Made by a program: the position numbers and the translations under genes. A stretch of 64,000 bases of DNA from a phage. Positions 1-64,000 of this stretch are shown one piece after another (position 1 is the first letter of the stretch; each line of letters begins with the position of its first letter). The DNA lies in the sequence record PZ445515.1; one strand, written 5' to 3'. The notes beneath the pieces were generated by a model that was given only the letters and a program-made list of their open reading frames with translations, was not told the DNA's origin and did not search any database.

Positions 1-747
1 CAGATTATTTGGTAAATTTACTTTAGAACCTTTAACAAATACCAGACGTGAAGCACCCTCCGCCTTAAACGGATCTACTATACCATCAGTAAATAACGGA
101 TCTGCAAAATAATGGAGCTGTACGGAAGAGTAATAAGCTAAGTCGGCAATATCAAAGCCGTACTTTTGTCTACTACTTTCATTGATAGATGTAAATAAGA
201 ATTTGATTTGACCCTGAGTTACTTTAACATTAGATTCTAGTATTAAGTGCATTCGGATACCTGGTTTTAGCCCAGCCGAAGACGATGCATGAGCGATAAA
301 CCCTGCATCAAGAGGAAACATATCCTCACTAATACTATTTAACATCCTAATAATATGTCGAGCCATGCCAACAAGATCAAACTTGTTACAACCACCTGTA
401 TCTACAATACCATCCACGTCCATTGCAATTATATGACTTGGATTAGATACATTAAAGTTGCCCTTCTTACGTCGCACATTATTTTTAGGTGCAAGACATC
501 GACCTCGTACCGCAACGATATGAGGGTCAGACGTTAAACGTCTCATAAGAGGAAGCATTTCTACTAGGGTTTGAGGATCAACTTCATCAATTACATCAAA
601 CTTGAAGGGCATTGAGGCTGGTTTACCTTCAGGATGCTTTGAGGAAAATCTTTTAGCAAAAAGATAGTCTTCTGCTTTAACTTCTCGCCAATTGCCTGTG
701 GCTAAATCGCGATGAAATCCTGCATGACCTTGTAGGATTGAGAACAC
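1..747 (-). CDS. hypothetical protein (partial; 3' end lies beyond window start)
   Basis: Minus-strand frame open across the whole interval; GTG at 747 preceded by AGGAG 7 nt upstream; no family recognised. Confidence 0.45.
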   Translation of the reverse strand, partial: MFSILQGHAGFHRDLATGNWREVKAEDYLFAKRFSSKHPEGKPASMPFKFDVIDEVDPQTLVEMLPLMRRLTSDPHIVAVRGRCLAPKNNVRRKKGNFNVSNPSHIIAMDVDGIVDTGGCNKFDLVGMARHIIRMLNSISEDMFPLDAGFIAHASSSAGLKPGIRMHLILESNVKVTQGQIKFLFTSINESSRQKYGFDIADLAYYSSVQLHYFADPLFTDGIVDPFKAEGASRLVFVKGSKVNLPNNL

Positions 748-1366
748 AACAATACTCCTGTGTTGGAAATAAAATAAGTTTTCTTTAGGACTATTCAGAA
801 AGAATAGAACAACTGTTACTGTCAATTTCTCAACAAATTAATCGCAAATACTGAAGGGGGGTGGCAACTTCCACTTTCACGCTGCGCTGCTGCTTTGCTA
901 TATCGCACAAATCCTTGAGGATGGCCGCTAAGCCAGATTTGCTCACCTAATGCTTCATATACTAGCTCATACTAGATGCAATATAACTTACAGAATCACG
1001 TCTCGGAGTTTTTCACTCCTCCCATCTCACTTCACAACCACCTCATACTAGGTTGCTTCGAGGCCTTACCAGGGTTCCTATGGGACGCAGATCGCTAAGT
1101 ATTCTATTAACTATTTGTTTAAAAACTAACACGTAACAGTTAAAACAACCCTTAATGGGGCAGCCTAACTGTTCCGTATCGCGGATTGTAAACAAGAAAA
1201 ATTAGCAAAATCAATTTTTACTAATGTCTCTCAATTCAATATAAATATTATATCAAGATTTTGGGCATCCTGCAAGTAAAATTTTCCGGATGGTGCTATC
1301 ATTGGTCTTGAGTACGGATAAAACCGAGCCAAAATGACTCGGTAATCAGAGTTCAGCTAATAAAAA

Positions 1367-1759
1367 TCATTCATCATTTAAGCCTGGAACATAAATCCCA
1401 ACACGGTTTAATTGTTCTTTAGCTTCTTTGAGAATATCTGGAGTGTACTCCCAAATATCATCTTCCACCTGTAAAAGATGGGGCGAACAACCATCATCCG
1501 ACACACGACATATGGCCAAACCACGTGGGTGGAACAAAGAGAAATTTAGGGCAACAATTAAACCCATAGCAGACAACTCATTCCAATCCAACTCCCATTC
1601 CCCCGCGTAGCCGGATAGGAAAACACCAACACAGGGATCATCTATTTGCTGCTCCGGAAAAGTGAAGGAGGCTTGTCTTACCCCCAACCAACGTTGTAGC
1701 AGCTTCTCCGCACGTTTCACCAAACTAGGATCAATCTGACGCCAATATACTTGTTCCAT
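1367..1759 (-). CDS. hypothetical protein, paralog of adjacent 1769-2197 gene
   Basis: 130 aa ORF; shares W-x-ELD-x-MGL-x-ALN-x-LF-x-P and C-terminal IPGL motifs with neighbour. Confidence 0.6.
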   Translation of the reverse strand: MEQVYWRQIDPSLVKRAEKLLQRWLGVRQASFTFPEQQIDDPCVGVFLSGYAGEWELDWNELSAMGLIVALNFSLFHPRGLAICRVSDDGCSPHLLQVEDDIWEYTPDILKEAKEQLNRVGIYVPGLNDE

Positions 1760-1768
1760 TCTGCCTCC

Positions 1769-2197
1769 TTAAGCAGTTAAACCTGGGATCATATACCCGA
1801 AACGTCGAAGTTTCTGAATCCCCTCATTTACTTCTTCCGGTGAGTAAGACCAACCATAACGTTCATTAACCTGAAAACCAGGAGATTCACTAGTTTTATA
1901 GTTAACAACAAGGCGATGCTTAGCAGGCATAAACAGCTTATAATTTAACGCAAAAACTAAGCCCATTTCGTCTAACTCTTTCCAGCCCACAATCTCTTCA
2001 AGACCATCCTCTACCTGCACAATTAAACCAATACAGGGGGCCTCATCAATATCATCTTTAAAAGCAAAGGAGATTTCGTTATTCTCACACCATATTTTCA
2101 AGGAGTTAATAGCCTCATTATACAGGCTAGCCGGTAGAGTACGCCAAAAGTTAACCAAAATTGGGTTAGCTTCTTTAGAGAATACATTATTGAACAT
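1769..2197 (-). CDS. hypothetical protein, paralog of adjacent 1367-1759 gene
   Basis: 142 aa ORF; tandem duplicate of upstream gene by shared motifs. Confidence 0.6.
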   Translation of the reverse strand: MFNNVFSKEANPILVNFWRTLPASLYNEAINSLKIWCENNEISFAFKDDIDEAPCIGLIVQVEDGLEEIVGWKELDEMGLVFALNYKLFMPAKHRLVVNYKTSESPGFQVNERYGWSYSPEEVNEGIQKLRRFGYMIPGLTA

Positions 2198-2199
2198 AT

Positions 2200-2706
2200 T
2201 TACACCTTAAATTGTTGTAGGGCTTTACACATTTCAAGATCTGGACTAAATTCTAGCATATAGCTAACAGCCATTAAATCTTGAAGATTTATTCCAGTTC
2301 TACCGTTGACTATAACCGTTGGATACTGGTACATCATAGCACCAGCGTCATCCAGAACACACCAATGTTTGAGCTTATGCTTTTCAACGAAGCGAAGAAC
2401 AGAATTACCCCTAGATAATCCACCCCCAGTAAAATCCGTTGTACCAAGAAAACGATCGATAAGACCTAATCCGGTCATAATCTGAACGTTCTCCATCTCA
2501 TTCCTGACAGAGAACCATGAGGATACTCCAACAATCATTATCGGAGAAGGACGAATAAAGTCCTGAAAAGCCTTGAGAAGCGGTTTGAAAACCCAATCAC
2601 TTCCAAAGAAAATCTTTTCGTCATCAGGTGCATGATGGTGGGAGATGCTCGAATTGAGCACCCCATCAATATCTAGAAAAATAATTGGAGTATTACTTAT
2701 TTCCAT
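2200..2706 (-). CDS. HAD-superfamily phosphatase-like protein
   Basis: 168 aa; HAD motif I FLDIDGVL near N-terminus and VLDDAG motif IV-like. Confidence 0.5.
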   Translation of the reverse strand: MEISNTPIIFLDIDGVLNSSISHHHAPDDEKIFFGSDWVFKPLLKAFQDFIRPSPIMIVGVSSWFSVRNEMENVQIMTGLGLIDRFLGTTDFTGGGLSRGNSVLRFVEKHKLKHWCVLDDAGAMMYQYPTVIVNGRTGINLQDLMAVSYMLEFSPDLEMCKALQQFKV

Positions 2707-2902
2707 TTTTGTTCCTTTCTAAGAACGTATCATACTCAACCGTATCAACATATATAACACCATAGTCATCGGATTTATAGTCCATCTCCCACAGCTCACA
2801 GCGATAGCACCAACTACCATCCGCCCATACAAATATATCATCGGGGTGTGTATATACAGATTTAACTATGGACATATCTGTTTCCCTTGCTTCTCGACAC
2901 AT
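2693..2902 (-). CDS. hypothetical small protein
   Basis: 69 aa ORF bridging HAD and Sir2 genes with short overlaps. Confidence 0.3.
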   Translation of the reverse strand: MCREARETDMSIVKSVYTHPDDIFVWADGSWCYRCELWEMDYKSDDYGVIYVDTVEYDTFLERNKNGNK

Positions 2903-3698
2903 AAGGTCTACCCTCTAAATGAGCTTCTACACGAGCAATAAAATCAGGGTCACTGAAAGCATCTACCGCACCTTTACTCCAGTAAGGGATACCGCGTTCC
3001 TCCAGCTGGTACATCTCACTACGAGTCATACCTTGATAGCCCGGTTCCGCTGCGAGGGCACTATCATAGTAGTTAACAACCATAAGTTTCGCAGCAGTCA
3101 AACTAAGAACAGGAAATAATTCCCAGTAGAAGTTAATTACTTGGTTAGAGCAACCAACCACAATGATCATATCTTGACTGGTAATACCATCAAAAACATT
3201 ATACATTTCTGCGTATGCAGGAGCATGCTCTCCAAAGAAGATTACATTAGGTTTAACCCATTTATAATCATCTGGATCAATAGAATTGTATCCTACATCA
3301 ATAATCCGTTTATTGCTACTATTGTAGCTATCAGCTACAACAACCTCTTTTAAATATCCGTGAATATGCAGAATGTCACTATGTGGAACGCCAGCACGCT
3401 CAATAAGGTCATCAACGTTGGTAGTCAAGTTTACTATTTGACCTGGATATTGTTTATACCATTCACCAATACGCAAATGCGCAAGATTGGGTTCAACAGT
3501 TTTTAGCTCTTCACGACGCTTGTTGTAAAACATATGGGTTTTATGATAAAAATTACCACGAAAGGCATGAATATTACATACTTCTTCTAGATCATAGTCA
3601 TCCCACAATGCTTTACCACTAGCAGTATCAGTACGGAAGGCTCGTACACCACTTTCAACACTCAAACCTGCACCACTAATAATAATTAATCTACGCAT
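2862..3698 (-). CDS. Sir2-family (sirtuin-like) NAD-binding protein
   Basis: 278 aa; N-terminal GAGLSVESGVRAFR matches sirtuin GAGIS-SGIP-FR motif, later HIHG; no Zn CxxC pairs seen. Confidence 0.6.
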   Translation of the reverse strand: MRRLIIISGAGLSVESGVRAFRTDTASGKALWDDYDLEEVCNIHAFRGNFYHKTHMFYNKRREELKTVEPNLAHLRIGEWYKQYPGQIVNLTTNVDDLIERAGVPHSDILHIHGYLKEVVVADSYNSSNKRIIDVGYNSIDPDDYKWVKPNVIFFGEHAPAYAEMYNVFDGITSQDMIIVVGCSNQVINFYWELFPVLSLTAAKLMVVNYYDSALAAEPGYQGMTRSEMYQLEERGIPYWSKGAVDAFSDPDFIARVEAHLEGRPYVSRSKGNRYVHS

Positions 3699-3912
3699 TT
3701 TTCACCTGTTCTCTGAAGTTTTGCCCAATACTGTCTAATAGCTCAGCTAATTCTTTATTGCCTTTCTCCATTAAGGTATTAGCAATAACTTCTAGCATAG
3801 TAGCGCAGGATTCAACACCATCCTTATAGCCAGTTTCCCAGTGCTGCATTAATGCGTTTTCCAAAGCAGCGTTTAAACCCTTATCTGGTAGCATCGGCTT
3901 CGAGAATGCCAT
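3691..3912 (-). CDS. hypothetical protein
   Basis: 73 aa ORF in operon-like array, start/stop overlap with neighbours. Confidence 0.45.
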   Translation of the reverse strand: MAFSKPMLPDKGLNAALENALMQHWETGYKDGVESCATMLEVIANTLMEKGNKELAELLDSIGQNFREQVKNA

Positions 3913-4105
3913 AAAGTTTCTCCTCTAGTTCCATGATACGATTTTCATAAGAGGCACGCAACTTTTCAATTGCCAGCGCACGCACTGTAACCTCATTAGA
4001 ATTAATAGCTAATTGGGCCAGATCTTCCGTTTCCATACGTCCGTTGTAAATTAAGCGATATTTAAGGTGTTTTACATTCTTAGTCATTATTAAACTCCAC
4101 TGCAA
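3881..4105 (-). CDS. hypothetical protein
   Basis: 74 aa ORF, coiled-coil-like, overlaps neighbours. Confidence 0.45.
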   Translation of the reverse strand: MQWSLIMTKNVKHLKYRLIYNGRMETEDLAQLAINSNEVTVRALAIEKLRASYENRIMELEEKLYGILEADATR

Positions 4106-4460
4106 CTGTTTCTAGGTCTTCGTCAGAAAAACTAGAGTATATATCTTTAAGATACTGTTTAATACTCCAAGTAATATCTTCGTACCCATTGGGGCTACGT
4201 TGGTATACTTTTAACACTCTATTATACACAAATTCAAGATTACATTTTACTTCATCTCTGTCTTCATCAAACAAGCAATATGGATTATAAGGTGATACAT
4301 CTAGATTTGTTCCCACCCAATCGCCAATAATGGTAGGGTATGCAACACCCTCTATATGCGAGTAATCACCTGTGGCAGCAAAGACAGCCTCAGCAATATC
4401 ATCCACACCCAGATGGAAACCACCACAAGTAGATTCAACTATATAGGGCTTTAATTCCAT
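4080..4460 (-). CDS. hypothetical protein
   Basis: 126 aa ORF downstream of nrdD; no radical-SAM CxxxCxxC so not NrdG. Confidence 0.5.
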   Translation of the reverse strand: MELKPYIVESTCGGFHLGVDDIAEAVFAATGDYSHIEGVAYPTIIGDWVGTNLDVSPYNPYCLFDEDRDEVKCNLEFVYNRVLKVYQRSPNGYEDITWSIKQYLKDIYSSFSDEDLETVAVEFNND

Positions 4461-4528
4461 ATCTTTCTCCTCTCAAATTTATAAATCTATTATATATAAA
4501 TTTTTGGCTGAAAGCAAATAAAATAAAA

Positions 4529-4553
4529 GCCAGGTCGACTAGCAACCCGGCTG
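4529..4553 (-). terminator. putative rho-independent terminator after nrdD
   Basis: Imperfect hairpin agccagg/cccggct followed on minus strand by T-run. Confidence 0.35.
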
Positions 4554-4559
4554 ATTAGC

Positions 4560-6434
4560 TTATTTAGCTCGAATATCCTGATGTTTCACCCTGCCCATAA
4601 CCTCATGCTGTTTGCCTGGGTTAAATGGACGAGCACCTGGATTTCCAAGATACCCACAAACTCGACGAGTTACTTCAAGAGTTTCGGGGTCGTGATTACC
4701 ACAGATAGGGCACTTAAACCCGTCTTCGGATGCTATTGTTTCACCTAAGAATCCACATTTACCACAAGAATCTACTGGAGTATTAATACCGAAGTAATGA
4801 ACCTTACTAGCAGCATAATTAATAACCCATTCCAGTGCATCTGGGAATCGTTTCATATCCGGTAGTTCTACATAGGAAATACATCCACCAGAAGCAATAG
4901 GAGTAAAGTTAGATTCATAATCAAATTTCACATTGGGAGCAACTTTACGTTCTACATCAAGGTGGTGCGAGTTAGTGTAGTATCCTTTAGACAGAATATC
5001 TTCATGCTCTGGGAAATATTCACGGTCTAGACGACAAAAACGGTCACATAGGGATTCTGATGGTGTAGCATACAGGCTATAACCTAACTTAGTTTCTTCC
5101 TTCTTCTGATCGACTCTATCCCGCATGTACTGCAATACACGCTGAACAAACTTGATGCAGGTCTCGGACATTGTGTCTACATCTTTGCCAAACATGAACT
5201 GTAGCATTTCATGGCAACCAATATACCCTAGAGATACAGAAGCACGGTTATAGAAATGATCGAATACATATTCATCAGGCTCCAAGCGCAGTCCAAAGGC
5301 TCCTGACATATAGAGGATGGGCGCAGCTTTAGCTTGAATGTATTTTAAGCGATCAACTCTCCACTCCAATGCTTTTAACGCTGTATCCACACGTAGCTCA
5401 AGTAAATCAAAGAATAGGTCAATATTTCCTTCAGCTTCGATAGCAATTCTAGGCAAGTTTACAGAAACAACACCTAAGTTATTACGACCGGCAGTTTCAC
5501 CATCTTCTGTAGCAGCTAAGAATGAACGGCAGCCCATAGAAACTTTATAGTCACCAGTAACTTCCACAACCTTATCATAGCTGATATAATCTGGATACAT
5601 ACGTTCAGCAGTACATTTCATAGCTAACTTCTTGATGTCATAATTAACATCTCCTGGTTTCATGTTAACGCCATCACGAAGTACAAATACCAGTTTCGGG
5701 AAGATAGCTGTACGTTTATTGATACCTAAGCCATCCATGCGTACTTTCAGTATTGCTTTCTGTACTAGACGTGCTTCCCAAGAAGTTCCTAGACCAAAAC
5801 CAAAGGTAATAAATGGACTCTGACCATTAGAGTTGAACATGGTATTGATTTCATATTCTAGACCCTGACAGGCATCATAAACTTCTTTTTCAGTCATCTC
5901 CGTAGCCATTACTGATGCTTTGGCCTCATCTTTAGTCCAACGTTTTGCAAACGCATGATTTTTGTCATAGGATTTACGAACATAAGGAGCTAATACTTCA
6001 TCAAGGCGATCCACGGAAGTACCACCATACTGATGGGAGCTAACCTGTGTGATAATCTGAGCTGTAATAGCTGCCGCAGTAGTGATAGAGTTTGGAGTGC
6101 TAATTTCAGCATTACCAACCTTCATACCATTCTTCAACATATCTTCCAGAGCTACCAGACAACAATTAGTCATGCCTAATGCAGCATAATCAGCATCATG
6201 GAAATGAATATCCCCAATCATATGAGCATTTCGAATCTGAATTGGCATTTCTTCTAGAATCAGATACTTACTCAATTCACCTGCAAGCATATCCCTCTGT
6301 GTAGGGAAACGTTCTGAGGGTTTATTGGCATTATTAAACAGCAGCTCTTCATCTGCTGACCCTTCGATAATCTCTTTGCAGTTTCTAATTAACGCCTGCA
6401 TTTCTTTATACTTTAGTTCTTCATTGCGATTCAT
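4560..6434 (-). CDS. nrdD: anaerobic ribonucleoside-triphosphate reductase (class III)
   Basis: 624 aa; C-terminal glycyl-radical motif RVCGYLG, Cys-rich C-terminus, overall NrdD-like. Confidence 0.9.
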   Translation of the reverse strand: MNRNEELKYKEMQALIRNCKEIIEGSADEELLFNNANKPSERFPTQRDMLAGELSKYLILEEMPIQIRNAHMIGDIHFHDADYAALGMTNCCLVALEDMLKNGMKVGNAEISTPNSITTAAAITAQIITQVSSHQYGGTSVDRLDEVLAPYVRKSYDKNHAFAKRWTKDEAKASVMATEMTEKEVYDACQGLEYEINTMFNSNGQSPFITFGFGLGTSWEARLVQKAILKVRMDGLGINKRTAIFPKLVFVLRDGVNMKPGDVNYDIKKLAMKCTAERMYPDYISYDKVVEVTGDYKVSMGCRSFLAATEDGETAGRNNLGVVSVNLPRIAIEAEGNIDLFFDLLELRVDTALKALEWRVDRLKYIQAKAAPILYMSGAFGLRLEPDEYVFDHFYNRASVSLGYIGCHEMLQFMFGKDVDTMSETCIKFVQRVLQYMRDRVDQKKEETKLGYSLYATPSESLCDRFCRLDREYFPEHEDILSKGYYTNSHHLDVERKVAPNVKFDYESNFTPIASGGCISYVELPDMKRFPDALEWVINYAASKVHYFGINTPVDSCGKCGFLGETIASEDGFKCPICGNHDPETLEVTRRVCGYLGNPGARPFNPGKQHEVMGRVKHQDIRAK

Positions 6435-6684
6435 TATACTCTCCTTCTCTAACTAAGACTACTATTATAACTCATTCGAGGGCGGATGTCAACAATATTT
6501 TACTATAAAGTTCTGTAACATGATCTGAGTCAAAAAATTTTATTTGCCAATCTCTATTAAAAATTGTATAATCACGCACTCGTGCACGCGATATAAAATG
6601 ATTATCTAGTATCACACATCTCACGTTAAAAGCAAGCAAATTTTTTATTTAAATGCAATATCATAGGCTTATTTAAAATTGTAG

Positions 6685-6713
6685 TTGCTTTTTACTGTAT
6701 ATATTGGTATAAT
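6685..6713 (+). promoter_or_regulatory. sigma70-type early promoter
   Basis: TTGCTT -35, 17 bp spacer, TATAAT -10. Confidence 0.55.
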
Positions 6714-6786
6714 ATATTTGTAAGTTGATAAACAAGATCTTTTTGTTGATCCTCTGTTAGCGAAGTACACTATAGGAGTGTTATTT

Positions 6787-7539
6787 ATGGGAAAAGCACG
6801 TCAAAAAAGAGAGAACCGCAATGGTTCAAGAAAGCGTGGCAACAAGTATGAGAATAACGTAATTCAGGCTGATTTTTCTAATGATTACGCTAACCCAGTT
6901 GCTAAATCCCTAGTAGGTAAAAACCGCGAGCAAAAATCATATATCAATATGATCAAGAACAACACAGTGACTGTGGGCATCGGTGAGCCAGGTACTGGTA
7001 AAACCTTTATTCCGTCCGTTCTTGCAGCTCAGGAACTCGTAGACATTCACTCAGATATTGAGCAAGTGATCCTCGTACGTCCTAATGAACCTCTAGGTAA
7101 GTCTCTTGGTATGCTTCCTGGTGATCTAGCAGAAAAGCTAGAGCCTTGGTTGGAGCCAATAGCTGATGGTATGAAATGGGCCATCGGCGATCATGCCTAT
7201 AAGGGATATGTCGAACGTCAGAAAATTAAATTTTTGGCTGTCGAACATGCTCGTGGCAGAACTTTCAACAACTCCTATGTAATTGTCGATGAAGCTCAGA
7301 ATATTTCCGTTGAGGCAATGATTTGTCTTCTAACTCGTGTAGGGCAAGACTGCCGTTTAATTATCTGCGGAGATATAGCTCAGAAAGACATTAAAGGTGA
7401 CTCAGGTCTAGCACTCCTTATGGAAGTCTATGAGAAATACGAAAATGCCCCATTCTCAATGATCGAATTGATTGATAACGTTCGTTCTGTTGAGTCTAAA
7501 GCATTCTATGACATCTTTAAAGACATGGGGAAGGTGTAA
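6787..7539 (+). CDS. phoH: PhoH-like ATPase
   Basis: Walker A GEPGTGKTF and DEAQN Walker B; ATG at 6787 after GGAG. Confidence 0.85.
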   Translation: MGKARQKRENRNGSRKRGNKYENNVIQADFSNDYANPVAKSLVGKNREQKSYINMIKNNTVTVGIGEPGTGKTFIPSVLAAQELVDIHSDIEQVILVRPNEPLGKSLGMLPGDLAEKLEPWLEPIADGMKWAIGDHAYKGYVERQKIKFLAVEHARGRTFNNSYVIVDEAQNISVEAMICLLTRVGQDCRLIICGDIAQKDIKGDSGLALLMEVYEKYENAPFSMIELIDNVRSVESKAFYDIFKDMGKV

Positions 7540-7540
7540 T

Positions 7541-7762
7541 ATGGGAAACGTCGTTCATCTGAGCCGTAAAACTAAAATACATCGTACTTCACTGAGTGCT
7601 GCTAATATGATTACACGTAAGGAAGGGGAAGAAAGTCCTAAGACAACCCTAGCGTGGAAAATTGTAACCTCAAATCCAAATAAACCATTCAATTATAACG
7701 AGTTGAGCACCTCCATAGATATTCTATTAAAAGAAGTAGCTAGAACTAAAGTAATTGAATAA
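7541..7762 (+). CDS. hypothetical protein
   Basis: 73 aa ORF, ATG immediately after phoH stop. Confidence 0.45.
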   Translation: MGNVVHLSRKTKIHRTSLSAANMITRKEGEESPKTTLAWKIVTSNPNKPFNYNELSTSIDILLKEVARTKVIE

Positions 7763-7904
7763 GCTAAAAAGCTAGACTGGTAATATACAGGGCCTGGGTA
7801 TGAAAATACTCGGGCCTTTTCTATCAGAAAATTTTATTTGCCTAATGACCGATAATAAAGTAGAATATTCCTTAAATCCTGATAACTATAAAAAGGAAAG
7901 CCAA

Positions 7905-10235
7905 ATGAGCCATCGCATTGAAAAAGTAATTAAACGTGACGGTACTGTAGAAGACTTTGCTCCTGAAAAAATCAATGGTTGGGCAGAGTATGGTTGCAAA
8001 ACAGTTGATGTAAGCTGGTCAGCCATTACTATGGCTGCTCAAAAAACTCTGCCTAAAGGGGTTGTAGATTCCGACACTCTGATGGATGCATTAATTAAAG
8101 CTGCTGAAAGTCTTATTAAAGATAATCCAGCATACGATGTGCCAGCAAAGGAATTACGTCTTGCGCAAATGCGTAAACGCCTTTATGACTCTTTCGAACC
8201 ACCTTCTTTACGCTTCTTCCATGACCACATGGTTAGCGTAGGTGCATGGGAAGACATGAGTGCATGGATTACCGATGAGCAATTTGAAGCTCTGAATCAG
8301 GTTATCGACCATGATCGTGACCGTCTTTTTACTAGTGGTGGGCTGAAGCAGTTCTTTGATAAGTATTCCCGTCGTAATATAGCCACTGGTGAAATTTATG
8401 AAACCCCGCAATTCGCCTACATGGGTATGGCAATGGCGATGTTATCTCAACCTAACTGGACAATTCTAGATGCAATCGACCTCTACAACGCAATGTCGCT
8501 CCACAAAATCAACGTTCCTACGCCGCCACTGGTTGGTCTGCGCTCTAGTGACCGTGGATTTGCTAGTTGCTGTCTCGTGGATTCCACTGACACGTTGGAT
8601 TCAATCGACACCGCCGAGCACATCGTCTTCAAAATGGTCGCAGCCAGAGCGGGAATCGGGTATCATCTTGAAAGCCGATCAATTGCTGATCCGGTGCGAA
8701 ATGGGGCATTCCCGCATTCCGGAAAACTGCCGTATTATCGACACATTGACCGCTCAGTAAAGGCCAATACTCAGCAAACTCGTGGTGGTTCTGCTACAGT
8801 GTCTTATCCATACTTCGACCCTGAAATCATTCAATTGATGCAGGTTAAGCAACAACGTGCTACAGATGAGAATAAAATCGATAAGATGGATTATTCTCTG
8901 AGCTTTAACAATCTTTTGTTAAAACGTTATCTTAAAAACGAAGATATTACGCTAATGTCATACTTCTATGCTCCAGAAGTTCATGAAGCGTTTTATAGTG
9001 ATGACGAGGCTAAATTTGAAGAAATCTACGTGGCAGCGGAGAAACGTGTGGCATCTCTTACAAAGATCGACCACGAAGGAAAAACAGTTCCTGCAGCTCC
9101 TAAAGTCTCTGCAAAAGAAATCCTAGATACTTGGCTACGTATCCGAATGGAAACAGGACGTATGTATGCTCACCACATTGGGGAATCTAATCGTCACGGT
9201 AACTTCCTTGATCCGATCCGTATGACAAACCTTTGTGTTGAAATTACTCAGCCTACACGCCCGTTCCATCACATTACAGAGCTGTACAAGACAAAAGAGC
9301 AGCTTGATCAAATGAAGCCGGAGGATATTGGTGAAGTATCTCTGTGTAACTTAGGTGGTGTTGTACTTGGACGCATGGAATCTCTGGCTGAGTGGGAAAA
9401 AACTTGCTACATCCTTCTGAAATTCGTTGATACAATTATTGAAATTCAGGATTATCCGTTCCCAACTATGGAATATACGGCTAAGAAACGTCGTAATGTC
9501 GGTATTGGCCTAATGAACGCAGCAGGTGCAATGGCAGCAGAAGGTCTGGCTTACGAAGGTATTGAAGCTCGTAACTGGATCCACCGTGAGGCTGAAAAAC
9601 TGTCTTACTTCCTGCATAAAGCCTCTGTACGCCTGGCTAAGGAACAGGGTGCATGTGAGTGGTTTGATCGTACTAAACCATCTAAAGGAATTCTGGTAAT
9701 CGACACGTACAAGAAAACTGTTGATGAGCTGGTATCCGTAGGTCTAGAAATGGACTGGGAGTCTCTGCGTGCAGATATTCTGAAATATGGTATGCGTAAC
9801 TCTGTTCTGACTGCTCAGATGCCGGGAGAAAGTTCTTCTGTTCTGTTAGGTGTTACTAACTCTATCGAACCACCTCGTAAGATTGTATCTATCAAGGGTA
9901 GTGCAGTAAATAAAGTAATTGCAATTGCTCCAGGTGCAACCGATTGGGAAACGTTAATGAGCTATAAATTGGCTTATGATGTAGATCGTATCGAGTGGAT
10001 CAAATGGGTAGCAACTATGCAGAAATTCTTCAGCCAGTCTGTTAGTACTAATATGTACTACGACTACACCAAGTTTGAGAATGAAATTATTCCTGGCCCA
10101 GTAGTAGTTCGTGATTTCATGACTGCTGTTAAATACGGGTGGAAAACTTGGTATTATGCTAACTTCAACACCGCAAATGGTGGTGGTGCTGGAGAAGAAG
10201 CAGCTGGTTGTGCATCAGGCGGTTGTACTATTTAA
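7905..10235 (+). CDS. nrdA: ribonucleotide reductase class I large subunit
   Basis: 776 aa from ATG 7905; N-terminal ATP-cone (VIKRDGTVEDF), C-terminal CxxGGC tail. Confidence 0.9.
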   Translation: MSHRIEKVIKRDGTVEDFAPEKINGWAEYGCKTVDVSWSAITMAAQKTLPKGVVDSDTLMDALIKAAESLIKDNPAYDVPAKELRLAQMRKRLYDSFEPPSLRFFHDHMVSVGAWEDMSAWITDEQFEALNQVIDHDRDRLFTSGGLKQFFDKYSRRNIATGEIYETPQFAYMGMAMAMLSQPNWTILDAIDLYNAMSLHKINVPTPPLVGLRSSDRGFASCCLVDSTDTLDSIDTAEHIVFKMVAARAGIGYHLESRSIADPVRNGAFPHSGKLPYYRHIDRSVKANTQQTRGGSATVSYPYFDPEIIQLMQVKQQRATDENKIDKMDYSLSFNNLLLKRYLKNEDITLMSYFYAPEVHEAFYSDDEAKFEEIYVAAEKRVASLTKIDHEGKTVPAAPKVSAKEILDTWLRIRMETGRMYAHHIGESNRHGNFLDPIRMTNLCVEITQPTRPFHHITELYKTKEQLDQMKPEDIGEVSLCNLGGVVLGRMESLAEWEKTCYILLKFVDTIIEIQDYPFPTMEYTAKKRRNVGIGLMNAAGAMAAEGLAYEGIEARNWIHREAEKLSYFLHKASVRLAKEQGACEWFDRTKPSKGILVIDTYKKTVDELVSVGLEMDWESLRADILKYGMRNSVLTAQMPGESSSVLLGVTNSIEPPRKIVSIKGSAVNKVIAIAPGATDWETLMSYKLAYDVDRIEWIKWVATMQKFFSQSVSTNMYYDYTKFENEIIPGPVVVRDFMTAVKYGWKTWYYANFNTANGGGAGEEAAGCASGGCTI

Positions 10236-10243
10236 TAAAAACA

Positions 10244-10268
10244 AGGAGATCTTCGGGTCTCCTTTTTC
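10244..10268 (+). terminator. rho-independent terminator
   Basis: Hairpin aggagatc-ttcg-ggtctcct then TTTTTC. Confidence 0.7.
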
Positions 10269-10281
10269 TTTGAAATTTTAC

Positions 10282-10310
10282 TTGCTAATCGCTACCAGAT
10301 TTGCTATAAT
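10282..10310 (+). promoter_or_regulatory. T5-type early promoter
   Basis: TTGCTA -35, 17 bp, TATAAT -10. Confidence 0.6.
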
Positions 10311-10341
10311 ATTCCTGAAATAGTGAGAAAGAGGAAAATCA

Positions 10342-11487
10342 ATGACTACTTTACTAAACCTGAATTGGGATCATACTAACGCCGACCTTTTCCTGGGAGA
10401 TTCTCTCGGTATCGCAGATTATGTACGTGTAGCACATCCAGAACTAGAACGTCTGGCACTTCTGCAGCGCTCTCAATTTTGGACTGAAACTGAAATCAGT
10501 CTGGAAGCAGATAAGAAACAATGGCCTAATCTCCCACGAGAAATTCAGGAAATTACACTCCTGAACTTAGCATGGCAAACTCAAACTGATTCCTTTATCA
10601 GTCGTGCCCCTGAAGCAGCTATTATGCCGCTTGTAAGTCGTCCAGAATTGGAAGGTATGCTCAAACAGTGGAGCTATTTTGAAGACCTGCATAGTCGTGC
10701 TTATAGCAATATTATTCGTAATGTGCTGACTGATCCAGCAGAATTTATTGATTCTGTAACCAAAAACCAAGAAGCATTCGCGCGCATCGCTGATTCTGTT
10801 GAACTATTCGATGAACTGTACCAGTTAGGTCAGTATTTCATCGCAGTACGCGATCATCGTGGCGACAATACATATCCAGAAACTGAGTTCCCTGAAGTTA
10901 AACGTGAAACTCAGGCTAAACTATTAGACGCTTACTTTGCGATCTATGGTCTGGAAGCAATGCAGTTTTACGCATCCTTTGCATGTACCTTTGCATTAGC
11001 AGAGAACGATATTCTGCAAGGTATTGCTAAAAATCTGCAATTAATCGCTAAAGATGAAGCTCTGCACACTCAGATGTCCAAAGCAATCATCCAGATTATG
11101 TTTCAGCAATTTGACAAAGATCTGGTAGATGAAGCAGTGGCTAAAGCACCAGCACAGCTCCTGAAAACTCTGAAAACTGAAATTGAATGGGGTCATTTCA
11201 TTTTCAAAGGTCGTAGTCTGATTGGCTTGAATGCAGAACTTCTAGAAGAATATCTGTATTTTGTGGGACGTAATGCATTTATGCACATCGGTGTAGAATG
11301 GCCTAGTCATTTACCAGTAATCACCAAAAACCCTATTCCGTGGATTATGAACTGGTTGGATACTACTTCTCTACAGCCTGCTCCACAAGAAATCCAGATT
11401 GGTGCAGCCTACCGTGTAGGTCAGGTAACTGAGACCTCTACTGATACTCTGAAAGATCTGGGTAATGAATTTGGAGATTTCTTATGA
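10342..11487 (+). CDS. nrdB: ribonucleotide reductase class I small subunit
   Basis: 381 aa; R2-like diiron motifs incl. EALHTQ; follows nrdA. Confidence 0.9.
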   Translation: MTTLLNLNWDHTNADLFLGDSLGIADYVRVAHPELERLALLQRSQFWTETEISLEADKKQWPNLPREIQEITLLNLAWQTQTDSFISRAPEAAIMPLVSRPELEGMLKQWSYFEDLHSRAYSNIIRNVLTDPAEFIDSVTKNQEAFARIADSVELFDELYQLGQYFIAVRDHRGDNTYPETEFPEVKRETQAKLLDAYFAIYGLEAMQFYASFACTFALAENDILQGIAKNLQLIAKDEALHTQMSKAIIQIMFQQFDKDLVDEAVAKAPAQLLKTLKTEIEWGHFIFKGRSLIGLNAELLEEYLYFVGRNAFMHIGVEWPSHLPVITKNPIPWIMNWLDTTSLQPAPQEIQIGAAYRVGQVTETSTDTLKDLGNEFGDFL

Positions 11488-12017
11488 TTACAGCAATGTA
11501 TGCAGTTGGGCCGAATGGGGAGTTCGGCCTCCGCGGTAAACTTCCATGGGGTTCCTTCAAAGAAGAACTAGATGCTTTCTATTCTCAACTGGACGTGTTG
11601 AATCCAGATAACATCATCATTGGTGCGGGTACTTATTTAGCTCTTCCATACGCCGTTAGAGAACGTATGATTGGAGCTTCTGACCTATTTATTCGTGCTG
11701 ATCGTCCACTGCCAGATGATATTACACATGATATTTACACCCCAATTTCTAAGATTGGGGATGCTTTACCTACATTTCTGAAAGATCAGCAGACAGTAGT
11801 TCTAGGTGGTGCTAACCTTCTTCTAGAAATGTATCAATATGGTCATATTGAAAGTGCTTTTGTATCCACAATCTTTAGTAATCAAAAACTAGAGGCAGAT
11901 GTATATCTGGATAATACGATTCTAGATTACAACTATGAATCTACTCGTTTAGTTTACGCAACTGGCGCAAACAGTGATAACAGCCTGCGATTTGTACAGG
12001 AATTGGTTACTTATTAA
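11484..12017 (+). CDS. frd: dihydrofolate reductase
   Basis: 177 aa; GLRGKLPWG...ALPYA resembles phage/bacterial DHFR; sits between nrdB and thyA. Confidence 0.75.
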
Positions 12018-12871
12018 TGGATCAGTATATAGAAGTTGGAAAACGTATTCTATCAGAAGGTCAGTGGGTAACGAATCCCAGAACAGGGGTTCGTTGCCTC
12101 ACCATTATTGATGCAGATTTTACTTTTAACGTAGGTGCAGGTGAATTCCCACTTATTACTACTCGTAAGGCGTTTGCAAAACAAGCAATAATGGAAATGA
12201 TTGGGTATCTACGTGGGTATGATTCAGCAGCACAATTCCGCGCTATTGGTGTTAACACATGGAATGCTAATGCAAATGAAAACTTAGCTTGGCTAGACAA
12301 TCCATACCGTAAAGGTGAGGATGATATGGGACGAGTCTATGGTGTTCAAGGACGTCAGTGGACTAATTCCGATGGTCTTATGTTTGACCAACTAGCCAAG
12401 ATTTATCATAATCTGAAAAAGGGCATTGATGATCGTGGGGAAATTCTAACCTTCTGGAATCCGGGGGAGTTCTCAAAGGGTTGCTTACGTCCATGTATGC
12501 ATACTCATCAGTTCTCTATTTTGGGAGATACATTATATCTGAACTCTTTCCAGAGATCTAATGACTTCCTGTTAGGCCAAGTATTTAACATGGTTCAGTG
12601 CTATACGCTTCTAGCATTAATGGCACAGATTACAGGCCTTAAACCAGGGATTGCACGCCAGAAGATTATCAATCTTCATATCTATGAGGATCAGTATAAT
12701 GTTTTGATGGAGCATAAGCAATTTGATCGTGAACCCTTTGCACCTCCTACTCTAGAAATCAATCCAAATATCCGAACTCTGGAGGATGTATTGACCTGGG
12801 TAAATAAGGATGATTTTACTGTTCGTGGTTACGAACACCATCCTGCTATTGCATATCCATTCACTGTGTAA
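12017..12871 (+). CDS. thyA: thymidylate synthase
   Basis: 284 aa; catalytic [10 protein letters not shown] (PCH motif) and conserved ThyA core. Confidence 0.9.
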
Positions 12872-12875
12872 TTTA

Positions 12876-12900
12876 AATAGCCCTTCGGGGCTATTATATT
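12876..12900 (+). terminator. rho-independent terminator
   Basis: Hairpin tagccc-ttcg-gggcta followed by T-rich run. Confidence 0.65.
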
Positions 12901-12910
12901 TAAATTTCAT

Positions 12911-12939
12911 TTGCTTATTTAGTGAAATTTAAATATAAT
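12911..12939 (+). promoter_or_regulatory. T5-type early promoter
   Basis: TTGCTT -35, 17 bp, TATAAT -10. Confidence 0.6.
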
Positions 12940-12965
12940 ATATTTTATAGATTGGAGATACACAT

Positions 12966-13169
12966 ATGGGACTCTTTAGAAAGAAAGTTTATTTAACAGA
13001 AAGCCAAGAGCACAAACTTCTTACTCTATCAGAACATTATCATTTACCCTATGACTACTTTGTAGATAGAGCAATAGAGGAACTCTTAGATAGGGAATTA
13101 GCGGCTATAAAACCTAACCCTCCCATCCCACCAAAAACCAGAAGTGTAGCAGAAGGTGAAAAGCCATGA
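12966..13169 (+). CDS. hypothetical protein
   Basis: 67 aa ORF behind promoter. Confidence 0.5.
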   Translation: MGLFRKKVYLTESQEHKLLTLSEHYHLPYDYFVDRAIEELLDRELAAIKPNPPIPPKTRSVAEGEKP

Positions 13170-13447
13170 TTTCAGCCAAAGAAGCCCAAGAACTTGCAGG
13201 ATTAACAGAAGTACCCGCTTTTCTAAAGTTTATAGAAGAAAAGATTGTAGAAGCTGCTAAGTCTGGAAATACAGAAGTAATTATTCGAGATAATCCTTAC
13301 GCTAGGTGGCTATATAATCCTAGAGAAATGCCAGGAGCCGCTAAATCGGTACTAAAAACCTTATCGGATAAGGGGTATCATCTCTCTCAATACTACCGAG
13401 AAGCCGCCTTTGTAGACATGGGTCTTAAAATTAGTTGGGAGGTATAA
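13166..13447 (+). CDS. hypothetical protein
   Basis: 93 aa ORF, ATGA overlap with upstream gene. Confidence 0.5.
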   Translation: MISAKEAQELAGLTEVPAFLKFIEEKIVEAAKSGNTEVIIRDNPYARWLYNPREMPGAAKSVLKTLSDKGYHLSQYYREAAFVDMGLKISWEV

Positions 13448-13923
13448 TGTCGGTTTTCCACATTTACACAGATGGTGCTTGTAAGTCTAATCCAGGTCCA
13501 GGTGCTTGGGGTTTTATTGTCTATGATGATAACGACGATCGTTTAGGTTCTAAATCTGGTTATAATCCTAAAACTACAAATAATGAGATGGAACTCACAG
13601 CTATCGTAGAAGCCCTACGTTGGTCTGTTAAAAAAGATAATAGACCAATTGCTATCTATACTGACTCTGCTTATTGCAAAAATGGCATGGAAAGTTGGAT
13701 GTTTTCTTGGCAAAGGAAAGGCTGGAAGAAAGCAGATGGTGAAGTTCCTCTTAATCTAGAACTTTGGCAGGAAGCATTTAAATTAACACAGCAGTATATC
13801 AACTTTCATAATACTAACCCTACCTTTATTAAGGTTAAAGGACATTCTGGTATTAGTGGTAATGAGGCTGTAGACGCCTTATGTAATACAGTTATTACTG
13901 AAGCTGAAATGGCTGAGATGTGA
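13447..13923 (+). CDS. rnh: ribonuclease H
   Basis: 158 aa from ATG 13447; IYTDGACKSNPGPGAWG and downstream E/D/H/D motifs of RNase HI. Confidence 0.85.
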   Translation: MSVFHIYTDGACKSNPGPGAWGFIVYDDNDDRLGSKSGYNPKTTNNEMELTAIVEALRWSVKKDNRPIAIYTDSAYCKNGMESWMFSWQRKGWKKADGEVPLNLELWQEAFKLTQQYINFHNTNPTFIKVKGHSGISGNEAVDALCNTVITEAEMAEM

Positions 13924-13944
13924 TAAATAAATTAAAAAATTCTC

Positions 13945-13973
13945 TTGCTTAAAGCCCTATAATTTAGTATAAT
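13945..13973 (+). promoter_or_regulatory. T5-type early promoter
   Basis: TTGCTT -35, 17 bp, TATAAT -10. Confidence 0.55.
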
Positions 13974-14000
13974 ATTCGTATTGAAAGTGAGGAGGGCTTT

Positions 14001-14285
14001 ATGCGGATCTATAACTCAAATTCATTAGGATTTAAACCATTGAGAAAACGTGCACAATCACCTCGTCAAATAAGAAAGGCTAATATTGGCGAGCCAGAAA
14101 CACGTCTTCCACCTCCTCCAGAACAACGTTTAGTTTATTTGGACGAAGAATTAGCGGAACGCGAAAGAAAAGCTCAAGAAGAGATTGAGCGTAAGAAAAT
14201 GTGTACTGCTCCAGCCTACTCCAAAGGGGCTTATCAGTATATCTATACAGCCGAGGAGGCTAAAGATGCGGGGCGTAAAAAATGA
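14001..14285 (+). CDS. hypothetical basic protein
   Basis: 94 aa ORF. Confidence 0.5.
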   Translation: MRIYNSNSLGFKPLRKRAQSPRQIRKANIGEPETRLPPPPEQRLVYLDEELAERERKAQEEIERKKMCTAPAYSKGAYQYIYTAEEAKDAGRKK

Positions 14286-14731
14286 AGATTACTGAATTTA
14301 AAGGTACTTATAGTTTCTTATCTAACTTTTATTTATCACCAATTACTTTCGAATATCTAAATGAGATATGGCATGCTGATACTGTAGAACATGCTTTTCA
14401 GGCTATGAAATCCGACCAAAAAGATGATGTAGCTCATGTACTCCGCTCCCTAAATGCAGGAGTTGCTAAACGTAGAGGACGTAAATTAACCCTACGCTCT
14501 GACTGGGATAAAGTAAAAGATGATGTAATGCTAGAGCTTTTACGATTAAAGTTTGCAATTCCTGATTTAAGAGATAAACTGTTAGCAACAGAAAATGCAA
14601 CTTTGATCGAAGGAAATACCTGGGGAGATACATATTGGGGTGTTTGCCGAGGCATCGGGGATAATACTTTAGGAGTCCTTTTGATGCAAGTAAGGTCTGA
14701 AATTAAAAGAAGCTTACAGTTAATAAATTAA
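14282..14731 (+). CDS. NADAR / YbiA-family protein (N-glycosidase-like, possible ADP-ribosyl hydrolase)
   Basis: 149 aa; motifs LSNFY, EHAFQAMK, EGNTWGDTYWG, GDNTLGVLLMQVR match YbiA/NADAR core. Confidence 0.8.
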   Translation: MKITEFKGTYSFLSNFYLSPITFEYLNEIWHADTVEHAFQAMKSDQKDDVAHVLRSLNAGVAKRRGRKLTLRSDWDKVKDDVMLELLRLKFAIPDLRDKLLATENATLIEGNTWGDTYWGVCRGIGDNTLGVLLMQVRSEIKRSLQLIN

Positions 14732-14738
14732 AAATTCA

Positions 14739-14768
14739 TTTGCTAAACGCTTCAAATTCTCGTATAAT
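14739..14768 (+). promoter_or_regulatory. T5-type early promoter
   Basis: TTGCTA -35, 18 bp, TATAAT -10. Confidence 0.6.
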
Positions 14769-14806
14769 ATACTTCATAAATTGATAAACAAAAAGGAAAA
14801 CAAATA

Positions 14807-15322
14807 ATGGCTAAGCAGAAAAACGCAAAAACTCAAGCAGCCCCGGCAGTTAAAACTTTCCCGCAGACCGAGGCTAATCGCAAAGCTCGTCTGGAACGTC
14901 ACCTGCGTAAGCATCCTACCGATGCTCAGGCTGCGCAAGCATTGAATAATCCGGCTCCGATTCGTAAGAAGCCTAAAGCTAAAAATGCCACCCGTAAATC
15001 CTACAAAATGGTTATGTATGTAGAAAATTACGGCCACAAATCTGTCCCAGTATCTTTGAGTTTCAACGCTGGGGCTGAATTGTTCTCTCGTAATGGTATG
15101 TCTATGAAAGACTACGAGAAGGCAGTTAACCAGAAGCGTAAACCAACAGCAGATGTATTGCGCGATACTCGTGGACAGTTTGGTTCTGTTAAGCCAAATA
15201 TCTTTGGCGTAGAGTATAGTAAAGATAATGTTCGCGCTCTGTGTTACGGTGTAGGCATTAAGTTCACTGGTGATTCTGCTCGTAAATCTGCTAAACCAGC
15301 TCGCAAGCGTAAAGCGAAGTAA
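14807..15322 (+). CDS. hypothetical highly basic protein (possible nucleic-acid binding)
   Basis: 171 aa, K/R-rich N- and C-termini. Confidence 0.55.
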   Translation: MAKQKNAKTQAAPAVKTFPQTEANRKARLERHLRKHPTDAQAAQALNNPAPIRKKPKAKNATRKSYKMVMYVENYGHKSVPVSLSFNAGAELFSRNGMSMKDYEKAVNQKRKPTADVLRDTRGQFGSVKPNIFGVEYSKDNVRALCYGVGIKFTGDSARKSAKPARKRKAK

Positions 15323-15387
15323 TAGATAAATAGGGGCAGAAGCCCCTACAATCCACTAATTCTCTAACTAATCAAGGATATTTTTTT

Positions 15388-15603
15388 ATGTTCTCTAAGA
15401 AACCACGTTCTGTTACTGAAATCGTTGCTTCCTTTACCACTATCACTGATGAGCTTCAAGCTCGTATTGAGGCTGATCAAAAAATCGCAGCTGATATTCA
15501 GAAACAGCAGGAAGAACTCGCTTTAAAGTTGGCTGAAACCAACAAGAGTGAAAAATCTGCCCAAACTATTATGGAAAATATCCTTAAACTGCTGGGCAAG
15601 TGA
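15388..15603 (+). CDS. hypothetical protein
   Basis: 71 aa coiled-coil-like ORF. Confidence 0.5.
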   Translation: MFSKKPRSVTEIVASFTTITDELQARIEADQKIAADIQKQQEELALKLAETNKSEKSAQTIMENILKLLGK

Positions 15604-15610
15604 TTTAAAT

Positions 15611-15634
15611 CAGGGGGCGAAAGCCCCTCTTATT
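15611..15634 (+). terminator. rho-independent terminator
   Basis: Hairpin gggggc-gaaa-gcccc then TCTTATTT. Confidence 0.6.
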
Positions 15635-15644
15635 TGGAGAAACT

Positions 15645-15881
15645 ATGCGTAATTTTGTGGCAAAGAATGATTTTAACCGTGCTACCACCCATAAGTCAGC
15701 TAGGGATTATACACGACTTTCTAGTCATGAGGTAATGGATACCTGTTATGAAGAGTTGGAAGGTAGTTGGGATGAATGGCCCGACTTCTCTATGGAAGAG
15801 AACTGGGATGTCAGTGAGGATATGCTCCCTGGTTTTAAAGACCCCAAGAAGTGGGAGTCTATTAAAGAGACAGCTCTTTAA
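15645..15881 (+). CDS. hypothetical acidic protein
   Basis: 78 aa ORF. Confidence 0.5.
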   Translation: MRNFVAKNDFNRATTHKSARDYTRLSSHEVMDTCYEELEGSWDEWPDFSMEENWDVSEDMLPGFKDPKKWESIKETAL

Positions 15882-15909
15882 TAGTTTTCTACACAATAAA
15901 GGATAACTT

Positions 15910-16611
15910 ATGAAAGTAAAACCATTTGGTATGCTAGATATTGAATCTCTGGGAACTCCAGGAGATTGTGGTACTACTCATATCGCAATGCCTTCTTTCG
16001 CTTTTGTGGCTATGCATGGAATTGATAAAGACCCTGATCTAGTATTTGTTACTTTGGATGTACAAGATCAGCTTAATTCTGGTGCTAAAGTTACAGCATC
16101 TACTCTAGCATTCTGGATGGATCAAGCTAAAAATAGCCCGTCTGCTATTCACATTATGGAAGCTATGAAGGAACGTAATCCAAAACTGATTGCCTTCCAA
16201 AATGGTAAACATCATTGCACTAATAAATTTGGCTCAAACTATGCTGCCTTCTCTATGGCTCAAAATATTATGGAGTTGGCTCTAGGCGAAAATGCTTTGT
16301 ATTATGGTAATGGCCCAGAGTTTGATATGACTATCTACTCTGCAAACACATTCCATGCTGGAACCAATGAAGAGGTAGTTCCGTGGAAATTCTGGAATTT
16401 GGGCAATGTTCGATCTCTTCGTAATCTCTGGATGCAAGCTGATTATAGTTACAAAGATCTAGAGGCTGAAGGTATTAGCTGGGCAAAAGCTAAAATGGAG
16501 AAGATGGACACCATTCGTTATGGGATCTATCCGGTTAAGCATGATCCTGCATTTGATGCCTTAGTTGAAAGCTATTGTGTTGCAGCTATGATCGAAAAAA
16601 TGAAAATTTGA
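15910..16611 (+). CDS. putative DEDD-type 3'-5' exonuclease-like protein
   Basis: 233 aa; MLDIESLG (exo I-like) and HDPAFDA (H-x4-D exo III-like); assignment tentative. Confidence 0.35.
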   Translation: MKVKPFGMLDIESLGTPGDCGTTHIAMPSFAFVAMHGIDKDPDLVFVTLDVQDQLNSGAKVTASTLAFWMDQAKNSPSAIHIMEAMKERNPKLIAFQNGKHHCTNKFGSNYAAFSMAQNIMELALGENALYYGNGPEFDMTIYSANTFHAGTNEEVVPWKFWNLGNVRSLRNLWMQADYSYKDLEAEGISWAKAKMEKMDTIRYGIYPVKHDPAFDALVESYCVAAMIEKMKI

Positions 16612-16612
16612 T

Positions 16613-16641
16613 TTGCTTCCGGCTCCAAAATTCTGTATAAT
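16613..16641 (+). promoter_or_regulatory. T5-type early promoter
   Basis: TTGCTT -35, 17 bp, TATAAT -10. Confidence 0.6.
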
Positions 16642-16681
16642 ATATTCATAAATTTGAGAAAACAATAAAAGGAAAACAAAT

Positions 16682-16864
16682 ATGCCAGTATCTAAAAATG
16701 TTCGTAAAAATGGTAAGAAAGCTACTCGTAATCTGGGTATCCGTCGTATGGCTGAACGTCAATCAGGTGTCCAGAAAATCTTTGATCTGCTAAATCGTGC
16801 TAATCCTAAAATTGATAACAGTAACGATACTGTTCTGCGCACTCTGCTGGCAATTGGTCTGTAA
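16682..16864 (+). CDS. hypothetical small basic protein
   Basis: 60 aa ORF. Confidence 0.45.
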   Translation: MPVSKNVRKNGKKATRNLGIRRMAERQSGVQKIFDLLNRANPKIDNSNDTVLRTLLAIGL

Positions 16865-16917
16865 TAGACCAACTTTAAACAAATTCAAATCTCAAACCTC
16901 ATATAAGGAAACAAATA

Positions 16918-17556
16918 ATGACTACTCGTATTTCTAAAACTCGCGCTCTAGCAACTATCAAATCTCTGGAAGCTAAAATCCGTAAAGCTACTGAACAGCA
17001 GCTTCTGATCGCTGTTGGTGAAGGTAAGGATAAAAACCAGGTTGTAGTTGGCGCTGCAATCGAAGTAGCTGATCTGTCTACTCGTATTAAGACTGATTTC
17101 CAGTCTCTGCTGGATATGATGTCTCAGCGTGATCGTATTAAATCTGCTCTGATTAAGAGCAATGCAGAAACAATCGTTGAGATCGGTTCTCGTAAAATGA
17201 CTGTTGCGGAAGCAATTGAAGCTAAGCGTTCTATGGAGCTTAAAGCTCAACTGCTGGCTAACATGCGTAAGCAGTTCCATGCCGCTACGGTTAAGTTTAA
17301 TACGCAGAAAGCACAGTTTGATGCTAAATATGAGCGTTTGCAGGATAGCATGGCTACCCGTGATAAGAAAACTTCCGAAGATGAAGTTAAAATGCAACTC
17401 AACCTGCTGGAACTCAAGAATACTCCATTCTTGATTGATCCGCTGGAACTGGAGAAGTTGATTAAGCAGCATGACGAGGAATACCAGGACTTTGCAACAA
17501 ATGTTGACTTTGTTCTGTCCGAGTCTAACGCCTCTACCTTCATTGAAGTAGAGTAA
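16918..17556 (+). CDS. hypothetical protein
   Basis: 212 aa ORF with RBS; antisense ORFs in same interval judged spurious. Confidence 0.6.
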   Translation: MTTRISKTRALATIKSLEAKIRKATEQQLLIAVGEGKDKNQVVVGAAIEVADLSTRIKTDFQSLLDMMSQRDRIKSALIKSNAETIVEIGSRKMTVAEAIEAKRSMELKAQLLANMRKQFHAATVKFNTQKAQFDAKYERLQDSMATRDKKTSEDEVKMQLNLLELKNTPFLIDPLELEKLIKQHDEEYQDFATNVDFVLSESNASTFIEVE

Positions 17557-17938
17557 TAATTTAAAAGCTAGTAAATCGGTAGACGAAAGCCCAAGCATCT
17601 TACCTCGCAGCAGCGGTTGAAATACGAGGTTAAATAAGACCGCTGACCATACTATAAAGTATAATCTATTGGAGATTATGTTTATTACACCAGCCTTTTA
17701 AGCTGACACGTAAGAACAAAGCGTCGTTGATATTACCGACACAACTTCAAAGATCAACATTTAAGTATGAAAGCTGAAAAGTTTAAAGAACTCAAACTTC
17801 TAAACTTCTAAAGCTAAAAGATGCAAAGTATTCGTTGATGATTCAAACCCTAGATCAAAGGTACATGGCTCATAAGATATGGCCTGTGGCGCCTCTAGGC
17901 TGTTTATCGGTTTACTAGTTTCACAATTTAAAAATGTA

Positions 17939-17968
17939 TTTGCTAATTTACTAAGTTATCTGTATAAT
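17939..17968 (+). promoter_or_regulatory. T5-type early promoter
   Basis: TTGCTA -35, 18 bp, TATAAT -10. Confidence 0.6.
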
Positions 17969-17998
17969 ATATTTTTAAATTGATGAAACGAGGCTATT

Positions 17999-18316
17999 AT
18001 GACTTTTCATATTTTGATTGATGATGTGCGTAATCTTCACGGAATGGACATTATCATTCGAACCCCAGAAGCCGCTGTAGAGTTTCTGAATAAAACTGAT
18101 ACCACCGGCCATTTCGTTTATATGGATAATGACTTGGCTGTAGATGGTATGGAAGGTTATCAAATTCTTCGTTTACTCTTAGAATTTGGGCAGAGACCAA
18201 AGAAAGTGGTACTAGTAACCTCGAACCCAGTAGCTAAGCAAAATATGCGTAATGATTTGCTTGACTTAGGGTATAAAGAAAATCCCAATCGTGTTGAATA
18301 TGATTGGCAGGAGTAA
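17999..18316 (+). CDS. hypothetical protein with receiver (CheY-like) domain resemblance
   Basis: 105 aa; ILIDDV...MDNDL...LVTSNP pattern resembles response-regulator receiver fold; tentative. Confidence 0.3.
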   Translation: MTFHILIDDVRNLHGMDIIIRTPEAAVEFLNKTDTTGHFVYMDNDLAVDGMEGYQILRLLLEFGQRPKKVVLVTSNPVAKQNMRNDLLDLGYKENPNRVEYDWQE

Positions 18317-18321
18317 AAAGA

Positions 18322-18771
18322 ATGAAGGCAGCTTTGCTTTTAGTAGCTGCCCTTACCTTCAGCTTTAGTAGTCAGGCATCGCACGATGCAAAAGAAATAG
18401 ATTGCATTGCTAAAAATATCTATTTCGAAAGTCGTGGTGAGGGCATAAAGGGAATGACGGCGATTGCACATGTTACTAAAAACCGTGTAAACTCCGGTAA
18501 ATTCCCAGATTCCTACTGTAAAGTAGTATATCAGTCTAACCAGTTCTCTTGGGTATCTAAGAGACCAAAAGTTGATAAAACTGATGAGGCTTGGCAAACC
18601 GCTAAGAATTTAGCTAGAGTGATATACTACGTTGATTTACCACAAGATCCTACATATGGAGCACTATACTTCCATAGTGGTAAAGATAAACCTTACTGGA
18701 CAAAGAAGTTTAAGAAAACAACTAAGATTAAGGGACATACATTCTATAAACCTGTTGTCACTAAAACTTAA
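18322..18771 (+). CDS. secreted cell-wall hydrolase (SleB/CwlJ-like)
   Basis: N-terminal signal peptide; IAKNIYFESRGEG...AIAHVTKNR...FP-SYCKVVYQSNQFSW matches hydrolase_2 family. Confidence 0.6.
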   Translation: MKAALLLVAALTFSFSSQASHDAKEIDCIAKNIYFESRGEGIKGMTAIAHVTKNRVNSGKFPDSYCKVVYQSNQFSWVSKRPKVDKTDEAWQTAKNLARVIYYVDLPQDPTYGALYFHSGKDKPYWTKKFKKTTKIKGHTFYKPVVTKT

Positions 18772-18778
18772 AAATTTA

Positions 18779-18808
18779 CTTGCTTAGCTACTTAAATTTC
18801 TGTATAAT
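18779..18808 (+). promoter_or_regulatory. T5-type early promoter
   Basis: TTGCTT -35, 18 bp, TATAAT -10. Confidence 0.6.
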
Positions 18809-18838
18809 ACTTTCATAAATTAATGAGAGGAAGCGAAA

Positions 18839-19010
18839 TATGAAATCAGTTGTAATTATTGGTGTTAACACTCGCGGTATTCGTACTACGAAAACTGTTA
18901 AAACTTCTAACGTTGCTGAAATAACTACGAACCCTAAAAAGTTTGATTTCGCCAAAGTCTCAGCAGTTATGACAGAACAATCTTTTAACCAAGCATTGGG
19001 GATGAAATAA
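18839..19010 (+). CDS. hypothetical small protein
   Basis: 56 aa ORF with RBS GAGAGGAAG; stop overlaps next ATG. Confidence 0.4.
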
Positions 19011-19444
19011 TGGGTGAAAATATTCTAATGACCCTTCGTGGACTACTTAGTCTAGCACGTACTCACGGTGATAAGGAACGGGCACTTAATCTTCAGACCA
19101 TGATTGGTGATCTGCAACGTATTGATAAAGACATTGTTACTCGAACCGAGTTCGTAGCCTATCTGAAAGCTCAGATTAAGGCTCTAGAAAATGCAAAACA
19201 ACGCGCTATTAAAGTTGGTATGGAAGTTCCTACTGATGTAGACTATGAGCAACTGCTTTATTCCATGCTGCAAGAGTATCAGCCAAGTCAACTGACTGAG
19301 GTTCAGATTCGTGAGTATTTTGCAGAACTGGTTAAATTAAACCCAGGTATTACCAAAGCTCTATTAATGAAAACTATTAAGGCAGAATTTCCCGGACGTT
19401 ATGACGGTAAAACAACTGCTTTGATTGCTAGTGAATTTTTCTAA
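19010..19444 (+). CDS. hypothetical protein
   Basis: 144 aa ORF. Confidence 0.55.
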   Translation: MGENILMTLRGLLSLARTHGDKERALNLQTMIGDLQRIDKDIVTRTEFVAYLKAQIKALENAKQRAIKVGMEVPTDVDYEQLLYSMLQEYQPSQLTEVQIREYFAELVKLNPGITKALLMKTIKAEFPGRYDGKTTALIASEFF

Positions 19445-19452
19445 AAATTCAT

Positions 19453-19481
19453 TTGCTAAATGCTTATAAATTCTGTATAAT
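19453..19481 (+). promoter_or_regulatory. T5-type early promoter (no ORF follows)
   Basis: TTGCTA -35, 17 bp, TATAAT -10; followed by about 800 nt without ORF. Confidence 0.6.
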
Positions 19482-19704
19482 ATATTCATAAATTAGGGAA
19501 CAGCGAGCCGATTACGCTGAGTGCAGAATCCCAACCGGAGCGCATTGAATAGAGTCGGTGGGTTAGTTGTAAAACTAGTACACAGGGGGCGGCAATCCCG
19601 GTTAGTGGCTAGAACGTGTAAAATGAGGCGTCTGAAACCTCTCCCCTAAACTCTTCTCTGATTTATAAATAGTGGGGTGTGGAAATCACTTATGTAGTAA
19701 CACT

Positions 19705-19776
19705 GCCGTCCTAGTATAATTGGTATTATCAAGCCGTAACTGGTGGAAGATGTAGGTTCGAATCCTACGGTCGGTA
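19705..19776 (+). ncRNA. tRNA-like element (no encoded CCA, poor D/anticodon arms)
   Basis: T-arm gtagg-TTCGAAT-cctac and 6/7 acceptor pairing, but no 3' CCA unlike all other tRNAs here. Confidence 0.3.
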
Positions 19777-20278
19777 AGAACTGGATAACTGATGCTTTTA
19801 ACATAAAAGCTTCCGAGGTTAGTTGCGCACTGCCTAAACCACGCGGTAGTTGGTTCCAGACTAACCAACCAGTCTGCTGAATAGTTTTATTACGATTTAA
19901 CTATGTCCAGGCTAAAGAAGAACTTTAGAAGGTATTCTAGGATAGTGAAGTTCTTTCTCCATATCGGAGTAGTTTTTCAAGCTATCCACAAAGTGGGAAA
20001 TGCTGACATGAGAGATGTCACTAATGGTGCACAATAGCACAGGTAATTCGCGATAACTCCTGTTGAGTAGCAGCAAAAGGTGGGAAGTCATGACCCCAAG
20101 CCTAACCGAGTCCTCAATATACCGCAGGACATAACCACTAAGTCACCCTGACTTAAACTGGAAAATAATAGACGTTACTGTATTTTGTCTTGAAATACTT
20201 AATGAGTGAGACTTATGACTCTCCCGGTATCGTCTGTATTTTTAAGAGTTTTTACGAGAGTTCTTAAAAATACTTAAA

Positions 20279-20350
20279 CGGGGTGTAGTCTAAGGGAGAG
20301 GCAGGAGTCTTCTAAATTCCTTTATGCAGGTTCGAATCCTGTCACCTCGG
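20279..20350 (+). tRNA. tRNA-Arg (anticodon TCT)
   Basis: Acceptor cggggtg/cacctcg, anticodon loop CTTCTAA, T-loop TTCGAAT, CCA encoded. Confidence 0.8.
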
Positions 20351-20387
20351 CCAATTTTATTAACTGTAACTAAAACAAAGGAAATAT

Positions 20388-21335
20388 ATGTTTGCTACTA
20401 AAAATATGAAAGAACTGACTTCTGAGCAGAAAGTAATTCGTACTATTAAACGTTGGGGTATTGGTGCTGTAGTTGGTTTAGCAGGTTTAATCCTAGCTTT
20501 TAATTCATATACTATTGTTTCTGATGGTACGGTTAAAACCCAAACATTCCTGGGTAAAGTAGACCCTAATCCAGTATTGCCGGGCTTCCATCTTGTAAAC
20601 CCGTTTGCATCTTTCGATACTTTTAGTACAAAAGATATTGCTGTAAAATTAGATAAACTTCAGGTTCCTAGCCAGGATAAGTTTAAATCCACTGTTGACC
20701 TGACTGTTATGTTGCAGTTTGATGGTTCTAAAGCACCGATTAACCGTATTAACGCAGGTACTCAGGATCAGGCACTAGACAAGTATGTAACTGAAAAATT
20801 ACTGTCTACTATTCGTGAGTTTGGTAAGTCTGTACCTAAAGCACAAGATTTATTTGATGCTAAAATTCAGGCTCAATTGCAAACTGCAATTCAACAGGAA
20901 GTTGAAGAGTATGCGCGCCCATATGGTTACACAGTTAAGCAGGTATTCCTTCAGGATATTACCTTGCCGCCAGTAATCATGGAACAGGTACAGAATACCA
21001 AAGTTCGTGAAGAGCAAGTTAATGCTGCGAAAGCTGAACTTGCTCGCGTTGAACAGGAAGCACAGCAAAAAGTTAAACAAGCAGAAGCAGATCGTGAAGC
21101 TCGTAACAACCAAGCTATTGCTAATGAACGTGACGCAGATGCTAAACTGTACGCAGCTAAGAAAGAAGCTGAAGCTAACGCCGCATTGCAACGTACCATT
21201 ACTCCTGAAATGATTCGTTGGAAACAACTGGAAGTTGAAATGATCCGTGCTCAGAAGTATCAAGGTGGTGTACCTCAGACTGTGGTAGGTACTGGCTACG
21301 ATGGTCAAATGATCATGGATATGCGTAACAAGTAA
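20388..21335 (+). CDS. SPFH/band-7 (prohibitin/HflC-like) membrane protein
   Basis: 315 aa; N-terminal TM helix, SPFH-like core, C-terminal A/E/Q-rich coiled coil. Confidence 0.55.
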   Translation: MFATKNMKELTSEQKVIRTIKRWGIGAVVGLAGLILAFNSYTIVSDGTVKTQTFLGKVDPNPVLPGFHLVNPFASFDTFSTKDIAVKLDKLQVPSQDKFKSTVDLTVMLQFDGSKAPINRINAGTQDQALDKYVTEKLLSTIREFGKSVPKAQDLFDAKIQAQLQTAIQQEVEEYARPYGYTVKQVFLQDITLPPVIMEQVQNTKVREEQVNAAKAELARVEQEAQQKVKQAEADREARNNQAIANERDADAKLYAAKKEAEANAALQRTITPEMIRWKQLEVEMIRAQKYQGGVPQTVVGTGYDGQMIMDMRNK

Positions 21336-21358
21336 TAGTTACACGTAATCTTCGAACC

Positions 21359-21394
21359 AAGCCCGCGTTTCCTACGAGAGCGCGGGCTTTTCTG
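21359..21394 (+). terminator. rho-independent terminator
   Basis: Hairpin gcccgcg...cgcgggc followed by TTTTCTG. Confidence 0.7.
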
Positions 21395-21411
21395 TATTTA
21401 AGGCAAAAGAA

Positions 21412-21447
21412 AAAGCCCCTTACCTTTCGGCAGGGGCTTTTGTTTTT
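21412..21447 (+). terminator. bidirectional rho-independent terminator
   Basis: Hairpin agcccct...aggggct flanked by A-run upstream and T-run downstream; between convergent genes. Confidence 0.65.
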
Positions 21448-21654
21448 GGTTTAGAACCATACTCTCGGTGTACAGCAACCACCCATACGGGAGGCCAATC
21501 TTGACTGAAAATCTACTCTAGGGGGCAGGATAAGAGTAGGCTTAAAGGCAAAGGGATTGAACGCCGGTATTTGCGTAAACATTGCTGGAGAGCAACAACG
21601 TGCTACAGGCACTGGGCAGCACGAAACAGATTTTCTGCAACACATATTTCCTCC

Positions 21655-22071
21655 TTAGGAGTTACTACCCCCATTTTGAGCTTTTGCAACTTGGCTTTGG
21701 CAGAAGCTATTAAACTTACCCATAAGTGATACAAGCTGTTTCCCATCCTCTGTCTTTGCGAAGTCTTCGAAAAGGGCTAGTACTGCCTGTCCTTCCGCAG
21801 AAACCTGCGGTTGTTGGGTTTGTTGCTGAACTTGCTGCTGAGGCACCTGTTGCTGCATTTGTTGAGGCATTTGCGACTGCCCGCTCATTTGCTGCATCAT
21901 TTGCATAGGACTCACACTTCCAGGGTTTTGCTGGAGTTGTTGCTGCATCTGTTGCGCTTCTGCTAAACGCTGTTGCAACTGTTGTAAGTAGGGGTTATCC
22001 AGACCCGGAATGGGCTGCTGGGAGCCCATACTTTGATTAAGTCCGTTATTTACAAAACCATATTTACTCAT
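21655..22071 (-). CDS. glutamine-rich low-complexity protein
   Basis: 138 aa; central Q-rich tract QQMQQQLQQ...QQVQQQTQQPQ; opposite strand to neighbours. Confidence 0.5.
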   Translation of the reverse strand: MSKYGFVNNGLNQSMGSQQPIPGLDNPYLQQLQQRLAEAQQMQQQLQQNPGSVSPMQMMQQMSGQSQMPQQMQQQVPQQQVQQQTQQPQVSAEGQAVLALFEDFAKTEDGKQLVSLMGKFNSFCQSQVAKAQNGGSNS

Positions 22072-22092
22072 AATGGGCTCCTCCCCTTAATA

Positions 22093-23082
22093 TTAAGCCG
22101 GCAGTTTAGCCTGCAGACCAGCCAGAGTCTGAGTGATAGCACCAAGACTTAAAGCGATTTGATTAATTACCTGACCGTTAGCACCGCTACCCGCAGCGAT
22201 TGCTTCACGTAGGCGACATGCGTCTAACTCATCCTGGATACGCGCAGTAGTTACACCAGCGATCGCAGTCTGAAGTTCACAGCAACATTCAGCGATCTGA
22301 CGTTCCAGAGAGTTCTGGTTAGCACACATCTGAGCCTGAACAGCGGCAAACTGGTTATTAGTTTGTAAAGTCTGCTGGAAAGCGATCTGTGCAGAATCAA
22401 ACTTATCTTGTGCACGAGCTATCTGGTTAGCTGCGAAAGATTGATCAATCTGGCGAGAAAGATCGAACTGACCCTGAATAACGTTGCGAGTTTCCTGGCA
22501 GATCTGATTAGACAGATTAGCACCTGTACCGTAGATCGTAGTTAGTACAGACTGAGTATCACGGCTCTGGTTTTGGGTTGTCTGGCTAAAACCATTGTTA
22601 ACTGCGCTTAAAACAGCTCCAGTACCCTGGTTAGCCTCTGTACGAGTAGTGTTGATAGCTGCTAGAATACTAGCGGTATCTTGGTTCTGAAGTACTGCAT
22701 CAACTGCGGTACCTTCACCAACTACACCACGTCCACCGAATCCACCGAAACCACCGAATCCGCCGGTTAATAGAGCACCGATTAGGATAGCTCCGAATAG
22801 TCCCATACCTTCACCACCGAAAGCACCTGCGTTTGCTGGGTAACCACCCAGTAGGCCAGGGAAGCCACTAGTGAATACGTTTACTGGTTCTTGCATTTTA
22901 TGTTTTCCATATTTATGACAATGTTCATCATCGTCATCTTCTTCTTCATCATCGTGTTCACGATGTTTTTCTTCGTAGGCTCTGACCTTCTCCCACTTTT
23001 TCTTATCTGATTCCTCGTGACGGTGCAGTTCTGCTGCAACGCTAGCGACGGTCTCAGGACTCTTAGCTACTTCTTCTGTCAT
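22093..23082 (-). CDS. low-complexity protein (acidic tract, Gly-rich repeat, Q/N/T/A-rich domain)
   Basis: Start at internal ATG 23082 with AGGAGG RBS; EEEDDDDEH, GGFGGFGGFGG, then long Q/N/A-rich region. Confidence 0.5.
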   Translation of the reverse strand: MTEEVAKSPETVASVAAELHRHEESDKKKWEKVRAYEEKHREHDDEEEDDDDEHCHKYGKHKMQEPVNVFTSGFPGLLGGYPANAGAFGGEGMGLFGAILIGALLTGGFGGFGGFGGRGVVGEGTAVDAVLQNQDTASILAAINTTRTEANQGTGAVLSAVNNGFSQTTQNQSRDTQSVLTTIYGTGANLSNQICQETRNVIQGQFDLSRQIDQSFAANQIARAQDKFDSAQIAFQQTLQTNNQFAAVQAQMCANQNSLERQIAECCCELQTAIAGVTTARIQDELDACRLREAIAAGSGANGQVINQIALSLGAITQTLAGLQAKLPA

Positions 23083-23289
23083 ATTTTGACACCTCCTAGT
23101 ATATAGAAAATGTGTGTCTCTTTGATCACTCATCCATAACATATACTTTACACTACCCCAGCGAAAATGTCAAGGGGTCTTTAAAAATTGCCCCCGGATT
23201 TTTAGTGGGGTCACAAATTTTGGTCCTCCCCACTTATCTGCTACCCTTAAGTGCCCTATGATTTTCCTCTAAAAAGTTAAAAAATTTGA

Positions 23290-23318
23290 TTGCTTGAATG
23301 CTAAATTCTCTGTATAAT
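23290..23318 (+). promoter_or_regulatory. T5-type early promoter
   Basis: TTGCTT -35, 17 bp, TATAAT -10. Confidence 0.6.
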
Positions 23319-23348
23319 ATATCTATAAATTTGAGAGAGGAACCAAAT

Positions 23349-23867
23349 ATGAATGTTGATGAGCTAACACAGCACCTCTTATCCAGAGGATTTGATACAG
23401 ATAAATATCATTGCTGGTTAAGTCCGGAAGGATGGCTAACAGTCCCGTTGTATGACTTCTCCGGGATGTTGCGAGGCTATCAGACGTATAATCCTTCTGC
23501 TCCAAAAGGTCATGGTAAGTGTCCCTTTGAAGCTAAATATTTTACTTATTCTACTACCCAGTGTGTATGGGGACTAGAAACTCTCAATGGAGATGAAAAA
23601 GTAGTATTGATCGCTGAATCTGTATTTAAGGCAGTTGCGCTACATAACGCTGGTTATCCAGCCCTGGCAATGTTAGGTTCTTCTCCAGGAAAAGCGTTAT
23701 TAAAGCAACTGAAATTATTACCTTTTAAATTGGTAGCTGTCGGAGACAACGATCCTGCGGGTGAAAAATTTGCTAGAAAATTAAACGGCTTTGTTTCTCC
23801 CGTAGATGTGGATGAGATGTCTACCGAAAACTTGAAAAATTTTCTTGCTATGAAGCTAAATTTCTAA
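23349..23867 (+). CDS. hypothetical protein with Toprim-like motif
   Basis: 172 aa from ATG 23349; VVLIAESVFKAV...VGDNDPAGEKFA resembles Toprim fold; tentative. Confidence 0.35.
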   Translation: MNVDELTQHLLSRGFDTDKYHCWLSPEGWLTVPLYDFSGMLRGYQTYNPSAPKGHGKCPFEAKYFTYSTTQCVWGLETLNGDEKVVLIAESVFKAVALHNAGYPALAMLGSSPGKALLKQLKLLPFKLVAVGDNDPAGEKFARKLNGFVSPVDVDEMSTENLKNFLAMKLNF

Positions 23868-23873
23868 TATAAT
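23845..23873 (+). promoter_or_regulatory. T5-type promoter overlapping CDS end, driving tRNA cluster
   Basis: TTGCTA -35, 17 bp, TATAAT -10. Confidence 0.5.
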
Positions 23874-23888
23874 ATATCTTATAAATTC

Positions 23889-23974
23889 GGAAGAATAGCA
23901 TAACGGTATTGCAGCAGATTGCTAATCTGTCGGTTTGAAATATAGCCTTGTGGGTTCGATTCCCACTTCTTCCG
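23889..23974 (+). tRNA. tRNA-Ser (anticodon GCT)
   Basis: Acceptor ggaagaa/ttcttcc, anticodon loop TTGCTAA, long variable arm, T-loop TTCGATT, CCA encoded. Confidence 0.8.
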
Positions 23975-23983
23975 CCAAATTCT

Positions 23984-24058
23984 GGTTCTCAAGCTCATAT
24001 GGTATGAGCACCCGGCTCATAACCGGAAGGTACGTAGGTTCGAATCCTCGGGGAGCCA
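23984..24058 (+). tRNA. tRNA-Met/Ile2 (anticodon CAT)
   Basis: Acceptor ggttctc/gggagcc, D-stem gctc/gagc, anticodon loop CTCATAA, CCA encoded; T-stem imperfect. Confidence 0.7.
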
Positions 24059-24081
24059 CCAACTTAATTAGGGGATTACAA

Positions 24082-24270
24082 GTGGAATTATACATAGTTT
24101 ATGTTGTATTTATTCAAGATAGAGAATACCCGGATGAATATAAAAAAGGATATAGGTTAGCCAGAGCTACCTCTGAGGCCCAAGCTATGGATAAAGTGGC
24201 AGATTATATGATTATGGTAGAAAACGTATACTATATCGACTCCCTTGAAGCCTCAAAAGTAATTGACTAA
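24082..24270 (+). CDS. hypothetical small protein
   Basis: GTG start after AGGGGA; longer ORF-track version would overlap two tRNAs. Confidence 0.35.
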   Translation: MELYIVYVVFIQDREYPDEYKKGYRLARATSEAQAMDKVADYMIMVENVYYIDSLEASKVID

Positions 24271-24279
24271 GGAGACTAT

Positions 24280-24465
24280 ATGTCCAAGTTTCAAGAACTC
24301 AAGCAAGAGCTAGAAGAATGTGCCTGCCCTGAGTGTAGGGGAATTGGTGAAAGTTCTGATGCAGAAGCAGGAGATACTTTTTGCAATATCTGGATTTGTT
24401 CAAATTGCAACGGTACAGGTATTAATCCTAACTGCGGTGTTTCCCTAGATATTGAACGAGGATAA
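24280..24465 (+). CDS. small Cys-rich (zinc-ribbon-like) protein
   Basis: 61 aa; CPEC...CSNC pairs. Confidence 0.5.
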   Translation: MSKFQELKQELEECACPECRGIGESSDAEAGDTFCNIWICSNCNGTGINPNCGVSLDIERG

Positions 24466-24566
24466 TACCTGTGAAACTAAAAGATTATTATATTGGTTGG
24501 TTTGTGGGACTAGTAGTAGGATTTTCACTAGGCTATAATATGTATCAACTAATAAACTGATTACAT

Positions 24567-24640
24567 GGGGGTGTAATCGAATTGGTATAGGTACTGGACT
24601 TAAAATTCAGGTTTTGTGGGTTCGAATCCCACCACCCCTA
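24567..24640 (+). tRNA. tRNA with anticodon TAA (Leu-type anticodon, short variable arm)
   Basis: Acceptor gggggtg/cacccct, anticodon stem ctgga/ttcag loop CTTAAAA, T-loop TTCGAAT, CCA encoded. Confidence 0.65.
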
Positions 24641-24658
24641 CCAACTTAAGGAAATAAG

Positions 24659-24826
24659 ATGTATAGACATCCACCTCCGCCAACACGTCGTTCTAGAGAA
24701 GTTATCCTCATGGAATTGACGAAAAACTTCAAGGCAACTCTTGAAGATAGAGATCTAGGCACAGATGAAGACATTGATTTTATTTGTAGACTATTAAACA
24801 TGAAACTGGAGAAACAACATGGCTAA
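24659..24826 (+). CDS. hypothetical small protein
   Basis: 55 aa ORF right after tRNA; stop overlaps next ATG. Confidence 0.4.
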   Translation: MYRHPPPPTRRSREVILMELTKNFKATLEDRDLGTDEDIDFICRLLNMKLEKQHG

Positions 24827-25025
24827 TCCCGAAATTACCGCACAACGTTTCATGCTTAAAGGCATGATTGCTGAGGCAGGTATGACTCAAGAGGTTGCAG
24901 ACTTTCATAAGCAATTTCTTGATATTATAACCCTAGCTAAAGAGACAGGAGAAAGAGAACACGGAGCAGCAATTATGGCTATATCTCTTATTAGCCTAGA
25001 CTTAGCTGAAGAATCTGGAGTTTAG
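24819..25025 (+). CDS. hypothetical protein
   Basis: 68 aa ORF. Confidence 0.5.
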   Translation: MANPEITAQRFMLKGMIAEAGMTQEVADFHKQFLDIITLAKETGEREHGAAIMAISLISLDLAEESGV

Positions 25026-25055
25026 CTCCTCCAAACAGAATTTTTAAAAATGTAC

Positions 25056-25085
25056 TTGCCTTTTGCTTTAAATTTCTGGTATAAT
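25056..25085 (+). promoter_or_regulatory. T5-type early promoter
   Basis: TTGCCT -35, 18 bp, TATAAT -10. Confidence 0.5.
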
Positions 25086-25115
25086 AGTTATATAAATTGA
25101 TGAAGGAGTTAACGA

Positions 25116-25391
25116 ATGCAAAATCGTGTTATAGCAACTGGTATTGAAAGTGCAATCTGTAAATCCTGGGAAGGCTGGGAAGGTGAGATTGAATGGCTTT
25201 ATTTCTACGATGTAGAACTTCTGCCGGAAGTTAAAGCTAAATGTATTGAAGCTGGCATGGCTCCAGATGCAAAAGCTGATATTGATATTTCAATGTCTGA
25301 ACTTAAAGGTCGTGTAATTACTGTTAGTGATGAGGGCGAAGAAGTTTTCGAACTTCCATTCTCCTTAACTGTCGCTCCTAAGTTCGACTAA
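25116..25391 (+). CDS. hypothetical acidic protein
   Basis: 91 aa ORF. Confidence 0.5.
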   Translation: MQNRVIATGIESAICKSWEGWEGEIEWLYFYDVELLPEVKAKCIEAGMAPDAKADIDISMSELKGRVITVSDEGEEVFELPFSLTVAPKFD

Positions 25392-25427
25392 CTAATACAG
25401 CACTGAGCAAGTTCTTTAAAATTTGAC

Positions 25428-25456
25428 TTGCTCAGTGCCATAAAACTTGATATAAT
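25428..25456 (+). promoter_or_regulatory. T5-type early promoter
   Basis: TTGACT/TTGCTC -35, 17 bp, TATAAT -10. Confidence 0.55.
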
Positions 25457-25519
25457 AGTTATCTAATTTGGAAACATATCTAAAAGTGTTTAAACTAGTA
25501 TTTGAATACTTTTAAATAT

Positions 25520-25607
25520 GTTGGATTAGTATCGTAGAGGTAGCGAAGCAGACTGTAAATCTGCCGACTCGGAAGGGTCTCGGGTGGTTCGACTCCATCA
25601 TCCAACA
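25520..25607 (+). tRNA. tRNA-Tyr (anticodon GTA)
   Basis: Acceptor gttggat/atccaac, anticodon stem gcaga/tctgc loop CTGTAAA, long variable arm, T-loop TTCGACT, CCA encoded. Confidence 0.8.
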
Positions 25608-25617
25608 CCAAATTTAA

Positions 25618-25691
25618 GTCCTGTTAGACAAACTGGTAAAGTCACTACCCTTTCAAGGTAGGATTTGCGGGTTCGATCCCCGCACAGGACG
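25618..25691 (+). tRNA. tRNA-Glu (anticodon TTC)
   Basis: Acceptor gtcctgt/acaggac, anticodon stem ctacc/ggtag loop CTTTCAA, T-loop TTCGATC, CCA encoded. Confidence 0.8.
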
Positions 25692-25699
25692 CCAATTCC

Positions 25700-25776
25700 T
25701 GCATTCCTAGAGTGTTACTGGACAGCATGTCGGTCTCCAAAACCGTACGGTCTAGGTTCGAGTCCTAGTAGGTTTG
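25700..25776 (+). tRNA. tRNA-like, probable tRNA-Trp (anticodon CCA); 5' boundary uncertain
   Basis: Anticodon arm cggtCTCCAAAaccg like E. coli tRNA-Trp, T-arm ctagg-TTCGAGT-cctag, CCA encoded; acceptor pairing not found. Confidence 0.4.
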
Positions 25777-25785
25777 CCAAAATTT

Positions 25786-25857
25786 GCACCTTTAGCTGAG
25801 ATGGATTAGCGCTTGCCTGAAGAGCTTGAGAGGTTCGTTCGATACGAACAGGGTGCA
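25786..25857 (+). tRNA. tRNA (anticodon probably GAA, Phe)
   Basis: Acceptor gcacctt/agggtgc, T-arm gttcg-TTCGATA-cgaac, CCA encoded; anticodon stem imperfect. Confidence 0.6.
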
Positions 25858-26142
25858 CCAAATTGAGGGAGCTGCTGATGCACCCTGAAAACTTCTTTAT
25901 TTACTGCGCGGATAAGTTGCTGAAACGTAGAATTAACAAAGTCTATCATTATCGTGCTAGTCAACAGCCTTATGTATACGCTTTTGACGGTGATCACATT
26001 CCATTAGAACAATTATCCTGTGATTACATGATATTGAAGAACTTTGACGAGACAAAGATCTCAAGCGTTCATAATCGACAGAATCCCTTAACGTGGAAAT
26101 ATAAGAAGAAAAAGAAAGGCATCAAATTTTTAAAAAATGTAG

Positions 26143-26171
26143 TTGCTTAGTTTCCAAAAGTTCTGTATAAT
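26143..26171 (+). promoter_or_regulatory. T5-type early promoter
   Basis: TTGCTT -35, 17 bp, TATAAT -10. Confidence 0.6.
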
Positions 26172-26219
26172 AATTACATAAATTGAACTGGAGAAGCAAC
26201 ATGACAGAACAAGATAAAT

Positions 26220-26292
26220 CGACCGTTGGCTGAATGGCTTAGGCGAAGGATTGCAAATCCTTTTTATGTGAGTTCAAATCTCATGCGGTCGT
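26220..26292 (+). tRNA. tRNA-Cys (anticodon GCA)
   Basis: Acceptor cgaccgt/gcggtcg, anticodon stem aagga/tcctt loop TTGCAAA, T-loop TTCAAAT, CCA encoded. Confidence 0.8.
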
Positions 26293-26297
26293 CCAAT

Positions 26298-26438
26298 TTG
26301 CTGAAAGAGTTGTTAAATCAATTCAGGCACGCGTAGGAACACTGTCTCCGTAATTGAAAGATGAGGCACGGTTTGGAGAGGTATGCCGCTACACGCTACG
26401 GTGCTAACTCCGTCTAGGTGAAAATCCTAGTCAGCAAT
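26298..26438 (+). ncRNA. tRNA-like / stable-RNA candidate (about 140 nt)
   Basis: 7-nt ends ttgctga/tcagcaa complementary, T-arm-like ctagg-TGAAAAT-cctag at 3' side; no CCA; too long for tRNA. Confidence 0.25.
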
Positions 26439-26447
26439 ATAAATTTA

Positions 26448-26527
26448 GGGTCGTTAGCCAAGCGGTTTGGCGGTGGACTGTTAATCCATGTCGAAAGACA
26501 ACGTAGGTTCGAATCCTACACGGCCCG
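26448..26527 (+). tRNA. tRNA with anticodon GTT (Asn-type) and unusually long variable arm
   Basis: Acceptor gggtcgt/acggccc, D-stem gcca/tggc, anticodon stem gtgga/tccat loop CTGTTAA, T-loop TTCGAAT, CCA encoded. Confidence 0.65.
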
Positions 26528-26632
26528 CCAAATTCTGTGTAGAGTTAAGTAAACCGGTAGCCAACCAGCTATCATTGCTGACATCGAATTCAGTCACAGA
26601 TACCATTTTCATTAATAACTGAGGAAACAAGC

Positions 26633-26818
26633 ATGTCCAAGAATGTAATTGCACAGCTAGAAGTTCATCGTGATAGCACTATCAACAATATTGAAGTTGA
26701 GAAGAAATACATCGAAGAACTTAAACATGATATACTAGTAAGTCTCAACCGTCTTAATGTACGAAAAAAGTTTCTTAAAGAACTTAATGCAGCTATTGAA
26801 AAACTCAAAGCTGAGTAA
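26633..26818 (+). CDS. hypothetical small coiled-coil protein
   Basis: 61 aa ORF. Confidence 0.5.
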   Translation: MSKNVIAQLEVHRDSTINNIEVEKKYIEELKHDILVSLNRLNVRKKFLKELNAAIEKLKAE

Positions 26819-26827
26819 ATGAATTAT

Positions 26828-26901
26828 GCGACCGGGGCTGGCTTGGTAATGGTACTCCCCTGTCACGGGAGGGAATGTGGGTTCAAATCCCATCGGTCGC
26901 G
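26828..26901 (+). tRNA. tRNA-Asp (anticodon GTC)
   Basis: Acceptor gcgaccg/cggtcgc, anticodon stem ctccc/gggag loop CTGTCAC, T-loop TTCAAAT, CCA encoded. Confidence 0.8.
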
Positions 26902-26930
26902 CCAAATTAAACTAGTACGAGAAATATGCT

Positions 26931-27278
26931 ATGATTAATGCTAAAGAAGAATTGTTACTTGCCTTAAAGAATATTAATTCTGAAGTTAAGTGTATTAAGA
27001 TAGAATTCGGTTATTATGGGGACAAAGAAGTTTGGGTGTTACCCGTAGGTTATACAGAAAAAGATATTGAAGATTTTCTAAATAATCTAGACTTTAAATA
27101 TGATTCTGGTTTCGGTGGGCAATTGCTTTATGGTAACGTGTGGTTTACTGATGGAACTTGGTTAGAACGTGGTGAATACGACGGTTCTGAATGGTGGGAA
27201 TATAAGGCTACACCAGCAATCCCAGAAGAATGCCGAACAATTAATGGTGAAGTAGATAATACTTTACGGTTAAACTAA
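26931..27278 (+). CDS. hypothetical protein
   Basis: 115 aa ORF. Confidence 0.55.
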   Translation: MINAKEELLLALKNINSEVKCIKIEFGYYGDKEVWVLPVGYTEKDIEDFLNNLDFKYDSGFGGQLLYGNVWFTDGTWLERGEYDGSEWWEYKATPAIPEECRTINGEVDNTLRLN

Positions 27279-27670
27279 TAAAATTTCAGTGCAGAACACG
27301 GAGCTAGCAATTCGGAAGTGCTGACTCATGATAAGCTGCCTATGTACTTGCGAAGCGGTCGTGTCCAAGACTCGGACTCTTGCACTGAAAACAATCAAAC
27401 ATTCTAGCGTGGTTGATGGGGAAACCAGCTTGGCGAGGGCAGAAGCTCGTTCGATTCGAGTGAAAGAATGGTTCTCGTAAGTCCGCACAAGTGATAACAG
27501 GTTCGAGTCCTGTCTAGAATGACACTATAAAGTTTACTTATTATGTAGGTTCCGATAGATCGGCGGGTCTATTCTGGCACTTAAGAGAGGTCTCGCAAAC
27601 TTCTTTGTCAGCCGTGGGGTTGGTAGCCTCCAGGTGGCCTACACAATAAGTAAATTTATTAAAAATTCAT

Positions 27671-27699
27671 TTGCTATTATGCTTAATTCTCTGTATAAT
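27671..27699 (+). promoter_or_regulatory. T5-type early promoter
   Basis: TTGCTA -35, 17 bp, TATAAT -10. Confidence 0.6.
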
Positions 27700-27731
27700 A
27701 TACCTTATAAAGTGTTGAGAAGGAAAGCAAA

Positions 27732-27929
27732 ATGAAAAAAGTTTTACTGCTGTCTGTATTCCTACTTACTGGTTGTTTTAAACTTGACTCAACCATTAAT
27801 AAAGAGTATGAATTTGCTAAAAATTTCTGTGGCGGAGAGAGTAATATAAAGAATTTCTACATATATAGTACAATTCCTAGTACCGTTTATTGTGTAGACG
27901 GACGAATTATTAATATTCCTCCACAATAA
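27732..27929 (+). CDS. small putative lipoprotein
   Basis: 65 aa; signal peptide with lipobox LLTGC. Confidence 0.5.
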   Translation: MKKVLLLSVFLLTGCFKLDSTINKEYEFAKNFCGGESNIKNFYIYSTIPSTVYCVDGRIINIPPQ

Positions 27930-27938
27930 AAGAATTAA

Positions 27939-28011
27939 CAGTGCGTAGCGCAGTTGGTAGCGTGGGAGCCTTGGATGCTTCGGGTCGCAGGTTCGAGTCC
28001 TGCCGCACTGA
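27939..28011 (+). tRNA. tRNA-Pro (anticodon TGG)
   Basis: Standard 73-nt cloverleaf: acceptor cagtgcg/cgcactg, D-stem gcgc/gcgt, anticodon loop CTTGGAT, T-loop TTCGAGT, CCA encoded. Confidence 0.85.
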
Positions 28012-28020
28012 CCAAACAAT

Positions 28021-28095
28021 TGCGGGTTAGATCTCTGGTAGAGATCGCTAGTCTCATAAGCTAGAAAGAGGTAGGTTCGATTCCTGCACCCGCTT
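28021..28095 (+). tRNA. tRNA-Met/Ile2 (anticodon CAT)
   Basis: D-stem gatc/gatc, anticodon stem ctagt/gctag loop CTCATAA, T-loop TTCGATT, CCA encoded. Confidence 0.75.
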
Positions 28096-28118
28096 CCATT
28101 TTAATAGAGGATTTCGAA

Positions 28119-28286
28119 ATGAAAGTATTTCGATTAGTAGTAAGTGACAAACGGTTAGGTAAGAATACATCAAAATCCTTACTCGCTCATTATGGTAAAA
28201 ATTGGGATGAAGTAATGGTAGAGTTTAGTACTAATCACCCTTACTTAAAAGTCCACTCTATTAAAGAAGTGTATAATGGTTACTAA
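28119..28286 (+). CDS. hypothetical small protein
   Basis: 55 aa ORF between two tRNAs. Confidence 0.4.
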   Translation: MKVFRLVVSDKRLGKNTSKSLLAHYGKNWDEVMVEFSTNHPYLKVHSIKEVYNGY

Positions 28287-28287
28287 T

Positions 28288-28363
28288 AGATCGCTAGCTC
28301 AATAGGTTTAGTAGCATCCGACTTTTAATCGGAAGGTTCTGGGTTCGAGTCCCAGGCGATCTA
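28288..28363 (+). tRNA. tRNA-Lys (anticodon TTT)
   Basis: Acceptor agatcgc/gcgatct, anticodon stem tccga/tcgga loop CTTTTAA, T-loop TTCGAGT, CCA encoded. Confidence 0.8.
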
Positions 28364-28384
28364 CCAATTTCAAGAAAAACGCAG

Positions 28385-28413
28385 TTGCTTAATGCTTAAT
28401 TTCTTGTTATAAT
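28385..28413 (+). promoter_or_regulatory. T5-type early promoter (drives non-coding block plus tRNAs)
   Basis: TTGCTT -35, 17 bp, TATAAT -10. Confidence 0.6.
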
Positions 28414-28430
28414 ATTTATATAAATTGATG

Positions 28431-28650
28431 AGGAGAAATCCTCATCATAGTTCACTAAGGTATTAGCTCGACCTAGGACTGGCTGCCAAAAAGCACGATC
28501 CCTACGATTCGGGAGAAGTTCTAGATTAGTCCACTAGATTCAGTGGCAACTGAATAGTGTATCGGGTTTGCGAGATGACGCGGTTCCTTCCGCTCGAAGC
28601 GAAGGTGCTGTAGTTACGCCGAGCTAATAGCCTTAGTAAACTAAATAATT
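28431..28650 (+). ncRNA. candidate structured non-coding RNA
   Basis: No ORF; hairpin gatgagga...tcctcatc at 5' end; 10-nt complementary pair tattagctcg/cgagctaata enclosing about 150 nt. Confidence 0.3.
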
Positions 28651-28651
28651 T

Positions 28652-28727
28652 GGGGAATGGGTCTGCATGGAGTGGACACCTCGCTTGCACCGAGGACATC
28701 AGAACGGTTCGATTCCGTTATTCTCCA
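28652..28727 (+). tRNA. tRNA-Ala (anticodon TGC)
   Basis: Acceptor ggggaat/attctcc, anticodon stem cctcg/cgagg loop CTTGCAC, T-loop TTCGATT, CCA encoded. Confidence 0.8.
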
Positions 28728-28735
28728 CCAAATAC

Positions 28736-28809
28736 GCGTGATTGATGGAATTGGCATACATACCGTCCTTAGAAGTCGGGTTTTGAGGGTTCGAATCCCT
28801 TGTCACGCA
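28736..28809 (+). tRNA. tRNA with anticodon TAG (Leu-type anticodon, short variable arm)
   Basis: Acceptor gcgtgat/gtcacgc, anticodon loop CTTAGAA, T-loop TTCGAAT, CCA encoded. Confidence 0.65.
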
Positions 28810-28924
28810 CCAAATTTGATGGTCAGAGTAAATTAAACCTACTATCTCGGTTGAGCTGTTTTAATGGGTTCGAATCCCAGCGAGGCGTAACTGCCTGGTG
28901 TGATAGAGGCATCATCTTGTTATT

Positions 28925-29012
28925 GGAAGAGCAAATCGAATTGGTGACGAAAACCGCTTGGAAAGTGGCTGACTGGTAAAACGGCTTGAGAGTTCAAATC
29001 TCTCCTCTTCCG
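28925..29012 (+). tRNA. tRNA-Ser (anticodon GGA)
   Basis: Acceptor ggaagag/ctcttcc, anticodon loop TTGGAAA, long variable arm, T-loop TTCAAAT, CCA encoded. Confidence 0.75.
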
Positions 29013-29027
29013 CCAAACAATTTATAT

Positions 29028-29119
29028 GGTAGGTCAATCCAATGGCTGGCGCTGGACTCCGACTTGAAATCGGTTGATCGTAGTGATACGGTGTAAGGGT
29101 TCGATCCCCTTACCTACCT
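29028..29119 (+). tRNA. tRNA-Ser (anticodon TGA)
   Basis: Acceptor ggtaggt/acctacc, anticodon loop CTTGAAA, long variable arm, T-loop TTCGATC, CCA encoded. Confidence 0.75.
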
Positions 29120-29488
29120 CCAAATCCTGAAGTATGCCGGAATCGGTAGACGGGGCTGCCTAAAAGGTTTATAGGGAACATCCACTCCCTGCAACATACC
29201 TCATAAAGCGGCTGAGATAAATGGTCTATCTCGTGAAGGTTCAAGTCCTTCTGCTTCTTGATACACCAATGGCTCAAAGTGTAACGGTGCTATTTGATGC
29301 GCTTAGTAAGACTTCCCCGACATGCGTTCGGGAGTAAGCTGCTAAGACTAGAGTAGAAGAGTTTCTGAGAGCCGCCACAATTGAAAATTCGTACTCGTCT
29401 TGAGCTGCGTGCAATAGGAGATAACTTGATTAGTATTCTAGAACATGCTAATTGAGGAAGGTTTCGCTAACCCTGCGAGTTTTCAATT

Positions 29489-29562
29489 GTGGCTATATCA
29501 TAATTGGTTAATGATCCTGATTGTGAATCAGGCCTATGTGGATTCGAATTCCACTAGCCACC
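29489..29562 (+). tRNA. tRNA-His (anticodon GTG)
   Basis: Acceptor gtggcta/tagccac, anticodon stem cctga/tcagg loop TTGTGAA, T-loop TTCGAAT, CCA encoded. Confidence 0.8.
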
Positions 29563-29590
29563 CCAAATTAACTTAAATAGGAAATAAAAT

Positions 29591-29785
29591 ATGGCTGATT
29601 TCTGCAAACAATGCTCCATTGATATGTGGGGTAAAGATACTGGTGATCTTTCTGGTTTGATTACAGAAGCTGAGGTCAAAGAAGGTTATGGTGCAGTTGT
29701 GATTTGCGAAGGATGCGGCGTTATTCGTGTTGATCATGAAGGCAAACGTTTGGAAGAATCTGAGCCAACAACAATTTTTCCGTAG
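29591..29785 (+). CDS. small Cys-rich (zinc-ribbon-like) protein
   Basis: 64 aa; CKQC...CEGC pairs. Confidence 0.5.
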   Translation: MADFCKQCSIDMWGKDTGDLSGLITEAEVKEGYGAVVICEGCGVIRVDHEGKRLEESEPTTIFP

Positions 29786-29797
29786 AATAAAAATTAT

Positions 29798-29870
29798 TGG
29801 GATGTAGATCAATTGGCAGATCGTCGGCCTCTGACTCCGAAGGTTCCACGTTCGATCCGTGGCATCCCAG
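29798..29870 (+). tRNA. tRNA-Gln (anticodon CTG)
   Basis: Acceptor tgggatg/catccca, anticodon loop CTCTGAC, T-loop TTCGATC, CCA encoded. Confidence 0.8.
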
Positions 29871-29879
29871 CCAAATAAT

Positions 29880-29952
29880 TGGAGAGTAGTGTAACGGTTA
29901 GCACAACGGCCTTTGACTCCGTTAATGGTAGGTTCGATTCCTCCTTCTCCAG
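29880..29952 (+). tRNA. tRNA-Gln (anticodon TTG)
   Basis: Acceptor tggagag/ttctcca, anticodon loop CTTTGAC, T-loop TTCGATT, CCA encoded. Confidence 0.8.
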
Positions 29953-29962
29953 CCAAACAATA

Positions 29963-30036
29963 AGCGGTTAAGCACACGGGTTGTGCCGCAGGCCTTCCAA
30001 GCCTCGCTGAGTAGGGTTCGATTCCCTCTAGCCGCT
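29963..30036 (+). tRNA. tRNA-Gly (anticodon TCC)
   Basis: Acceptor agcggtt/tagccgc, anticodon loop CTTCCAA, T-loop TTCGATT, CCA encoded. Confidence 0.8.
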
Positions 30037-30055
30037 CCAACTTTAAGGAAACATT

Positions 30056-30307
30056 ATGCACGTTTTTGAGTTTCGTAATAAAAGTACCGAAAAACGAGTT
30101 ATTGTTATTGGAGAAACATACCGAGCATACGAACAAACTGACGGCTCTGTTATCCTGAATGATGAGAAAGGAGGTTTTAGCTTTTATCCAGAAGAACCTT
30201 ATGAAGAGTTTCGAAAACAATTTAACCTAGACTGGAGAAAGCATTTAAACACTGTTGCTTCATCTGTAGTATTGCCAACTACCAGTACTGTACTCTCTAA
30301 TGGCTGA
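30056..30307 (+). CDS. hypothetical protein
   Basis: 83 aa ORF. Confidence 0.5.
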   Translation: MHVFEFRNKSTEKRVIVIGETYRAYEQTDGSVILNDEKGGFSFYPEEPYEEFRKQFNLDWRKHLNTVASSVVLPTTSTVLSNG

Positions 30308-30464
30308 TAACCTAAAAGTCAAGATCGATAAACAAAAGAAACGTGTAGAAGTAGAGATTGGTGAAGAACGTGTAGCCTTCACCTTTGAATTTCTACAACA
30401 AATGGCAATGGCGGTTATGACTGATAAGTCTCCTGTTATTGAAAAAGAAATCCCGTTGAAATAA
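30300..30464 (+). CDS. hypothetical small protein
   Basis: 54 aa ORF, ATG overlaps upstream stop. Confidence 0.4.
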   Translation: MADNLKVKIDKQKKRVEVEIGEERVAFTFEFLQQMAMAVMTDKSPVIEKEIPLK

Positions 30465-30472
30465 CGGGTTCT

Positions 30473-30556
30473 GCTGGGTTGGCAGAATGGTTGAATGCAC
30501 CTGATTTGTAATCAGGAGGAGTAATCCCGTTACAGGTTCGAATCCTGTGCCCAGCA
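30473..30556 (+). tRNA. tRNA with anticodon TGT (Thr-type) and 15-nt variable arm
   Basis: Acceptor gctgggt/gcccagc, anticodon stem cctga/tcagg loop TTTGTAA, T-loop TTCGAAT, CCA encoded. Confidence 0.7.
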
Positions 30557-30573
30557 CCAACTTAAGGACTATT

Positions 30574-30741
30574 ATGTTTAAATTATTAGTAGTTATCTGG
30601 TATAGTCAATCAAATAGAGCGAATACCTCCCACGTTATAGACTTTAATACTAAAAATGAAGCTGAAAAAGCATATTCTAATTTAATAGAACGTAATAAAG
30701 AATCTCGTAGTATAGTTTATGAAGTGACTAAACTTTATTAA
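30574..30741 (+). CDS. hypothetical small membrane protein
   Basis: 55 aa from ATG 30574; hydrophobic N-terminus. Confidence 0.45.
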   Translation: MFKLLVVIWYSQSNRANTSHVIDFNTKNEAEKAYSNLIERNKESRSIVYEVTKLY

Positions 30742-30748
30742 AAATTCA

Positions 30749-30778
30749 TTTGCTTTCTCTCTTATTTATTGTTATAAT
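30749..30778 (+). promoter_or_regulatory. T5-type early promoter
   Basis: TTGCTT -35, 18 bp, TATAAT -10. Confidence 0.6.
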
Positions 30779-30808
30779 ATTTATATAAATTAATGAGAGG
30801 GAAGCCAA

Positions 30809-31102
30809 ATGAAACGTTATCTTTCTGTTGTGTTCCAAACTGGTGGTCAACGCTATACCTATGAATTTCCTGGCTCTTGGAAGATCAAAGAAGGTGATCA
30901 AGTAGTAGTGTTAACACCGCGTGAGGGTTTTAAGGTAGTAACGGTTAAGCAAGTATTTCCAAAAGAGCATGAACCAGCTAAAGGCATTCGCTATAAGATG
31001 ATTCATGGTGTAGTTCGTCAAGTACCACGAGCGGAAGTCGAAATCAAAGTAGATAAAGATGGTAAACTTAAATATACCTCTTGCTTAGACGAGTTGCTAT
31101 AA
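30809..31102 (+). CDS. hypothetical protein
   Basis: 97 aa ORF. Confidence 0.55.
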   Translation: MKRYLSVVFQTGGQRYTYEFPGSWKIKEGDQVVVLTPREGFKVVTVKQVFPKEHEPAKGIRYKMIHGVVRQVPRAEVEIKVDKDGKLKYTSCLDELL

Positions 31103-31308
31103 TGAGGATTACTTTTACAGAAAAGATCATGAGTAATGGTGTTATGATCATTACCGCATGGGATGGTAATCAGTGGTGTAGTGTTTCAGGTATTAAGCCT
31201 GAAGAACAAACACTAGAAAATATCTCAAAGATTAAGCGAAGAATGGCAGAACGTGCACGACTTCCAGGTGCACCTAGAAATGGCAAACGTTCTGCTGCAA
31301 AATGTTAA
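31081..31308 (+). CDS. hypothetical protein (start 31081 or in-frame ATG 31102)
   Basis: 75 aa ORF overlapping upstream gene end. Confidence 0.45.
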   Translation: MLRRVAIMRITFTEKIMSNGVMIITAWDGNQWCSVSGIKPEEQTLENISKIKRRMAERARLPGAPRNGKRSAAKC

Positions 31309-31309
31309 T

Positions 31310-31383
31310 GCTTCGGTAGCTTAGCGATCTAAAGCACTCGGCTGATAACCGAGAGATCGGGGGTTTAAATCCCTCCCGGAGTA
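31310..31383 (+). tRNA. tRNA-Ile (anticodon GAT)
   Basis: Acceptor gcttcgg/ccggagt, anticodon stem ctcgg/ccgag loop CTGATAA, atypical T-loop TTTAAAT, CCA encoded. Confidence 0.75.
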
Positions 31384-31400
31384 CCAAATTAAGGTTATGT

Positions 31401-31559
31401 ATGGAAGATATTGATAAACTTGCAAAAATATTTGCTGAACTTTCTGATATAGAAGTCTCAGAGAACTCTAGAATAGATATGTTTATTGACCAATATAGAG
31501 AAGGACTTATCAGTAAGAAAGATCTTCTAGATCTAACCTATAAAGAATTAACTAGTTAG
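31401..31559 (+). CDS. hypothetical small protein
   Basis: 52 aa ORF; TAG stop overlaps 5' end of next tRNA. Confidence 0.4.
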   Translation: MEDIDKLAKIFAELSDIEVSENSRIDMFIDQYREGLISKKDLLDLTYKELTS

Positions 31560-31626
31560 TTGGCAGAGTGGTTATGCACCTCCTTCATACGGAGCGACTA
31601 CAGTGGTTCAAATCCACTACTAACTA
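31554..31626 (+). tRNA. tRNA-Met (anticodon CAT)
   Basis: Acceptor agttagt/actaact, anticodon loop TTCATAC, T-loop TTCAAAT, CCA encoded. Confidence 0.75.
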
Positions 31627-31666
31627 CCATTAAAAGAGCTAGAGATAGCTAACTTTAGGAGCAGCT

Positions 31667-31861
31667 ATGTTAACAATTAAAATAATGTCAGCCAAGAATG
31701 GGGAACAGATTCATACAGGCAAAAGTGTAAGCTTTAATCCTAGAAATAAAAGATTGGCTATAGTTGGAGTAGACCAAGCCATCTTTTTAAAAGAAGATGA
31801 AGTAGCATATGTCATGAACCAAACTGGTAAGACAGTTTCCGTATACTATGGAAAAGTATAA
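31667..31861 (+). CDS. hypothetical protein
   Basis: 64 aa ORF. Confidence 0.5.
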   Translation: MLTIKIMSAKNGEQIHTGKSVSFNPRNKRLAIVGVDQAIFLKEDEVAYVMNQTGKTVSVYYGKV

Positions 31862-31903
31862 AGAATAAATAGCTGAGCCAAATTCTAACATCGGGGAGAT
31901 CTA

Positions 31904-32272
31904 ATGAAAGCATATCAAAATCTTAAATCTGGCGTAATTAACCTTGTTCATGAAAATCAGATTATTCAGCTATACTCCGACAACGGTGAACTTAAACAGA
32001 AAGTTCTAGTTGAAGATCTAGAAGGTATCACACCACAATTCGATCCCGAAGCCTTCCGTGAAGTCAAAGTGGAAGTCGCCCCTCAAATCGAAGGTGGTCA
32101 GCACCTAAATGTCAATGTGTTAAGCTGTGATCAGCTTTTGGATGCGCAGAAACATCCTGAAAAATATCCTCAGTTGACCATCCGTGTCTCTGGTTACGCT
32201 GTTCGATTTAACGCACTGACTCGTGAACAACAGAACGACGTTATTAGTCGTACATTTACTCAGGCGATGTAA
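31904..32272 (+). CDS. grcA: autonomous glycyl radical cofactor (GrcA/YfiD-like)
   Basis: 122 aa; [10 protein letters not shown]...[23 protein letters not shown] matches YfiD/PFL C-terminal glycyl-radical domain. Confidence 0.8.
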
Positions 32273-32353
32273 TGGGGTTTGGGTACGATTTCTCCGAACT
32301 ACGTGAGGTAGTCGAGCAAACTCCGTTTATCTCCCAAGTTTTAGGAGAAATGT

Positions 32354-32668
32354 GTGGATCGAGCATTAAGACGCCATCACCGGCAACGTGTGAAGAACAA
32401 CCGCAAGAAGTATTGGACAGTCTTTCCACATGAAGAAAGCCCTAAGCGGTTAGGTATTATCACTACTACTCCTTGCATCTGTTCTTGTTGGATGTGCGGG
32501 AACCCTCGCAAATATTATAAGAATAGTAAAGCAGGCATGAAAATTTCGGAGATTAGGAAAATGGAAGCAATGATTATGGGCATCTCAAATGATGAATTTG
32601 ATGGCTTTGTAGGATTCGGAGAAGGAATCAGCTCAGGCTATTCCGAAGATGAACGCCCCGATCTGTAA
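32354..32668 (+). CDS. hypothetical Cys-rich protein
   Basis: 104 aa, GTG start after AGGAG; CICSCWMC cluster. Confidence 0.45.
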   Translation: MDRALRRHHRQRVKNNRKKYWTVFPHEESPKRLGIITTTPCICSCWMCGNPRKYYKNSKAGMKISEIRKMEAMIMGISNDEFDGFVGFGEGISSGYSEDERPDL

Positions 32669-32677
32669 TTAATAACA

Positions 32678-32713
32678 AACCCCAGCTATTGAATAAGTAG
32701 TCTGGGGTTTTTC
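32678..32713 (+). terminator. rho-independent terminator
   Basis: Hairpin aaccccag...ctggggtt followed by TTTCTG. Confidence 0.65.
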
Positions 32714-32789
32714 TGTATAAAGGTACATAATATATGTATAATAAAATTCATCCACATTAGGTTAATTTAAAAGACTTAATGGAGGTAAT

Positions 32790-33137
32790 ATGAGCCGTAC
32801 TTATCGTAAACAATCTGGTGATCAGTGGTGGAAGTCTAAAGAACACTTCTCTCAAGAATATTCTTTCTTCAAAGAAAATGGCTACTGGATTCGTGTTATT
32901 TATGCCAAATCCTGGGACGACATCAAAAAAGAAATGAAGGAAGCAACCATTCGTAATGAGAAAAAGGATGGTTATAACTGGAATTCCATTAGTAAGAATG
33001 TTAAGTGGCACTCTAATAAAATGGTTCGTCAAGGGAATCGTCAAGAACTTCACCGCGTGATGAAAGATCCAGAAAATTACGACTATAATCGCGATCATGA
33101 CATGCGTAAGCGTGGGTTATGGTGGTGCTATGACTAA
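32790..33137 (+). CDS. hypothetical protein
   Basis: 115 aa ORF with RBS GGAGG. Confidence 0.55.
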   Translation: MSRTYRKQSGDQWWKSKEHFSQEYSFFKENGYWIRVIYAKSWDDIKKEMKEATIRNEKKDGYNWNSISKNVKWHSNKMVRQGNRQELHRVMKDPENYDYNRDHDMRKRGLWWCYD

Positions 33138-33154
33138 ATTCTGAAATAATTCAT

Positions 33155-33183
33155 TTGCTAAACCTCTCTTTTCTTGCTATAAT
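33155..33183 (+). promoter_or_regulatory. T5-type early promoter
   Basis: TTGCTA -35, 17 bp, TATAAT -10. Confidence 0.6.
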
Positions 33184-33213
33184 ATGTTTATAAATTGATG
33201 AGAGAGGTTTGAA

Positions 33214-33495
33214 ATGAAAACTCGTCTAGACTGTGCTGTTCATGTTCTTGAGCATGATGTTGCTGGAACCTGTATGTCTTACCACGAAGCAGGTCGTTTA
33301 ATTAAAGAACGTGTGGCAGATGTGTGCGGATTGAAGATTACTGCTGAGGAAGCTGATGATCTTTTAGGTCAAGCACTGGAGAAAACCGAAATGTTCCTCT
33401 GCGATTCTTGTTCTTGGTGGTGTGAAGCTCACGAACGTTCTTTCAATGATTATGATGTATGTCGTGATTGTAGTGGGGAGGATGAAGATGAATAA
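33214..33495 (+). CDS. hypothetical Cys-rich acidic protein
   Basis: 93 aa; CDSCSWWC...CRDC; acidic C-terminus EDEDE. Confidence 0.5.
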   Translation: MKTRLDCAVHVLEHDVAGTCMSYHEAGRLIKERVADVCGLKITAEEADDLLGQALEKTEMFLCDSCSWWCEAHERSFNDYDVCRDCSGEDEDE

Positions 33496-33787
33496 GTTTA
33501 TTATTGCACTGATGATCTCCGCAGTTAGTTTCGGTTCTCTGGCGTCTACCAAAGTTTCTATGAAAAATGGTAATGTTAAAGTCCAACAGAACGGCATTAT
33601 TACCGAGTATGGTAAAGTTCGTGATGTTAAGGAACGTAATGGTAAAGTAGAAATCTATACTAATAAAAACTTCTCTACTCCAGCCATTACTATTAGCAAA
33701 CGCGGTGAAATAACCACCCAACGTACTAATAGCTCCAGTTCTTTTACTTGTCGTTATGATTGCGACTTTGAAGGTGAAGATGAATAA
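33488..33787 (+). CDS. hypothetical secreted protein
   Basis: 99 aa from ATG 33488; N-terminal signal-peptide-like segment; C-terminus EGEDE. Confidence 0.5.
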   Translation: MNKFIIALMISAVSFGSLASTKVSMKNGNVKVQQNGIITEYGKVRDVKERNGKVEIYTNKNFSTPAITISKRGEITTQRTNSSSSFTCRYDCDFEGEDE

Positions 33788-34175
33788 TTTAGACCCTAGA
33801 ATTAAATTTGCAATTACAGAAATCCAAGATCAAATTGATGAGGATTTCACTGTTTGGTCAAGGTCTGGTAATGGAGAATATTGCCAGCTTTATAGTATGA
33901 AAATGGGTATCTCAATTGAGCTTAATATCAACCCTGAAGGTAGAGTAGAAGCCCAACCCATGTTCAGTGTTCCAGGCTTCTCTGGATTTGTTGCAGGCAT
34001 AAAATTGTGTCTACCAAATAACCATCTTCATCGAGTTATTTGTCAGCTAGAGACTATTAAGCATTTCTTGCCAGAAGATAACATTAATGACTACTACCAC
34101 GAAGTTGTAGCAGCTCATATGATGAAAGAATCTAAACGTCGGAGAGAAGAACGTGAAAAGACTAAACATCAATAG
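33780..34175 (+). CDS. hypothetical protein
   Basis: 131 aa from ATG 33780. Confidence 0.5.
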   Translation: MNNLDPRIKFAITEIQDQIDEDFTVWSRSGNGEYCQLYSMKMGISIELNINPEGRVEAQPMFSVPGFSGFVAGIKLCLPNNHLHRVICQLETIKHFLPEDNINDYYHEVVAAHMMKESKRRREEREKTKHQ

Positions 34176-34449
34176 CACAGTGCAGATTCCAGCAACTAAG
34201 GATGTTTTAACATTCCTACGGAGTGAAAACGCTCAGTTTTGGCATGATCATGTTGTAAAGAACGGTAGTACTCCAGATGTAGTTGCCTTTGCTAAAAAAC
34301 GTATCGAAGAATATAAAGATCCAGAGATTAAAGATGGGATGATTACTATGCAATTGTGGGTAGCCATGAATACGTTTGGACCTACTATGAGTCTAGGAGT
34401 TACTCCACTGTTTACTAATATTCTAATTAATGAAAAGGATCTGAAATGA
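34153..34449 (+). CDS. hypothetical protein
   Basis: 98 aa ORF. Confidence 0.5.
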   Translation: MKRLNINSTVQIPATKDVLTFLRSENAQFWHDHVVKNGSTPDVVAFAKKRIEEYKDPEIKDGMITMQLWVAMNTFGPTMSLGVTPLFTNILINEKDLK

Positions 34450-34730
34450 TTATCTCTCCATTTGCCCTTTGGTTCGTCATTGGATCTATAGTAGCTATTT
34501 ACAGCTTGGTTGATGATCTGTATATTTCTAAGAATAAAGATGTAATATTATACGTTATACATAAAACTCGACCGTTAGATCTGCCTCCTCTTGATGATAA
34601 AACATTACTCAGATGTGCTAGATCTATGATATTTATTGTGGATATTCTTCTAGGCCCAACATCTGTGTTTTTCTTTTATAGAAAGACTCGTAATATGAAA
34701 AAATTTAAAGCTGAAATGCAGAATACCTAA
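34446..34730 (+). CDS. hypothetical membrane protein
   Basis: 94 aa, two hydrophobic segments. Confidence 0.5.
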   Translation: MIISPFALWFVIGSIVAIYSLVDDLYISKNKDVILYVIHKTRPLDLPPLDDKTLLRCARSMIFIVDILLGPTSVFFFYRKTRNMKKFKAEMQNT

Positions 34731-34840
34731 AGAACTCGCGTAGGACCGAGTTGCGTCACCTGCAACTGTTACGGATAAGGGAGTCGTGCCCCTTAGTGCG
34801 GTAAGTGGTGAGGTGGCTGCTAGCCATAACTGGAGATAAT

Positions 34841-35185
34841 ATGACTATATTACTAATTCTTGTTACAACTTGGTTTTTAATCGGTGCTGGATATGCGATA
34901 GCTATTATTAGACATTTGGATGAACATTCTGCTGAATGGTTTGTTAAGTATCTACGTATTGATGATCAAGAACAGAAGTTTAAAGATGAAAAGCAGAAAA
35001 AAGCAGTAAATAATATGACAGCCAAAGAATGCTTGTTCTACATGCGTATTGTAGGGTTCTTTGGACTATTAGTTGCTGGCCCAATTGGTTCTACCATTGC
35101 TCCATATAAAGAAACAGTTGCCGACATCAAATTGTGGAGAAACGCAGGGGTACTACGCAAAGCTAGAGAAACTAATATTACATAA
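34841..35185 (+). CDS. hypothetical membrane protein
   Basis: 114 aa from ATG 34841 after GGAGA; TM segments. Confidence 0.5.
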   Translation: MTILLILVTTWFLIGAGYAIAIIRHLDEHSAEWFVKYLRIDDQEQKFKDEKQKKAVNNMTAKECLFYMRIVGFFGLLVAGPIGSTIAPYKETVADIKLWRNAGVLRKARETNIT

Positions 35186-35228
35186 GATTGATACTAAATC
35201 AACTTACTAGCAAAAGCAAATAATGACA

Positions 35229-35265
35229 AAGCCCAGCCTGCACTTTTGCGACTGGGCTATTTTTA
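35229..35265 (+). terminator. rho-independent terminator
   Basis: Hairpin agcccag...ctgggct followed by ATTTTTAT. Confidence 0.6.
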
Positions 35266-35278
35266 TAATAAAATTTTA

Positions 35279-35307
35279 GTTGCTTAGATGCCCAAACTTT
35301 TGTATAA
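35279..35307 (+). promoter_or_regulatory. T5-type early promoter
   Basis: TTGCTT -35, 17 bp, TATAAT -10. Confidence 0.6.
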
Positions 35308-35339
35308 TATGTTTATAGATTGAGGCAAGAGGATTAAAT

Positions 35340-36038
35340 ATGAGGATTATTTCTAAGTTCGCCGATGTGTATGACTTGCAGAACAGTTTGTTCGACCCAG
35401 ATCGTGTTTGGGAACGTAAAACTGAAGAGTTGCTGGTCAAAGTAACCGATGATGCAGAAAAGAACATTGTGCATACTCGCCAGGTATTTCGTGATGGTTC
35501 GCTATCTTTCCGTGGTGATTTCGAATATTTTGTAAACCCACTATTTGTTGCAGGTGAAGTTTACTGGTTACACGAGCTGTACTGCTGGCATCCAGCATTT
35601 AGCTTCAAAACGTTCAACCTCGACACTATGTTCGATAAAATGGAAGAGATGGGATTGCATGCTCGCTCTTATTTAATGGATAAGAGTCGCGGAGATGTTC
35701 GTGAAACAATGCGTGATTTGCTCGCGGAAGCAAAACCTAAAGCAGAACGTATCTTATCCGAACTGCGTGTACCGATTGCATATGTGAAAGGTATTAAAAA
35801 GAACGATAACGATGATGTTCGTAACTTCGTGATTCAGACTAACATTCGTTTCCATCAATCAGGTATTCCGTGGCAGGAAATTGAAAGTAACTTATACCGT
35901 TTACACCAAGTTCTCGAACAGTATATCTTTGGAGTACTAGGAACTGGTGAGCCTGATATGATTAAAGTATCAGATAAAGACAGGTTAGCAGCGCATGGAT
36001 TTGATACAAAAACTTCTTTCAGGAATATGGCACGGTAA
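35340..36038 (+). CDS. hypothetical protein
   Basis: 232 aa ORF. Confidence 0.6.
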   Translation: MRIISKFADVYDLQNSLFDPDRVWERKTEELLVKVTDDAEKNIVHTRQVFRDGSLSFRGDFEYFVNPLFVAGEVYWLHELYCWHPAFSFKTFNLDTMFDKMEEMGLHARSYLMDKSRGDVRETMRDLLAEAKPKAERILSELRVPIAYVKGIKKNDNDDVRNFVIQTNIRFHQSGIPWQEIESNLYRLHQVLEQYIFGVLGTGEPDMIKVSDKDRLAAHGFDTKTSFRNMAR

Positions 36039-36444
36039 GTGGTATATCCTGGGAGCAGGTCTAGCGATAGGCATCGGATTCGGTGCTTATCACTTAGTAG
36101 ATAAAGTGGAGACTTTAGCGGGAGATCTTGCAGTAGCTACTAAAAAGATCTCTTCTCTAGAGACTTCCCTTAATAAGGTGAAAGCTGAAAGTGAACTTCG
36201 TGAGACTAGAATGAATCAGTATTTCACGATGAATAATATTTCTCAAGCAGATCTAGACAAAAAGATTAAGCAGCTAGATAAAGCTCTTAGTCGTCAAGAT
36301 GTTATCGCTGCAAAACCTGGATTGGTAACATTGATTGCTAAAAAGCAGAATAAAGAGTTCGAGGAAAGATTAGCGTGTTTAACTGGAAACTTGGAGTACT
36401 GCTCGCAGCCACAATCACAATCACAGGCTGTGCAGAAGAAATAA
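35995..36444 (+). CDS. putative i-spanin-like protein (N-terminal TM plus coiled coil)
   Basis: 149 aa; single N-terminal TM helix, periplasmic coiled-coil region; next gene is an overlapping lipoprotein. Confidence 0.4.
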   Translation: MDLIQKLLSGIWHGKWYILGAGLAIGIGFGAYHLVDKVETLAGDLAVATKKISSLETSLNKVKAESELRETRMNQYFTMNNISQADLDKKIKQLDKALSRQDVIAAKPGLVTLIAKKQNKEFEERLACLTGNLEYCSQPQSQSQAVQKK

Positions 36445-36728
36445 AACCAGAGCCATCTCATGAGTTAAAGCAAGCTCATGTAGACTGGCCTAAAGGACTT
36501 CAACCTTGTAGCTTTGACTTTAAGTTTGAAAAGAAATTAGCTACAAATGGAGAAGATGGCGTAGTAGTTGTTATACCATACAAAGATTGGAATGCAAAAG
36601 CAAAATGTGAGGAAGCAGTTTACTCTTACATTTCACGACTGACTGGTATGGTCTGCTTCTATCGTCAAGATTTACAAGAAAAACGTTGCTTAGTTTACTA
36701 TCCACCAATTAACAATAGGAAAGATTAA
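36375..36728 (+). CDS. putative o-spanin-like outer-membrane lipoprotein
   Basis: 117 aa, GTG start; signal peptide with lipobox ITGC; 5' end overlaps upstream gene in another frame. Confidence 0.4.
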   Translation: MFNWKLGVLLAATITITGCAEEIKPEPSHELKQAHVDWPKGLQPCSFDFKFEKKLATNGEDGVVVVIPYKDWNAKAKCEEAVYSYISRLTGMVCFYRQDLQEKRCLVYYPPINNRKD

Positions 36729-37480
36729 TGTCAGTATTAGTCGGTTTACATGGTGAAGCTGGTTCGGGAAAAGATACCGTTGCAAAATTAATTATCGATT
36801 GGTGTAATGACACGTATCCAACGTGTTTATCTCGTCGTTATAGTTTTGCTAAGCCCGTTTATGAACTTGCATCCGTAATCCTCGGTGTAACTCCAGAGTT
36901 TCTAGGAGAGCGCAGGGGAAAAGAGATTGACCAATGGTTTACGGTCACACAATCTCAGTTGGAACGAGCCAGGGATGTGTGGTTTAAGTACGGTATCGAT
37001 AAGTTTGAAGACTTCTCGTACGTTTGGCCTATTTTTGAGGAAAAATATCTTAATCCTCAACAACTTATATCAGAGAATAAAGAAGACGGTCTTTATAGCT
37101 TATTTATTTCTCCGAGAAAAATGTTACAGCTCGTAGGGACAGAGCTAGGAAGGCAGCTGGTGCATGAACGCATTTGGCTCATAATTCTGGAGCAATCCAT
37201 CGCTAAAGACGACCCAGATGTCGCCGTAATAACAGATGTTAGATTCCCCAATGAAGGAGAGTTACTCAGAGAAACAAACCATTTAGATATGGATTCTTTG
37301 ATAGTAAATGTAGTACCCGCTGAGCAGAAGTTCACTATTAAATCAGATCATCCATCTGAAAGTGGTATTCCTGCAAAATATATTACTCACGAATTAGTTA
37401 ATAAATTCGATGGTATCAATAACCTTAAACTAGAAGTTTATAACTTCTGTGACTTAGAGCTAGAACCACTAGTTGGATAA
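36728..37480 (+). CDS. dnk: deoxynucleoside monophosphate kinase
   Basis: 250 aa; P-loop GEAGSGKDT; size and position as in T5-like phages. Confidence 0.7.
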   Translation: MSVLVGLHGEAGSGKDTVAKLIIDWCNDTYPTCLSRRYSFAKPVYELASVILGVTPEFLGERRGKEIDQWFTVTQSQLERARDVWFKYGIDKFEDFSYVWPIFEEKYLNPQQLISENKEDGLYSLFISPRKMLQLVGTELGRQLVHERIWLIILEQSIAKDDPDVAVITDVRFPNEGELLRETNHLDMDSLIVNVVPAEQKFTIKSDHPSESGIPAKYITHELVNKFDGINNLKLEVYNFCDLELEPLVG

Positions 37481-37492
37481 TCAAGGATCACT

Positions 37493-38092
37493 ATGACTAA
37501 TAAAAAAGAAGAAAAGACTAACCTGTTTCACTCCATTCGCCAATCTAATGAGTATACCTTTTTCTTTGATGAAGAATTAGGCCCGCCGGATGAATACCGT
37601 GATTTATCAATGGTACTTATGCAAGCAAATGAGGACGACGAAATTAATCTGATGATTAATGGCCCTGGTGGTTATGTTGATACTGCTGCACAGTTATCTA
37701 ACTTAATTGCTAATTGCCGTGGAACAGTTATAGGACATCTGGTTGGTCCTAGTGCTTCTGCTTACTGCACAATTTTCCTATCCTGTCATGGGTGGGTAGT
37801 ACATCCACATGCTACGCTAATGGGACACACGTTCTCTGGCGGATTCTGTGAGAAGGGTCAAGAAATCAAGAAAGCCTATGAATCTTACAACAAGTTCGTA
37901 GAAGATATGATGCTAGATGTCTACTATCCGTTTTTCTCAATAGACGAAATCGATGAGATGGTAAAAGACAACAAAAATATCTATCTAGATAGCAAAGAAA
38001 TCCATAAGCGTATTGAAATCTTGGCAAAATATCGATCTGAGCAGTATAATAAAGCCCAGTTACCTCAATCAGAGGAGCATAAAGAAGAGTAA
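37493..38092 (+). CDS. ClpP-like serine protease
   Basis: 199 aa; INGPGGYV, GPSASA (Ser) and VVHPH (His) resemble ClpP catalytic motifs. Confidence 0.6.
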   Translation: MTNKKEEKTNLFHSIRQSNEYTFFFDEELGPPDEYRDLSMVLMQANEDDEINLMINGPGGYVDTAAQLSNLIANCRGTVIGHLVGPSASAYCTIFLSCHGWVVHPHATLMGHTFSGGFCEKGQEIKKAYESYNKFVEDMMLDVYYPFFSIDEIDEMVKDNKNIYLDSKEIHKRIEILAKYRSEQYNKAQLPQSEEHKEE

Positions 38093-38100
38093 GTAGTTTT

Positions 38101-38133
38101 AAGCCAGGGTTTAACGACCCTGGCTTTTCTTTT
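38101..38133 (+). terminator. rho-independent terminator
   Basis: Hairpin aagccagggt...accctggctt followed by TTCTTTTAT. Confidence 0.7.
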
Positions 38134-38196
38134 ATCTAAAATTCTTCTTGACAACGACAAAATTTTGTGCTCCAAAGAAAATCTTTAAAAACACAT

Positions 38197-38224
38197 TGTA
38201 ATTTTCCTCCAAAATTAGTATAAT
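38197..38224 (+). promoter_or_regulatory. sigma70-type promoter upstream of lysis genes
   Basis: TTGTAA -35, 17 bp, TATAAT -10; also TTGACA at 38148. Confidence 0.4.
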
Positions 38225-38248
38225 GGTACTGGTTAGAGGAGGTTACAA

Positions 38249-38905
38249 TTGGAAAAGTTCTTACAATTATTAACGGTACTGCTCCAAGAAGCGAAAGATC
38301 CAGCATCGCTTCTTAAACGTCTGCTAACTATCTTAGTTGCTGTCATTATTTTCTTATTTGTTAGTAATACTAGCGAGGTGATGTCATTCTTAAAGACTTT
38401 CTCCACGTCTGCGGTTCTACAGGATGTTCAAACTCAAAGGATAGATAACTTTCCTAATGTAGCTAGAGAAAAGAGCATGGTACTCTTTTCTCAAACGGGT
38501 GCGGATGCTGTTTTTGTAGTCAAGTATAAACCCGATGCCATTAATGATTATTCTAACATTATTGCATGGGAAAGCAATGCGCAATTAGATAGGGCTGACT
38601 TGGCCGATAAAGCAGTAAATAAAACGTCTGAGCTATACAGACGTCACTTAGAGGGCTTTAACTACGCATCGGATTTAAGTGTAAGAGTAAATAAATATAC
38701 GGGGTTAAATATACCTGCGTTTAAGAACGTTACTTTTAATTACATATACACTTGTCCATATTTCAATCTAAACAATATCTATGCTGGATATATTGGTATT
38801 GCTTGGAAAGATAATCCTGTAGATGCAGCCGATTCTGAGAAATTTAAGGAATATTTAACAAAGCTCTGTTCCCCACAACAGAGATCTTTAGGTAGATCAA
38901 TATGA
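38249..38905 (+). CDS. holin (T4 T-type, single TM with large periplasmic domain)
   Basis: 218 aa; one N-terminal TM helix; immediately upstream of endolysin with 4-nt overlap; TTG start after GAGGAGG. Confidence 0.7.
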   Translation: MEKFLQLLTVLLQEAKDPASLLKRLLTILVAVIIFLFVSNTSEVMSFLKTFSTSAVLQDVQTQRIDNFPNVAREKSMVLFSQTGADAVFVVKYKPDAINDYSNIIAWESNAQLDRADLADKAVNKTSELYRRHLEGFNYASDLSVRVNKYTGLNIPAFKNVTFNYIYTCPYFNLNNIYAGYIGIAWKDNPVDAADSEKFKEYLTKLCSPQQRSLGRSI

Positions 38906-39315
38906 GTTTTAAATTTGGTAAAAATAGCGAAAAACAATTAGCTACCGTTAAGCCAGAGCTACAAAAAGTAGCTCGTAGAGCTTTAGAATTATCTCCATAT
39001 GATTTCACGATCGTACAGGGTATTCGTACAGTAGCACAAAGTGCCCAGAATATTGCTAATGGTACTTCATTTTTAAAAGATCCTAGTAAAAGCAAGCATA
39101 TTACTGGGGATGCCCTTGATTTTGCTCCATACATTAATGGCAAAATTGATTGGAATGATTTAGAAGCATTTTGGGCAGTTAAAAAGGCTTTTGAACAAGC
39201 GGGTAAAGAACTAGGCATTAAACTTCGTTTTGGTGCTGATTGGAATGCTTCGGGAGATTATCACGACGAAATAAAACGTGGTACCTATGATGGCGGTCAT
39301 GTCGAACTAGTTTAA
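38902..39315 (+). CDS. endolysin, L-alanyl-D-glutamate peptidase (M15 family)
   Basis: 137 aa; SKHITGDALD matches S-x-H-x-x-G-x-A-x-D zinc-binding motif; size as T5 endolysin. Confidence 0.85.
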   Translation: MSFKFGKNSEKQLATVKPELQKVARRALELSPYDFTIVQGIRTVAQSAQNIANGTSFLKDPSKSKHITGDALDFAPYINGKIDWNDLEAFWAVKKAFEQAGKELGIKLRFGADWNASGDYHDEIKRGTYDGGHVELV

Positions 39316-39326
39316 TTAATAACTGA

Positions 39327-39349
39327 GGCGGGAATATTCCCGCCTTTTT
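39327..39349 (+). terminator. rho-independent terminator
   Basis: Hairpin ggcggga-atat-tcccgcc followed by TTTTTA. Confidence 0.75.
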
Positions 39350-39392
39350 AGGCAAAGGGGGCTTTAATAATTTTTGAAGATAGGAGAAAGCC

Positions 39393-39809
39393 ATGTTTGC
39401 AGAACTATTCACTATGATGCTGCTAGGTATCTGGAAAATAAGTCTAGTAGTATTCGTTTTAATGATAGTCTTTACTATCATTGCATTAACTACCCGAAAT
39501 AGCTTATTAATAAAGGTTATTCACGGACTAGAGTATATAATTATGGGTTCATTCGGCGTTTGTAAATGCAATTGCCATAGAGATACGAAATATTGTTGGT
39601 TATGGATGGAACTAGAGAATCCTATATCCATAGCTTTGGCTGTTTCATTCGGTATGATTCTTATGGCCCTTACTCTAGCATTAATACCTTTGATGTTAGC
39701 TGGGGGAGTTACAGCGTATTTCACCCTTTTCTCCCCGATACTTATGTACTCAATTTACCCAATAACTATGTATCTAGTTAGGAAAAAATTTATACATGCA
39801 GTAGATTAA
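39393..39809 (+). CDS. hypothetical membrane protein
   Basis: 138 aa, several hydrophobic segments. Confidence 0.5.
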   Translation: MFAELFTMMLLGIWKISLVVFVLMIVFTIIALTTRNSLLIKVIHGLEYIIMGSFGVCKCNCHRDTKYCWLWMELENPISIALAVSFGMILMALTLALIPLMLAGGVTAYFTLFSPILMYSIYPITMYLVRKKFIHAVD

Positions 39810-39822
39810 GATAAAAAAGTAG

Positions 39823-39851
39823 TTGACTTTTAGCCCTAGTTATTATATAAT
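39823..39851 (+). promoter_or_regulatory. T5-type early promoter
   Basis: TTGACT -35, 17 bp, TATAAT -10. Confidence 0.6.
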
Positions 39852-39884
39852 ATATACATAAATTAGTTAAGAGAGGTATATATT

Positions 39885-40316
39885 ATGTCTGATCGTTTCT
39901 ATACTCAAATGGCGGAACATTTTCGTATACCACATTACGAGCTAAACATTGTACTCCGTGATCATGACTCTCCTGAGTACAAAAAGCTCGAAAAGAAAGC
40001 GGAAAAATCTATTGATACAAAGGTAGGTGCATCTATGTCTAAGGGCAAAAAGTTAACTCGTCTTGATCTTAATAAAATTTTAACTGAACTTTTGGGTACT
40101 GATATTGAAGGTGCTAAATTACCGCTTCTTGTACTAGAGACTATGATTAAAAAGGTCAAAAATAAAGAATATAAGAAGGTAGAAGTCCCGGAAGGCAGAT
40201 TAAAAGCTCCTTATCAGGAAGCATTAACCGAGTGTTTGGGTGTAAATCTTGATCTGAGCACCGCAACCGTAAAAACTATGAAAAACTTCTTAGAGGCCAT
40301 TAATAACTATGAGTAA
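39885..40316 (+). CDS. hypothetical protein
   Basis: 143 aa ORF. Confidence 0.55.
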   Translation: MSDRFYTQMAEHFRIPHYELNIVLRDHDSPEYKKLEKKAEKSIDTKVGASMSKGKKLTRLDLNKILTELLGTDIEGAKLPLLVLETMIKKVKNKEYKKVEVPEGRLKAPYQEALTECLGVNLDLSTATVKTMKNFLEAINNYE

Positions 40317-40599
40317 ATTAGTATACCTATTAAAAGGTTCCACTTGCAATCCTTGCAAAATGTTTGAGCCAGTATTTGATAAAGTAGTCAATGACTATAA
40401 TTTGGAAATCCATAAAGAGACTGATAATACAGAATTAATGCAGAAATTTGGTGTGCGCCAAGTTCCTGTAGTAGTTCTGGCAGATCGCTTACCTAATGGT
40501 CGAGTAGAAGCTAACCATATTTTGATTGGACGTCAGCTTCGTAAAGAAACTATGCACGAAGCTATTAAAAATTTCCTGGATGATAATCCAGAGGACTAA
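40309..40599 (+). CDS. thioredoxin/glutaredoxin-like redoxin
   Basis: 96 aa; CNPC active-site motif near N-terminus. Confidence 0.6.
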   Translation: MSKLVYLLKGSTCNPCKMFEPVFDKVVNDYNLEIHKETDNTELMQKFGVRQVPVVVLADRLPNGRVEANHILIGRQLRKETMHEAIKNFLDDNPED

Positions 40600-40605
40600 T
40601 AAACA

Positions 40606-40636
40606 AAGCCTGATCTTAGCAGATCAGGCTTTTATT
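40606..40636 (+). terminator. rho-independent terminator
   Basis: Hairpin agcctgatct-tagc-agatcaggct followed by TTTATTTT. Confidence 0.75.
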
Positions 40637-40640
40637 TTAC

Positions 40641-40668
40641 TTGCTTTTTGCTAAAATTTTGGTATAAT
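40641..40668 (+). promoter_or_regulatory. T5-type early promoter
   Basis: TTGCTT -35, 16 bp, TATAAT -10. Confidence 0.55.
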
Positions 40669-40779
40669 ACTTATATAAATTGATAAGAGAGCCATTAATA
40701 TGCTTACGCCACCTATCTTTGCAGGGATTTTAGCCATATTAATGGACATCTTTGCCACTCAAGAAATAGGAGTATTACG

Positions 40780-41157
40780 ATGAACTATGCATATCTAATT
40801 ATTAATAACAATGTAGTTTGTGGTACTCGCGCCGTTGAGATGGGTATTACAGAAGAAAAGTATAAGTCACTTCCAGAAAAGGAACAACAATATTATGTTG
40901 AAGAAGCTGCTTGGGAATATGCTGATGTTTATCCCGAACAGCGTGAAGATCGCGTTACTATTGTTGTCTCTTTGGGGCTGGTTGGCTGTGATACCGAAGT
41001 TGATACAGACCTAGAGACTTTAGAAGAGTGGGGAGAATTAGACATTTCAGCTAAAAACTCTTTAATCCGTGAGGCTTTTTGGGAAGCAGTTGACTGCCAT
41101 GTTGTCTTTGAGCCTAACGATGAGGAAGCTGAGAAGCATACTAACCACTGGAGATAA
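40780..41157 (+). CDS. hypothetical acidic protein
   Basis: 125 aa ORF. Confidence 0.5.
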   Translation: MNYAYLIINNNVVCGTRAVEMGITEEKYKSLPEKEQQYYVEEAAWEYADVYPEQREDRVTIVVSLGLVGCDTEVDTDLETLEEWGELDISAKNSLIREAFWEAVDCHVVFEPNDEEAEKHTNHWR

Positions 41158-41408
41158 TTAAATGTTAGCGGAACAAGCAAAACGTTTAGCTAGGATAAAT
41201 AGAGCTGCAATTCTTAAGAGCAGAAAGAAACCATATAAGTATGTTAAAAAGAGAATAGTTTCTTCTGTGGAGATTGGGGTTCTTTTGTACAGTTTAATCG
41301 TGATGAAATTAGTTATGAAGCTATAAAAGCCCTCTATAAAGAGGGTTATACTCTCCAACTATCTAATGAGTATGGCACAACTATTTTAACTGTTATTTGG
41401 GAATAATT

Positions 41409-42272
41409 ATGAAAAAAGAATTTAATGTACATAAAACTCTAGTAGTGCCAGATGATGCCAACTTGTTTTTCGTTGGTGATATTCATGGATGCAATGATTT
41501 GCTGGAAGATGCGTTGAAATTAGCTGGGTATAATAGCAAGAAAGATTGCTTAGTATGTGTTGGTGACTTAATTGACCGAGGCACACAAAACCTACAAGTT
41601 TTAGCCAAATTCCTGTATAATCCACATTTTATCAGTGTCCGTGGTAATCACGACCAATTTATGATTGCAGGAGATTGGGCTAATTGGATGTATAACGGTG
41701 GTATATGGGCTATGGAAGAGCTGGATGCAGACACCATTAAAAATATCGCCGAAGATATGGCTGAAAAAATGCCAGTATTCCTAACTGTTAGGCATCGTGG
41801 TAAGAAGTATGGTGTTGTTCATGGTGGTGTACCTTTTACGTACAAAGAATGTGGTAATGAAGTAGAAACCCCAGTATGGGATAATCTTATTGCACAAGTA
41901 GAAGCAGCTAAGGAAGACCCACATGACCATCCTGGATACCATATTGAACCATATTTATGGGATCGAGATGTAATCCAAGAAATAGGCTTCTACTTGTCCA
42001 AAAATGGTGAGGAACACCCGTATTTCCAGCGTTATTCAGGATTTAAAGAAAAATATATGGTAGAAGTGCCAGAAGTTAAAGGGGTAGATTTCGTGTTTCA
42101 TGGGCATACTGGAGTACCTTACCCACTTCTTTATAAAAACCGTGTTTACCTTGATACTGGCGGTGTTTTCAACGGGCAGTTGACGGTTGCGCAAGTTAAT
42201 GATGAAACGGGCAAAATCACCACATTTACTACACTCCGGGAAGATAGCTGTGGTGTACAGAGGATTCTTTAA
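41409..42272 (+). CDS. Ser/Thr protein phosphatase (calcineurin-like metallophosphatase)
   Basis: GDIHG, GDLIDRG, GNHD metallophosphatase motifs; ATG 41409. Confidence 0.75.
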   Translation: MKKEFNVHKTLVVPDDANLFFVGDIHGCNDLLEDALKLAGYNSKKDCLVCVGDLIDRGTQNLQVLAKFLYNPHFISVRGNHDQFMIAGDWANWMYNGGIWAMEELDADTIKNIAEDMAEKMPVFLTVRHRGKKYGVVHGGVPFTYKECGNEVETPVWDNLIAQVEAAKEDPHDHPGYHIEPYLWDRDVIQEIGFYLSKNGEEHPYFQRYSGFKEKYMVEVPEVKGVDFVFHGHTGVPYPLLYKNRVYLDTGGVFNGQLTVAQVNDETGKITTFTTLREDSCGVQRIL

Positions 42273-42571
42273 TGAATGATAGAATGAAAGAAGTACGAGA
42301 AGAATTACGAGCAATGCGTATTGATGCCCTTCGTTGGAGGGCATTAGTTAATGCTTTCGTCAAAGGAGATACGGGGGTAATATATTCTGGGATAGCAGTC
42401 AATTTTTGTTTTAATTCTCCTACTGAAATAGAGGTAGAAACAAGGCTTACTACCTATCTTAATGAGGTAGACCTTAAGGAAGGAGAGACTTCCGAGGAGT
42501 TTAAAACCAAAGTGTTAACCTCTTGGGTTGATAGTTTAATACAGAATAAGGAAAAGAGTAATGAAAGTTAA
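42272..42571 (+). CDS. hypothetical protein
   Basis: 99 aa ORF. Confidence 0.5.
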   Translation: MNDRMKEVREELRAMRIDALRWRALVNAFVKGDTGVIYSGIAVNFCFNSPTEIEVETRLTTYLNEVDLKEGETSEEFKTKVLTSWVDSLIQNKEKSNES

Positions 42572-43151
42572 ATTCTGGTCAGACTTGCACCTAGACCACC
42601 CTGGAGCGTTACGTTTCCGTCCGTGGTTTAAGAACATGAAAGAGCACGATGAGTATATTCTAGATACTTTGTCCAAGCATATTGGTAAACGAACAAAACT
42701 TATTTTGCTAGGAGATATTGCAGTAGGTCGTGAAGGTCTAGCTAAATTAAAGTCGGTTATCCACAATGTTCCTAATCAACTGATTATGGGTAATCATGAT
42801 GCAGAACGTCAGGGACTGAGCATTAGGGACTTGGCGGAAGTTTATGACGATATTCAGGCTCTAGGTAAACAGACTGGAGGTGGCAAAAAGTTTTGGCTAT
42901 CTCACTGCCCTTTGCACCCTAATGAACTTCGTGGCAAACTAAATATTCACGGACACGTACATACTACTTCTCTACGTGATCCACGTTATATCAATGTCTC
43001 ATTTGAAATGAGTAAAACTCCAATTCCACTAGAAGATATTGTGTCTGGTAAGTTTACTAGTTACGATAGAGTAGTTAATTGTACTACCGGCGAGGTATTA
43101 CAAATAGGGGAAGACGTAGCTGCTGTATTGCGTGGTGATATAAATGTCTGA
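42561..43151 (+). CDS. metallophosphoesterase (calcineurin-like)
   Basis: 196 aa; SDLHLD, GDIAVG, GNHD, GHVH motifs. Confidence 0.7.
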   Translation: MKVKFWSDLHLDHPGALRFRPWFKNMKEHDEYILDTLSKHIGKRTKLILLGDIAVGREGLAKLKSVIHNVPNQLIMGNHDAERQGLSIRDLAEVYDDIQALGKQTGGGKKFWLSHCPLHPNELRGKLNIHGHVHTTSLRDPRYINVSFEMSKTPIPLEDIVSGKFTSYDRVVNCTTGEVLQIGEDVAAVLRGDINV

Positions 43152-43258
43152 GTATATAGCTGAGGCTATTATTAAACGAATTATACAAGCGATAGCAATA
43201 CTTATAATCATTTGTATTGCTATTGGTACAGGATTAGGCATTTTAATTAAAAGTTTTA

Positions 43259-43288
43259 TTTGCTAAAATGCCTAAGTTTCTGTATAAT
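43259..43288 (+). promoter_or_regulatory. T5-type early promoter
   Basis: TTGCTA -35, 18 bp, TATAAT -10. Confidence 0.6.
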
Positions 43289-43318
43289 TACTTTATAAAT
43301 TGATGAGAAGGAATCAAA

Positions 43319-43750
43319 ATGAACAAAGTTGATAAAGCTCTAGTTTTCGCAGCAGCAGATAAGTTTGAACAAGTTAAGGCAACTTTCCGAACCTTGTTCC
43401 AGTCTTACGTTCAAGATAAGTCTAATCCTATCTCTGAACGTTTGATGGTCTGGGAATGCCGTGCTTGCAATGCCCTATTAATTGCGGATTATCGTAGCGA
43501 TATAGATAAAGATCTGTGCGAAATTCTTATCGCTGAGGAAGCAGAACGTTATCAGTTAATCTCTTTCCAAGATTTGGCGGAGCATATCATCCCTGATGAT
43601 CTTTGGGACAAATACTACGGTGATCCTGAAGATGAAGGAATGACTCCAGAAGCATGTATTGAGCTGATCTGCAAAGATCATCCTGAAATTGCAGAGAAAT
43701 TTGAAAAGGTTTTTGCTTCTGAGTTCTCCGGCGTTGTTAACGATTGGTAA
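43319..43750 (+). CDS. hypothetical protein
   Basis: 143 aa ORF. Confidence 0.55.
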   Translation: MNKVDKALVFAAADKFEQVKATFRTLFQSYVQDKSNPISERLMVWECRACNALLIADYRSDIDKDLCEILIAEEAERYQLISFQDLAEHIIPDDLWDKYYGDPEDEGMTPEACIELICKDHPEIAEKFEKVFASEFSGVVNDW

Positions 43751-43767
43751 GTAATTAAAAAATTCAG

Positions 43768-43796
43768 TTGCTTTAAGCCTTAAAATTCTGTATAAT
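43768..43796 (+). promoter_or_regulatory. T5-type early promoter
   Basis: TTGCTT -35, 17 bp, TATAAT -10. Confidence 0.6.
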
Positions 43797-43828
43797 AAGT
43801 TCATAAATTAATGAGAGAGGAAATTCTA

Positions 43829-44080
43829 ATGGAAAACATGACTAAAAATGAAATGGCTAACGTTCTGGCAATTCTCCTCGACATGCAGGGTTTTGAGGGT
43901 CAGCTCATGAAGATGTCTATTCCGGCAATGAAAAAGATGTATGATTCTCTGAATAAGAATGCTATGGCGTTCAACCTCGCAAAACAGGAAGCACGTTTTG
44001 CGAAAGAGCATCAGGCAACTGCCGAACGTCGTGCAGCATCTTTTGAGCGTGAAGTTAAGCAACTGAAAGGTAAGAAATAA
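43829..44080 (+). CDS. hypothetical protein
   Basis: 83 aa from ATG 43829 after GAGAGAGG. Confidence 0.5.
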   Translation: MENMTKNEMANVLAILLDMQGFEGQLMKMSIPAMKKMYDSLNKNAMAFNLAKQEARFAKEHQATAERRAASFEREVKQLKGKK

Positions 44081-44505
44081 TGACTAATGGCCAATTTTTC
44101 TATACTATAGCAGTTAACTCGCTGCTTTCTTTAGCAATATCGATTGGTGTTACCGACTATATACTTAATCAACGTGACGAAGTGAAGGAAGTTGTAATAG
44201 AGGAACATATCAGTCCAGAAATTAAAGCTAGGGCAGAAAGCAATAAGTTACTATCAAAACATAAAATAATGCTTGCAGAAGCAGACCTTGTGCTCAGGCA
44301 AATAAAACTAGATGAAGCCTTATCTAAAGATTCTGGGGTTGAAGTAGTAGATGCCTACAAAATGGAAGATTCAATTGAGGCCAAACTTCAAATTGAAGAG
44401 GGTAAGAGATTTTGTAGAGCAGTTAACGGATCTTTAGTCAAGATTAAATTCTACGAAACTGTAAGCCCCTACATTAAATGTAGTAATGGAGTAACGGACA
44501 AATGA
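44080..44505 (+). CDS. hypothetical membrane-anchored protein
   Basis: 141 aa, N-terminal TM. Confidence 0.5.
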   Translation: MTNGQFFYTIAVNSLLSLAISIGVTDYILNQRDEVKEVVIEEHISPEIKARAESNKLLSKHKIMLAEADLVLRQIKLDEALSKDSGVEVVDAYKMEDSIEAKLQIEEGKRFCRAVNGSLVKIKFYETVSPYIKCSNGVTDK

Positions 44506-44783
44506 TTATAGAAATTCTTATTGGACTGCTAGTGCTTATGACACTAGCAGCGATTGGTGGGGTTATTGGTATTGTAAGCATACGAAAAAATATGGAGAGT
44601 ATGCGTATTACTAATAGTGGACTCCACTGTCGCTTAATAGAACAAGAACAAGATATTGAGCTAACGCAAAGACGCTCAGATATTCTAAAAGAAAAACTAA
44701 ACAATATTGAAGCAATAGCTGGGAATACAAAACTACCTAATAAAGTAATGCGTGCACAGATAATTACGGAGATTAAAAAATGA
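44502..44783 (+). CDS. hypothetical membrane protein
   Basis: 93 aa, N-terminal TM. Confidence 0.5.
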   Translation: MIIEILIGLLVLMTLAAIGGVIGIVSIRKNMESMRITNSGLHCRLIEQEQDIELTQRRSDILKEKLNNIEAIAGNTKLPNKVMRAQIITEIKK

Positions 44784-45025
44784 TGATGTTTATTCTCGCA
44801 TTTTATTTAGTTGTGGTTGGTGTACTAGTTACTAAGTACCATACATGGACACCAAAGAATGTAGCTAAGGTAGCATTATTTGTTATTCCAGTACCTTTTA
44901 TTATCTTTTCTATGTTACTGGTAATGCTAATCGGTAAAGTAACAAAAACCGATGTTAAACGTATTGCTGATGAATTGCAACAGTCTTGTGATATGGTAGA
45001 GGATATTATTAAAGATGAAGCTTAA
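44780..45025 (+). CDS. hypothetical membrane protein
   Basis: 81 aa, two TM segments. Confidence 0.5.
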   Translation: MMMFILAFYLVVVGVLVTKYHTWTPKNVAKVALFVIPVPFIIFSMLLVMLIGKVTKTDVKRIADELQQSCDMVEDIIKDEA

Positions 45026-45341
45026 TTTTAATGAATTAAATACCTTACATGAGATATTACAGTTTGTGAATAATAATATTAGTATTCCAGATGATACATT
45101 GGAAGTTCTCATGATAATTGAGAAAAAGGTAGGAATTGAGATTGAGGACTCTTGGAAACCACTTTCTGTATTAACACCACTTAATATGAAAGTGATAGTT
45201 AAAAATATTGATACTGGTGAAGAGTGTGAAATGATTCGTAAAGAACTAGCTGATAGTTATTCACCAAAGTCTGTAGTAATGTATCATGATGACACACCTA
45301 AGATCCTACAGACAGCTAATTACGTATGGCGTCTCCCATGA
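45015..45341 (+). CDS. hypothetical protein
   Basis: 108 aa ORF. Confidence 0.5.
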   Translation: MKLNFNELNTLHEILQFVNNNISIPDDTLEVLMIIEKKVGIEIEDSWKPLSVLTPLNMKVIVKNIDTGEECEMIRKELADSYSPKSVVMYHDDTPKILQTANYVWRLP

Positions 45342-45440
45342 TTGATTTAGTACCAATTACTGCGGGGCTACTAGCACTATTAGTGCTCGCAGTTTTTATT
45401 ATTGTGGAGCAGGCCAAAGTAATAAGGAGACTTAAAAACA

Positions 45441-45641
45441 ATGATAAAACGTCTTGTTTATCAGGCACCAAAGATTGTAACTGAGTATTTTGTATTACTG
45501 CCTCAGATTGTATTTCTAACAGCATTATTTAATATACTTTTTCGACATCTAGGAATAACGGAAAATATCTTCTACACTTCTAAACTACTTCCTTTTATGT
45601 ACGAAGGCATCATCGTGGCAATTAACGGAGTTCGTAAATGA
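45441..45641 (+). CDS. hypothetical membrane protein
   Basis: 66 aa ORF. Confidence 0.45.
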   Translation: MIKRLVYQAPKIVTEYFVLLPQIVFLTALFNILFRHLGITENIFYTSKLLPFMYEGIIVAINGVRK

Positions 45642-46099
45642 CAGCACTACAACAACTACAGAATTACTGGTTTGATAACCAATTTAACGATCTCTTTATC
45701 CAGTTATTTGTCGAAACGAACGGACGTTTCAACTACCGATTCTTTAATAAGTTTCACGAAACAAAATTCTCCCATACAGAAATTAATGCAGCTATCCAAG
45801 ATTTAACTGGTTCTAAAGTAATTCAATATCGTGAAGTAGATTTTACACCAGATTGTTTTGGGTTTGAATTGTTTAAGAAAGCGTATAAATTTGGTAAGTT
45901 TGAGGATGCTCGTCAATGGGTTCATGATTTCTGGTATAATACCGATATTGTTCCTAGTCGTGTACTGATTCTTAACTGGATTGCTAAACAACATCCACCT
46001 AAAGCTCAATCGGCTTTCTTACCAACTGACACAGGAAACCTCTACCATGACAGAAAAGAAAAATCCATTGCTGGAGCAGATGAAGGAATGGGAGAGTAA
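45638..46099 (+). CDS. hypothetical protein
   Basis: 153 aa ORF. Confidence 0.55.
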   Translation: MTALQQLQNYWFDNQFNDLFIQLFVETNGRFNYRFFNKFHETKFSHTEINAAIQDLTGSKVIQYREVDFTPDCFGFELFKKAYKFGKFEDARQWVHDFWYNTDIVPSRVLILNWIAKQHPPKAQSAFLPTDTGNLYHDRKEKSIAGADEGMGE

Positions 46100-46418
46100 T
46101 ATTGAATCTGGTCTAGTAGACGGAGAAGATATTGTTAACTCTATGTTGGAAGTAACAATAGATAATATTAACCCTATTTTGGCCAGTGAAACCTCAGATC
46201 TTATAGGACTTTCTAGTACTTTCGATTCTTTAGCTAAATTAGCTTTAGATAATGAAGAGATAACCAAAGAAGATCTCGCCTCAGCTATGAATATGGCTAT
46301 TAACGCTTACATTGGCAAACGTACCGATGAACTGGACAAACAAATCAAAAAGCGTGATATAACGTTAAATCTTATGGAAACGGCCACTATTTTAAGAAGT
46401 GGTAAACAACTCCACTAA
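46047..46418 (+). CDS. hypothetical protein
   Basis: 123 aa from ATG 46047; overlaps upstream gene end. Confidence 0.45.
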   Translation: MTEKKNPLLEQMKEWESNIESGLVDGEDIVNSMLEVTIDNINPILASETSDLIGLSSTFDSLAKLALDNEEITKEDLASAMNMAINAYIGKRTDELDKQIKKRDITLNLMETATILRSGKQLH

Positions 46419-46423
46419 TTCTA

Positions 46424-46456
46424 GAGGCCAGGACTTAATTGTTCTGGCCTTTTGTG
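46424..46456 (+). terminator. rho-independent terminator
   Basis: Hairpin aggccagga...tctggcct followed by TTTGTGTTT. Confidence 0.65.
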
Positions 46457-46472
46457 TTTCAAGGAACTTAGT

Positions 46473-46670
46473 ATGAAAACATTAGATAACTACCTAAAGG
46501 CTAGATATAGCCCTACGGAAGATCAATCTGCTGTAACCTGTGAAATAAGCAAAAATAAAACAGTACGATTAGCTCAAAAAGGTGGAGGAACATCCCCCAA
46601 TATTATTTGGCTATCCGAAGAACAAGCAAAAGACTTATACTGCAAACTAAATAAGTTATTTAATAAGTAA
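46473..46670 (+). CDS. hypothetical protein
   Basis: 65 aa from ATG 46473. Confidence 0.45.
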   Translation: MKTLDNYLKARYSPTEDQSAVTCEISKNKTVRLAQKGGGTSPNIIWLSEEQAKDLYCKLNKLFNK

Positions 46671-46671
46671 C

Positions 46672-47118
46672 ATGCGTGATAAAATAAATGAATTATTAAT
46701 CGAGGAAGCTAACAACTTCCCAATAAATAGGTTTATCAAATCGGATGGGTCTATTAATAGAACCAAGATTAAGCAGCTACATCCCGACTTTCAACAAGAA
46801 GCACTAAATATTATATTTATCAAGAAAGCTGTTGCAGTTCATGGAGCTTTCTTTGGATATGAGCATGTAAATTATAAAACAATGCAACAGCAAGTCGAGA
46901 TCTATTGTCCAGATCATGATGGTTATTACTGGCAAACTGCTAGATCTCATTTAGAAGGGCATGGTTGTCGACTGTGCGCACACAAGGTTGTGCAGCGTGT
47001 CACGGATTATGGAACTTATACCGTACCAGCATGTTATCATAAATTTGTAATTGACGATAATCATATAGTTTGGTATAATAAGTTTTCAAAGTTAAGAATG
47101 GAGATAAATAGTGAGTAG
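46672..47118 (+). CDS. hypothetical protein with Cys/His metal-binding cluster
   Basis: 148 aa; CPDHDG...HGCRLCAH cluster; HNH-like possibility not established. Confidence 0.4.
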   Translation: MRDKINELLIEEANNFPINRFIKSDGSINRTKIKQLHPDFQQEALNIIFIKKAVAVHGAFFGYEHVNYKTMQQQVEIYCPDHDGYYWQTARSHLEGHGCRLCAHKVVQRVTDYGTYTVPACYHKFVIDDNHIVWYNKFSKLRMEINSE

Positions 47119-47401
47119 CTATATTATATGGTCAAATCCATTAGCAGCACTTAGTAACAAACTATTTAAAACAACATGGGGCTATAATGAAATAGAATTA
47201 AGCAGCCGCCCCATACCAAATACATGCTCTCTAGTCCCAGATCTGTATAAAGTAGTAATAAATAACGTAGAATATTTGGTTGACGAATTTGACAGAAGGT
47301 ATATACTAGAGTGCATTTATGATAACAATACATCAATGAATGAATTGATAGATCATGCCCAAATGTGTGATAAAAGCTGGATGTTAGTATGGAAATCATA
47401 G
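47111..47401 (+). CDS. hypothetical protein
   Basis: 96 aa ORF, GTG start. Confidence 0.4.
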   Translation: MSSYIIWSNPLAALSNKLFKTTWGYNEIELSSRPIPNTCSLVPDLYKVVINNVEYLVDEFDRRYILECIYDNNTSMNELIDHAQMCDKSWMLVWKS

Positions 47402-47622
47402 CAATTATTTTAGTAGTTATGTTATTCATCGTAGTACTTGTATCTTTTGCTATTATGCGTAGAGCCAGAGAATTAGCAGAAGATGTAGTAAAATTACGTG
47501 GTGAGGTAGCGGGGCTCAAACTACAACGTGAAGCTCTCAAGCTATTCGTAGCTCAAGGTAGTGTAGAGCATACAGCAGAAGACTTCATCGTATATCTTAA
47601 ACGTTACATGGGAATCAAATAA
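47389..47622 (+). CDS. hypothetical membrane protein
   Basis: 77 aa, N-terminal TM. Confidence 0.5.
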   Translation: MEIIAIILVVMLFIVVLVSFAIMRRARELAEDVVKLRGEVAGLKLQREALKLFVAQGSVEHTAEDFIVYLKRYMGIK

Positions 47623-47807
47623 TGGAAACTCTTTTTCTTTTAATGCTCGTAGGTTCTCTGTTACTAATACTAGCACTTCTACTAATCTGCAACATTCTTA
47701 ACAACAAGAATCTAGAGTTAAAGTGTGAGAACCAAATCCTTAACCGTGAACTTAAACAATATAATCTAGCAGCCCATAAACTGTTAGACAAACTGGAGAA
47801 TAAATAA
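47622..47807 (+). CDS. hypothetical membrane protein
   Basis: 61 aa, N-terminal TM. Confidence 0.45.
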   Translation: METLFLLMLVGSLLLILALLLICNILNNKNLELKCENQILNRELKQYNLAAHKLLDKLENK

Positions 47808-48421
47808 TGTTTACACAACAGCCTATTCAAGTAGTACCAGACCATGAACTGAACACATGGGATTACAGCTTTAAAGATTTAACTGCTACTGTACAATTCA
47901 AATCTATGAAGCTAACATTTGCACACACCGACCTTAAAGCCTGTAAAGATCTTGAGAGTAAGCTCGAAGATGCTCGTAAGATTTTTGGCACGGCTCGCAT
48001 CCCGGCTGATAACCTGATTAATGCACTAATAGACGCTGGTTATAAACTCGTGAAGACTGAGGTGAACCGTCCTAGTGCTCCAGTAACTATTCGAGATTCA
48101 TGGCCGTCCGGACCAATCGCAATGCTGAATAACTCCGATAAAAGATTAATGTCGGATATGCACAATATTCCTTGTGGGGGTGTGGTAAGTAGTACGCAGT
48201 CATATAAGTTTGTGGAAGATTACGGCCCATCTGTACAGCTAAAACATACTCAAGAAGCTTTTGAATCTGATATGCGAAGCGTAGCACCTGCGGATGCTGG
48301 AGTTTCTAGGAGTTCTGTTTGTACTATTCATTTTAATAATCCTGGTAAACATGGAAGTTTAGAGGATGCTATTATGGAGGCGTTGGGAGCTGCTATTAAT
48401 GAAGATAAGAGAGGTAGCTAA
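47807..48421 (+). CDS. hypothetical protein
   Basis: 204 aa ORF. Confidence 0.55.
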   Translation: MFTQQPIQVVPDHELNTWDYSFKDLTATVQFKSMKLTFAHTDLKACKDLESKLEDARKIFGTARIPADNLINALIDAGYKLVKTEVNRPSAPVTIRDSWPSGPIAMLNNSDKRLMSDMHNIPCGGVVSSTQSYKFVEDYGPSVQLKHTQEAFESDMRSVAPADAGVSRSSVCTIHFNNPGKHGSLEDAIMEALGAAINEDKRGS

Positions 48422-48498
48422 TCCTCTAATACATGAGCCTCTACGGAGGCTCTAAAATAAAAAGAAGGTCATCCAGACCTTAAAAATGGGAGATAATA

Positions 48499-49383
48499 AT
48501 GTATAACTTTAAAGATAAACTAAGACAAAACGCTGGTAAAACAAAACCTAAGGAAAATAATAGTGTTCCTGATGCTAAAGTACTTCCATTTCCTGAACTA
48601 ACCCAGGAAGAAAAAGATAAACTAGCATTTATGTTCGATGCACTTATAGGATTAAGTGGACGACTGTACTCCACCCTTAGTATTAATGAGAAACGTCTAG
48701 TAGAGATGTTTTGTAAACGTTACCAAGTTACTTCAAAAGGCAACGCCCATAAAGAAGGTGAAAAAGCATTCACAGTCTTAAAAATCAGTGCATATGCACA
48801 TCGTTTCTTAGTTTATGGGTTACAGATGGAATACTTCACCATTCCACCATTTAAGTCATTTCACATCTTTGAAGATGAACGAATGAATATTGATGATCTC
48901 TATGGAGATACATACAAGTACTCAGGAAGTCCATTCCATGATGCATTAAGAAGCTATCCTACTAGTTATTTACCAGTTAGGGCATCACAGGGTAAAGCTA
49001 GCATCTTTGCGGTATACTCAGGATCTAAAGCATCGGATCTAGAAACTTATATATTTAAAGAGCGTAAATCTGTGCTTCCAGATGAAGCATTATATAATAA
49101 TCCATTGCTTCCAGAAAAAGAACCCGAGAAAATTGATGTAACCCCACCAACCCCATCTGATTCTCAATATTTAATCTACGAAAAACAAGTTAAGCTATCT
49201 CTAGAGATTGGTTTAGTCACACCGCTTGCTGCAGCATTCATCAATAGATACCTAGAAATTCCTAACGAGTTCCACACACGTTATAATACGAACATTCAGA
49301 TAACAGATGAACTAATTGCACTAGCAAAAGATACACCTACTGACACTGAGGCGTACCAAAAAGCATACCAAGAGTTACTGTAA
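48499..49383 (+). CDS. hypothetical protein
   Basis: 294 aa ORF; last early-region gene before repeat block. Confidence 0.6.
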   Translation: MYNFKDKLRQNAGKTKPKENNSVPDAKVLPFPELTQEEKDKLAFMFDALIGLSGRLYSTLSINEKRLVEMFCKRYQVTSKGNAHKEGEKAFTVLKISAYAHRFLVYGLQMEYFTIPPFKSFHIFEDERMNIDDLYGDTYKYSGSPFHDALRSYPTSYLPVRASQGKASIFAVYSGSKASDLETYIFKERKSVLPDEALYNNPLLPEKEPEKIDVTPPTPSDSQYLIYEKQVKLSLEIGLVTPLAAAFINRYLEIPNEFHTRYNTNIQITDELIALAKDTPTDTEAYQKAYQELL

Positions 49384-49919
49384 GATCCTGCATGTCTCGG
49401 TGCACAATACCTGTACCGAGACTCAAATACAAACTCTCGTTGACAGATAGCTAAATGTATGTTATCATAACTCTATGAGTTAATAGAATTAACCATTTAG
49501 AGTTGCCACACAGAAGGTGTGGTGGTTCAGTAATTTAAAATTACTAACTTGTAGCGGAGGATACGGAGCGACAGGACAAGTTAATAAGTAATTTAATATA
49601 AATTGCTAGAAACATCACGAGACCTTCTGGCGGGGGCAAAGCTCTATATGAGAACCCTGGGGGATCTTATATTTAAAATAAAAGTAAAACTTTTGACCAC
49701 ATAATTTACATTCAAGATGATACACCTGTTGCCGCTCATCTGCTAGGATGGCACAACACTTTCCTAGAAACTCCAGAGTTCTCACGAAATACTCACTCTT
49801 TCTAGGGCGGTTCTCCTAAGTTTCTAGGAACATATACTAGGCGGTTTAATACAGGGCGGTTATGGGGAGGGCGGTTATTTCTAGGAGACATTTTTTGAAA
49901 ACACATTTCCAGAAATTAC

Positions 49920-50520
49920 TGTCGGATTTGCACATTGTGTTTCTAGAAATTTATGGTCGGATTTGCACAATTGCCTAAGTTTTTAGGAACATATAATCTC
50001 TTGAAAATGGCAGCATTATTTCGGGCCGAAGGCCCATGATTGCCTGAGTTTTTAGAGCCACAGAAACTTTCACTTGTCAAGCTATTTTGCCCCATTTAGC
50101 TAATAAGATTTTACTTTATCTGCACTAATCTCAAATTAACCCAAATCTTCTCAACTCTTCCCCAAAATCCCCGCAAATCAGGTGCTACGCACCAAACATG
50201 CGCCCCTCTCGCAGTTCCCTCAAATTTTTCTCGATCTCTCAACTTCTCCCCAAACTCTTACAATCACACACTCTCCAATCGAAGTCACAAAAATCTTGTC
50301 GGATTCGCACAAATAAACCCATGTCGGATTTGCATATATTCTAGTTAATTCCACAGGATTGATGCGCAGCATCGGATTGCTGGAGTTTTTAGGAAAATTC
50401 ATTGTCGGATCCGCACATTATAAAAATTTTTCGGGTCGGATTTGCACACTACCAAAAATTGTCGGATTCGCACATACACGCCCACGCGTAATCCATGGGG
50501 GCAAATGTCGGATTTGCACA
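49920..50520. repeat. array of 8 direct copies of 15-bp motif TGTCGGATTTGCACA (injection-stop-signal-like repeats)
   Basis: Copies at 49920, 49955, 50297, 50322, 50403, 50434, 50460, 50506 with 1-2 substitutions; no ORF. Confidence 0.8.
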
Positions 50521-50559
50521 AAAGCGCAGGGCAATTGCCCTGCTTGCCTGAATACGAAT

Positions 50560-50750
50560 GATAATGAGAATCATTCTCATTTAAAAAGCGGAATGTGAAT
50601 GATAATAATTCGCATTTAAGAATGGAAGTGAGAATTATTCAGGAAGTGAAACGATTCTCATTTAAAAAGTGGAATGATTATTAGTTAGATAGTGAAATGC
50701 GAATGATACTGATTCGTATTTAAGAATGGAAGTGAGAAACACTATTATTT
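50560..50750. repeat. tandem approx. 90-bp repeat pair with palindromic cores
   Basis: Units alternate gagaatcattctcatttaaaaagYggaatg and gaatgata...ttcgYatttaagaatggaagtgagaa; extra copy near 51059. Confidence 0.7.
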
Positions 50751-50753
50751 AAG

Positions 50754-50846
50754 TTATCCACAGACTTATCAACAGCACGATTTGACTTGACAAAATCCTA
50801 GCCATTTTGAGGCGTTATCAACAGACTTATCAACAGCTTATCCTAC
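50754..50846. promoter_or_regulatory. DnaA-box cluster I
   Basis: Perfect TTATCCACA at 50754 plus TTATCAACA x3 and TTATCCTAC within 90 bp. Confidence 0.6.
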
Positions 50847-51414
50847 TGTATAAATATACAGTATTCCTATGCAGTGAATAATTCTAATATACAGCTAAAA
50901 CGCTCTCAAACGCATTCTAACGCGTTTAATTTTGTTGGGGATACTAAAACACGGGTAAAATTGGAGGAGGCTTAGAAATTAGTTAGCGAGCTAACGATCA
51001 CACAAGGCGACACGTAACACCCTAATCATTAGCAGGCTAACCATCGCGGGCGCGGTTAAATGAGAATCATTCTCATTTGAAAATTGGGGGCACTCCCTGA
51101 TAGTTGCGCCCCGTGATTATTAGTCTGGTAGTCGATGCGTGATTTTTTCCTCCTCCCCGTAGGAATCCACCAAATACTGATAATAACCATCGTGATCATA
51201 AATCACTTTATCATATTCGCCACGCTCGACCGCTTGCCGATTCTCCGGCGTATCTGGCACGTAAAAACATCAACCATTGTACTGATCTTGGTTACAACTA
51301 TTTTATTACTCATAATAACTCCCTAGTAAATATATTTTTGCCAATAGTGGCGAATGTTATCGCCACCAGCGGAATCATTAGCGGCCTTACTATTACCAAC
51401 GAAAATATATAATC

Positions 51415-51774
51415 TCATTGCGCCACCTTTCGAAACGCTGTTTCAATACTATCCGCAGTGGATTGAATATATGCGCCTTTCATTATCAGGCGCTCGGTAC
51501 ATACCTTGCGGAAAATATTAATAAAATCATCTTCATTTTCTGCAATTAATGCTTCACCCATAACCTGAACGTCACAAGATGCAAAGGTCAAAAATTGAAA
51601 CGCTAGTTCACGGGCAACGACCGCATTAATTTTATAATGTGCCTTGCCCTCATAAATATTAATAACGCCCTTATAAGCTGGGGAAAGCTGATTTAAATAG
51701 TTTGCTAATAATGCTGGGCGGCAATTAGCAACAAAACGATTGCCTTCATAAATTATCATTTGCATAGCTCCCAA
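51415..51774 (-). CDS. hypothetical pre-early-region protein
   Basis: 119 aa ORF, last gene of leftward operon. Confidence 0.55.
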   Translation of the reverse strand: MGAMQMIIYEGNRFVANCRPALLANYLNQLSPAYKGVINIYEGKAHYKINAVVARELAFQFLTFASCDVQVMGEALIAENEDDFINIFRKVCTERLIMKGAYIQSTADSIETAFRKVAQ

Positions 51775-51878
51775 ATAGTTCCGCCGATGATCATTAGCTG
51801 ACTAATAATTATCAGAATAAAACCAATTGAAGGCAGGACGCCCCAAAAACGAAAAGCCGTTTTAATTTGCTGAATCAT
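51759..51878 (-). CDS. hypothetical small membrane peptide
   Basis: 39 aa hydrophobic ORF overlapping neighbours. Confidence 0.3.
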
Positions 51879-52005
51879 TTGTTAGCCTCCCGATTAGATA
51901 GCCAGATAAAAGCATAAAGATCCCCAATGAAATGGGGTCATTTTTAAATAAGGTGGCGATAAAACCGCCAGCCATTGCAAGGATAATAACAATAACGCTT
52001 TTCAT
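51862..52005 (-). CDS. hypothetical small membrane peptide
   Basis: 47 aa hydrophobic ORF. Confidence 0.3.
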   Translation of the reverse strand: MKSVIVIILAMAGGFIATLFKNDPISLGIFMLLSGYLIGRLTNDSAN

Positions 52006-52214
52006 AGTACCCCACGAAACGCAGCGTAAAAGGTGGCAAAGTGTTTAACTGTTTCAGCTATCACGTTGCCGCGCTTATCAAATTTTTTCTCGGTAACACG
52101 AAAGGCATTTTTGTTACGTGCTACATATTCGATTTTACAATCTTCCCGCTCGAACGTGTTAACATCCACCAGCTTAAAGCCTTTCGAACGTGCAAGGGAA
52201 ACGTTGCGGATCAT
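52002..52214 (-). CDS. hypothetical protein
   Basis: 70 aa ORF with AGGAGA RBS. Confidence 0.5.
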   Translation of the reverse strand: MIRNVSLARSKGFKLVDVNTFEREDCKIEYVARNKNAFRVTEKKFDKRGNVIAETVKHFATFYAAFRGVL

Positions 52215-52216
52215 TT

Positions 52217-52366
52217 TTATTCTCCTTTACTAGTCATGCAGCCCAGCAGATAAGAAAACGCAGCAATGCCAGCGCCAATAATAACGGCGTGAACGCCAAA
52301 AGCTATTGCAAACAACGATAAAATAGCGCCCAAGATACCCGCCAGAATAGCTCGAAAAATAACCAT
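52217..52366 (-). CDS. hypothetical small membrane peptide
   Basis: 49 aa hydrophobic ORF with AGGAGA RBS. Confidence 0.35.
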   Translation of the reverse strand: MVIFRAILAGILGAILSLFAIAFGVHAVIIGAGIAAFSYLLGCMTSKGE

Positions 52367-52413
52367 TTTTTATTCTCCTAGTCAGTGGGGGATATAATAT
52401 CCCCCGTTACTAA

Positions 52414-52644
52414 TTACATTAAAACAATTTTTGCAGCTTGTTTTTTAGTACAGTGTTCCGCTTTCAGCGTGTCCAGCAAAAAGCCCGCCGTTTGCTGATC
52501 GATTTTATCGGCGTTGTATAGTTCTTGGATGGTGTTATAAGTTTTAGCAATGCCGAACTCCTGCACCATTTCATGAATAATGGCGCGGTTAGATACCCAG
52601 CCTTGAGCGGTGAACAGATGAGTAGCAGAAGAGTAAGCAACCAT
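52414..52644 (-). CDS. hypothetical protein
   Basis: 76 aa ORF. Confidence 0.5.
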   Translation of the reverse strand: MVAYSSATHLFTAQGWVSNRAIIHEMVQEFGIAKTYNTIQELYNADKIDQQTAGFLLDTLKAEHCTKKQAAKIVLM

Positions 52645-52747
52645 TTTAAGCCTCCAAATTTTTGGGAAATTTTTAATCCACCGTTTTGGTGTAAAGGCAT
52701 TATAACAAAAAAGCCACCATAAAAGGCGACCTTTACAAAACTTTACA

Positions 52748-53242
52748 TTAAACTACTTGTAAGGACTCAACATTGAAACATCGTTTCAATTCGTCATGCA
52801 AAACAGCGTATTCCTCCCATCGGGTATTATCAGGAATATAAACAAGCTGTTTTAATCGATTTGCGTATATTACCGCTTTGTTACCAACTATCTCGACGCC
52901 GCCATATTTAATAATTAATTTCATGACGGAATTAATAGGATCGCCGCCGTTTACATATGTGCCGGATTTACTTAGCTGATAATGATAAAGGCTTGCGTAT
53001 ACGTTTTCATTTTCATACCATTCGCCAGTATCCTCGTCTTCATAGCCATCGCTACCAAAACGAGAAGCATTATCAATAGCCATTTCATGAGCGAAAGCGT
53101 CCAGATCCGTACCAGCAGGAACAAAATATTCCTCGGTGTTCCCTTCCCCGCAATAGCCAGTATGGCAATCGACTAAAATGATCATATCGTGTTTAGCCGT
53201 GCTTACTTCCCCTAGCGAGAAGCCGTATTTTTCATCAGCCAT
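52748..53242 (-). CDS. hypothetical protein
   Basis: 164 aa ORF with RBS. Confidence 0.55.
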   Translation of the reverse strand: MADEKYGFSLGEVSTAKHDMIILVDCHTGYCGEGNTEEYFVPAGTDLDAFAHEMAIDNASRFGSDGYEDEDTGEWYENENVYASLYHYQLSKSGTYVNGGDPINSVMKLIIKYGGVEIVGNKAVIYANRLKQLVYIPDNTRWEEYAVLHDELKRCFNVESLQVV

Positions 53243-53307
53243 TAGTTAGCCTCCTATTAATTAACAAGGGAATAGTAAAGCGGGGTAACAATCCCCGCTA
53301 AATATTA

Positions 53308-54318
53308 TTACTCGCTTTCGGTGTTAGTGGTAAAAGTAGAAATATCGATACCTTTTACCATTTCATCAATCATTTCAGCGATGTTAAAACTTTGCACCAT
53401 TTCTAACATTGCCGCTTCCATAGCCGCCCCTGCTACCGCTTTCGCTTTCTGGTTAGTCGGTGCGTACTGGTCAACCGCTACACTCAGCAGGTTAGCAATC
53501 ACTACTCGACCAATAGGCGTATCGATATAACCTTTGATCATGAACGGTGCTTTTTTAGCCGCTACTTTCGTGATTTGAGTTAATGCAATCTTACCCGCTT
53601 CCAGTTTTGCAGCGTTTACAGCAGCGGATTTATTAGCGGCAACGATGTTAGCAATCTTGGTCATGGTATTTTTTCCTTTGTTTTCAGTAGTTTGAGTATT
53701 AACGTTTTGAGTGTTAGAATTTACAGCATGGTTTTCTACGCTGTCAATAATCTGATCTTCATCTTTCCAGAAAGAAAAACCAGCGCTTTCTATATCCCCA
53801 TCATAAATATATGGGTATAGCTCCCGTGGTAACAAAAAATTACCATCGCCATCAAAAGCCATTATAGCGGTATATTGAGATCCGTCGTTATCCGGCTTAT
53901 GCCATCCAGCAGGTAAATACTTCCAGATAACATCTAAAAATCCCTCAATGCTAGAAAGTCCATTTATCAGATCAAGCCCAATAAGCTCGAAACCATTTAT
54001 ATTAAATGATTGACGGCCTGAATTGCTATGATACGCAACAATATTATTGCCCTGCGCAATAATAAAATCGGCATCCGGCCCCGCTCCCCTGCCTGTAAAG
54101 ATATGGCAATCCCGATTATATAAAACAAGCGTTGCCCCTTGTTTATATAACGGCAAAAAACCATCCATATCATAAGCGTCATAATCATCAAAAAAGTTTT
54201 GATGAATAGTTTCAGCCTTGTTAATAAAATGTTTAATGCTGGTTGACTTGCTACCATCCAGCAGGTTGCGCAATGCACCTTTTAAAACGGTGGCATTATC
54301 AGGTTTATACAGCCTCAT
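53308..54318 (-). CDS. hypothetical protein
   Basis: 336 aa from ATG 54318 preceded by GAGGGAGG; first gene of leftward operon. Confidence 0.55.
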   Translation of the reverse strand: MRLYKPDNATVLKGALRNLLDGSKSTSIKHFINKAETIHQNFFDDYDAYDMDGFLPLYKQGATLVLYNRDCHIFTGRGAGPDADFIIAQGNNIVAYHSNSGRQSFNINGFELIGLDLINGLSSIEGFLDVIWKYLPAGWHKPDNDGSQYTAIMAFDGDGNFLLPRELYPYIYDGDIESAGFSFWKDEDQIIDSVENHAVNSNTQNVNTQTTENKGKNTMTKIANIVAANKSAAVNAAKLEAGKIALTQITKVAAKKAPFMIKGYIDTPIGRVVIANLLSVAVDQYAPTNQKAKAVAGAAMEAAMLEMVQSFNIAEMIDEMVKGIDISTFTTNTESE

Positions 54319-54600
54319 TTGTTCGGCCTCCCTCGTTAATCGGTGAGTGAATGATATAGATATTTGTTCACTAGGGGCAAGAAAAAAGAAAATGTTTTTT
54401 ATTCCTTGCCTAGCGCCTAGTTTTATGCTAACCGCGCAGCGGTGCAATAAAGAGCAAAACACGGCGAAGCCACCAGGGCGACGGGTGAAGGCTTTACTTT
54501 AATATTACCCCACCGCATTTAGTTCGTTAGAAAGCGTTTTAGGCCGCTTGAAATTGATTGCAGTTGTTAACACTACCTTTTTACCCTGTATATTTATACA

Positions 54601-55020
54601 GTAGGATAACCTGTGGATAAGTCTGTGTAAAAGTCCTTATATCGCCGCCTATCGTGTCAAATTATTTTGTGCTGTGGAAAACATTGTGGATAACTTAAAT
54701 GATAGTGGTTCTCACTTAGACCGATGATTTCTTATAGTTATTATTTCTCATTAATTTATATGTATATTATATATCATGAAATAGTTAGTTAGCTAATGAG
54801 ATTTTCCGTGATTAATAGTCTGCTAATAATTTAAGCCGTTACAATCCACCAGCATGATTATCATCCTAGCAATTATTAGCCTGCTATCTTTCTGATGCAT
54901 ACTAACAAATAAAAGTCAATTAATTTATTTTATAAAATAAGTAGTTATCCACTGGAAAATAAAAGTCAAGTGGATAACTAGGAAAATTTCATTTTTGCTT
55001 TTGGGGATAAGTTATCAACA
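54601..55020. promoter_or_regulatory. DnaA-box cluster II in divergent intergenic region
   Basis: TGTGGATAA at 54612 and 54685, TTATCCAC 54945, GTGGATAAC 54970, TTATCAACA 55012; very AT-rich. Confidence 0.55.
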
Positions 55021-55423
55021 AGGCTAGAATGCGTCTAAAACGCCCTAGAACGCGATGAAGTTTTTAGCCATCCCATCATAAGGGGGCACGCCGTTTATCG
55101 CTGCCACGAGCTTTTTAGATTTTGTCAAGTAGGGCAAAGCAAATATAAATGAAAAAATTACTTGCCTATTTGCTTTATTTTGTGGTATTCGCGCGCCCGT
55201 TTCTTTTAATTTTAGGCCGTCGCCGCACGCCATTCGGTGGATCATGTCTTTACGTTTCTTTACAAAAATAAGGTTGCGCCATTTTTGGTATTTGCTATTA
55301 TTTATCTCGTAGGGCGGCAATGACGAACTACACGGCGGGAAGTTTACCGCCACGCTCTTTAAAAATTGGGTATATCTTAAAGCCTATCGGCGGTAAACTT
55401 ATCTATTATAAGGAATCGACGAT

Positions 55424-55627
55424 ATGAAACAAACTTTATTGATCACTGGTAAACCTAGCAAGGCACTGGATAGCGAAACTAAAAAATTGTTGACAGTAGC
55501 GCAAAGATCGGTAAAATACCGATTCACGCAGTACAAGAAAGGCCGCCAGCAAGGTTTAGAAATGATCTGGCGAAACATTATGATTGACTTGAAAGAAAAT
55601 CATAAAAAACTGCAAAAAATTGTTTGA
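55424..55627 (+). CDS. hypothetical protein
   Basis: 67 aa ORF. Confidence 0.45.
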   Translation: MKQTLLITGKPSKALDSETKKLLTVAQRSVKYRFTQYKKGRQQGLEMIWRNIMIDLKENHKKLQKIV

Positions 55628-55853
55628 CAACCTAGCCGATAGGTTTTAAGATGTACCCAGTTCGATAAGAGCGATAACTTGATAAAATTTGACGGTCGGT
55701 GCTTACCATAATGCGCCCCGCCCCCTAACGGGATATAGCGGCCTACATGGAGTTCTTTAAATTGATTAAACTGGCGAGCGGATTGTTACTTATTACCTGC
55801 TACCTTCTAGCAGGTAATGCGGAACAATCCCCTAAATAACTGGAGTTTATATT

Positions 55854-56105
55854 ATGCAAAACGTTATTACCGCGCCTAAAATTGGTCAATCCGTCTTTAT
55901 TCCTTTCGTTACTAAAACGGATGAATTAACCGGAAAAGCCGAACGTATTAAAGGTGCGGCGCTTATGCCGTTCGATACAATCGACGCGGTATATGCTGAA
56001 AATGAACGCAGTAACAACGGCAAGCCGATTTATAACGTTCGCGTTAAATCCGGCGACGCTGTAAAAGTTATCCAGCGTAACGAAAAATGGGAAGCGGTGG
56101 CATAA
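55854..56105 (+). CDS. hypothetical protein
   Basis: 83 aa ORF with RBS. Confidence 0.5.
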   Translation: MQNVITAPKIGQSVFIPFVTKTDELTGKAERIKGAALMPFDTIDAVYAENERSNNGKPIYNVRVKSGDAVKVIQRNEKWEAVA

Positions 56106-56377
56106 AAATAACCTTCTTTAACTGGTATAAGCACCGCCACAGGTGAACATATCAAGCTACCGTGGCAATTGTGAGCGGCAAATAAAGCGGCTTAAATAGC
56201 GGCTAATATATTCTAAATAGAATAGCTTTAAAGTGTTAACCGAATATACTTGAACTTGCGCGGCGGGTAGTTATTTCTAGAATAACTGAACTCAAGACAA
56301 TATTAGTTGAAAGTATATTCTGATTAACATTTAGTTAATCATTAAATCCCTTAAATTAAACAAATAGGAGTTACATC

Positions 56378-56785
56378 ATGACTAACGCAAAAACCGCAAA
56401 ATTCGCATGGAATGAAGAAAACACTCAGAAAGCTGTTACCATGTACCAGCAGTTAATCAACGAAAACGGTTTAGATTTTGCAAATAGCGACGGCCTGAAA
56501 GAGATTGCAAAAGCAGTAGGCGCGGCCTCCCCCGTATCCGTTCGGTCAAAATTGACCAGTGCAAAAGCCTATCAAAAAAGCGATAAGCCGCGTAAAGTTG
56601 GCGGCGGTAGCTCTGTGCGTAAAGCTCACTATGTGCGAGTAATTGCAAAACACGCTATCGATTCCGGTATTATCAAAGACGCCGATGATCTGGCAAGCCT
56701 TGAAAGTGCTAAACTGGAAACGCTGGACGCGGTGGCGCAACTGTTAGGCGTTGCCGATGAAGTAAAACAAGCCGCAGGCGAATAA
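56378..56785 (+). CDS. hypothetical protein
   Basis: 135 aa ORF with RBS AGGAG. Confidence 0.55.
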   Translation: MTNAKTAKFAWNEENTQKAVTMYQQLINENGLDFANSDGLKEIAKAVGAASPVSVRSKLTSAKAYQKSDKPRKVGGGSSVRKAHYVRVIAKHAIDSGIIKDADDLASLESAKLETLDAVAQLLGVADEVKQAAGE

Positions 56786-56875
56786 TAGTTATACCTTGCC
56801 CCCTCACTAGAAGGGGGCAATAATATAACTGTTTAGCGATAGTTATTTTCTTCCCTTAAATCAGGAGTTTTAAAA

Positions 56876-57073
56876 ATGGTTTTCTTTCCTACTGAATCTT
56901 TAATTCTAGGCTTATTTATTATGGCGGCCTCGTTATTGTTCGCTTATTTTCAAAATGATTTAGATTCGTATTATTTTAAACGTAAATCTAAATTAGCAAA
57001 GCGTTTAGGTCTGATTTGTTTTATTGCCGCCGTTGCTTGTGGTGTTAGTTCTAGCCTAGTGCCTTTAAATTAA
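56876..57073 (+). CDS. hypothetical small membrane protein
   Basis: 65 aa, two TM segments. Confidence 0.45.
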   Translation: MVFFPTESLILGLFIMAASLLFAYFQNDLDSYYFKRKSKLAKRLGLICFIAAVACGVSSSLVPLN

Positions 57074-57163
57074 TGTTGCAAATTATAACGCCTATTATTC
57101 AAGGCGTTATATTTGGCAATATTGCCATTATTAATCTAATCCCTTTAATGGAGTTTTATTACT

Positions 57164-58834
57164 ATGATTATTTCCGCAGAAAAACAAACCGTTATCCTGA
57201 AAATGGCCGCTGACTTTAATTTCTATGGTAAACGTCTGCGCGCTACTAAACTGGAAGTCTGCGACGATATATCAAAAGCGGTCTACGATACAACGAAACA
57301 TTCAACCGCTATCTGCGACTGGCTGGAAGCAAATAAACCAGTTAAACCAAAAGCGGCAAAAGTAGCAAAAGCCATTAAAAACGATGAGCGCCCCGAAGCG
57401 GCGGGGATTGTTTCTAGTACCGTGGAACAGTGGGAAGTAAAACAAGGTAAACGCTTTATTATTACGTCGATTCAGAATAATACTTTCCCGCATAAAAACT
57501 TTTTAGCATCACTGGAGCAATTTGCTAAATATATCGGTGCTGATTTGCTTGTTTCTAAGTATATTTATAATAAAAACGGATTCCAAAATGGAGAAGGTGC
57601 GGATGGAATCAAATATGATTCCGCTTTTGATAAATATATTTGCAGCAAAAACGTGTTTTTAAATAACCGCCGTTTTGCTTTCATGGCTGAAATTAATGTT
57701 TTGCCAACCGCAGATTATCCGCTTTCAGGATTCGCAGAAACTGCAACCGCGCTCAATATTGAGGGGCTTGCGATTGGTCACGCTAAAATTACCGCTGAAA
57801 GTGTGCCAGCTTTAAAAGGTGAAGTAGTGCGCCGCATGTATTCAACCGGAACGGCAACCCTCAAAAACTACATTCAGCAGAAAGCAGGACAAAAAGCGGA
57901 AGCACTGCATAACTTCGGCGCGCTGATTGTTGAGTTCGACGAGGACGGGGAATTTTTTGTACGCCAGCTTGAAACAATGGACGAAAGCGGGGTGTTTTAT
58001 GATCTGAACGTTTGCGCTACTCCTGCCGGATGCTATGAAACATCGGGGCATGTTTTAGGCTTGCAATATGGCGATATTCATGCGGAAAAATTAGATGAGG
58101 AGTGCGCCGCCGCATCTTGGGGGCATGGCGATACTTATGGGCTTGTGGATATTCTTAAACCAAAATATCAGTTTGTACATGACGTGCATGATTTTACATC
58201 CCGCAACCATCATAACCGCGCATCCGGTGTATTCCTAGCAAAACAGTACGCCGCAGGACGTGATAAAGTTCTGGATGATCTTATCGACACGGGGCGCGTG
58301 CTGGAATCAATGGAACGCGATTTTAGTCAAACGATTATCGTAGAATCTAACCATGATCTAGCGTTATCCCGTTGGCTTGATGATCGTAATGCTAACATCA
58401 AGGACGATCCCGCGAACGCGGAACTATATCACCGCCTGAATGCTGCAATTTACGCGGCAATCGGTGAACACGACGAAACGTTCAACGTGCTAGATTATGC
58501 CTTGCGTAACGTCGCAGGTTGCGAGTTTAACGCCATTTTCCTGACCACTGACCAATCTTTCAAGATTGCAGGCATTGAATGCGGCGTACACGGTCACAAC
58601 GGCATTAACGGGAGCCGTGGCAATCCTAAACAATTTAAGAAATTGGGCAAGTTAAACACGGGGCATACGCATACCGCCAGTATTTACGGCGGCGTATACA
58701 CCGCTGGCGTAGCGGGTAGTCTGGATATGGGTTACAACGTTGGCGCGTCAAGCTGGACGCAAACGCATTTAATTACCTATGCAAACGGCCAGCGCACTTT
58801 GATTGACTTTAAGAATGGTAAATTCTTTGCGTAA
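57164..58834 (+). CDS. A1: pre-early protein A1-like (metallophosphatase-fold, host takeover)
   Basis: 556 aa, same length as T5 A1; GDIH, GHGD, SNHD, GHTH metallophosphatase-like motifs; followed by A2- and dmp-like genes. Confidence 0.7.
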   Translation: MIISAEKQTVILKMAADFNFYGKRLRATKLEVCDDISKAVYDTTKHSTAICDWLEANKPVKPKAAKVAKAIKNDERPEAAGIVSSTVEQWEVKQGKRFIITSIQNNTFPHKNFLASLEQFAKYIGADLLVSKYIYNKNGFQNGEGADGIKYDSAFDKYICSKNVFLNNRRFAFMAEINVLPTADYPLSGFAETATALNIEGLAIGHAKITAESVPALKGEVVRRMYSTGTATLKNYIQQKAGQKAEALHNFGALIVEFDEDGEFFVRQLETMDESGVFYDLNVCATPAGCYETSGHVLGLQYGDIHAEKLDEECAAASWGHGDTYGLVDILKPKYQFVHDVHDFTSRNHHNRASGVFLAKQYAAGRDKVLDDLIDTGRVLESMERDFSQTIIVESNHDLALSRWLDDRNANIKDDPANAELYHRLNAAIYAAIGEHDETFNVLDYALRNVAGCEFNAIFLTTDQSFKIAGIECGVHGHNGINGSRGNPKQFKKLGKLNTGHTHTASIYGGVYTAGVAGSLDMGYNVGASSWTQTHLITYANGQRTLIDFKNGKFFA

Positions 58835-58888
58835 TTAAATTATTCCCCTAGCGGCTTGAAATATAGCCGCCATTACAGGAGTCAAAAA

Positions 58889-59146
58889 ATGAAAGTTACA
58901 TTACCCAAAACATTGGACGAAAAAGCATTCATTTCACCGGATGAAATGGAATCCGATAAAGTTTACAGCTTCGGGCCTATCCTAGCCGCCAAAACTAATA
59001 CGGATGGCATTATTTCCATCGATTATCGTGATAATGATGTTGTTCCTTTTGATGACGATGGCGCTTTTTATGAGTGGCTAAGCGATAATAATTTACCCGT
59101 AAACGGTGAATTAACGCCGTACCAGATGCAAATTATTATCAAATAA
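58889..59146 (+). CDS. hypothetical protein
   Basis: 85 aa from ATG 58889 after ACAGGAG. Confidence 0.5.
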   Translation: MKVTLPKTLDEKAFISPDEMESDKVYSFGPILAAKTNTDGIISIDYRDNDVVPFDDDGAFYEWLSDNNLPVNGELTPYQMQIIIK

Positions 59147-59185
59147 ATTAAACCCCCTTATTAAACTAATTGGAGTTTTATAAAT

Positions 59186-59578
59186 ATGAAAAAGCAAAAT
59201 ATTCCATTCGATCGCGCTCAATCCTCAATTGTTCTGGTTTATTCTAATGGCGAACGTTACCACGTCGAGGCGGGGCACGTTATTGATGAATTGTTAGATT
59301 TCAATGACGCCTTGCAGGTTACAACATTTGCATATATGCAGGGCAAACTAACCAGCCATATTAAAGCAAAAGGCGTTTATGTTGACACGATGAAACAAGA
59401 AACAATCATTATTGACGCGGTAAAATCTGGTCTAGCCTTTGCAGTTGTCGCGCCTTGCCCCGCTTGCCTTGATGATCAATTGATCAGTGCAAAAGTATAT
59501 ACTTGTGCGGGGATTCGTTCCAGCGTATCAGGTGAAGATGTTAGTTTTATCGCTGATGCGTTGGCTTATGGTCTTTAA
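59186..59578 (+). CDS. A2: pre-early protein A2-like
   Basis: 130 aa ORF immediately downstream of A1-like gene, as in T5. Confidence 0.5.
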   Translation: MKKQNIPFDRAQSSIVLVYSNGERYHVEAGHVIDELLDFNDALQVTTFAYMQGKLTSHIKAKGVYVDTMKQETIIIDAVKSGLAFAVVAPCPACLDDQLISAKVYTCAGIRSSVSGEDVSFIADALAYGL

Positions 59579-59657
59579 TAGTTGATTTATTATTACCCGC
59601 TTATAAATAGCGGGTAATGCTGAATTAATCTAATCCCTTAAATGGAGAACGTAACAA

Positions 59658-60392
59658 ATGAATAAAGCTATTATGAATATTTCCCGCAGCTTCCCGCATA
59701 TTTCCCGCGTCATGATTTGGGATTTAGACGGCACTATCGTTAATTCTTTCCATCGTGTAGCGCCTTGCTTTGATAATGAGGGCAATTTAGATTTAAATAA
59801 GTATAAGAATGAAGCGTGTAAACATCATTTAATAATGCAGGATACTTTATTACCATTGGTTGAATACATGCGCCAGTGCATGAATGACGCAAATACTTTA
59901 AACATTATTTGCACCGCTCGACTAATGAGCAAGTCGGACTATTATTATTTGCGCAAACAAGGCTTGCGCGGTCGTGGTAATAGTAATATCCGCGTGTTTT
60001 CCCGTGATACACTGCATAAATATTTTGAGGCTGATAAAGTTAGCGAAATATACCACAGCAAGGACGCAGTATATAAATCTTATTATTTTGAATTATTTAA
60101 ACAACTATATCCGAACGCTGATTTTACAATGATTGATGATCATAAAGGCGTGCTATCGGCGGCGGCATCATACGGATTTAAAACGCTGGACGCGCAAGCC
60201 GTTAACGATATTCTATCAATCGGCGTGGCATTAATAGGTGAAACCTTTATTGATGAATCCCTCGATGATGATAATGATTATCAATTCCTAGCTGACCGTT
60301 TGAAATTATGTTGGGAAGGTATGACCGAGGAAGAACGCGCAGAATATAGTTGCAGCCCGCAACAATATATTGAGAAATTAAAAGTTGCGTAA
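59658..60392 (+). CDS. dmp: 5'-deoxyribonucleotidase (HAD family)
   Basis: 244 aa; HAD motif I IWDLDGT and later DD motif; position next to A1/A2. Confidence 0.65.
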   Translation: MNKAIMNISRSFPHISRVMIWDLDGTIVNSFHRVAPCFDNEGNLDLNKYKNEACKHHLIMQDTLLPLVEYMRQCMNDANTLNIICTARLMSKSDYYYLRKQGLRGRGNSNIRVFSRDTLHKYFEADKVSEIYHSKDAVYKSYYFELFKQLYPNADFTMIDDHKGVLSAAASYGFKTLDAQAVNDILSIGVALIGETFIDESLDDDNDYQFLADRLKLCWEGMTEEERAEYSCSPQQYIEKLKVA

Positions 60393-60409
60393 TAATTAAA
60401 GTTAAAATA

Positions 60410-60446
60410 GTTTCATCCTGCAATTAAAATGGTTGCAGGATGAAAC
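60410..60446. terminator. bidirectional hairpin terminator
   Basis: 14-bp stem gtttcatcctgcaa/ttgcaggatgaaac between convergent dmp and minus-strand operon; T-run on minus side. Confidence 0.6.
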
Positions 60447-60556
60447 AGTTACCCTGCTAATAGTAACGGGGGTGGCGGTTAGCAGACTAAGTATTCTCCC
60501 CCAACCCACTGGACACACCTCCATGTGTAATCTTATGAAATTTGGCAAAAGTCAAA

Positions 60557-60802
60557 TTAGCGCATAGAATGGTCATCAAACCTGTGTTCTGGTCTGAACT
60601 CACGGAATCTCTTCCGCGACGCCCGAGATCCGTCCGACCACTCCCGCTCAAACTCCGCACGTTTCTCGTCAAACTTCCGCTCCCTTTCCGCAATCTCCCG
60701 CGATACTTCCGCAATATATTTACGATGCTTGTTGATTGCCGCAGTTGTCCCGAAAACTCCCGCAAGTATCCCGATAATAAAAGCAATTACAATACTAAAC
60801 AT
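60557..60802 (-). CDS. hypothetical membrane-anchored protein
   Basis: 81 aa, N-terminal TM then charged tail. Confidence 0.5.
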   Translation of the reverse strand: MFSIVIAFIIGILAGVFGTTAAINKHRKYIAEVSREIAERERKFDEKRAEFEREWSDGSRASRKRFREFRPEHRFDDHSMR

Positions 60803-60989
60803 CTAATTCCCTCTCAATTTGCAGAATACGGGTGCTATCACAACGTTGCAGTAGTACTAACTTTTCTAGAATAACTTGTTGTTGTTTCACCTGAGCTTCT
60901 AGAGTTTTTAGGCGGAGATACACGATACGAGAGACAATGAGGATTACCCAGACTAATATTACTATTAGTGTAATTCCCACTTCCATCAT
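60795..60989 (-). CDS. hypothetical membrane protein
   Basis: 64 aa, N-terminal TM. Confidence 0.45.
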   Translation of the reverse strand: MMEVGITLIVILVWVILIVSRIVYLRLKTLEAQVKQQQVILEKLVLLQRCDSTRILQIERELDV

Positions 60990-61093
60990 TTACGTTTCTC
61001 CGATAGTAAGGTTTCGATTCTAGCTAAGTGATTATCTAAAATACATTGTCCAATAATCACAATCCCCAGTAATGCAATAATTACCCATTCCAT
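60986..61093 (-). CDS. hypothetical small membrane peptide
   Basis: 35 aa hydrophobic ORF, ATGA-type overlaps both sides. Confidence 0.3.
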   Translation of the reverse strand: MEWVIIALLGIVIIGQCILDNHLARIETLLSEKRK

Positions 61094-61221
61094 TAAATCC
61101 ACCCCGCCATAGCTGCTAACCAAAAACCTACGAAAATAAAGAATAAGATAGTTCCGAATCCAAAACTATTTATCCAGCTATCATATACCTCTCCACGTCT
61201 GGTCTTTCTTTTATTTGACAT
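61093..61221 (-). CDS. hypothetical small membrane peptide
   Basis: 42 aa ORF, basic N-terminus then TM. Confidence 0.3.
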   Translation of the reverse strand: MSNKRKTRRGEVYDSWINSFGFGTILFFIFVGFWLAAMAGWI

Positions 61222-61398
61222 ATCTTTCTTGCTCCAATAAATATGATATTTTAAATTATTTTATAATTTGTGCATAACCAACCATGCTTGTGACTTCCTA
61301 GAAGGACTTCTACTTTTCTTACATAGTGGTTTCTGCCAATATACCATCCAAAAAATAAAAAATTTAGTTTACTTGGATGTCTTTTTGCTTTATACTAA

Positions 61399-61665
61399 TT
61401 ACAGGTAGTTAGATTGCTCTAGTTTAAATTTACAATCACCATATTTAAGGTCAAACTGACTGAGATCCCACCATCCAAACTTAGTACGGAGCTGTACTAC
61501 TGGGAAGCGATCTCCCTTAATACGAACTTTTTGAACCTTGAGGCCGTAATGTTCTTCTCCCGCACCACCAAAAGATTTTACAAATCCAGTACAAAATGGT
61601 TTGGGAGCAGGTGCACAACCAGATAACATAACTGCGGCAACTAGTGCAATCACAAACTTTTTCAT
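61399..61665 (-). CDS. llp: Llp-like lipoprotein (receptor-blocking superinfection-exclusion candidate)
   Basis: 88 aa; signal peptide with lipobox LSGC; divergently adjacent to pb5-like gene as in T5 llp/oad. Confidence 0.6.
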   Translation of the reverse strand: MKKFVIALVAAVMLSGCAPAPKPFCTGFVKSFGGAGEEHYGLKVQKVRIKGDRFPVVQLRTKFGWWDLSQFDLKYGDCKFKLEQSNYL

Positions 61666-61750
61666 ATTTATCTCTCCATTTCTAATTTATGAGTATATTA
61701 TAGCAAAATAGAGAGATGAAAGCAAATACATTTTTATAATAGGAGATTAT

Positions 61751-63508
61751 ATGGGTTTTTTCGCTGGAAAATATAGCGATGGTAAGACCGTACTATCTTT
61801 AAATACTGAATCTGGTGGTGACATTAACCGTCACTATAGTCCAAATAATAATAGTATTTTTCATAGTGATATGCCATTTGTCCTAGTTGATGGTACCTAT
61901 GAGGCGGGACTAGGTAATGCTGGCAACGGCTTTTTTGTATGTCAAATGCCCGCTGACATAATAAATATTAAATCTAATGATCCTGGTAGAGTTATACTAA
62001 CTGCTATTGAGATAAATGGTACTCACAGAGCTTTTCTTAATGGTACTCAGAGTAAGGTAGGTCAAACTATAGTTGCTACTCAGGCAGATCCTTTTAGATC
62101 TTTTGCTAGCGTTTCCCAGACTAGTGGATTTGCATTTGGTAATAGCCTGGCATCCGGGACTTATAATTATAACCCATCTATAGGACATGAAGAATCTATC
62201 TCTAGAAATGGTACTGGTGGAACTACCCTACATAGTACTTATCATGGTATAGTTAGGCCAGGTGCAGGAGCTCCAGTAGGTATTACTGTTGCAGAGGCCT
62301 TTGCACAGTTAGGATTCCCTACTAATAGTAGTACAGTACCTATAGATGGTAATAACCAATATTACTGGGACCCGGGATGGATGTCTCCTTTAGGGTCAGC
62401 ACACAGAGGGCACGATTGGTTTTATGTTTGTAACTCTAACATACGTGGGTATGGTGGGGTAAGACAAGGTCTTCCTGGTAGTGTAAATACTATGTACCAC
62501 GATGGGGGTAACAGATTTGTTTGCAGGGGTTCTACAACTAATTTAGCTAACCAATCTGGTAACGCTACAATATTACAGGATTGGTATAACATAACTCCTA
62601 CTAAAGTTATTTGGTACGTTTTGAATTTAAGATACTCAAATGGTGGTATGAGTATCTCTGGTAATCCTTTTACGGGTTCAGATATTCTTATATCTCCTTC
62701 TAATTTCATAATTAAAGGGGTTAGTCTTCCCAATACGGGTTATAAGTTTATTAATCAGAACGCTTTCGGTAACTTAGGTTATAGACCAGATATGGAATAC
62801 ATTGGAAATAACGCAGCATACACTGGGGCCTTTGGGGATACCACTGCAAGATGTGAACTTGTAGGTTCTAGTAATGGGAGTTTATGGTCTCCTGTGGACT
62901 ACGGAGGGGCTAAGTCTCAAATTAGTATTTACAAATTCGGAGCTGGTAAGCAATGGTACGTAAACTCTAATGATAATACTATCGGTAATGAACACGGGGT
63001 TGTTTGGGGGCCTTCAGCAGTTCCACTACGACTTTTTAGCGGAAATGTTGGTAGTTCTTACATGGGGGATGATATTACTCCCAGCTATCCAGGAACTGGA
63101 GATAGATACGTTGGTTTATCAACTATTGGGCTAGGTATACCGAGTGGCAATGCTACAGTAATTCTTACCACTGAAGTTATATCAGGTAACCTTAACTGTG
63201 CAGGTGTTCCTGCTAATACATGGAATAACGGTGTGTTTCAAGTGCAAGGAAGAAGAGCATATAGTTATAGTAATGGAGACGCGATATTCCACCAGATTTT
63301 AACATTACCAGTAGGGTATTTAGTACCTTTTCATACTACATCTGCTTTTAGATACACACCTAACAATGCCCTAAGTAGAAATAGTTTTATATATACTGCT
63401 AAAAATCTAGGAAATGGAAATGTAGAGTTAGGGGTAGTTATGCACGTAAGTTTAGGTAGCGCAGTTTTCCTACCTAGACTAAGAGTAACAGTTCAACGCC
63501 TTACCTAA
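61751..63508 (+). CDS. oad: receptor-binding tail protein pb5-like
   Basis: 585 aa, G/N/S/T-rich; AGGAG RBS; paired with llp-like lipoprotein gene. Confidence 0.55.
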
Positions 63509-63518
63509 AGGAGGAAAT

Positions 63519-64000
63519 ATGGCAAATGATGTATTAGTACCAGATCTTATGTCCCCTGAAGGGATGGATGTAATTGAAGCTTATTTACAGTGTGGGAGTG
63601 ATGTGCCTTCTGCCGCACGTAGTCTTGGAATGTCAGAAACTGCTTTTCGAGATATTATGAATCGTAGTGAAGTTAAGAATTACTTGAACGATATTTTTAT
63701 GGAGAGTGGATTCCGTAACAGAGATCGTTTGTTTGGTGTTCTAGATGAAGTTATTAAACGTAAGCTGGAGGAACTGGAAGAAACTGGCATGGGTTCTGAC
63801 CAGGATATTATGGATATTCTCTGGAAAGCACATAAAATGAAAATGGAAGAAATGAAAATGATGGTAGAACTGGAAAAAGTAAAGGCAGCAGCCCGTACTC
63901 CCGCTAACCAGACCAATATCCAGAATAACATTATTGCTGGAGCTGGGGATCAAAACTACATGGACTTAATTACTTCCCTGGCTACTGGAGGTAAGAAGTA
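63519..64000 (+). CDS. HTH DNA-binding protein, possible terminase small subunit (partial, runs off window)
   Basis: N-terminal HTH-like segment [16 protein letters not shown]; RBS AGGAGG; no stop in window. Confidence 0.35.

What the first reader, a model, noticed from the sequence alone, without database searches (positions are those of the whole stretch)
19482..20278. Strong promoter followed by about 800 nt with no ORF before tRNA-Arg
The T5-type promoter at 19453-19481 is followed by ORF-free sequence containing a tRNA-like element without CCA (19705-19776) and a hairpin ggttggtt-ccagact-aaccaacc near 19850. Elsewhere in the window each such promoter is followed within about 35 nt by an ORF or tRNA. 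The transcript is likely one or more non-coding RNAs.
Basis: seen in the sequence. Interest (0 to 1): 0.45.

Follow-up and report, generated by a model that had tools for sequence, protein, structure and literature searches.

The report
T5 RNAX: large structured phage RNA
The ORF-free 800 bases behind this strong promoter are the gene for RNAX, a large non-coding RNA of T5-like phages that GenBank already lists as a "stable RNA with unknown functions"; comparison across relatives shows it is an elaborately folded RNA with a built-in tRNA look-alike.

Summary
A T5-type promoter (19453-19481) is followed by about 790 nt with no conserved ORF, ending at tRNA-Arg (20279).

The locus is not new. 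The interval is 97.9-99.3% identical to the feature 'rnaX / RNAX, stable RNA with unknown functions', driven by 'promoter P16-17', in the GenBank records of Salmonella phage 5 and BF23. T5 and DT571/2 carry the same feature over the 3' 79% of the interval.

What I add is comparative.
- The unit runs from the promoter to a 17-bp hairpin and is syntenic in more than 500 Demerecviridae genomes, at 0.64-1.33 kb.
- Its proposed helices covary strongly.
- G·U pairs outnumber A·C 107 to 7, so the + strand RNA is what folds.
- No ORF survives beyond near-identical relatives.

The architecture has four main parts. A 5'-terminal helix encloses an optional module. A multi-helix junction contains a tRNA-like cloverleaf without an anticodon loop or CCA, whose acceptor stem continues into a 12-bp covarying helix. 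A conserved 3' domain carries an invariant palindromic loop, GUCAUGAC. A 3' hairpin closes the unit.

Rfam has no family for it: there is no GOLLD, ROOL or YrlA match. In kind it resembles the large ornate phage RNAs found next to tRNA islands. Its function remains unknown.

The parts
19453..19481 (+). T5-type sigma-70 promoter (P16-17): TTGCTA, 17-nt spacer, TATAAT
   Evidence: One search gives 10 of 12 consensus matches. Searches show it annotated as promoter P16-17. One search shows the same extended consensus (AAAATTCATTTGCT...TATAAT...TTCATAAATT) as about 19 other promoters in the window.
19488..20278 (+). RNAX transcript body. I infer the 5' end at A19488, by analogy with T5 early promoters that start at the A of CATAAATT (from memory). 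GenBank puts the start at about 19494. The 3' end is taken as the base before tRNA-Arg.
   Evidence: GenBank misc_RNA rnaX in AJ604531 (785 nt) and AY543070 (719 nt), mapped through 99.3% and 93% identical alignments. The ends are not verified experimentally here.
19488..19666 (+). P1 helix (19488-19500 pairs with 19654-19666). It sequesters the 5' end and encloses the optional 5' module.
   Evidence: 13 pairs, 97% of 258 cells paired, against 43-53% when the partner is slid. In T5 proper the same helix closes on a loop of about 7 nt and the 150-nt module is absent.
19501..19653 (+). Optional 5' module. Hairpin 19501-05/19515-19, whose loop GCCGAUU (19507-13) can pair with AGUCGGU (19553-59), a candidate pseudoknot.
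   Evidence: the 19507-13/19553-59 pairing is 98% paired; the Pectobacterium phage DU_PP_V has one compensatory change in each of the two helices. The module is absent in T5 and L015 and is replaced by an HNH endonuclease ORF in L005, L010, L011, L034 and L042.
19672..19842 (+). Long-range helix GUGG (19672-75) / CCAC (19839-42), which closes the multi-helix junction domain
   Evidence: 100% paired in 96 cells, with 2 pairs changed on both sides (ACGG/CCGU in DU_PP_V, AUGG/CCAU in KKP_3711; alignment).
19685..19793 (+). Flank helix in three 4-bp segments (19685-88/19790-93, 19690-93/19785-88, 19695-98/19780-83), separated by conserved C·C and G·G mismatches. It extends the acceptor stem of the tRNA-like module through the conserved internal loop AACACU / AAGA.
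   Evidence: 12 pairs, 99.4% paired, 8 pairs with changes on both sides. The helix is retained even in EPS7-type phages that lack the cloverleaf.
19705..19776 (+). tRNA-like cloverleaf. Acceptor 19705-11/19769-75, with conserved G1·U/A72 and U5·U68 mismatches. D stem 19714-17/19726-29. T arm 19752-56/19764-68. The elbow nucleotides U8, A14, G18, G19, A21, T54-Psi55-C56 and A58 are present. The 'anticodon arm' is a variable short hairpin with a 6-nt loop. There is no CCA.
   Evidence: Rfam tRNA 35.5 bits; covariation in the T, D and acceptor stems, with GGUUC.A..CC and the D-loop GG invariant. ARAGORN is negative in the window. The arm is a hairpin with a 3-5 nt loop in DU_PP_V and a long insert in Sugarlandvirus.
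19794..19810 (+). Hairpin d (GCUUUU-AACAU-AAAAGC)
   Evidence: 6 pairs, 91.6% paired, 3 compensatory.
19816..19835 (+). Hairpin e (loop UUGCGCA). In larger family members it is the site of 50-60 nt expansions.
   Evidence: Read by eye from alignment A3: GGCAG/CUGCC in Epseptimavirus, and expansions closed by GCUG/CAGC in Sugarlandvirus. My own count on the projected alignment found only 45% of cells paired, no better than slid controls (19-50%). This element is therefore unconfirmed.
19849..19869 (+).
   Evidence: 70% paired, 4 compensatory pairs.
19905..19970 (+). Optional domain (helix 19917-25/19948-56 enclosing hairpin 19927-31/19934-38), present in about half of the representatives
   Evidence: 95% and 80% paired; 3 compensatory pairs in the inner hairpin.
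19985..20235 (+). Conserved 3' domain. It contains hairpin 20003-09/20015-21, helix 20039-43/20059-63, hairpin 20082-85/20094-97 presenting the invariant loop AGUCAUGA (palindrome GUCAUGAC, 20086-93), hairpin 20110-14/20126-30, the invariant AUAACCAC (20131-38), the invariant hairpin AAGUCA-CCC-UGACUU (20140-54), and UAAACUGGAA (20155-64).
   Evidence: alignment, invariant columns; 27 pairs, 81.1% paired against 26-41% slid; covariation 0.238 against 0.129 in shuffles, 0 of 500 shuffles as high.
20236..20273 (+). 3' hairpin: 17 bp with a UACG tetraloop. It is the most conserved element of the unit and marks its 3' boundary.
   Evidence: 96.1% paired, 6 compensatory pairs (shuffle mean 2.5; 0 of 500). 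A 38-42 nt stretch is 90-100% identical in about 450 phage records, including a different subfamily. In some genera ORFs are inserted after it, not before it.
20279..20353 (+). tRNA-Arg(TCT). It is co-transcribed, and its 5' processing would define the RNAX 3' end.
   Evidence: The processing step is an inference from the general role of RNase P.

Best explanation
The interval is the gene for RNAX, a large and highly structured non-coding RNA of T5-like phages (Demerecviridae). It is about 790 nt here and 0.64-1.33 kb across the family.

Shown here:
- It has its own strong early-type promoter.
- It has no conserved ORF.
- The + strand RNA folds into a modular structure maintained by compensatory evolution.
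- The modules are: a helix pairing the very 5' end (P1); an optional 5' module with a candidate pseudoknot; a closed multi-helix junction whose main arm is a 12-bp helix topped by a tRNA-like cloverleaf with a conserved D/T elbow but no anticodon loop and no CCA; a conserved 3' domain with an invariant palindromic loop; and a terminal 17-bp UACG hairpin.

Inferred:
- The RNA is made as the first part of a P16-17 -> RNAX -> tRNA-Arg -> SPFH-gene transcript.
- Its 3' end is released by RNase P cutting at the 5' end of tRNA-Arg.
- The paired 5' end and the 3' hairpin protect it from RNase E and from 3' exonucleases, which would explain why it accumulates as a 'stable RNA'.

Most likely mode of action (inference, about 0.3): it works as a folded RNA in trans. 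It presents a tRNA-shaped elbow on a long stalk to a tRNA-recognising partner, either as a mimic or decoy for enzymes or defence nucleases that act on tRNA, or as a scaffold linked to the phage's own tRNA island. This is the way YrlA Y RNAs and the large GOLLD/ROOL RNAs of other phages are thought to act.
For: Identity with the annotated RNAX:
-. The window is 100% identical to T5_ev212 and 99.3% to phage 5, whose record carries misc_RNA rnaX 'stable RNA with unknown functions' and promoter P16-17 at the matching coordinates.

Conservation and synteny:
- 396 records by megablast and 526 by blastn.
- They span Tequintavirus, Epseptimavirus, Sugarlandvirus and Hongcheonvirus, always in the order promoter -> unit -> hairpin -> (ORFs) -> tRNA-Arg.

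Not coding:
- ORFs are intact in only 3-5 of 23 representatives.

Structure:
- 34 pairs, 91.3% paired against 34-41% slid, 18 compensatory pairs against 8.8 in shuffles, 0 of 500.
- the 3' hairpin.
- the 3' domain.
- P1, the closing helix and the other hairpins.
- the single-sequence MFE of 19668-19846 reproduces the covariation-supported fold.

Strand:
- G·U 107 against A·C 7.

Specificity:
- A covariance model of the tRNA-like domain scores 94-149 bits in every full T5-like locus. It scores 66-71 bits in EPS7-type loci and at most 45 bits on true tRNAs and in control phage loci.

Unit boundary:
- ORFs are inserted only after the 3' hairpin.
Against: - No transcript data could be examined. 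'Stable RNA' rests on a database note, and I found no paper describing RNAX in the library.
- Thermodynamic stability is unremarkable: z = -1.33 for the whole RNA and -0.24 for the junction domain.
- Large parts are dispensable in some lineages. The 5' module is absent in T5 itself and is replaced by an HNH gene in several Epseptimaviruses. The cloverleaf body is replaced by a hairpin of about 50 nt in EPS7-type phages. The tRNA mimicry therefore cannot be the whole function.
- The long helix flanking the cloverleaf may hinder, or make unnecessary, RNase P processing at that site.
- The functional part of the statement has no direct support.
Confidence: 0.85

Rival explanations
1. The region is a cis-acting leader. 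On this view it is a long structured 5' leader that only serves the expression or processing of the downstream tRNA-Arg (and the SPFH gene), with no trans function of its own.
For: It is co-transcribed with tRNA-Arg from one promoter, and the next terminator lies after the SPFH gene at 21359-21389. In the window the 3' hairpin sits 5 nt from the tRNA.
Against: In Epseptimavirus and Sugarlandvirus, ORFs totalling about 500 nt separate the hairpin from tRNA-Arg, yet the unit is kept intact. A 0.64-1.33 kb multi-domain fold with invariant loops is far more than any known tRNA leader needs. The other tRNAs of the same island have no such leader.
Confidence: 0.08
2. The region is evolutionary debris: decayed tRNA genes plus scars of homing-endonuclease traffic in a recombination-prone tRNA island, transcribed but functionless.
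For: HNH and other ORFs move in and out of the locus, and modules are gained and lost. The tRNA-like element is called a pseudo-tRNA by several annotation pipelines. GenBank lists other small 'tRNA-like RNAs' in the island.
Against: Compensatory substitutions maintain more than 60 base pairs across four genera. Invariant single-stranded motifs and loops persist where the flanking sequence has diverged to about 70% identity. The 'pseudo-tRNA' keeps its elbow nucleotides and is embedded in a covarying 12-bp helix, which a decaying gene would not acquire.
Confidence: 0.03
3. The region encodes one or more small proteins (the 23-45 aa ORFs).
For: ORFs of 42, 45 and 44 aa exist on the + strand. Some pipelines annotate 'hypothetical proteins' here.
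Against: These ORFs are intact only in near-identical genomes, 3-5 of 23 representatives. Elsewhere they are interrupted by stops, frameshifts or deletions, even in T5. No ribosome-binding site or ORF lies within the usual 13-28 nt of the promoter box.
Confidence: 0.02
4. The conserved elements act at the DNA level. The palindromes and inverted repeats would be protein-binding, nicking or homing-endonuclease target sites, and the RNA fold would be incidental.
For: The 3' hairpin and GTCATGAC are (near-)palindromes that are more conserved in sequence than a stem requires. Mobile ORFs insert right next to the hairpin.
Against: G·U pairs are frequent (107 cells) and A·C pairs rare (7) in the helices. 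This asymmetry makes sense only for the + strand RNA. Long-range helices 150-170 nt apart covary, which DNA sites do not require. A DNA-level role for the hairpin in addition to its RNA role is not excluded.
Confidence: 0.04

Closest known systems
RNAX of bacteriophages T5, BF23 and phage 5 (GenBank AY543070, NC_042564, AJ604531; misc_RNA 'stable RNA with unknown functions')
   Same: It is the same locus. Identity is 97.9-99.3% over the whole interval for BF23 and phage 5. For T5 it is 93% over the 3' 79%. The promoter (P16-17) and the downstream tRNA-Arg are the same.
   Different: Nothing differs in identity. The public records give only coordinates and a name. I found no structure, family or function described in Rfam or in the paper library.
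GOLLD RNA (Rfam family; large ornate phage and prophage RNA)
   Same: GOLLD is a large RNA of about 800 nt or more, encoded by phages, next to tRNA islands. [quoted passage not shown] Symmetric kissing loops with palindromic sequences hold its homo-oligomer together (PMC12286853; PMC5737381). RNAX shares the size, the context, the variable 5' / conserved 3' layout, an embedded tRNA-like unit and an invariant palindromic loop.
   Different: There is no match to the Rfam GOLLD model at E <= 10 in the window or in the 1.3-kb Sugarlandvirus form. The helices and conserved motifs are unrelated by eye. The hosts are Enterobacterales, not Lactobacillales, mycobacteria or marine bacteria. Oligomerisation of RNAX is untested.
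ROOL RNA
   Same: ROOL is a large RNA of about 580 nt, with many junctions, found in phages and prophages near tRNAs. It is abundant and non-essential, and its function is unknown.
   Different: There is no Rfam match. ROOL has no embedded tRNA-like module.
YrlA-type bacterial and phage Y RNAs
   Same: YrlA is a non-coding RNA in which a tRNA-like module (T arm, D arm, conserved elbow contacts) lacks a canonical anticodon loop and is joined to a long stem formed by flanking sequence. It is recognised by tRNA enzymes (PMC4201824).
   Different: YrlA is about 100 nt, is defined by a Ro60/Rsr-binding stem, and is encoded next to rsr. RNAX is 6-13 times larger, gives no YrlA match at E <= 10 in Rfam, and I saw no Ro60 context (not searched systematically).
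Canonical tRNA (Rfam RF00005)
   Same: The acceptor, D and T arms and the elbow nucleotides are present. The score is 35.5 bits, above the gathering score of 29.
   Different: RNAX has no 7-nt anticodon loop, and that arm varies freely in length and sequence. It has no CCA. It has conserved 1-72 and 5-68 mismatches. Its flanks are base-paired to each other. ARAGORN rejects it in the window.

Membership tests
T5 RNAX (annotated stable RNA of Tequintavirus tRNA region) | Same genomic interval between promoter P16-17 and tRNA-Arg(TCT), with homologous sequence | tested here: met
   99.3% identity to AJ604531, where misc_RNA rnaX covers the equivalent of window 19494-20278.
T5 RNAX (annotated stable RNA of Tequintavirus tRNA region) | Accumulates as a stable RNA species in infected cells | not testable with these tools
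   Only the database note is available. No expression data or paper was accessible.
tRNA | Cloverleaf with acceptor, D and T arms and conserved elbow nucleotides | tested here: met
   Rfam 35.5 bits against a gathering score of 29. The T, D and acceptor stems covary. G18, G19, T54, Psi55, C56 and A58 are invariant or nearly so.
tRNA | 5-bp anticodon stem with a 7-nt loop carrying an anticodon | tested here: not met
   In the window the stem is 3-4 bp with a 6-nt loop, GUAACU. DU_PP_V has a 3-5 nt loop and Sugarlandvirus a long insert. ARAGORN makes no call in the window, and gives inconsistent calls (Ser-ACT, SeC-TCA, none) in relatives.
tRNA | Single-stranded 3' end with an encoded or addable CCA; free 5' leader | tested here: not met
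   The element is followed by AAGA, and both flanks form a conserved 12-bp helix. CCA addition after processing cannot be tested here.
GOLLD RNA | Match to the family covariance model (conserved 3' domain) | tested here: not met
   No hit at E <= 10 in 796-nt, 1281-nt and 2-kb searches.
GOLLD RNA | Large phage-encoded RNA next to tRNA genes with a variable 5' and a conserved 3' region | tested here: met
   This is a resemblance in kind, not homology.
GOLLD / ROOL / OLE-type RNA-only assemblies | Homo-oligomerisation through symmetric kissing loops and A-minor bridges | not testable with these tools
   Only a lead exists: the invariant palindrome GUCAUGAC sits in a loop closed by a covarying stem.
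ROOL RNA | Match to the family covariance model | tested here: not met
YrlA / Y RNA | Match to the family model; Ro60/Rsr-binding stem; rsr gene nearby | tested here: not met
   No YrlA or Y RNA match was listed among Rfam hits at E <= 10. The neighbouring genes are a cell-wall hydrolase, DUF7616, a weak YqeY-like protein and SPFH. I did not search the whole phage for rsr.
tmRNA | tRNA-like domain formed by the 5' and 3' ends, plus a tag reading frame | tested here: not met
   ARAGORN finds no tmRNA. There is no conserved ORF.

The most novel reading that the evidence does not exclude
RNAX may be a previously uncurated class of 'ornate' large phage RNA and the enterobacterial counterpart of GOLLD and ROOL. 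On this reading it self-associates through its invariant palindromic loop (GUCAUGAC). It displays, or sequesters, a tRNA-shaped module on a stalk. It acts in the contest over tRNAs between phage and host, for example as a decoy for tRNA-targeting defence nucleases or as an organiser of the phage tRNA pool.
Probability: 0.25. Interest if true: 0.8.

Novelty: already known. Interest (0 to 1): 0.55.

Why it matters
Large, elaborately folded phage RNAs that sit beside tRNA islands (GOLLD, ROOL) were recently shown to build RNA-only nanocages. What they do is still unknown, and their hosts are poorly tractable.

RNAX has been carried in GenBank since the T5 genome was annotated, and I found no description of its structure. 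The comparison here shows it has the hallmarks of that kind of RNA:
- a size of 0.64-1.33 kb;
- a variable 5' and a conserved 3' part;
- an embedded tRNA-like unit;
- a palindromic loop.

It occurs in a classical, genetically tractable coliphage and in more than 500 sequenced relatives. If the resemblance is functional, T5 and E. coli would give a direct experimental handle on an open question. It would also add a non-tRNA player to the T5 tRNA island, whose tRNAs are already known to counter host defences such as PARIS and retrons.

If instead RNAX is only a stable by-product, that is still useful for annotation. Dozens of genome records currently call parts of it tRNA-Sec, tRNA-Pro, pseudo-tRNA or 'hypothetical protein'.

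Tried and rejected
Rfam searches
- I ran the window interval, a 2-kb context, ten relatives and the 1.3-kb Sugarlandvirus form at permissive thresholds. Only the tRNA model matched. The weak Hrs13, mir-3167 and SpF41 hits are far below their gathering scores and I treat them as chance.

Thermodynamic folding
- Whole-RNA folding is not informative by itself: z = -1.33 on the + strand and -0.52 on the - strand.

Small-ORF hypothesis
- Rejected.

Search for more distant relatives
- The metagenome scan with the tRNA-like pattern gave only 6 loci.
- The IMG/VR scan gave 22, mostly the same isolates.
- The scan of bacterial genomes for the 3' motif found nothing.
- Loci found through the neighbouring SPFH protein added T4-like and rV5-like phages, which contain no RNAX domain.

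Structural ideas that did not hold
- A loop-downstream pseudoknot at the 19850 hairpin (CAGAC / GUCUG) exists in the window but is not conserved. I dropped it.
- A long-range AGUGG / CCACU pairing (19992-96 / 20133-37) was not supported.
- Several of my first hand-assigned helix registers were off by 1-2 nt. I corrected them using the slid controls.

Neighbouring gene
- The upstream 144-aa protein is only a sub-threshold YqeY match (18 bits against a cut-off of 27). The attractive idea of a tRNA-binding partner encoded next door is unsupported. That gene is also not adjacent to the unit in Sugarlandvirus.

Literature
- Searches for RNAX or T5 stable RNAs in the held library found nothing relevant.
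Full report
**What the window is.** The region is 100% identical over 851 nt to several Tequintavirus genomes (T5_ev212, EC148, ECOP18 and others). It matches 396 phage records by megablast and 526 by blastn, almost all of them Demerecviridae of Escherichia, Salmonella, Klebsiella and their relatives. The window carries the T5 tRNA island, with 21 tRNAs found by ARAGORN.

**Checking the observation.**
- The promoter is real. It reads TTGCTA-17-TATAAT at 19453-19481 and matches 10 of 12 consensus positions. It has the extended T5 consensus shared by about 20 promoters in the window.
- After nearly all of those promoters, an ORF starts 2-52 nt, or a tRNA 2-36 nt, beyond the ATAAATT box. Here the next gene is tRNA-Arg, 785 nt away.
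- The only other long gap is at 28376. Judging by feature order, it corresponds to the interval annotated in GenBank as a different stable RNA, RNA 2H; I did not align the two.
- The largest ORFs in the interval are 42-45 aa.
- The tRNA-like element at 19705-19776 passes the Rfam tRNA gathering score (35.5 bits against 29). ARAGORN does not call it, and it is followed by AAGA rather than CCA.
- The hairpin near 19850 exists, but its stem is 7 bp, not 8 (GTTGGTT/AACCAAC, loop CCAGACT).

**It is already annotated.**
- GenBank AJ604531 (Salmonella phage 5 tRNA gene region) has misc_RNA 'rnaX', product 'RNAX', note 'stable RNA with unknown functions'. The feature runs from just after 'promoter P16-17' to the base before tRNA-Arg.
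- The window is 99.3% identical to that record. T5 (AY543070), BF23 and DT571/2 carry the same feature.
- The same records list seven further small 'stable' or 'tRNA-like' RNAs in the island.
- I found no paper on RNAX in the searchable library and no Rfam family for it.

**The unit and its distribution.**
- In every relative examined the order is promoter, non-coding unit, then a highly conserved 17-bp hairpin, then tRNA-Arg. This holds in Tequintavirus, Epseptimavirus, an Enterobacter phage, Sugarlandvirus of Klebsiella, Yersinia phiR2-01, and the Pectobacterium phage DU_PP_V from a different subfamily.
- The unit measures 644-1331 nt.
- Conservation is mosaic.
- The 5' ~150 nt are missing in T5 itself, where the enclosing helix simply closes on a short loop. 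In several Epseptimaviruses they are replaced by an HNH endonuclease gene.
- Extra domains of about 200 nt are inserted in Epseptimavirus and Sugarlandvirus.
- When ORFs have invaded the locus on the 3' side, they lie after the hairpin and before tRNA-Arg. The hairpin, not the tRNA, is therefore the 3' boundary of the unit.
- A 23-nt motif of the 3' domain is absent from one genome of each of 185,579 bacterial and archaeal species.

**It is not coding.** Each of the five largest + strand ORFs is intact only in near-identical genomes, 3-5 of 23 representatives clustered at 96% identity. Elsewhere they are disrupted or deleted. The 44-aa ATG ORF has five stops in T5.

**It is a folded RNA.** I clustered the units into 24 representatives and aligned them without reference to structure.

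*The domain around the tRNA-like element.*
- The test used 30 distinct sequences and 34 proposed pairs.
- 91.3% of cells are paired, against 34-41% when the partner is slid by 1-3 columns.
- 18 pairs have changes on both sides, against 8.8 in shuffles. No shuffle out of 500 reached the observed values.
- The best-supported element is not the cloverleaf but the helix formed by its flanks: 19685-98 with 19780-93. It has 12 pairs, 8 of them compensatory, and is 99.4% paired. Its three segments are separated by conserved C·C and G·G mismatches.
- This helix joins the acceptor stem through the conserved internal loop AACACU/AAGA.
- The acceptor, D and T stems also covary. The acceptor keeps two conserved mismatches, at 1-72 and 5-68.
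- The elbow nucleotides (D-loop GG, T-loop UUC.A) are invariant or nearly so.
- The 'anticodon arm' is free to vary. It has a 6-nt loop here, a 3-5 nt loop in DU_PP_V, and a long insert in Sugarlandvirus.
- A four-pair long-range helix (19672-75/19839-42) closes this domain. It shows double compensatory changes in two lineages.

*The other elements.*
- The 5' end (19488-19500) pairs with 19654-19666. This P1 helix is 97% paired.
- Inside the 5' module, a hairpin loop can pair with a downstream segment, giving a candidate pseudoknot. Each of the two helices has one compensatory change in DU_PP_V.
- The 3' domain helices are 81% paired, against 26-41% slid. Covariation is 0.238 against 0.129, with 0 of 500 shuffles as high.
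- The terminal hairpin is 96% paired with six compensatory pairs and has a UACG loop.
- One hand-assigned hairpin (19816-35) did not pass my own count: 45% paired, no better than slid controls. I list it as unconfirmed.

*Strand and thermodynamics.*
- Across the helices tested on alignments A2 and A3, G·U occurs in 107 cells and A·C in 7. The + strand RNA is therefore the selected molecule, not the DNA or the antisense strand.
- Thermodynamic z-scores are not remarkable. The evidence is evolutionary rather than energetic.

**The tRNA-like module is not universal.**
- A covariance model of the domain scores 94-149 bits in every full T5-like locus. It scores at most 45 bits on genuine tRNAs and in control phage loci.
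- In EPS7-type phages it scores 66-71 bits. There the cloverleaf body is replaced by a hairpin of about 50 nt, while the flank helix, the internal loop and the next hairpin are kept.
- The stalk is therefore more conserved than what it carries.

**Invariant motifs.** The 3' domain holds the most conserved single-stranded sequences: GAGUCAUGACC, AUAACCAC, the hairpin AAGUCA-CCC-UGACUU, and UAAACUGGAA. GUCAUGAC is an 8-nt palindrome presented in a loop whose closing stem covaries.

**How it probably works.**
- *Shown:* a promoter-driven, non-coding, structurally constrained + strand RNA with a defined 3' boundary.
- *Inferred from general RNA biology:* RNase P cleavage at tRNA-Arg releases the 3' end. 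In genera with inserted ORFs some other cut must do this; the long perfect hairpin is a plausible RNase III or protective element. The paired 5' end and the 3' hairpin would confer the stability recorded in the annotation.
- *Functional reading (inference, low confidence):* a trans-acting RNA that presents a tRNA-shaped elbow on a stalk to a tRNA-recognising partner. It may also self-associate through the palindromic loop.

**Comparison with known systems.**
- By kind, RNAX is closest to GOLLD and ROOL. Both are large, phage-borne RNAs beside tRNA islands. GOLLD has a variable 5' and a conserved 3' region, sometimes has tRNAs in a linker, and uses symmetric palindromic kissing loops in its oligomer (PMC12286853, PMC5737381).
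- By the way a tRNA-like module is grafted onto a stem, it is closest to YrlA Y RNAs (PMC4201824).
- It is not a member of any of these families. Their Rfam models do not match.

**Verdict.** The locus itself is already known as RNAX. The family-wide architecture described here is absent from Rfam and from the papers I could search, and the function remains open.

Noticed in passing
window 28376-28651: A second T5-type promoter is not followed by an ORF: 226 nt separate it from tRNA-Ala. Judging by feature order, this gap corresponds to the interval GenBank AJ604531 annotates as 'RNA 2H, stable RNA with unknown functions' after promoter P13b. I did not align the two.
   Followed up: partly
L053 (AJ604531 1-9900), equivalent to window ~23300-32000: The phage 5 record annotates seven more small RNAs of unknown function inside the tRNA island: RNAIII, RNA I, RNA1, RNA2 and RNA3 ('tRNA-like'), RNA 2H and RNAIV. 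None has an Rfam family at gathering score in the window.
   Followed up: no
L005 417-899, L010, L011, L034, L042 (Epseptimavirus): An HNH_3 homing-endonuclease ORF (160 aa) sits directly behind the RNAX promoter. It occupies the place of helix P1 and the 5' module, so in these phages the conserved RNAX core is the 3' part of an HNH mRNA.
   Followed up: partly
L005 1487-1996; L013 2080-2585: ORFs with no Pfam match are inserted between the RNAX 3' hairpin and tRNA-Arg: 169 aa in Epseptimavirus, and 108 + 58 aa in Sugarlandvirus. The hairpin flank seems to be a preferred insertion point.
   Followed up: no
L004 (T5) ~1200-1290 and L037: T5 and one metagenomic relative carry a tandem duplication of the AGUCACCUUGACUUAAACUGGAA motif, with an insert of about 60 nt, inside the RNAX 3' domain.
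   Followed up: no
window 23984-24058: Rfam finds a tRNA here (40.3 bits) that ARAGORN missed. By position it probably corresponds to the tRNA-Ile2 annotated in phage 5, but I did not align the two.
   Followed up: no
many GenBank records of T5-like phages: The RNAX tRNA-like module is variously annotated as tRNA-Sec, tRNA-Pro, tRNA-Ser, tRNA-OTHER or pseudo-tRNA, and parts of RNAX are annotated as 'hypothetical protein'. These look like annotation artefacts.
   Followed up: partly
window 19010-19444: The gene just upstream (144 aa; called 'tRNA amidotransferase' or 'YqeY domain protein' in many records) reaches only 18 bits against Pfam YqeY, whose cut-off is 27. The name rests on weak similarity.
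   Followed up: partly

What the first reader, a model, noticed from the sequence alone, without database searches (positions are those of the whole stretch)
21655..23082. Opposite-strand pair of low-complexity proteins isolated by terminators inside the tRNA island
Two minus-strand genes sit between bidirectional terminators (21359-21447) and a plus-strand promoter (23290). One is a Q-rich 138-aa protein; the other starts with an acidic EEEDDDDEH tract, then GGFGGFGGFGG repeats, then a long Q/N/T/A-rich region. The composition resembles prion-like or phase-separating proteins or structural filament proteins and is unlike everything else in the early region.
Basis: seen in the sequence. Interest (0 to 1): 0.5.

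Follow-up and report, generated by a model that had tools for sequence, protein, structure and literature searches.

The report
Accessory phage operon: membrane-anchored helical rod
The two odd-looking genes are real and form a dispensable three-gene operon of T5-like phages (T5.077, T5.078, T5.079); its main product is predicted to be a membrane-anchored, roughly 23-nm helical rod from a widespread, uncharacterised, phage-only family, not a prion-like or virion protein.

Summary
The window is a T5-like phage. The finding corresponds to T5.077 (329 aa) and T5.078 (138 aa). The operon lies on the minus strand with its own sigma-70-type promoter (T5 "P12") and a bidirectional terminator.

The composition is a genuine outlier, and both proteins are under purifying selection.

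- **GGFGGFGG tract:** it is the tail of a glycine-rich hydrophobic anchor.
- **Q/N/T/A region of T5.077:** it is a conserved, confidently predicted helix of about 153 residues with an invariant Cys-Cys-Cys motif.
- **Q-rich tract of T5.078:** it is a variable linker between conserved ends.

A profile search shows that T5.077 belongs to a family found almost only in phage and viral contigs. The family covers PHROGs 8119, 9288 and 16490, none with a characterised member or Pfam model. It recurs next to Q/M-rich small proteins.

The operon is missing from many relatives and lies inside the viable T5st0 deletion. Its products were not among the BF23 virion proteins.

My best reading is an accessory, inner-membrane-tethered rod complex that acts in the infected cell. 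Exclusion or counter-defence is the most likely role, but the function is unproven. Homology to φX174 H, spanins and prion-like domains was tested and not found.

The parts
23145..23173 (-). Operon promoter-like site, TTGACA-17 nt-TAAAGT (10 of 12 matches); equivalent to T5 promoter P12.
   Evidence: scan. One search shows T5 annotating promoter P12 directly upstream of T5.077.
22093..23082 (-). Gene 1, the T5.077 homologue (329 aa, PHROG 8119). Layout: N-terminal helix, acidic/His tract, Gly-rich hydrophobic anchor, long helix with CCC motif.
   Evidence: dN/dS is 0.16-0.20.
22951..23049 (-). Residues 12-44: N-terminal amphipathic helix, confidently predicted (pLDDT about 90-96). It is present only in the T5-like long forms.
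   Evidence: alignment.
22897..22962 (-). Residues 41-62: acidic/His tract (HREHDDEEEDDDDEHCHKYGKHK). It varies in length and becomes poly-His in relatives (HHYHHHHHEH...).
22732..22809 (-). Residues 92-117: Gly-rich hydrophobic anchor GMGLFGAILIGALLTGGFGGFGGFGG.
   Evidence: Kyte-Doolittle 1.72. One search finds a comparable segment in 52 of 72 family members. One search shows the conserved G/L positions.
22105..22680 (-). Residues 135-326: helical rod domain, made of helix 135-169 and one continuous helix 174-326 (about 153 residues, about 23 nm).
   Evidence: AlphaFold2 with a 72-sequence alignment; pLDDT 82-94 for residues 180-290. One search gives a hydrophobic period of 3.6-3.68.
22279..22287 (-). 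Codons TGT TGC TGT = Cys266-Cys267-Cys268, the invariant family signature.
   Evidence: 60 of 72 family members carry CCC..
21655..22071 (-). Gene 2, the T5.078 homologue (138 aa, PHROG 7894). It has a conserved N-terminal helix, a variable Q/M/P-rich linker (about residues 41-88, nt 21808-21951) and a near-invariant C-terminal domain (about residues 89-131, nt 21679-21807). No signal peptide.
   Evidence: dN/dS is 0.08-0.32.
21451..21645 (-). Gene 3, the T5.079 homologue (64 aa; 8 Cys as four CC doublets; Pro/Phe-rich) with its own TAAGGAGG Shine-Dalgarno sequence. The DNA is unusually conserved.
   Evidence: One search gives dS 0.04-0.22 against 0.5-1.3 in neighbouring genes. One search finds a positional counterpart, a 69-aa 'MCC...' ORF, in the distant relative L004.
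21407..21440 (.). Bidirectional intrinsic terminator hairpin that ends the operon.
   Evidence: hairpin plus U-run on the minus-strand RNA. Searches (T5 annotation; BB1 annotation).
21359..21389 (+). Terminator of the convergent SPFH gene. It contains the GCGC (21380-21383) that corresponds to the T5 32.6% major nick site.

Best explanation
This is a self-contained, dispensable three-gene accessory operon of T5-like phages. It is transcribed against the flow of the early region from its own sigma-70-type promoter and ends at a bidirectional terminator.

Gene 1 encodes a protein tethered to the host inner membrane by a glycine-rich hydrophobic segment. It carries a roughly 23-nm alpha-helical rod whose one invariant feature is a Cys-Cys-Cys motif. 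I infer that the rod oligomerises and that the CCC layer staples or metal-bridges the chains. The rod most likely lies on the cytoplasmic face.

Genes 2 and 3 encode small cytoplasmic partners. One has a Q/M-rich flexible linker joining two conserved helical modules. The other is a 64-aa protein rich in Cys-Cys doublets.

The complex acts in the infected cell, not in the virion, as an optional envelope-associated device. The role I consider most likely is competition or defence related: excluding superinfecting phage DNA, or neutralising a membrane-associated host defence.

Shown: gene reality, operon anatomy, family membership, predicted architecture, dispensability and absence from virions.
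Inferred: oligomerisation, topology, partnership of the three products, and the biological role.
For: Real, selected genes.
- dN/dS is 0.16-0.20 for gene 1 and 0.08-0.32 for gene 2.
- The gene pair, plus a third small 'MCC' ORF, is kept in a relative with only 43% protein identity.

Operon anatomy.
- Promoter. Terminator.

Accessory status.
- The operon is absent from phage misterkot, where the SPFH gene and its terminator remain.
- No equivalent genes appear in the Bas33 gene table.
- It is present in IrmaTschudi and GSW6 next to an extra NadR/PnuC insert.
- Only 218 of 400 related records cover at least 80% of the locus.
- It lies inside the T5st0 deletion.

Not in virions.
- The BF23 virion proteome lists 18 proteins and none corresponds to these products. 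BF23 encodes the gene 2 homologue.

Architecture.
- Hydrophobic anchor. Long helix. Invariant CCC.

Family distribution.
- The profile search found 187 representative proteins at E<=1e-3 and 30 at E<=1e-10.
- IMG/VR yielded 129 loci. The 185,579 reference bacterial and archaeal genomes yielded one, a 2-kb MAG contig. The family therefore looks tied to phage genomes rather than to prophages or hosts.

Cytoplasmic-side hints.
- K/R residues flanking the anchor average 0.37 on the N side and 1.1 on the C side.
- At least 10 of 72 family members have no hydrophobic segment or signal peptide at all.
- Genes 2 and 3 have no signal peptides.

Partnership hint.
- Q/M-rich small ORFs are about 46-fold enriched within 1.5 kb of family genes: 24 of 66 distinct loci near, 2 far, Poisson P about 1e-41.

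Cassette mobility.
- Family cassettes sit at moron-like positions, after tail-fibre genes or between terL and portal. Exclusion genes are typically found in such places.
Against: - No family member has a known function, and no Pfam, PDB or fold match exists. The role is inferred from architecture and context only.
- Topology is unresolved. The T5-like proteins carry a 90-residue charged N-terminal domain that is unlikely to be exported. With a single membrane span, that would place the rod in the periplasm, contrary to the charge bias seen in the short forms.
- The hydrophobic core is short; AlphaFold2 predicts a helix only for residues 96-106. It may be a monotopic or hairpin anchor, or an oligomerisation core, rather than a membrane span.
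- The gene 2 profile shows no detectable homology to the Q/M-rich neighbours elsewhere (hhalign probability 1%; HMM search). That association is compositional only.
- I found no expression data. The only RNA-seq table examined is from a phage that lacks the operon.
- Genomic contexts of the family are heterogeneous.
- The family is scarce in sequenced bacterial genomes, so it differs from classical prophage exclusion genes.
Confidence: 0.35

Rival explanations
1. Periplasm-spanning rod, with the N terminus inside and the C terminus outside. The anchor would sit in the inner membrane and the 23-nm helix bundle would cross the periplasm. The weakly hydrophobic C-terminal segment would contact the outer membrane, and the CCC motif would form interchain disulfides. 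The device would work like a φX174 H tube or a spanin. It would serve either as a plug or decoy that blocks incoming phage DNA, or as an accessory lysis or envelope-fusion device.
For: - The charged 90-residue N-terminal domain of the T5-like forms is unlikely to be translocated.
- The helix length of about 153 residues, roughly 23 nm, is close to the width of the periplasm.
- A second mildly hydrophobic segment lies at residues 305-323 (Kyte-Doolittle 1.3).
- Length and composition are almost identical to φX174 H: 329 against 328 aa, A 13.1/14.0%, G 10.6/11.0%, Q 9.4/8.2%, N 5.5/5.5%, with a Gly-rich hydrophobic segment followed by an amide-rich helix.
- Adjacent cysteines are a typical interchain knot in an oxidising compartment. 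This point rests on general knowledge.
Against: - No homology to φX174 H (hhalign probability 0.1%; PDB profile search).
- No lipoprotein partner and no lipobox in genes 2 or 3, and the operon is not in a lysis cassette.
- The operon is dispensable for plaque formation, since it is deleted in T5st0.
- The charge bias in the short forms favours a cytoplasmic C terminus, and some family members have no anchor or signal peptide.
- The partner proteins are cytoplasmic.
Confidence: 0.2
2. Metal- or redox-handling module. The acidic/poly-His tract, the CCC layer in the rod and the CC-doublet protein would bind or buffer a thiophilic or His-binding metal (Zn, Ni, Cu) at the membrane, or would sense redox state during infection.
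For: - His-rich acidic tracts occur in gene 1, reaching HHYHHHHHEH...EHEHH in relatives.
- Similar D/E plus poly-His tracts occur on the second protein (PHROG 9157) of the related four-gene cassette.
- The CCC motif is invariant.
- Gene 3 has 8 Cys in 64 aa, arranged as four CC doublets.
- A ferritin-like neighbour is seen in 10 locus groups, at a sub-threshold Pfam E-value of 0.02.
Against: - All of this evidence is compositional. hhalign finds no homology between the His-tract proteins.
- No known metal-binding domain is detected.
- Cys-rich small ORFs are not enriched near family genes in general.
- The His tract is short in this window's version.
Confidence: 0.1
3. One reading: prion-like or phase-separating low-complexity proteins that form condensates or amyloid-like assemblies in the infected cell.
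For: - Gene 2 is 27.5% Q, with a roughly 50-residue Q/M/P tract.
- Gene 1 contains GLFG/GGFG motifs and a Q/N-rich sequence.
- Q/M-rich partners recur beside family genes.
- Some Q/M-rich partners give weak, sub-threshold hits to the STI1/UBA/TAP_C type of small helical domain.
Against: - The Q tract is the least conserved part of gene 2 and is deleted in distant homologues.
- The Q/N-rich region of gene 1 is a conserved, confidently predicted helix with invariant residues under purifying selection.
- The FG-like motifs belong to a hydrophobic anchor conserved across the family.
Confidence: 0.07
4. Virion-associated accessory component, such as a fibre, whisker or ejection/pilot protein. In other phages it would be encoded next to tail-fibre genes and would be optional in T5.
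For: - Family genes often follow tail or tail-fibre genes.
- The commonest downstream neighbour, in 28 of 66 locus groups, is a BclA_C/TNF-like protein, at a sub-threshold Pfam E-value of 7e-4.
- Some records label the homologue 'lateral tail fiber chaperone' or 'sugar-binding protein'.
- The family is restricted to phage genomes.
- The architecture resembles φX174 H.
Against: - The products were not detected in BF23 virions.
- The operon is deleted in the viable strain T5st0.
- In T5-like phages the operon sits in the early region under a host-type promoter, away from the late operons.
- Cassette positions vary, for example between terL and portal.
- The record labels are unverified predictions.
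Confidence: 0.06

Closest known systems
φX174 protein H (Microviridae DNA pilot protein; coiled-coil tube, PDB 4JPP)
   Same: - Nearly the same length (328 against 329 aa) and amino-acid composition.
- A glycine-rich hydrophobic segment is followed by a long amide-rich (Q/N/T/A) helix.
- A weakly hydrophobic C-terminal end is present.
- The hydrophobic period is closer to 11/3 than 7/2 in part of the helix. From my own knowledge, the right-handed half of the H tube shows the same tendency.
   Different: - No detectable homology.
- H has no cysteines, whereas this family is defined by CCC.
- H is an essential virion protein. These products are dispensable and were not found in BF23 virions.
- In the T5-like forms the anchor is internal, behind a 90-residue N-terminal domain.
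Phage spanins (λ Rz/Rz1 type i-/o-spanin; T1 gp11 u-spanin)
   Same: - A membrane anchor plus an elongated helical domain bearing cysteines that could form interchain disulfides.
- Encoded by phages of Gram-negative hosts.
   Different: - No lipoprotein partner or lipobox.
- Not adjacent to a holin or endolysin gene.
- The operon is dispensable.
- Some family members lack any anchor.
- No PHROG or Pfam spanin match.
Phage superinfection-exclusion or receptor-blocking genes (T4 Imm and Sp, P22 SieA, HK97 gp15, T5 Llp, T1/φ80 Cor)
   Same: - Small accessory units with their own transcription signals.
- A membrane-associated product.
- Presence/absence polymorphism among close relatives.
- Family cassettes often lie beside tail-fibre or receptor-binding genes.
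   Different: - No sequence relationship.
- A three-protein operon with a 23-nm rod is far more elaborate than the known examples.
- The family is almost absent from bacterial genomes and prophages.
- No phenotype is known.
Uncharacterised PHROG families 8119, 9288 and 16490; four-gene cassette 9288/9157/8329/7239 of Drexlerviridae, Queuovirinae, Eiauvirus and Nonanavirus
   Same: - True homologues: a Gly-rich anchor, a Q/N/S/T/A-rich helical domain, and the invariant CCC followed by an 'ATRALI'-type motif.
- Cassette-like, mobile and of unknown function.
   Different: - The T5-like proteins carry an extra N-terminal helix and an acidic/His tract.
- The partner genes differ: a Q-rich 138-aa protein and a Cys-rich 64-aa protein, instead of PHROGs 9157, 8329 and 7239.

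Membership tests
CCC-helix phage family (PHROG 8119, related to 9288 and 16490; no characterised member) | Significant profile similarity over the anchor plus helical domain | tested here: met
   PHROG 8119 matches at E = 8e-205. The profile search found 187 representative proteins at E<=1e-3 and 30 at E<=1e-10. Distant members hit PHROGs 8119, 9288 and 16490.
CCC-helix phage family (PHROG 8119, related to 9288 and 16490; no characterised member) | Invariant Cys-Cys-Cys inside the long helix | tested here: met
   C266-C268 are invariant in alignment A1. CCC is present in 60 of 72 family sequences and is invariant in alignment A5.
CCC-helix phage family (PHROG 8119, related to 9288 and 16490; no characterised member) | Gly-rich hydrophobic segment N-terminal to the helix | tested here: met
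   Kyte-Doolittle 1.72 at residues 94-112. A comparable segment occurs in 52 of 72 members.
Spanin (i-/o-spanin pair or u-spanin) | Partner or embedded outer-membrane lipoprotein gene with a lipobox, or a lipobox on the protein itself | tested here: not met
   Genes 2 and 3 have no signal peptide or lipobox (sequences). ORFs embedded in gene 1 show no lipobox signal.
Spanin (i-/o-spanin pair or u-spanin) | Location in a lysis cassette and requirement for lysis | tested here: not met
   The flanking genes are an SPFH gene and a Toprim/primase-like gene. The operon lies inside the deletion of the viable strain T5st0.
Spanin (i-/o-spanin pair or u-spanin) | Inner-membrane anchor with a periplasmic coiled coil | tested here: inconclusive
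   An anchor and a long helix are predicted. The side of the membrane is unresolved, and the charge bias in the short forms favours a cytoplasmic C terminus.
φX174 H-type DNA pilot protein | Sequence or profile homology to protein H | tested here: not met
   hhalign probability is 0.1%. The PDB profile search gave no hit at E<=1 to 4JPP or to anything relevant.
φX174 H-type DNA pilot protein | Gly-rich membrane segment plus a long amide-rich helix | tested here: met
   This is a resemblance in architecture and composition only.
φX174 H-type DNA pilot protein | Component of the virion | tested here: not met
   The products are not among the 18 proteins of BF23 virions (PMC10644984). The operon is dispensable in T5st0.
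Prion-like or phase-separating low-complexity proteins | A long, disordered, compositionally biased region that is the functional core, conserved in composition rather than sequence | tested here: not met
   Gene 1: the Q/N-rich region is a conserved helix with pLDDT 82-94. Gene 2: the Q tract is the variable, deletable part, and the conserved parts are the flanking helical modules. Both genes are under purifying selection.
Superinfection-exclusion or receptor-blocking genes | Homology to a known exclusion protein (Imm, Sp, SieA, gp15, Llp, Cor) | tested here: not met
   No Pfam or PHROG match to any such family.
Superinfection-exclusion or receptor-blocking genes | Exclusion phenotype when expressed | not testable with these tools
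   This needs plating and DNA-entry assays on cells that express the operon.
Autonomous accessory ('moron-like') cassette | Own promoter and terminator, and presence/absence polymorphism between close relatives | tested here: met
   Promoter. Terminator. Absent in misterkot and from the Bas33 table. Present in T5, BB1, HdH2, IrmaTschudi and GSW6.
Autonomous accessory ('moron-like') cassette | Expression from a prophage for the benefit of the host | tested here: not met
   Carrier phages are virulent. Only one hit, a MAG contig, was found among 185,579 reference genomes.

The most novel reading that the evidence does not exclude
The CCC-helix family is a previously unrecognised class of phage-encoded multi-helix rods or tubes. 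They would be anchored in the cell membrane, analogous to the φX174 H tube but unrelated to it. Interchain Cys-Cys-Cys knots or metal sites would hold them together, and dedicated Q/M-rich chaperone-like partners would assemble them. Virulent phages as different as T5-like, T1-like, queuosine-modifying, crAss-like and uncultured soil and gut phages would deploy them inside infected cells. The purpose would be to gate or block passage of DNA or ions through the envelope. That would make them a new mechanism of superinfection exclusion, lysis control or counter-defence.
Probability: 0.15. Interest if true: 0.75.

Novelty: new variant of a known kind. Interest (0 to 1): 0.42.

Why it matters
T5 is a classic model phage, yet this operon has been annotated only as three hypothetical proteins since 2004. 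This analysis links it to a large, almost phage-exclusive protein family that has a sharply defined signature: a glycine-rich anchor, a helix of about 150 residues, and an invariant CCC. The family has no Pfam model, no solved structure and no characterised member.

The family travels as small mobile cassettes in many well-studied coliphage groups, including Drexlerviridae, Queuovirinae and Demerecviridae. Genetics is therefore easy. Natural carriers and non-carriers exist, and wild-type T5 and T5st0 already form a carrier/non-carrier pair, although st0 removes other genes too.

If the rod proves to be an exclusion, lysis-control or anti-defence device, it would add a new mechanism to phage-host and phage-phage conflict. 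If not, the result still retires the prion or phase-separation idea and gives annotators a usable family definition.

Tried and rejected
- **Pfam, PHROG and PDB sequence searches** on both proteins and their profiles. These returned only unknown-function PHROGs and no solved relatives.
- **AlphaFold2 with a shallow alignment** (19 sequences). pLDDT was 50 and the model was unusable. A 72-sequence alignment gave a usable helical model.
- **Foldseek against PDB and BFVD.** No match was significant (best E 2.7 and 0.26); the hits were generic long helices. The third fold-search job was not used, because a single long helix carries no fold information.
- **Expression data.** The Bas33 RNA-seq supplement (PMC13250531) lists no minus-strand genes of the right size in the tRNA region, so Bas33 lacks the operon. 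Two guessed BASEL accession numbers fetched unrelated phages. The φR2-01 proteogenomics paper describes no minus-strand block in the equivalent region.
- **Homology of gene 2 to the Q/M-rich neighbours** of distant family genes. Rejected: the HMM finds none and hhalign probability is 1%. Only the compositional association holds.
- **Homology between the His/acidic N terminus of gene 1 and PHROG 9157 proteins.** Rejected.
- **Homology to φX174 H.** Rejected.
- **Small Cys-rich ORFs as a general partner of the family.** Not enriched.
- **Gene 3 as a pure non-coding RNA.** Rfam has nothing above threshold, and the sense strand folds only moderately better than shuffles (z = -2.0). A positional 'MCC' ORF with a Shine-Dalgarno sequence in a diverged relative argues for coding. 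The low dS remains unexplained.
- **Functional coupling to the neighbouring SPFH gene** (NfeD-like partner). Rejected: misterkot keeps the SPFH gene without the operon.
- **Canonical heptad coiled coil.** The hydrophobic period is 3.6-3.68, and the signal is weak: 52 of 500 shuffles reach it.
- **Literature search for T5.077, T5.078 and T5.079.** No papers were found.
Full report
**What the window is.** The 2-kb locus is 98-100% identical to many Tequintavirus genomes (SUT_E420, T5_ev212, EC148, BB1). It matches 400 phage records in total, almost all Salmonella and Escherichia T5-like phages. In the T5 reference record the two genes are T5.077 and T5.078. They are followed by T5.079, preceded by 'promoter P12', and ended by an 'efficient bidirectional rho-independent transcription terminator' (BB1 annotation). 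The locus lies between tRNA-Arg and tRNA-Ser of a 21-tRNA island. A convergent SPFH/Band 7 gene (Pfam E = 2e-17) and a divergent Toprim/primase-like gene flank it.

**Checking the observation.** Both ORFs are present as described. The 138-aa protein is the most Q-rich and the lowest-entropy product among 63 long ORFs in the window. The two proteins rank first and second for Q+N+T+A+G+S content. A sigma-70-like site, TTGACA-17-TAAAGT, lies at 23173-23145 on the minus strand. This makes 23082 (MTEEV, behind AGGAGG) the real start, rather than the upstream ATG at 23142. The first terminator hairpin (21359-21389) serves the SPFH gene. The second (about 21407-21440) is followed by a U-run on the minus-strand RNA.

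**The third gene.** ORF 21451-21645 (64 aa: MCCRKSVSCCPVPVARCCSPA...GGCC...) has a conserved TAAGGAGG Shine-Dalgarno sequence and is intact in all eight relatives compared. Its DNA is more conserved than that of its neighbours: 92% identity where genes 1 and 2 show 78-85%. Its synonymous divergence is five- to ten-fold lower (dS 0.04-0.22 against 0.5-1.3), which gives dN/dS of 0.5-1.3. That pattern alone would suggest an RNA or DNA element. The sense strand also folds somewhat better than shuffled sequence (z = -2.0 for 195 nt, -3.3 with the terminator), while the antisense strand does not (z = -0.7). Rfam has nothing above threshold. However, a distant relative (L004, 43% identity in gene 1) keeps a 69-aa ORF at the same position. 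It has a Shine-Dalgarno sequence, starts with 'MCC' and has a second CC doublet, despite no nucleotide similarity. I therefore treat gene 3 as coding, with an unexplained extra constraint on its nucleotide sequence.

**Are genes 1 and 2 real proteins?** Yes. dN/dS is 0.16-0.20 for gene 1 and 0.08-0.32 for gene 2, compared with 0.02-0.08 for the SPFH gene. Both have homologues only in T5-like phages when searched directly: 26 and 116 clusters respectively. The pair is syntenic in relatives down to 43% identity.

**Anatomy of gene 2.** The alignment shows three parts:
- a conserved N terminus with a helix (NPYLQQLQQRLAEAQ);
- a Q/M/P-rich stretch whose length varies and which is largely missing in distant homologues;
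- a near-invariant C-terminal domain of about 45 residues (VSAEGQAVLALFEDFAKTEDGKQLVS.MGKFNS.CQS).

The protein has no hydrophobic segment or signal peptide.

**Anatomy of gene 1.** The alignment and hydropathy analysis give the following layout:
- a conserved N-terminal helix;
- a variable acidic/His tract, which becomes poly-His in some relatives;
- a conserved MQEPVNVFTNGFPG motif;
- a glycine-rich hydrophobic segment, GMGLFGAILIGALLTGGFGGFGGFGG (Kyte-Doolittle 1.72);
- about 200 residues rich in Q/N/T/A, with an invariant CCC (266-268).

A first AlphaFold2 run with 19 sequences was poor. With 72 family sequences the mean pLDDT rose to 72. That model predicts helix 12-44 (pLDDT above 90), a short helix in the anchor, helix 135-169, and one uninterrupted helix 174-326, with pLDDT 82-94 over residues 180-290. 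One hundred and fifty-three helical residues correspond to about 23 nm. The hydrophobic period is 3.6-3.68 rather than 3.5, but the signal is weak. The short-form homologues show a 33-residue (3 x 11) GRD...GRD repeat. Foldseek finds only insignificant long-helix matches, and profile searches of PDB sequences find nothing.

**The wider family.** An exhaustive profile search of 1.84 billion representative proteins found 187 hits at E<=1e-3 and 30 at E<=1e-10.
- Most hits are proteins of about 250 aa. They have a short N-terminal tail, the same Gly-rich hydrophobic segment, a Q/N/S/T/A-rich helical region with motifs such as NFTTLSSINGLGRD and LNSFN, the invariant CCC, and a DG.ATRALI motif.
- CCC is present in 60 of 72 sequences. 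A clear hydrophobic segment is present in 52 of 72. At least ten have no hydrophobic segment at all.
- The hits fall into PHROGs 8119, 9288 and 16490, all of unknown function, and match no Pfam family.
- A scan of one genome for each of 185,579 bacterial and archaeal species found one locus, on a 2-kb MAG contig. IMG/VR gave 129 loci.
- In annotated phages, PHROG 9288 homologues occur in 177 records. These include Queuovirinae (CAjan, JenK1), Drexlerviridae (KarlJaspers, pSf-1), Eiauvirus and Nonanavirus.
- There they head a four-gene cassette (PHROGs 9288/9157/8329/7239). Its position differs between lineages: after lateral tail-fibre genes, after tail genes, or between terL and portal.
- A decayed copy lies after a fibre gene in the T5-like phage polluks.

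**Neighbours.** I clustered the ORFs around 66 distinct family genes. The recurrent neighbours were:
- a 144-aa protein directly downstream in 28 groups, with a sub-threshold BclA_C match (E = 7e-4);
- a 145-aa protein with a Q/P/M-rich N terminus and a beta-rich domain in 24 groups (PHROG 21718);
- a 98-aa beta-rich protein in 23 groups;
- DUF7841 in 15 groups;
- a ferritin-like protein in 10 groups (E = 0.02, sub-threshold);
- Q/M-rich proteins of about 73 aa immediately upstream in 19 groups.

Q/M-rich ORFs are about 46-fold enriched within 1.5 kb of family genes. However, they show no detectable homology to gene 2. The association is real but compositional. Broader contexts are mixed, covering tail fibres, crAss-type capsid genes, lysins and DNA metabolism. 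That pattern fits an autonomous cassette.

**Dispensability and location of the products.**
- The operon is absent from Epseptimavirus misterkot, although the SPFH gene and its terminator remain.
- It is present in IrmaTschudi and GSW6 beside an extra NadR/PnuC insert.
- No genes of matching size and strand appear in the Bas33 gene table.
- In T5st0, the viable heat-stable deletion mutant, the deletion joins T5p066 to T5p079. This removes T5.068 to T5.081 and hence the whole operon and the SPFH gene.
- LC-MS/MS of BF23 virions identified 18 proteins and none corresponds to these products (PMC10644984). BF23 encodes the gene 2 homologue.

The products are therefore non-essential, and a virion role is unlikely.

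**Which side of the membrane?** The evidence conflicts.
- In the family, K/R residues flanking the hydrophobic segment average 0.37 on the N side and 1.1 on the C side.
- Anchor-less members have no signal peptide.
- Both partner proteins are cytoplasmic.

These three points favour a cytoplasmic rod. Against that, the T5-like proteins have a charged 90-residue N-terminal domain that is unlikely to cross the membrane. With a single span, this would put the rod in the periplasm. A hairpin or monotopic anchor would reconcile the two observations, because AlphaFold2 sees only an 11-residue helix in the anchor and a weakly hydrophobic conserved stretch precedes it. I rank the cytoplasmic-face model first and the periplasm-spanning model second.

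**Comparison with known systems.**
- **φX174 protein H** is the closest architectural analogue. Length and composition are almost identical, and a Gly-rich hydrophobic segment is followed by an amide-rich helix. But hhalign probability is 0.1%. H also has no cysteines and is an essential virion protein.
- **Spanins** share the plan of an anchor plus a helical rod plus cysteines. But there is no lipoprotein partner, no lysis-cassette context, and no requirement for growth.
- **Known exclusion proteins** share the accessory, membrane-associated, polymorphic character and, for family cassettes, the position next to fibre genes. They show no homology.
- **The prion-like reading** fails on conservation and predicted structure.

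**Verdict.** It describes a real, already annotated but functionally unknown three-gene accessory operon.

The interpretation as prion-like, phase-separating or structural proteins is largely not supported.

The most defensible model is an inner-membrane-tethered, probably oligomeric helical rod with two small partners. It would act in the infected cell in a non-essential role, probably related to competition or defence. Confidence is about 0.35 for the whole statement, higher for the architecture and lower for the role.

The family it belongs to is widespread, phage-restricted and uncharacterised. That makes it a reasonable target for experiments, but not a demonstrated novelty.

Noticed in passing
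window 21451-21645 (minus strand): The T5.079 ORF region is conserved far more strongly at the nucleotide level than its neighbours: 92% against 78-85% identity, and dS 0.04-0.22 against 0.5-1.3. Its sense strand folds moderately better than shuffled sequence. This suggests an RNA- or DNA-level constraint, such as a stable 3'-UTR structure, superimposed on a small coding gene.
   Followed up: partly
window 21359-21389 (GCGC at 21380-21383): The terminator hairpin of the SPFH gene contains the GCGC that corresponds to the T5 '32.6% major single-chain interruption' annotated at 39746/7 in NC_005859. The genomic nick therefore sits inside a terminator stem between two convergent transcription units.
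   Followed up: no
window 20388-21335 (+): This is an SPFH/Band 7 (prohibitin/flotillin-like) membrane protein gene (Pfam E = 2e-17), labelled 'lipoprotein' in several records. It converges on the operon. It is retained in phage misterkot, which lacks the operon, so the two are independent.
   Followed up: partly
window 23298-23867 (+): The mechanical ORF starts at 23298, inside the promoter (TTGCTT-17-TATAAT, -10 hexamer at 23313-23318). The credible start of this Toprim/primase-like gene (T5.076 homologue, 172 aa) is the ATG at 23349.
   Followed up: partly
L016 (IrmaTschudi) 4208 onward, L017 (GSW6) 4268 onward, L005 (misterkot) 3760-5494: Epseptimaviruses carry a NadR-like nicotinamide-nucleotide adenylyltransferase gene plus a PnuC transporter gene inserted at the same inter-tRNA locus, with or without the 077-079 operon. 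The site is a hotspot for accessory cargo.
   Followed up: no
L101 (Salmonella phage polluks) 3752-4342: A decayed PHROG 9288-type CCC gene is split into 123-aa and 67-aa ORFs, with 'KYCCE' in place of CCC. It lies directly after the 661-aa fibre gene at the end of the tail operon of a T5-like phage.
   Followed up: partly
L100 (KarlJaspers) 4815-6639; L010 (eiAU) 5839-7693; L102 (PJ16) 4842-6711: A conserved four-gene cassette (PHROGs 9288/9157/8329/7239, all of unknown function) is inserted at different genome positions in Drexlerviridae, Eiauvirus, Queuovirinae and Nonanavirus. In PJ16 it lies between terL and portal. Its second protein has a D/E plus poly-His N-terminal tract and a weak, sub-threshold MazG/PRA-PH-like C terminus.
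   Followed up: partly
L103 (T5st0, AY692264) 7668-7847: The st0 deletion junction, a 10-bp repeat, removes T5.068 to T5.081. This includes several tRNAs, the Toprim gene, the 077-079 operon and the SPFH gene, so all are dispensable in the laboratory.
   Followed up: yes
L004 7520-7600 (minus strand): In the distant T5-like relative, a tRNA-like sequence on the opposite strand lies immediately after the operon's terminator. The operon's placement inside the tRNA island is therefore conserved even at 43% protein identity.
   Followed up: no

What the first reader, a model, noticed from the sequence alone, without database searches (positions are those of the whole stretch)
24567..30556. tRNAs whose anticodon and architecture do not match canonical bacterial classes
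By manual folding, the tRNAs at 24567-24640 and 28736-28809 have Leu-type anticodons (TAA, TAG) but a short 5-nt variable loop, whereas bacterial tRNA-Leu is class II. Conversely the GTT (26448-26527) and TGT (30473-30556) tRNAs carry 13-15 nt variable arms. No canonical class II tRNA-Leu and no tRNA-Val was identified. Either the anticodon assignments need software confirmation or these phage tRNAs have unusual identity elements.
Basis: seen in the sequence. Interest (0 to 1): 0.45.

Follow-up and report, generated by a model that had tools for sequence, protein, structure and literature searches.

The report
Phage tRNAs with swapped variable arms
A T5-like phage carries leucine tRNAs that lack the long extra arm bacteria always give them, and threonine and asparagine tRNAs that have gained one; these are real, conserved and widespread phage tRNA types, and the two that gained an arm match tRNAs cut by a known bacterial defence nuclease.

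Summary
ARAGORN and Rfam both call tRNA-Leu(UAA) and tRNA-Leu(UAG) with 5-nt variable loops. [quoted passage not shown] There is no class II tRNA-Leu and no tRNA-Val.

The window is 100% identical to Escherichia phage T5_ev212. Phage T5 itself has the opposite architectures at the same positions. All four types occur in 100-560 phage records, including unrelated families.

- **Long-arm Thr(UGU):** I found 71 distinct sequences in viral contigs and 69 in a few bacterial phyla. The arm shows compensatory changes, the 15:48 pair covaries, and G1-C72/C2-G71 are conserved.
- **Arm-less Leu:** these keep the tRNA-Leu body (A73, A15:U48, 3-bp D stem), which is what E. coli LeuRS reads.
- **Codon meaning:** ACA, AAY, UUA and CUA codons align with Thr, Asn and Leu codons in T5.

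So the identity elements are ordinary and only the architecture is unusual. I infer normal charging by host synthetases.

A more speculative point concerns PARIS, whose nuclease AriB cleaves host Thr(UGU) and Asn(GUU). The long-arm alleles keep the host cleavage motif. Published rescue data for phage Bas33, which carries them, suggest they still work under PARIS. A steric-shield role is plausible but untested.

The parts
24567..24643 (+). tRNA-Leu(UAA), 77 nt with encoded CCA. The variable loop is 5 nt (GUUUU), so it is class I. It has a tRNA-Leu-type D arm (3-bp stem, G13.A22, loop AAUUGGUAU), A15:U48 and A73.
   Evidence: ARAGORN. Rfam 59.9 bits. Alignment with E. coli leuZ/leuW/leuV. Found at 95% identity or more in 327 phage records.
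28736..28812 (+). tRNA-Leu(UAG), 77 nt with CCA. It has a 5-nt variable loop, the same Leu-type D arm and A73. It lies 5 nt after tRNA-Ala, as the 85-nt class II Leu(UAG) does in T5.
   Evidence: ARAGORN. Rfam 47.5 bits. T5 annotation. Found at 95% identity or more in 162 phage records, against 52 for the T5 class II allele.
26448..26530 (+). tRNA-Asn(GUU), 83 nt with CCA and G73. The 13-nt variable region at 26490-26502 forms GUC-GAAA-GAC followed by AAC.
   Evidence: ARAGORN. Rfam 59.0 bits. 561 phage records have a match, including T4-like Klebsiella phages. 19 distinct long-arm Asn sequences with varied arm stems.
30473..30559 (+). tRNA-Thr(UGU), 87 nt with CCA. It has G1-C72, C2-G71 and A73. 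The 15-nt variable region at 30517-30531 forms A, GGA-GUAA-UCC, CGUU. The anticodon stem keeps U36AAUC|A41.
   Evidence: ARAGORN. Rfam 60.3 bits. 108 phage records. At least 120 viral contigs. Covariation.
19704..31629 (+). The tRNA gene cluster of the T5-like phage. It holds 21 tRNAs by default ARAGORN and 27 tRNA or tRNA-like calls with relaxed settings. All are on the + strand and are interspersed with small ORFs. The four unusual genes sit at positions syntenic with T5 genes of the opposite class.
23889..23977 (+). tRNA-Ser(GCU), 89 nt. This is one of the canonical class II tRNAs of the cluster. The others are Tyr at 25520-25610, Ser(GGA) at 28925-29015 and Ser(UGA) at 29028-29122. They serve as comparison.

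Best explanation
These are four genuine tRNA genes of a T5-like phage. They belong to phage tRNA lineages in which the long variable arm has been lost (Leu) or gained (Thr UGU, Asn GUU), while the elements that host synthetases read are kept.

I infer that each tRNA is charged according to its anticodon.

- **Leu:** E. coli LeuRS reads A73 and the D/T-loop corner (A15:U48, G18G19), not the arm or the anticodon.
- **Thr:** ThrRS reads G1-C72, C2-G71, G35 and U36.
- **Asn:** AsnRS reads GUU and G73.

The tRNAs therefore decode UUA/UUG, CUA/CUG, AAY and ACA normally during infection.

- **Shown:** the structures, conservation, covariation, identity nucleotides, allelic replacement relative to T5, and standard codon meaning.
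- **Inferred:** the charging.
- **More speculative:** the changed architecture may be selected because it alters how host tRNA-directed defence nucleases see these tRNAs. The long-arm Thr and Asn keep the host-like AriB (PARIS) cleavage motif UAAUC|N. The T5 short-arm alleles escape by substitutions there. So the arm, which emerges three nucleotides from the scissile bond, may block the nuclease sterically.
For: **Structures.** Two independent programs agree.

**Source and synteny.** The window is 100% identical to Escherichia phage T5_ev212. At the same positions T5 has Thr(UGU) of 75 nt, Asn of 78 nt and Leu(UAG) of 85 nt.

**Distribution.**
- Long-arm Thr occurs in 108 phage records, including Aeromonas phage Ah1 (Straboviridae) and phage BUCT-ZZ01. 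Both also carry 78-nt Leu tRNAs.
- Long-arm Asn matches 561 records.
- Arm-less Leu(UAA) matches 353 records.

**Long-arm Thr(UGU) family.**
- There are 71 distinct sequences from at least 120 viral contigs.
- They have 31 different arm stems, mostly capped by GNRA loops.
- The 15:48 pair is G:C in 57 and A:U in 14, and never mismatched.
- G1-C72/C2-G71 occurs in 67 of 71.
- In the formal count, 97.4% of cells pair, against 68% in shuffles. All three arm pairs change on both sides.
- The same tRNA is chromosomal in Eremiobacterota, Kiritimatiellae and others, often beside Tyr-Gly-Thr(GGU).

**Arm-less phage Leu.** A73 occurs in 31/31, A15:U48 in 28/31 and a non-Watson-Crick 13:22 in 30/31. This matches long-arm phage Leu and differs from other class I tRNAs.

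**Identity rules.** These come from PMC9976931.

**Codon check against T5.** ACA aligns with Thr codons in 34/34 cases, AAY with Asn in 151/164, UUA with Leu in 48/50 and CUA with Leu in 35/36.

**Defence link.**
- AriB cleaves E. coli Lys(UUU), Thr(UGU) and Asn(GUU) at 40|41.
- Phage Bas33 was rescued from PARIS by T5 tRNA-Lys alone (PMC12409363).
- Bas33 is HildyBeyeler. It carries the long-arm Thr (1 nt different from the window), a long-arm Asn and no Lys(UUU).
Against: - No aminoacylation or expression data exist for these alleles. Charging is inferred from sequence.
- The T5-like Thr(UGU) allele has A73, A15:U48, a G13.A22 3-bp D stem and a long arm. It therefore also resembles a LeuRS substrate, and some mischarging cannot be excluded.
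- The Asn allele has G73, G2-C71, C11-G24 and an arm, which partly resembles tRNA-Ser.
- The anti-nuclease role rests on one published phenotype, read indirectly, and on geometry. Nobody has tested AriB on a long-arm tRNA.
- Long arms also occur on phage Cys, Met, Pro and Lys tRNAs and natively in bacteria. The arm is therefore not tied specifically to PARIS.
- UAAUC is enriched in long-arm Asn (18/19 against 15/38), but this is not corrected for relatedness. The same test is not significant for Thr.
- No known nuclease has been shown to target the arm of tRNA-Leu.
Confidence: 0.72

Rival explanations
1. Neutral drift. Synthetases do not read the arm, so phage tRNAs gain and lose it without consequence. 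The arm has no role of its own.
For: Both architectures coexist as alleles among T5-like phages. LeuRS tolerates loss of the arm. Long arms appear sporadically on several other phage isotypes.
Against: The Thr arm is kept as a 3-bp hairpin with GNRA-type loops across 71 phage and 69 bacterial sequences, through many compensatory changes. This indicates selection for the helix itself.
Confidence: 0.2
2. Mischarging or recoding. The long-arm tRNAs are charged by LeuRS, SerRS or TyrRS, which read class II shape rather than anticodons. ACA or AAY codons would then be partly read as Leu, Ser or Tyr, as with nematode nev-tRNAs.
For: The Thr allele has A73, A15:U48 and a Leu-like D arm. The Asn allele shares the D loop AGCGG, the arm stem GUC/GAC and the T arm with E. 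coli tRNA-Tyr, and differs from its anticodon loop by one base. The nev-tRNA precedent is PMC3333845.
Against: - ACA aligns with Thr codons of T5 in 34/34 cases and AAY with Asn in 151/164.
- Thr determinants G1-C72/C2-G71 are conserved in 67/71 family members. Most members have U73 and G15:C48, which are not Leu-like.
- The same tRNA sits in the thrU position of bacterial operons.
- The Asn tRNAs have G73, not the A73 needed by TyrRS.
- C2-G71 is an antideterminant for E. coli SerRS.
- Bas33 tolerates depletion of host Thr(UGU).
Confidence: 0.05
3. Non-translational decoys. The long-arm tRNAs keep the AriB motif so that they bind and titrate the nuclease, or another host factor, rather than serve mainly in decoding.
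For: They retain UAAUC|N and U16. The authors of PMC12409363 suggest that some viral tRNAs may inhibit AriB by competition.
Against: They have full cloverleaves with encoded CCA and intact identity elements. The same architecture is native in bacterial genomes that have no phage context. Decoding and decoy roles are not exclusive.
Confidence: 0.08
4. Software or annotation artefact, or pseudogenes. The anticodon loops would be misplaced or the genes dead.
For: One GenBank annotation flags several neighbouring T5-like tRNAs as pseudogenes. Leu(UAG) has a U.U mismatch in its anticodon stem.
Against: ARAGORN and Infernal agree. Scores are 47-60 bits against a threshold of 29. Hundreds of near-identical copies exist in other phages. 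Every stem covaries.
Confidence: 0.01

Closest known systems
Canonical bacterial class II tRNAs (Leu, Ser, Tyr), for example E. coli leuZ, leuW, tyrU and serU
   Same: The arm-less Leu tRNAs share the D arm, A15:U48 and A73 of E. coli tRNA-Leu. The arms of the Asn and Thr tRNAs are short hairpins of tRNA-Tyr size (13-15 nt).
   Different: The isotype and class pairing is inverted. Leu has a 5-nt loop, while Asn and Thr carry arms. BLAST finds no similar E. coli gene.
Phage T5 tRNA alleles that counter PARIS (Lys UUU, Thr UGU, Asn GUU) and Retron-Eco7/Septu (Tyr)
   Same: The gene positions are the same in the same phage family. The isoacceptors are the same ones targeted by AriB. The variable region is already known as a battleground, because T5 tRNA-Tyr resists cleavage through a distinct variable loop (PMC12409363, PMC13096335).
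   Different: T5 Thr and Asn are short-arm tRNAs with substitutions at positions 39-41. The window's alleles keep the host motif UAAUC|N and carry an extra arm instead. Their sensitivity to AriB has not been measured.
Animal mitochondrial tRNA-Leu (class I), for example human mt-tRNA-Leu(UUR)
   Same: It is a leucine tRNA without a long arm, recognised through A73 and A14.
   Different: The phage tRNAs have fully canonical bacterial D and T loops and encoded CCA. They would be charged by a bacterial LeuRS. The review states that Leu and Ser carry long arms everywhere except animal mitochondria.
Nematode nev-tRNAs (class II tRNAs with Gly or Ile anticodons, PMC3333845)
   Same: They carry a long variable arm on a tRNA whose anticodon is neither Leu, Ser nor Tyr.
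   Different: nev-tRNAs are leucylated against their anticodon. Here the Thr and Asn determinants and standard codon meaning are conserved.
Chromosomal long-arm tRNA-Thr(UGU) of Eremiobacterota, Kiritimatiellae and some Acetobacteraceae (found here)
   Same: They share the D loop GGUUGA, G1-C72/C2-G71, a 13-16-nt arm with a GNRA loop and the same anticodon loop.
   Different: They are single-copy host genes, often beside Tyr-Gly-Thr(GGU). Most have U73 and all have G15:C48. The T5-like allele has A73 and A15:U48.

Membership tests
tRNA (Rfam RF00005) | Cloverleaf that scores above the gathering threshold of 29 bits | tested here: met
   The four genes score 59.9, 47.5, 59.0 and 60.3 bits. ARAGORN agrees.
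E. coli-type tRNA-Leu (LeuRS substrate) | Discriminator A73 | tested here: met
   Both arm-less genes have A73. So do 31/31 arm-less phage Leu tRNAs.
E. coli-type tRNA-Leu (LeuRS substrate) | Corner elements: A15:U48, G18G19, a tRNA-Leu-type D loop and a 3-bp D stem | tested here: met
   The D region GAAUUGG(U/C)AUA compares with E. coli GAAUUGGUAGA, and U48 is present. A15:U48 occurs in 28/31 and a non-Watson-Crick 13:22 in 30/31. The numbering of A20a is ambiguous.
E. coli-type tRNA-Leu (LeuRS substrate) | Long variable arm (a class II hallmark, reported as dispensable for E. coli LeuRS) | tested here: not met
   The variable loop is 5 nt, GUUUU. Dispensability is taken from PMC9976931.
E. 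coli-type tRNA-Leu (LeuRS substrate) | Leucylation by LeuRS | not testable with these tools
   This needs an aminoacylation assay.
Bacterial tRNA-Thr (ThrRS substrate) | G1-C72, C2-G71, G35 and U36 | tested here: met
   All are present in the window gene. G1-C72/C2-G71 occurs in 67/71 family members. The rule is from PMC9976931.
Bacterial tRNA-Thr (ThrRS substrate) | Class I architecture (4-5-nt variable loop) | tested here: not met
   The variable region is 15 nt with a 3-bp stem.
Bacterial tRNA-Asn (AsnRS substrate) | Anticodon GUU plus G73 | tested here: met
   Both are present. G73 occurs in 17/19 long-arm Asn tRNAs. The rule is from PMC9976931.
Bacterial tRNA-Asn (AsnRS substrate) | Class I architecture | tested here: not met
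   The variable region is 13 nt, GUC-GAAA-GAC.
AriB (PARIS)-resistant phage tRNA | Substitution at or near the 40|41 cleavage site, or U16C | tested here: not met
   The window Thr keeps UAAUC|A and U16. The window Asn keeps UAAUC|C, as the E. coli genes do (motif).
AriB (PARIS)-resistant phage tRNA | Not cleaved by AriB, and supports infection under PARIS | not testable with these tools
   There is only indirect evidence. Bas33, which carries these alleles, was rescued by tRNA-Lys alone.
Mischarged class II tRNAs (nev-tRNA-like) | Codons read by the tRNA carry a non-standard meaning | tested here: not met
   ACA aligns with Thr in 34/34 cases and AAY with Asn in 151/164 against T5 orthologues.

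The most novel reading that the evidence does not exclude
The variable arm is a defence-evasion device. An arm added to Thr(UGU) and Asn(GUU) would sterically protect a host-like anticodon stem from AriB-type nucleases that cut at 40|41. In other phages the same may apply to Lys(UUU). Removing the arm from tRNA-Leu would escape nucleases that recognise or cut variable arms, as PtuAB/Septu do on tRNA-Tyr. Phages would then evade tRNA-targeting immunity by changing tRNA class, not only by point substitutions.
Probability: 0.3. Interest if true: 0.75.

Novelty: new variant of a known kind. Interest (0 to 1): 0.55.

Why it matters
[quoted passage not shown] The common rule adds only bacterial tRNA-Tyr and tRNA-Sec to that class.

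Here that rule is broken in a conserved way. It is broken in hundreds of coliphage genomes, in unrelated phage families and, for Thr(UGU), in whole bacterial phyla. This gives natural test cases for how LeuRS, ThrRS and AsnRS handle the arm.

It also matters for defence biology. The two tRNAs that gained an arm match two of the three main targets of the PARIS nuclease, and they keep its cleavage motif. That makes a new evasion mechanism directly testable with existing reagents.

It is also a practical warning for annotation. Isotype models may score these genes poorly or mark them as pseudogenes.

Tried and rejected
- **Host origin.** blastn of the Asn and Thr genes against 5,426 E. coli genomes gave no meaningful match. 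A recent host origin is therefore not supported.
- **Thr remoulded from tRNA-Leu.** I first read the Thr gene this way because of A73, A15:U48 and its D arm. The wider family mostly has U73 and G15:C48, so this is unlikely to be the origin of the family. It remains a mischarging caveat for the T5-like allele.
- **Asn remoulded from tRNA-Tyr.** This idea came from the alignment. It could not be tested fairly, because my search pattern fixed the D loop AGCGG.
- **Literature.** Searches found no description of arm-less phage tRNA-Leu or of long-arm tRNA-Thr or tRNA-Asn. The library omits most subscription journals, including the 1980s T5 tRNA sequencing papers.
- **Schlafen-type nucleases.** I checked whether these give a reason for losing the Leu arm. 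The bacterial study gives no such specificity.
- **Bas34.** I asked whether Bas34 contradicts the shield idea. Its 'tRNA-Asn' is a broken chimera, so it is uninformative.

Full report
**What is there.** The window carries a tRNA gene cluster on the + strand from about 19.7 to 31.6 kb. Default ARAGORN finds 21 tRNAs. Rfam finds 22 matches to the tRNA model. Relaxed ARAGORN finds 27 tRNA or tRNA-like genes.

| tRNA | Coordinates | Length (with CCA) | Variable region |
|---|---|---|---|
| Leu(UAA) | 24567-24643 | 77 nt | GUUUU |
| Leu(UAG) | 28736-28812 | 77 nt | GUUUU |
| Asn(GUU) | 26448-26530 | 83 nt | 13 nt, GUC-GAAA-GAC plus AAC |
| Thr(UGU) | 30473-30559 | 87 nt | 15 nt, A, GGA-GUAA-UCC, CGUU |

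All four genes encode CCA. The only other long-arm tRNAs are Tyr and three Ser. There is no tRNA-Val and no long-arm tRNA-Leu.

**Where it comes from.** The region is 100% identical to Escherichia phage T5_ev212. It is 93-100% covered in many Tequintavirus genomes of Escherichia and Salmonella. Those records annotate the genes as tRNA-Leu, tRNA-Asn and tRNA-Thr.

The reference T5 genome has tRNAs for the same anticodons at the same positions, but with the opposite architecture. Thr(UGU) is 75 nt, Asn is 78 nt and Leu(UAG) is 85 nt with a long arm. T5 also has a tRNA-Val that the window lacks, and no Leu(UAA).

The T5 and window versions are not related by a simple insertion or deletion. They are divergent sequences, that is, replaced alleles.

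In the phage collection, records matching at 90-95% identity or more are:
- arm-less Leu(UAG): 162, against 52 for the T5 long-arm type;
- long-arm Thr: about 100, against about 310 for the T5 short-arm type.

**These are phage-wide tRNA types.**
- The long-arm Thr(UGU) also occurs in Aeromonas phage Ah1 (Straboviridae) and in phage BUCT-ZZ01. Each of these also has 78-nt Leu tRNAs.
- The long-arm Asn matches 561 phage records, including T4-like Klebsiella, Serratia and Proteus phages.
- The arm-less Leu(UAA) matches 353 records, including Pseudomonas, Vibrio and Aeromonas phages.

Running ARAGORN on those loci gave 71 distinct long-arm Thr(UGU) sequences.
- Their arms use 31 different stems, mostly 3 bp and capped by GAAA, GUAA or GCAA.
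- The tertiary 15:48 pair is G:C in 57 and A:U in 14, and never mismatched.
- G1-C72 and C2-G71 are present in 67 of 71.

I ran a formal count on 24 sequences with a 15-nt arm, including the window's.
- 97.4% of cells pair, against 68% after shuffling.
- All three arm pairs have changes on both sides.
- The 15:48 pair splits 12 A:U and 12 G:C.

The arm is therefore a selected helix, not a prediction artefact.

**Bacterial relatives.** The same pattern in one genome per species of GTDB gave only 119 loci, none from Enterobacteria. They are mostly Eremiobacterota, Kiritimatiellae and Acetobacteraceae. There the long-arm Thr(UGU) is a single chromosomal gene, often next to Tyr, Gly and Thr(GGU) genes, as thrU is in E. 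coli. A tRNA-Thr with a long arm therefore appears to be the normal cellular tRNA in a few phyla. This argues that ThrRS can use this architecture.

**Identity elements.** According to a recent review, E. coli LeuRS depends on A73, the A15:U48 pair, G18G19 and A20a. It does not depend on the anticodon or the long arm (PMC9976931).
- Both arm-less genes have A73, U48 and a D region GAAUUGG(U/C)AUA, against GAAUUGGUAGA in E. coli tRNA-Leu. They also have the 3-bp D stem and G13.A22.
- Across 31 distinct arm-less phage Leu tRNAs, A73 occurs in 31, A15:U48 in 28 and a non-Watson-Crick 13:22 in 30.
- This is the same as in 70 long-arm phage Leu tRNAs. It differs from 603 other class I tRNAs, where A73 is 66% and A15:U48 is 39%.

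They are tRNA-Leu bodies that have lost the arm.

Threonine identity lies in acceptor-stem pairs and the anticodon. Asparagine identity lies in the anticodon and G73. The window genes have these elements. Long-arm Asn tRNAs have G73 in 17 of 19 cases, with varied arm stems.

**Codon meaning.** I compared 25 genes shared with T5, covering 3,111 aligned codons.
- Window ACA codons align with T5 Thr codons in 34 of 34 cases.
- AAC/AAU align with Asn in 151 of 164.
- UUA aligns with Leu in 48 of 50.
- CUA aligns with Leu in 35 of 36.

There is no sign of recoding. Low-level mischarging cannot be excluded this way. The T5-like Thr allele does look partly Leu-like, with A73, A15:U48, G13.A22 and an arm.

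[quoted passage not shown] Its second subunit is modelled on the D loop around U16. The T5 versions of these three tRNAs carry substitutions there, and together they neutralise PARIS (PMC12409363).

The window's long-arm Thr keeps UAAUC|A and U16. Its long-arm Asn keeps UAAUC|C, as in E. coli. T5 has G39 in both.

In that paper, phage Bas33 was rescued from PARIS by T5 tRNA-Lys alone, whereas T7 needed Lys plus Thr. Bas33 is HildyBeyeler. Its genome has the long-arm Thr (one base different from the window), a long-arm Asn, both arm-less Leu tRNAs and no Lys(UUU).

The simplest reading is that the long-arm Thr and Asn work in decoding and survive AriB. This is indirect evidence.

Other work shows that Retron-Eco7 and Septu cut the variable loop of host tRNA-Tyr, and that T5 tRNA-Tyr resists through a different loop (PMC13096335). 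The variable region is therefore already a known point of conflict.

**Mechanism.**
- I consider it likely (about 0.7-0.8) that all four tRNAs are charged by host synthetases according to their anticodons and serve normal decoding.
- I consider it possible (about 0.3) that the arm changes are adaptive disguises against tRNA nucleases. The arm emerges three nucleotides from the AriB cut site and lies between the two contact regions.
- In support, long-arm Asn tRNAs keep UAAUC in 18 of 19 cases against 15 of 38 for short-arm ones (Fisher p = 5e-5). This is not corrected for relatedness.
- The same test is not significant for Thr.
- Long arms also occur on some phage Cys, Met, Pro and Lys tRNAs.

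**Novelty.** The genes are present and named in hundreds of public records, so the sequences are not new. I found no paper that describes arm-less phage tRNA-Leu or long-arm tRNA-Thr or tRNA-Asn. The cited review states that Leu and Ser have long arms everywhere except animal mitochondria. My literature access is incomplete. I rate this a new variant of a known kind, of moderate to good interest.

Noticed in passing
window 29129-29258: This is a homologue (91% identity) of the T5 'RNA1' tRNA-like stable RNA. It folds as a class II-like cloverleaf with a tRNA-Leu-type D arm (GCCGGAAUCGGUAGACGG) and a 6-bp long variable arm. An insertion of about 45 nt sits in the anticodon arm. Several T5-versus-window differences in the stems look compensatory by eye. 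It is the only Leu-like long-arm structure in the cluster.
   Followed up: partly
L279 about 10598-10681 (Escherichia phage SelmaRatti = Bas34): The annotated 77-nt 'tRNA-Asn' is the 5' part of a long-arm Asn joined to a 3' end resembling that of the window's CAU tRNA at 28021-28098. The acceptor stem cannot pair and ARAGORN does not call it. This may explain why Bas34 needed T5 tRNA-Asn for rescue from PARIS in PMC12409363.
   Followed up: partly
L131-L249 (bacterial genome loci): A long-arm tRNA-Thr(UGU) is a single chromosomal gene in Eremiobacterota/Vulcanimicrobiota, Kiritimatiellae, some Acetobacteraceae and others. It often lies beside Tyr-Gly-Thr(GGU). This looks like a native class II tRNA-Thr in whole lineages.
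   Followed up: partly
window 28288-28366: tRNA-Lys(UUU) is 79 nt with an enlarged D loop and the sequence UAAUC|G41. It differs from the PARIS-resistant T5 allele, which has U39A and A41C. Its sensitivity to AriB is an open question.
   Followed up: no
window 19704-19777 and 27402-27469: There are two weak tRNA-like elements. The first scores 35.5 bits in Rfam, is called 'Ser(act)' by relaxed ARAGORN and is 'tRNA-OTHER' in GenBank. The second is a 68-nt call seen only with relaxed ARAGORN.
   Followed up: no
window 28813-28924: The spacer between Leu(UAG) and Ser(GGA) contains a T-arm-like GGGTTCGAATCCC. At the corresponding place T5 has the HNH endonuclease gene hegC. This hints at cassette exchange around homing endonucleases.
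   Followed up: no
L011-L130 and L250-L276 (IMG/VR loci): Long variable arms with GNRA-capped stems also occur on some phage tRNA-Cys(GCA), Lys(UUU), Met(CAU) and Pro(UGG). About 30% of Leu tRNAs in these loci are arm-less. Disagreement between class and isotype therefore looks common in phage tRNA clusters.
   Followed up: partly
L009 3601-3676 and 4723-5141 (phage BUCT-ZZ01): ARAGORN calls a tRNA with a CUA anticodon (a possible amber suppressor) and a tmRNA-like gene near the long-arm Thr.
   Followed up: no
window 28652-28730: tRNA-Ala(UGC) has a 7-nt variable region and an odd D arm. It scores only 36.3 bits in Rfam and is flagged as a pseudogene in one GenBank record.
   Followed up: no
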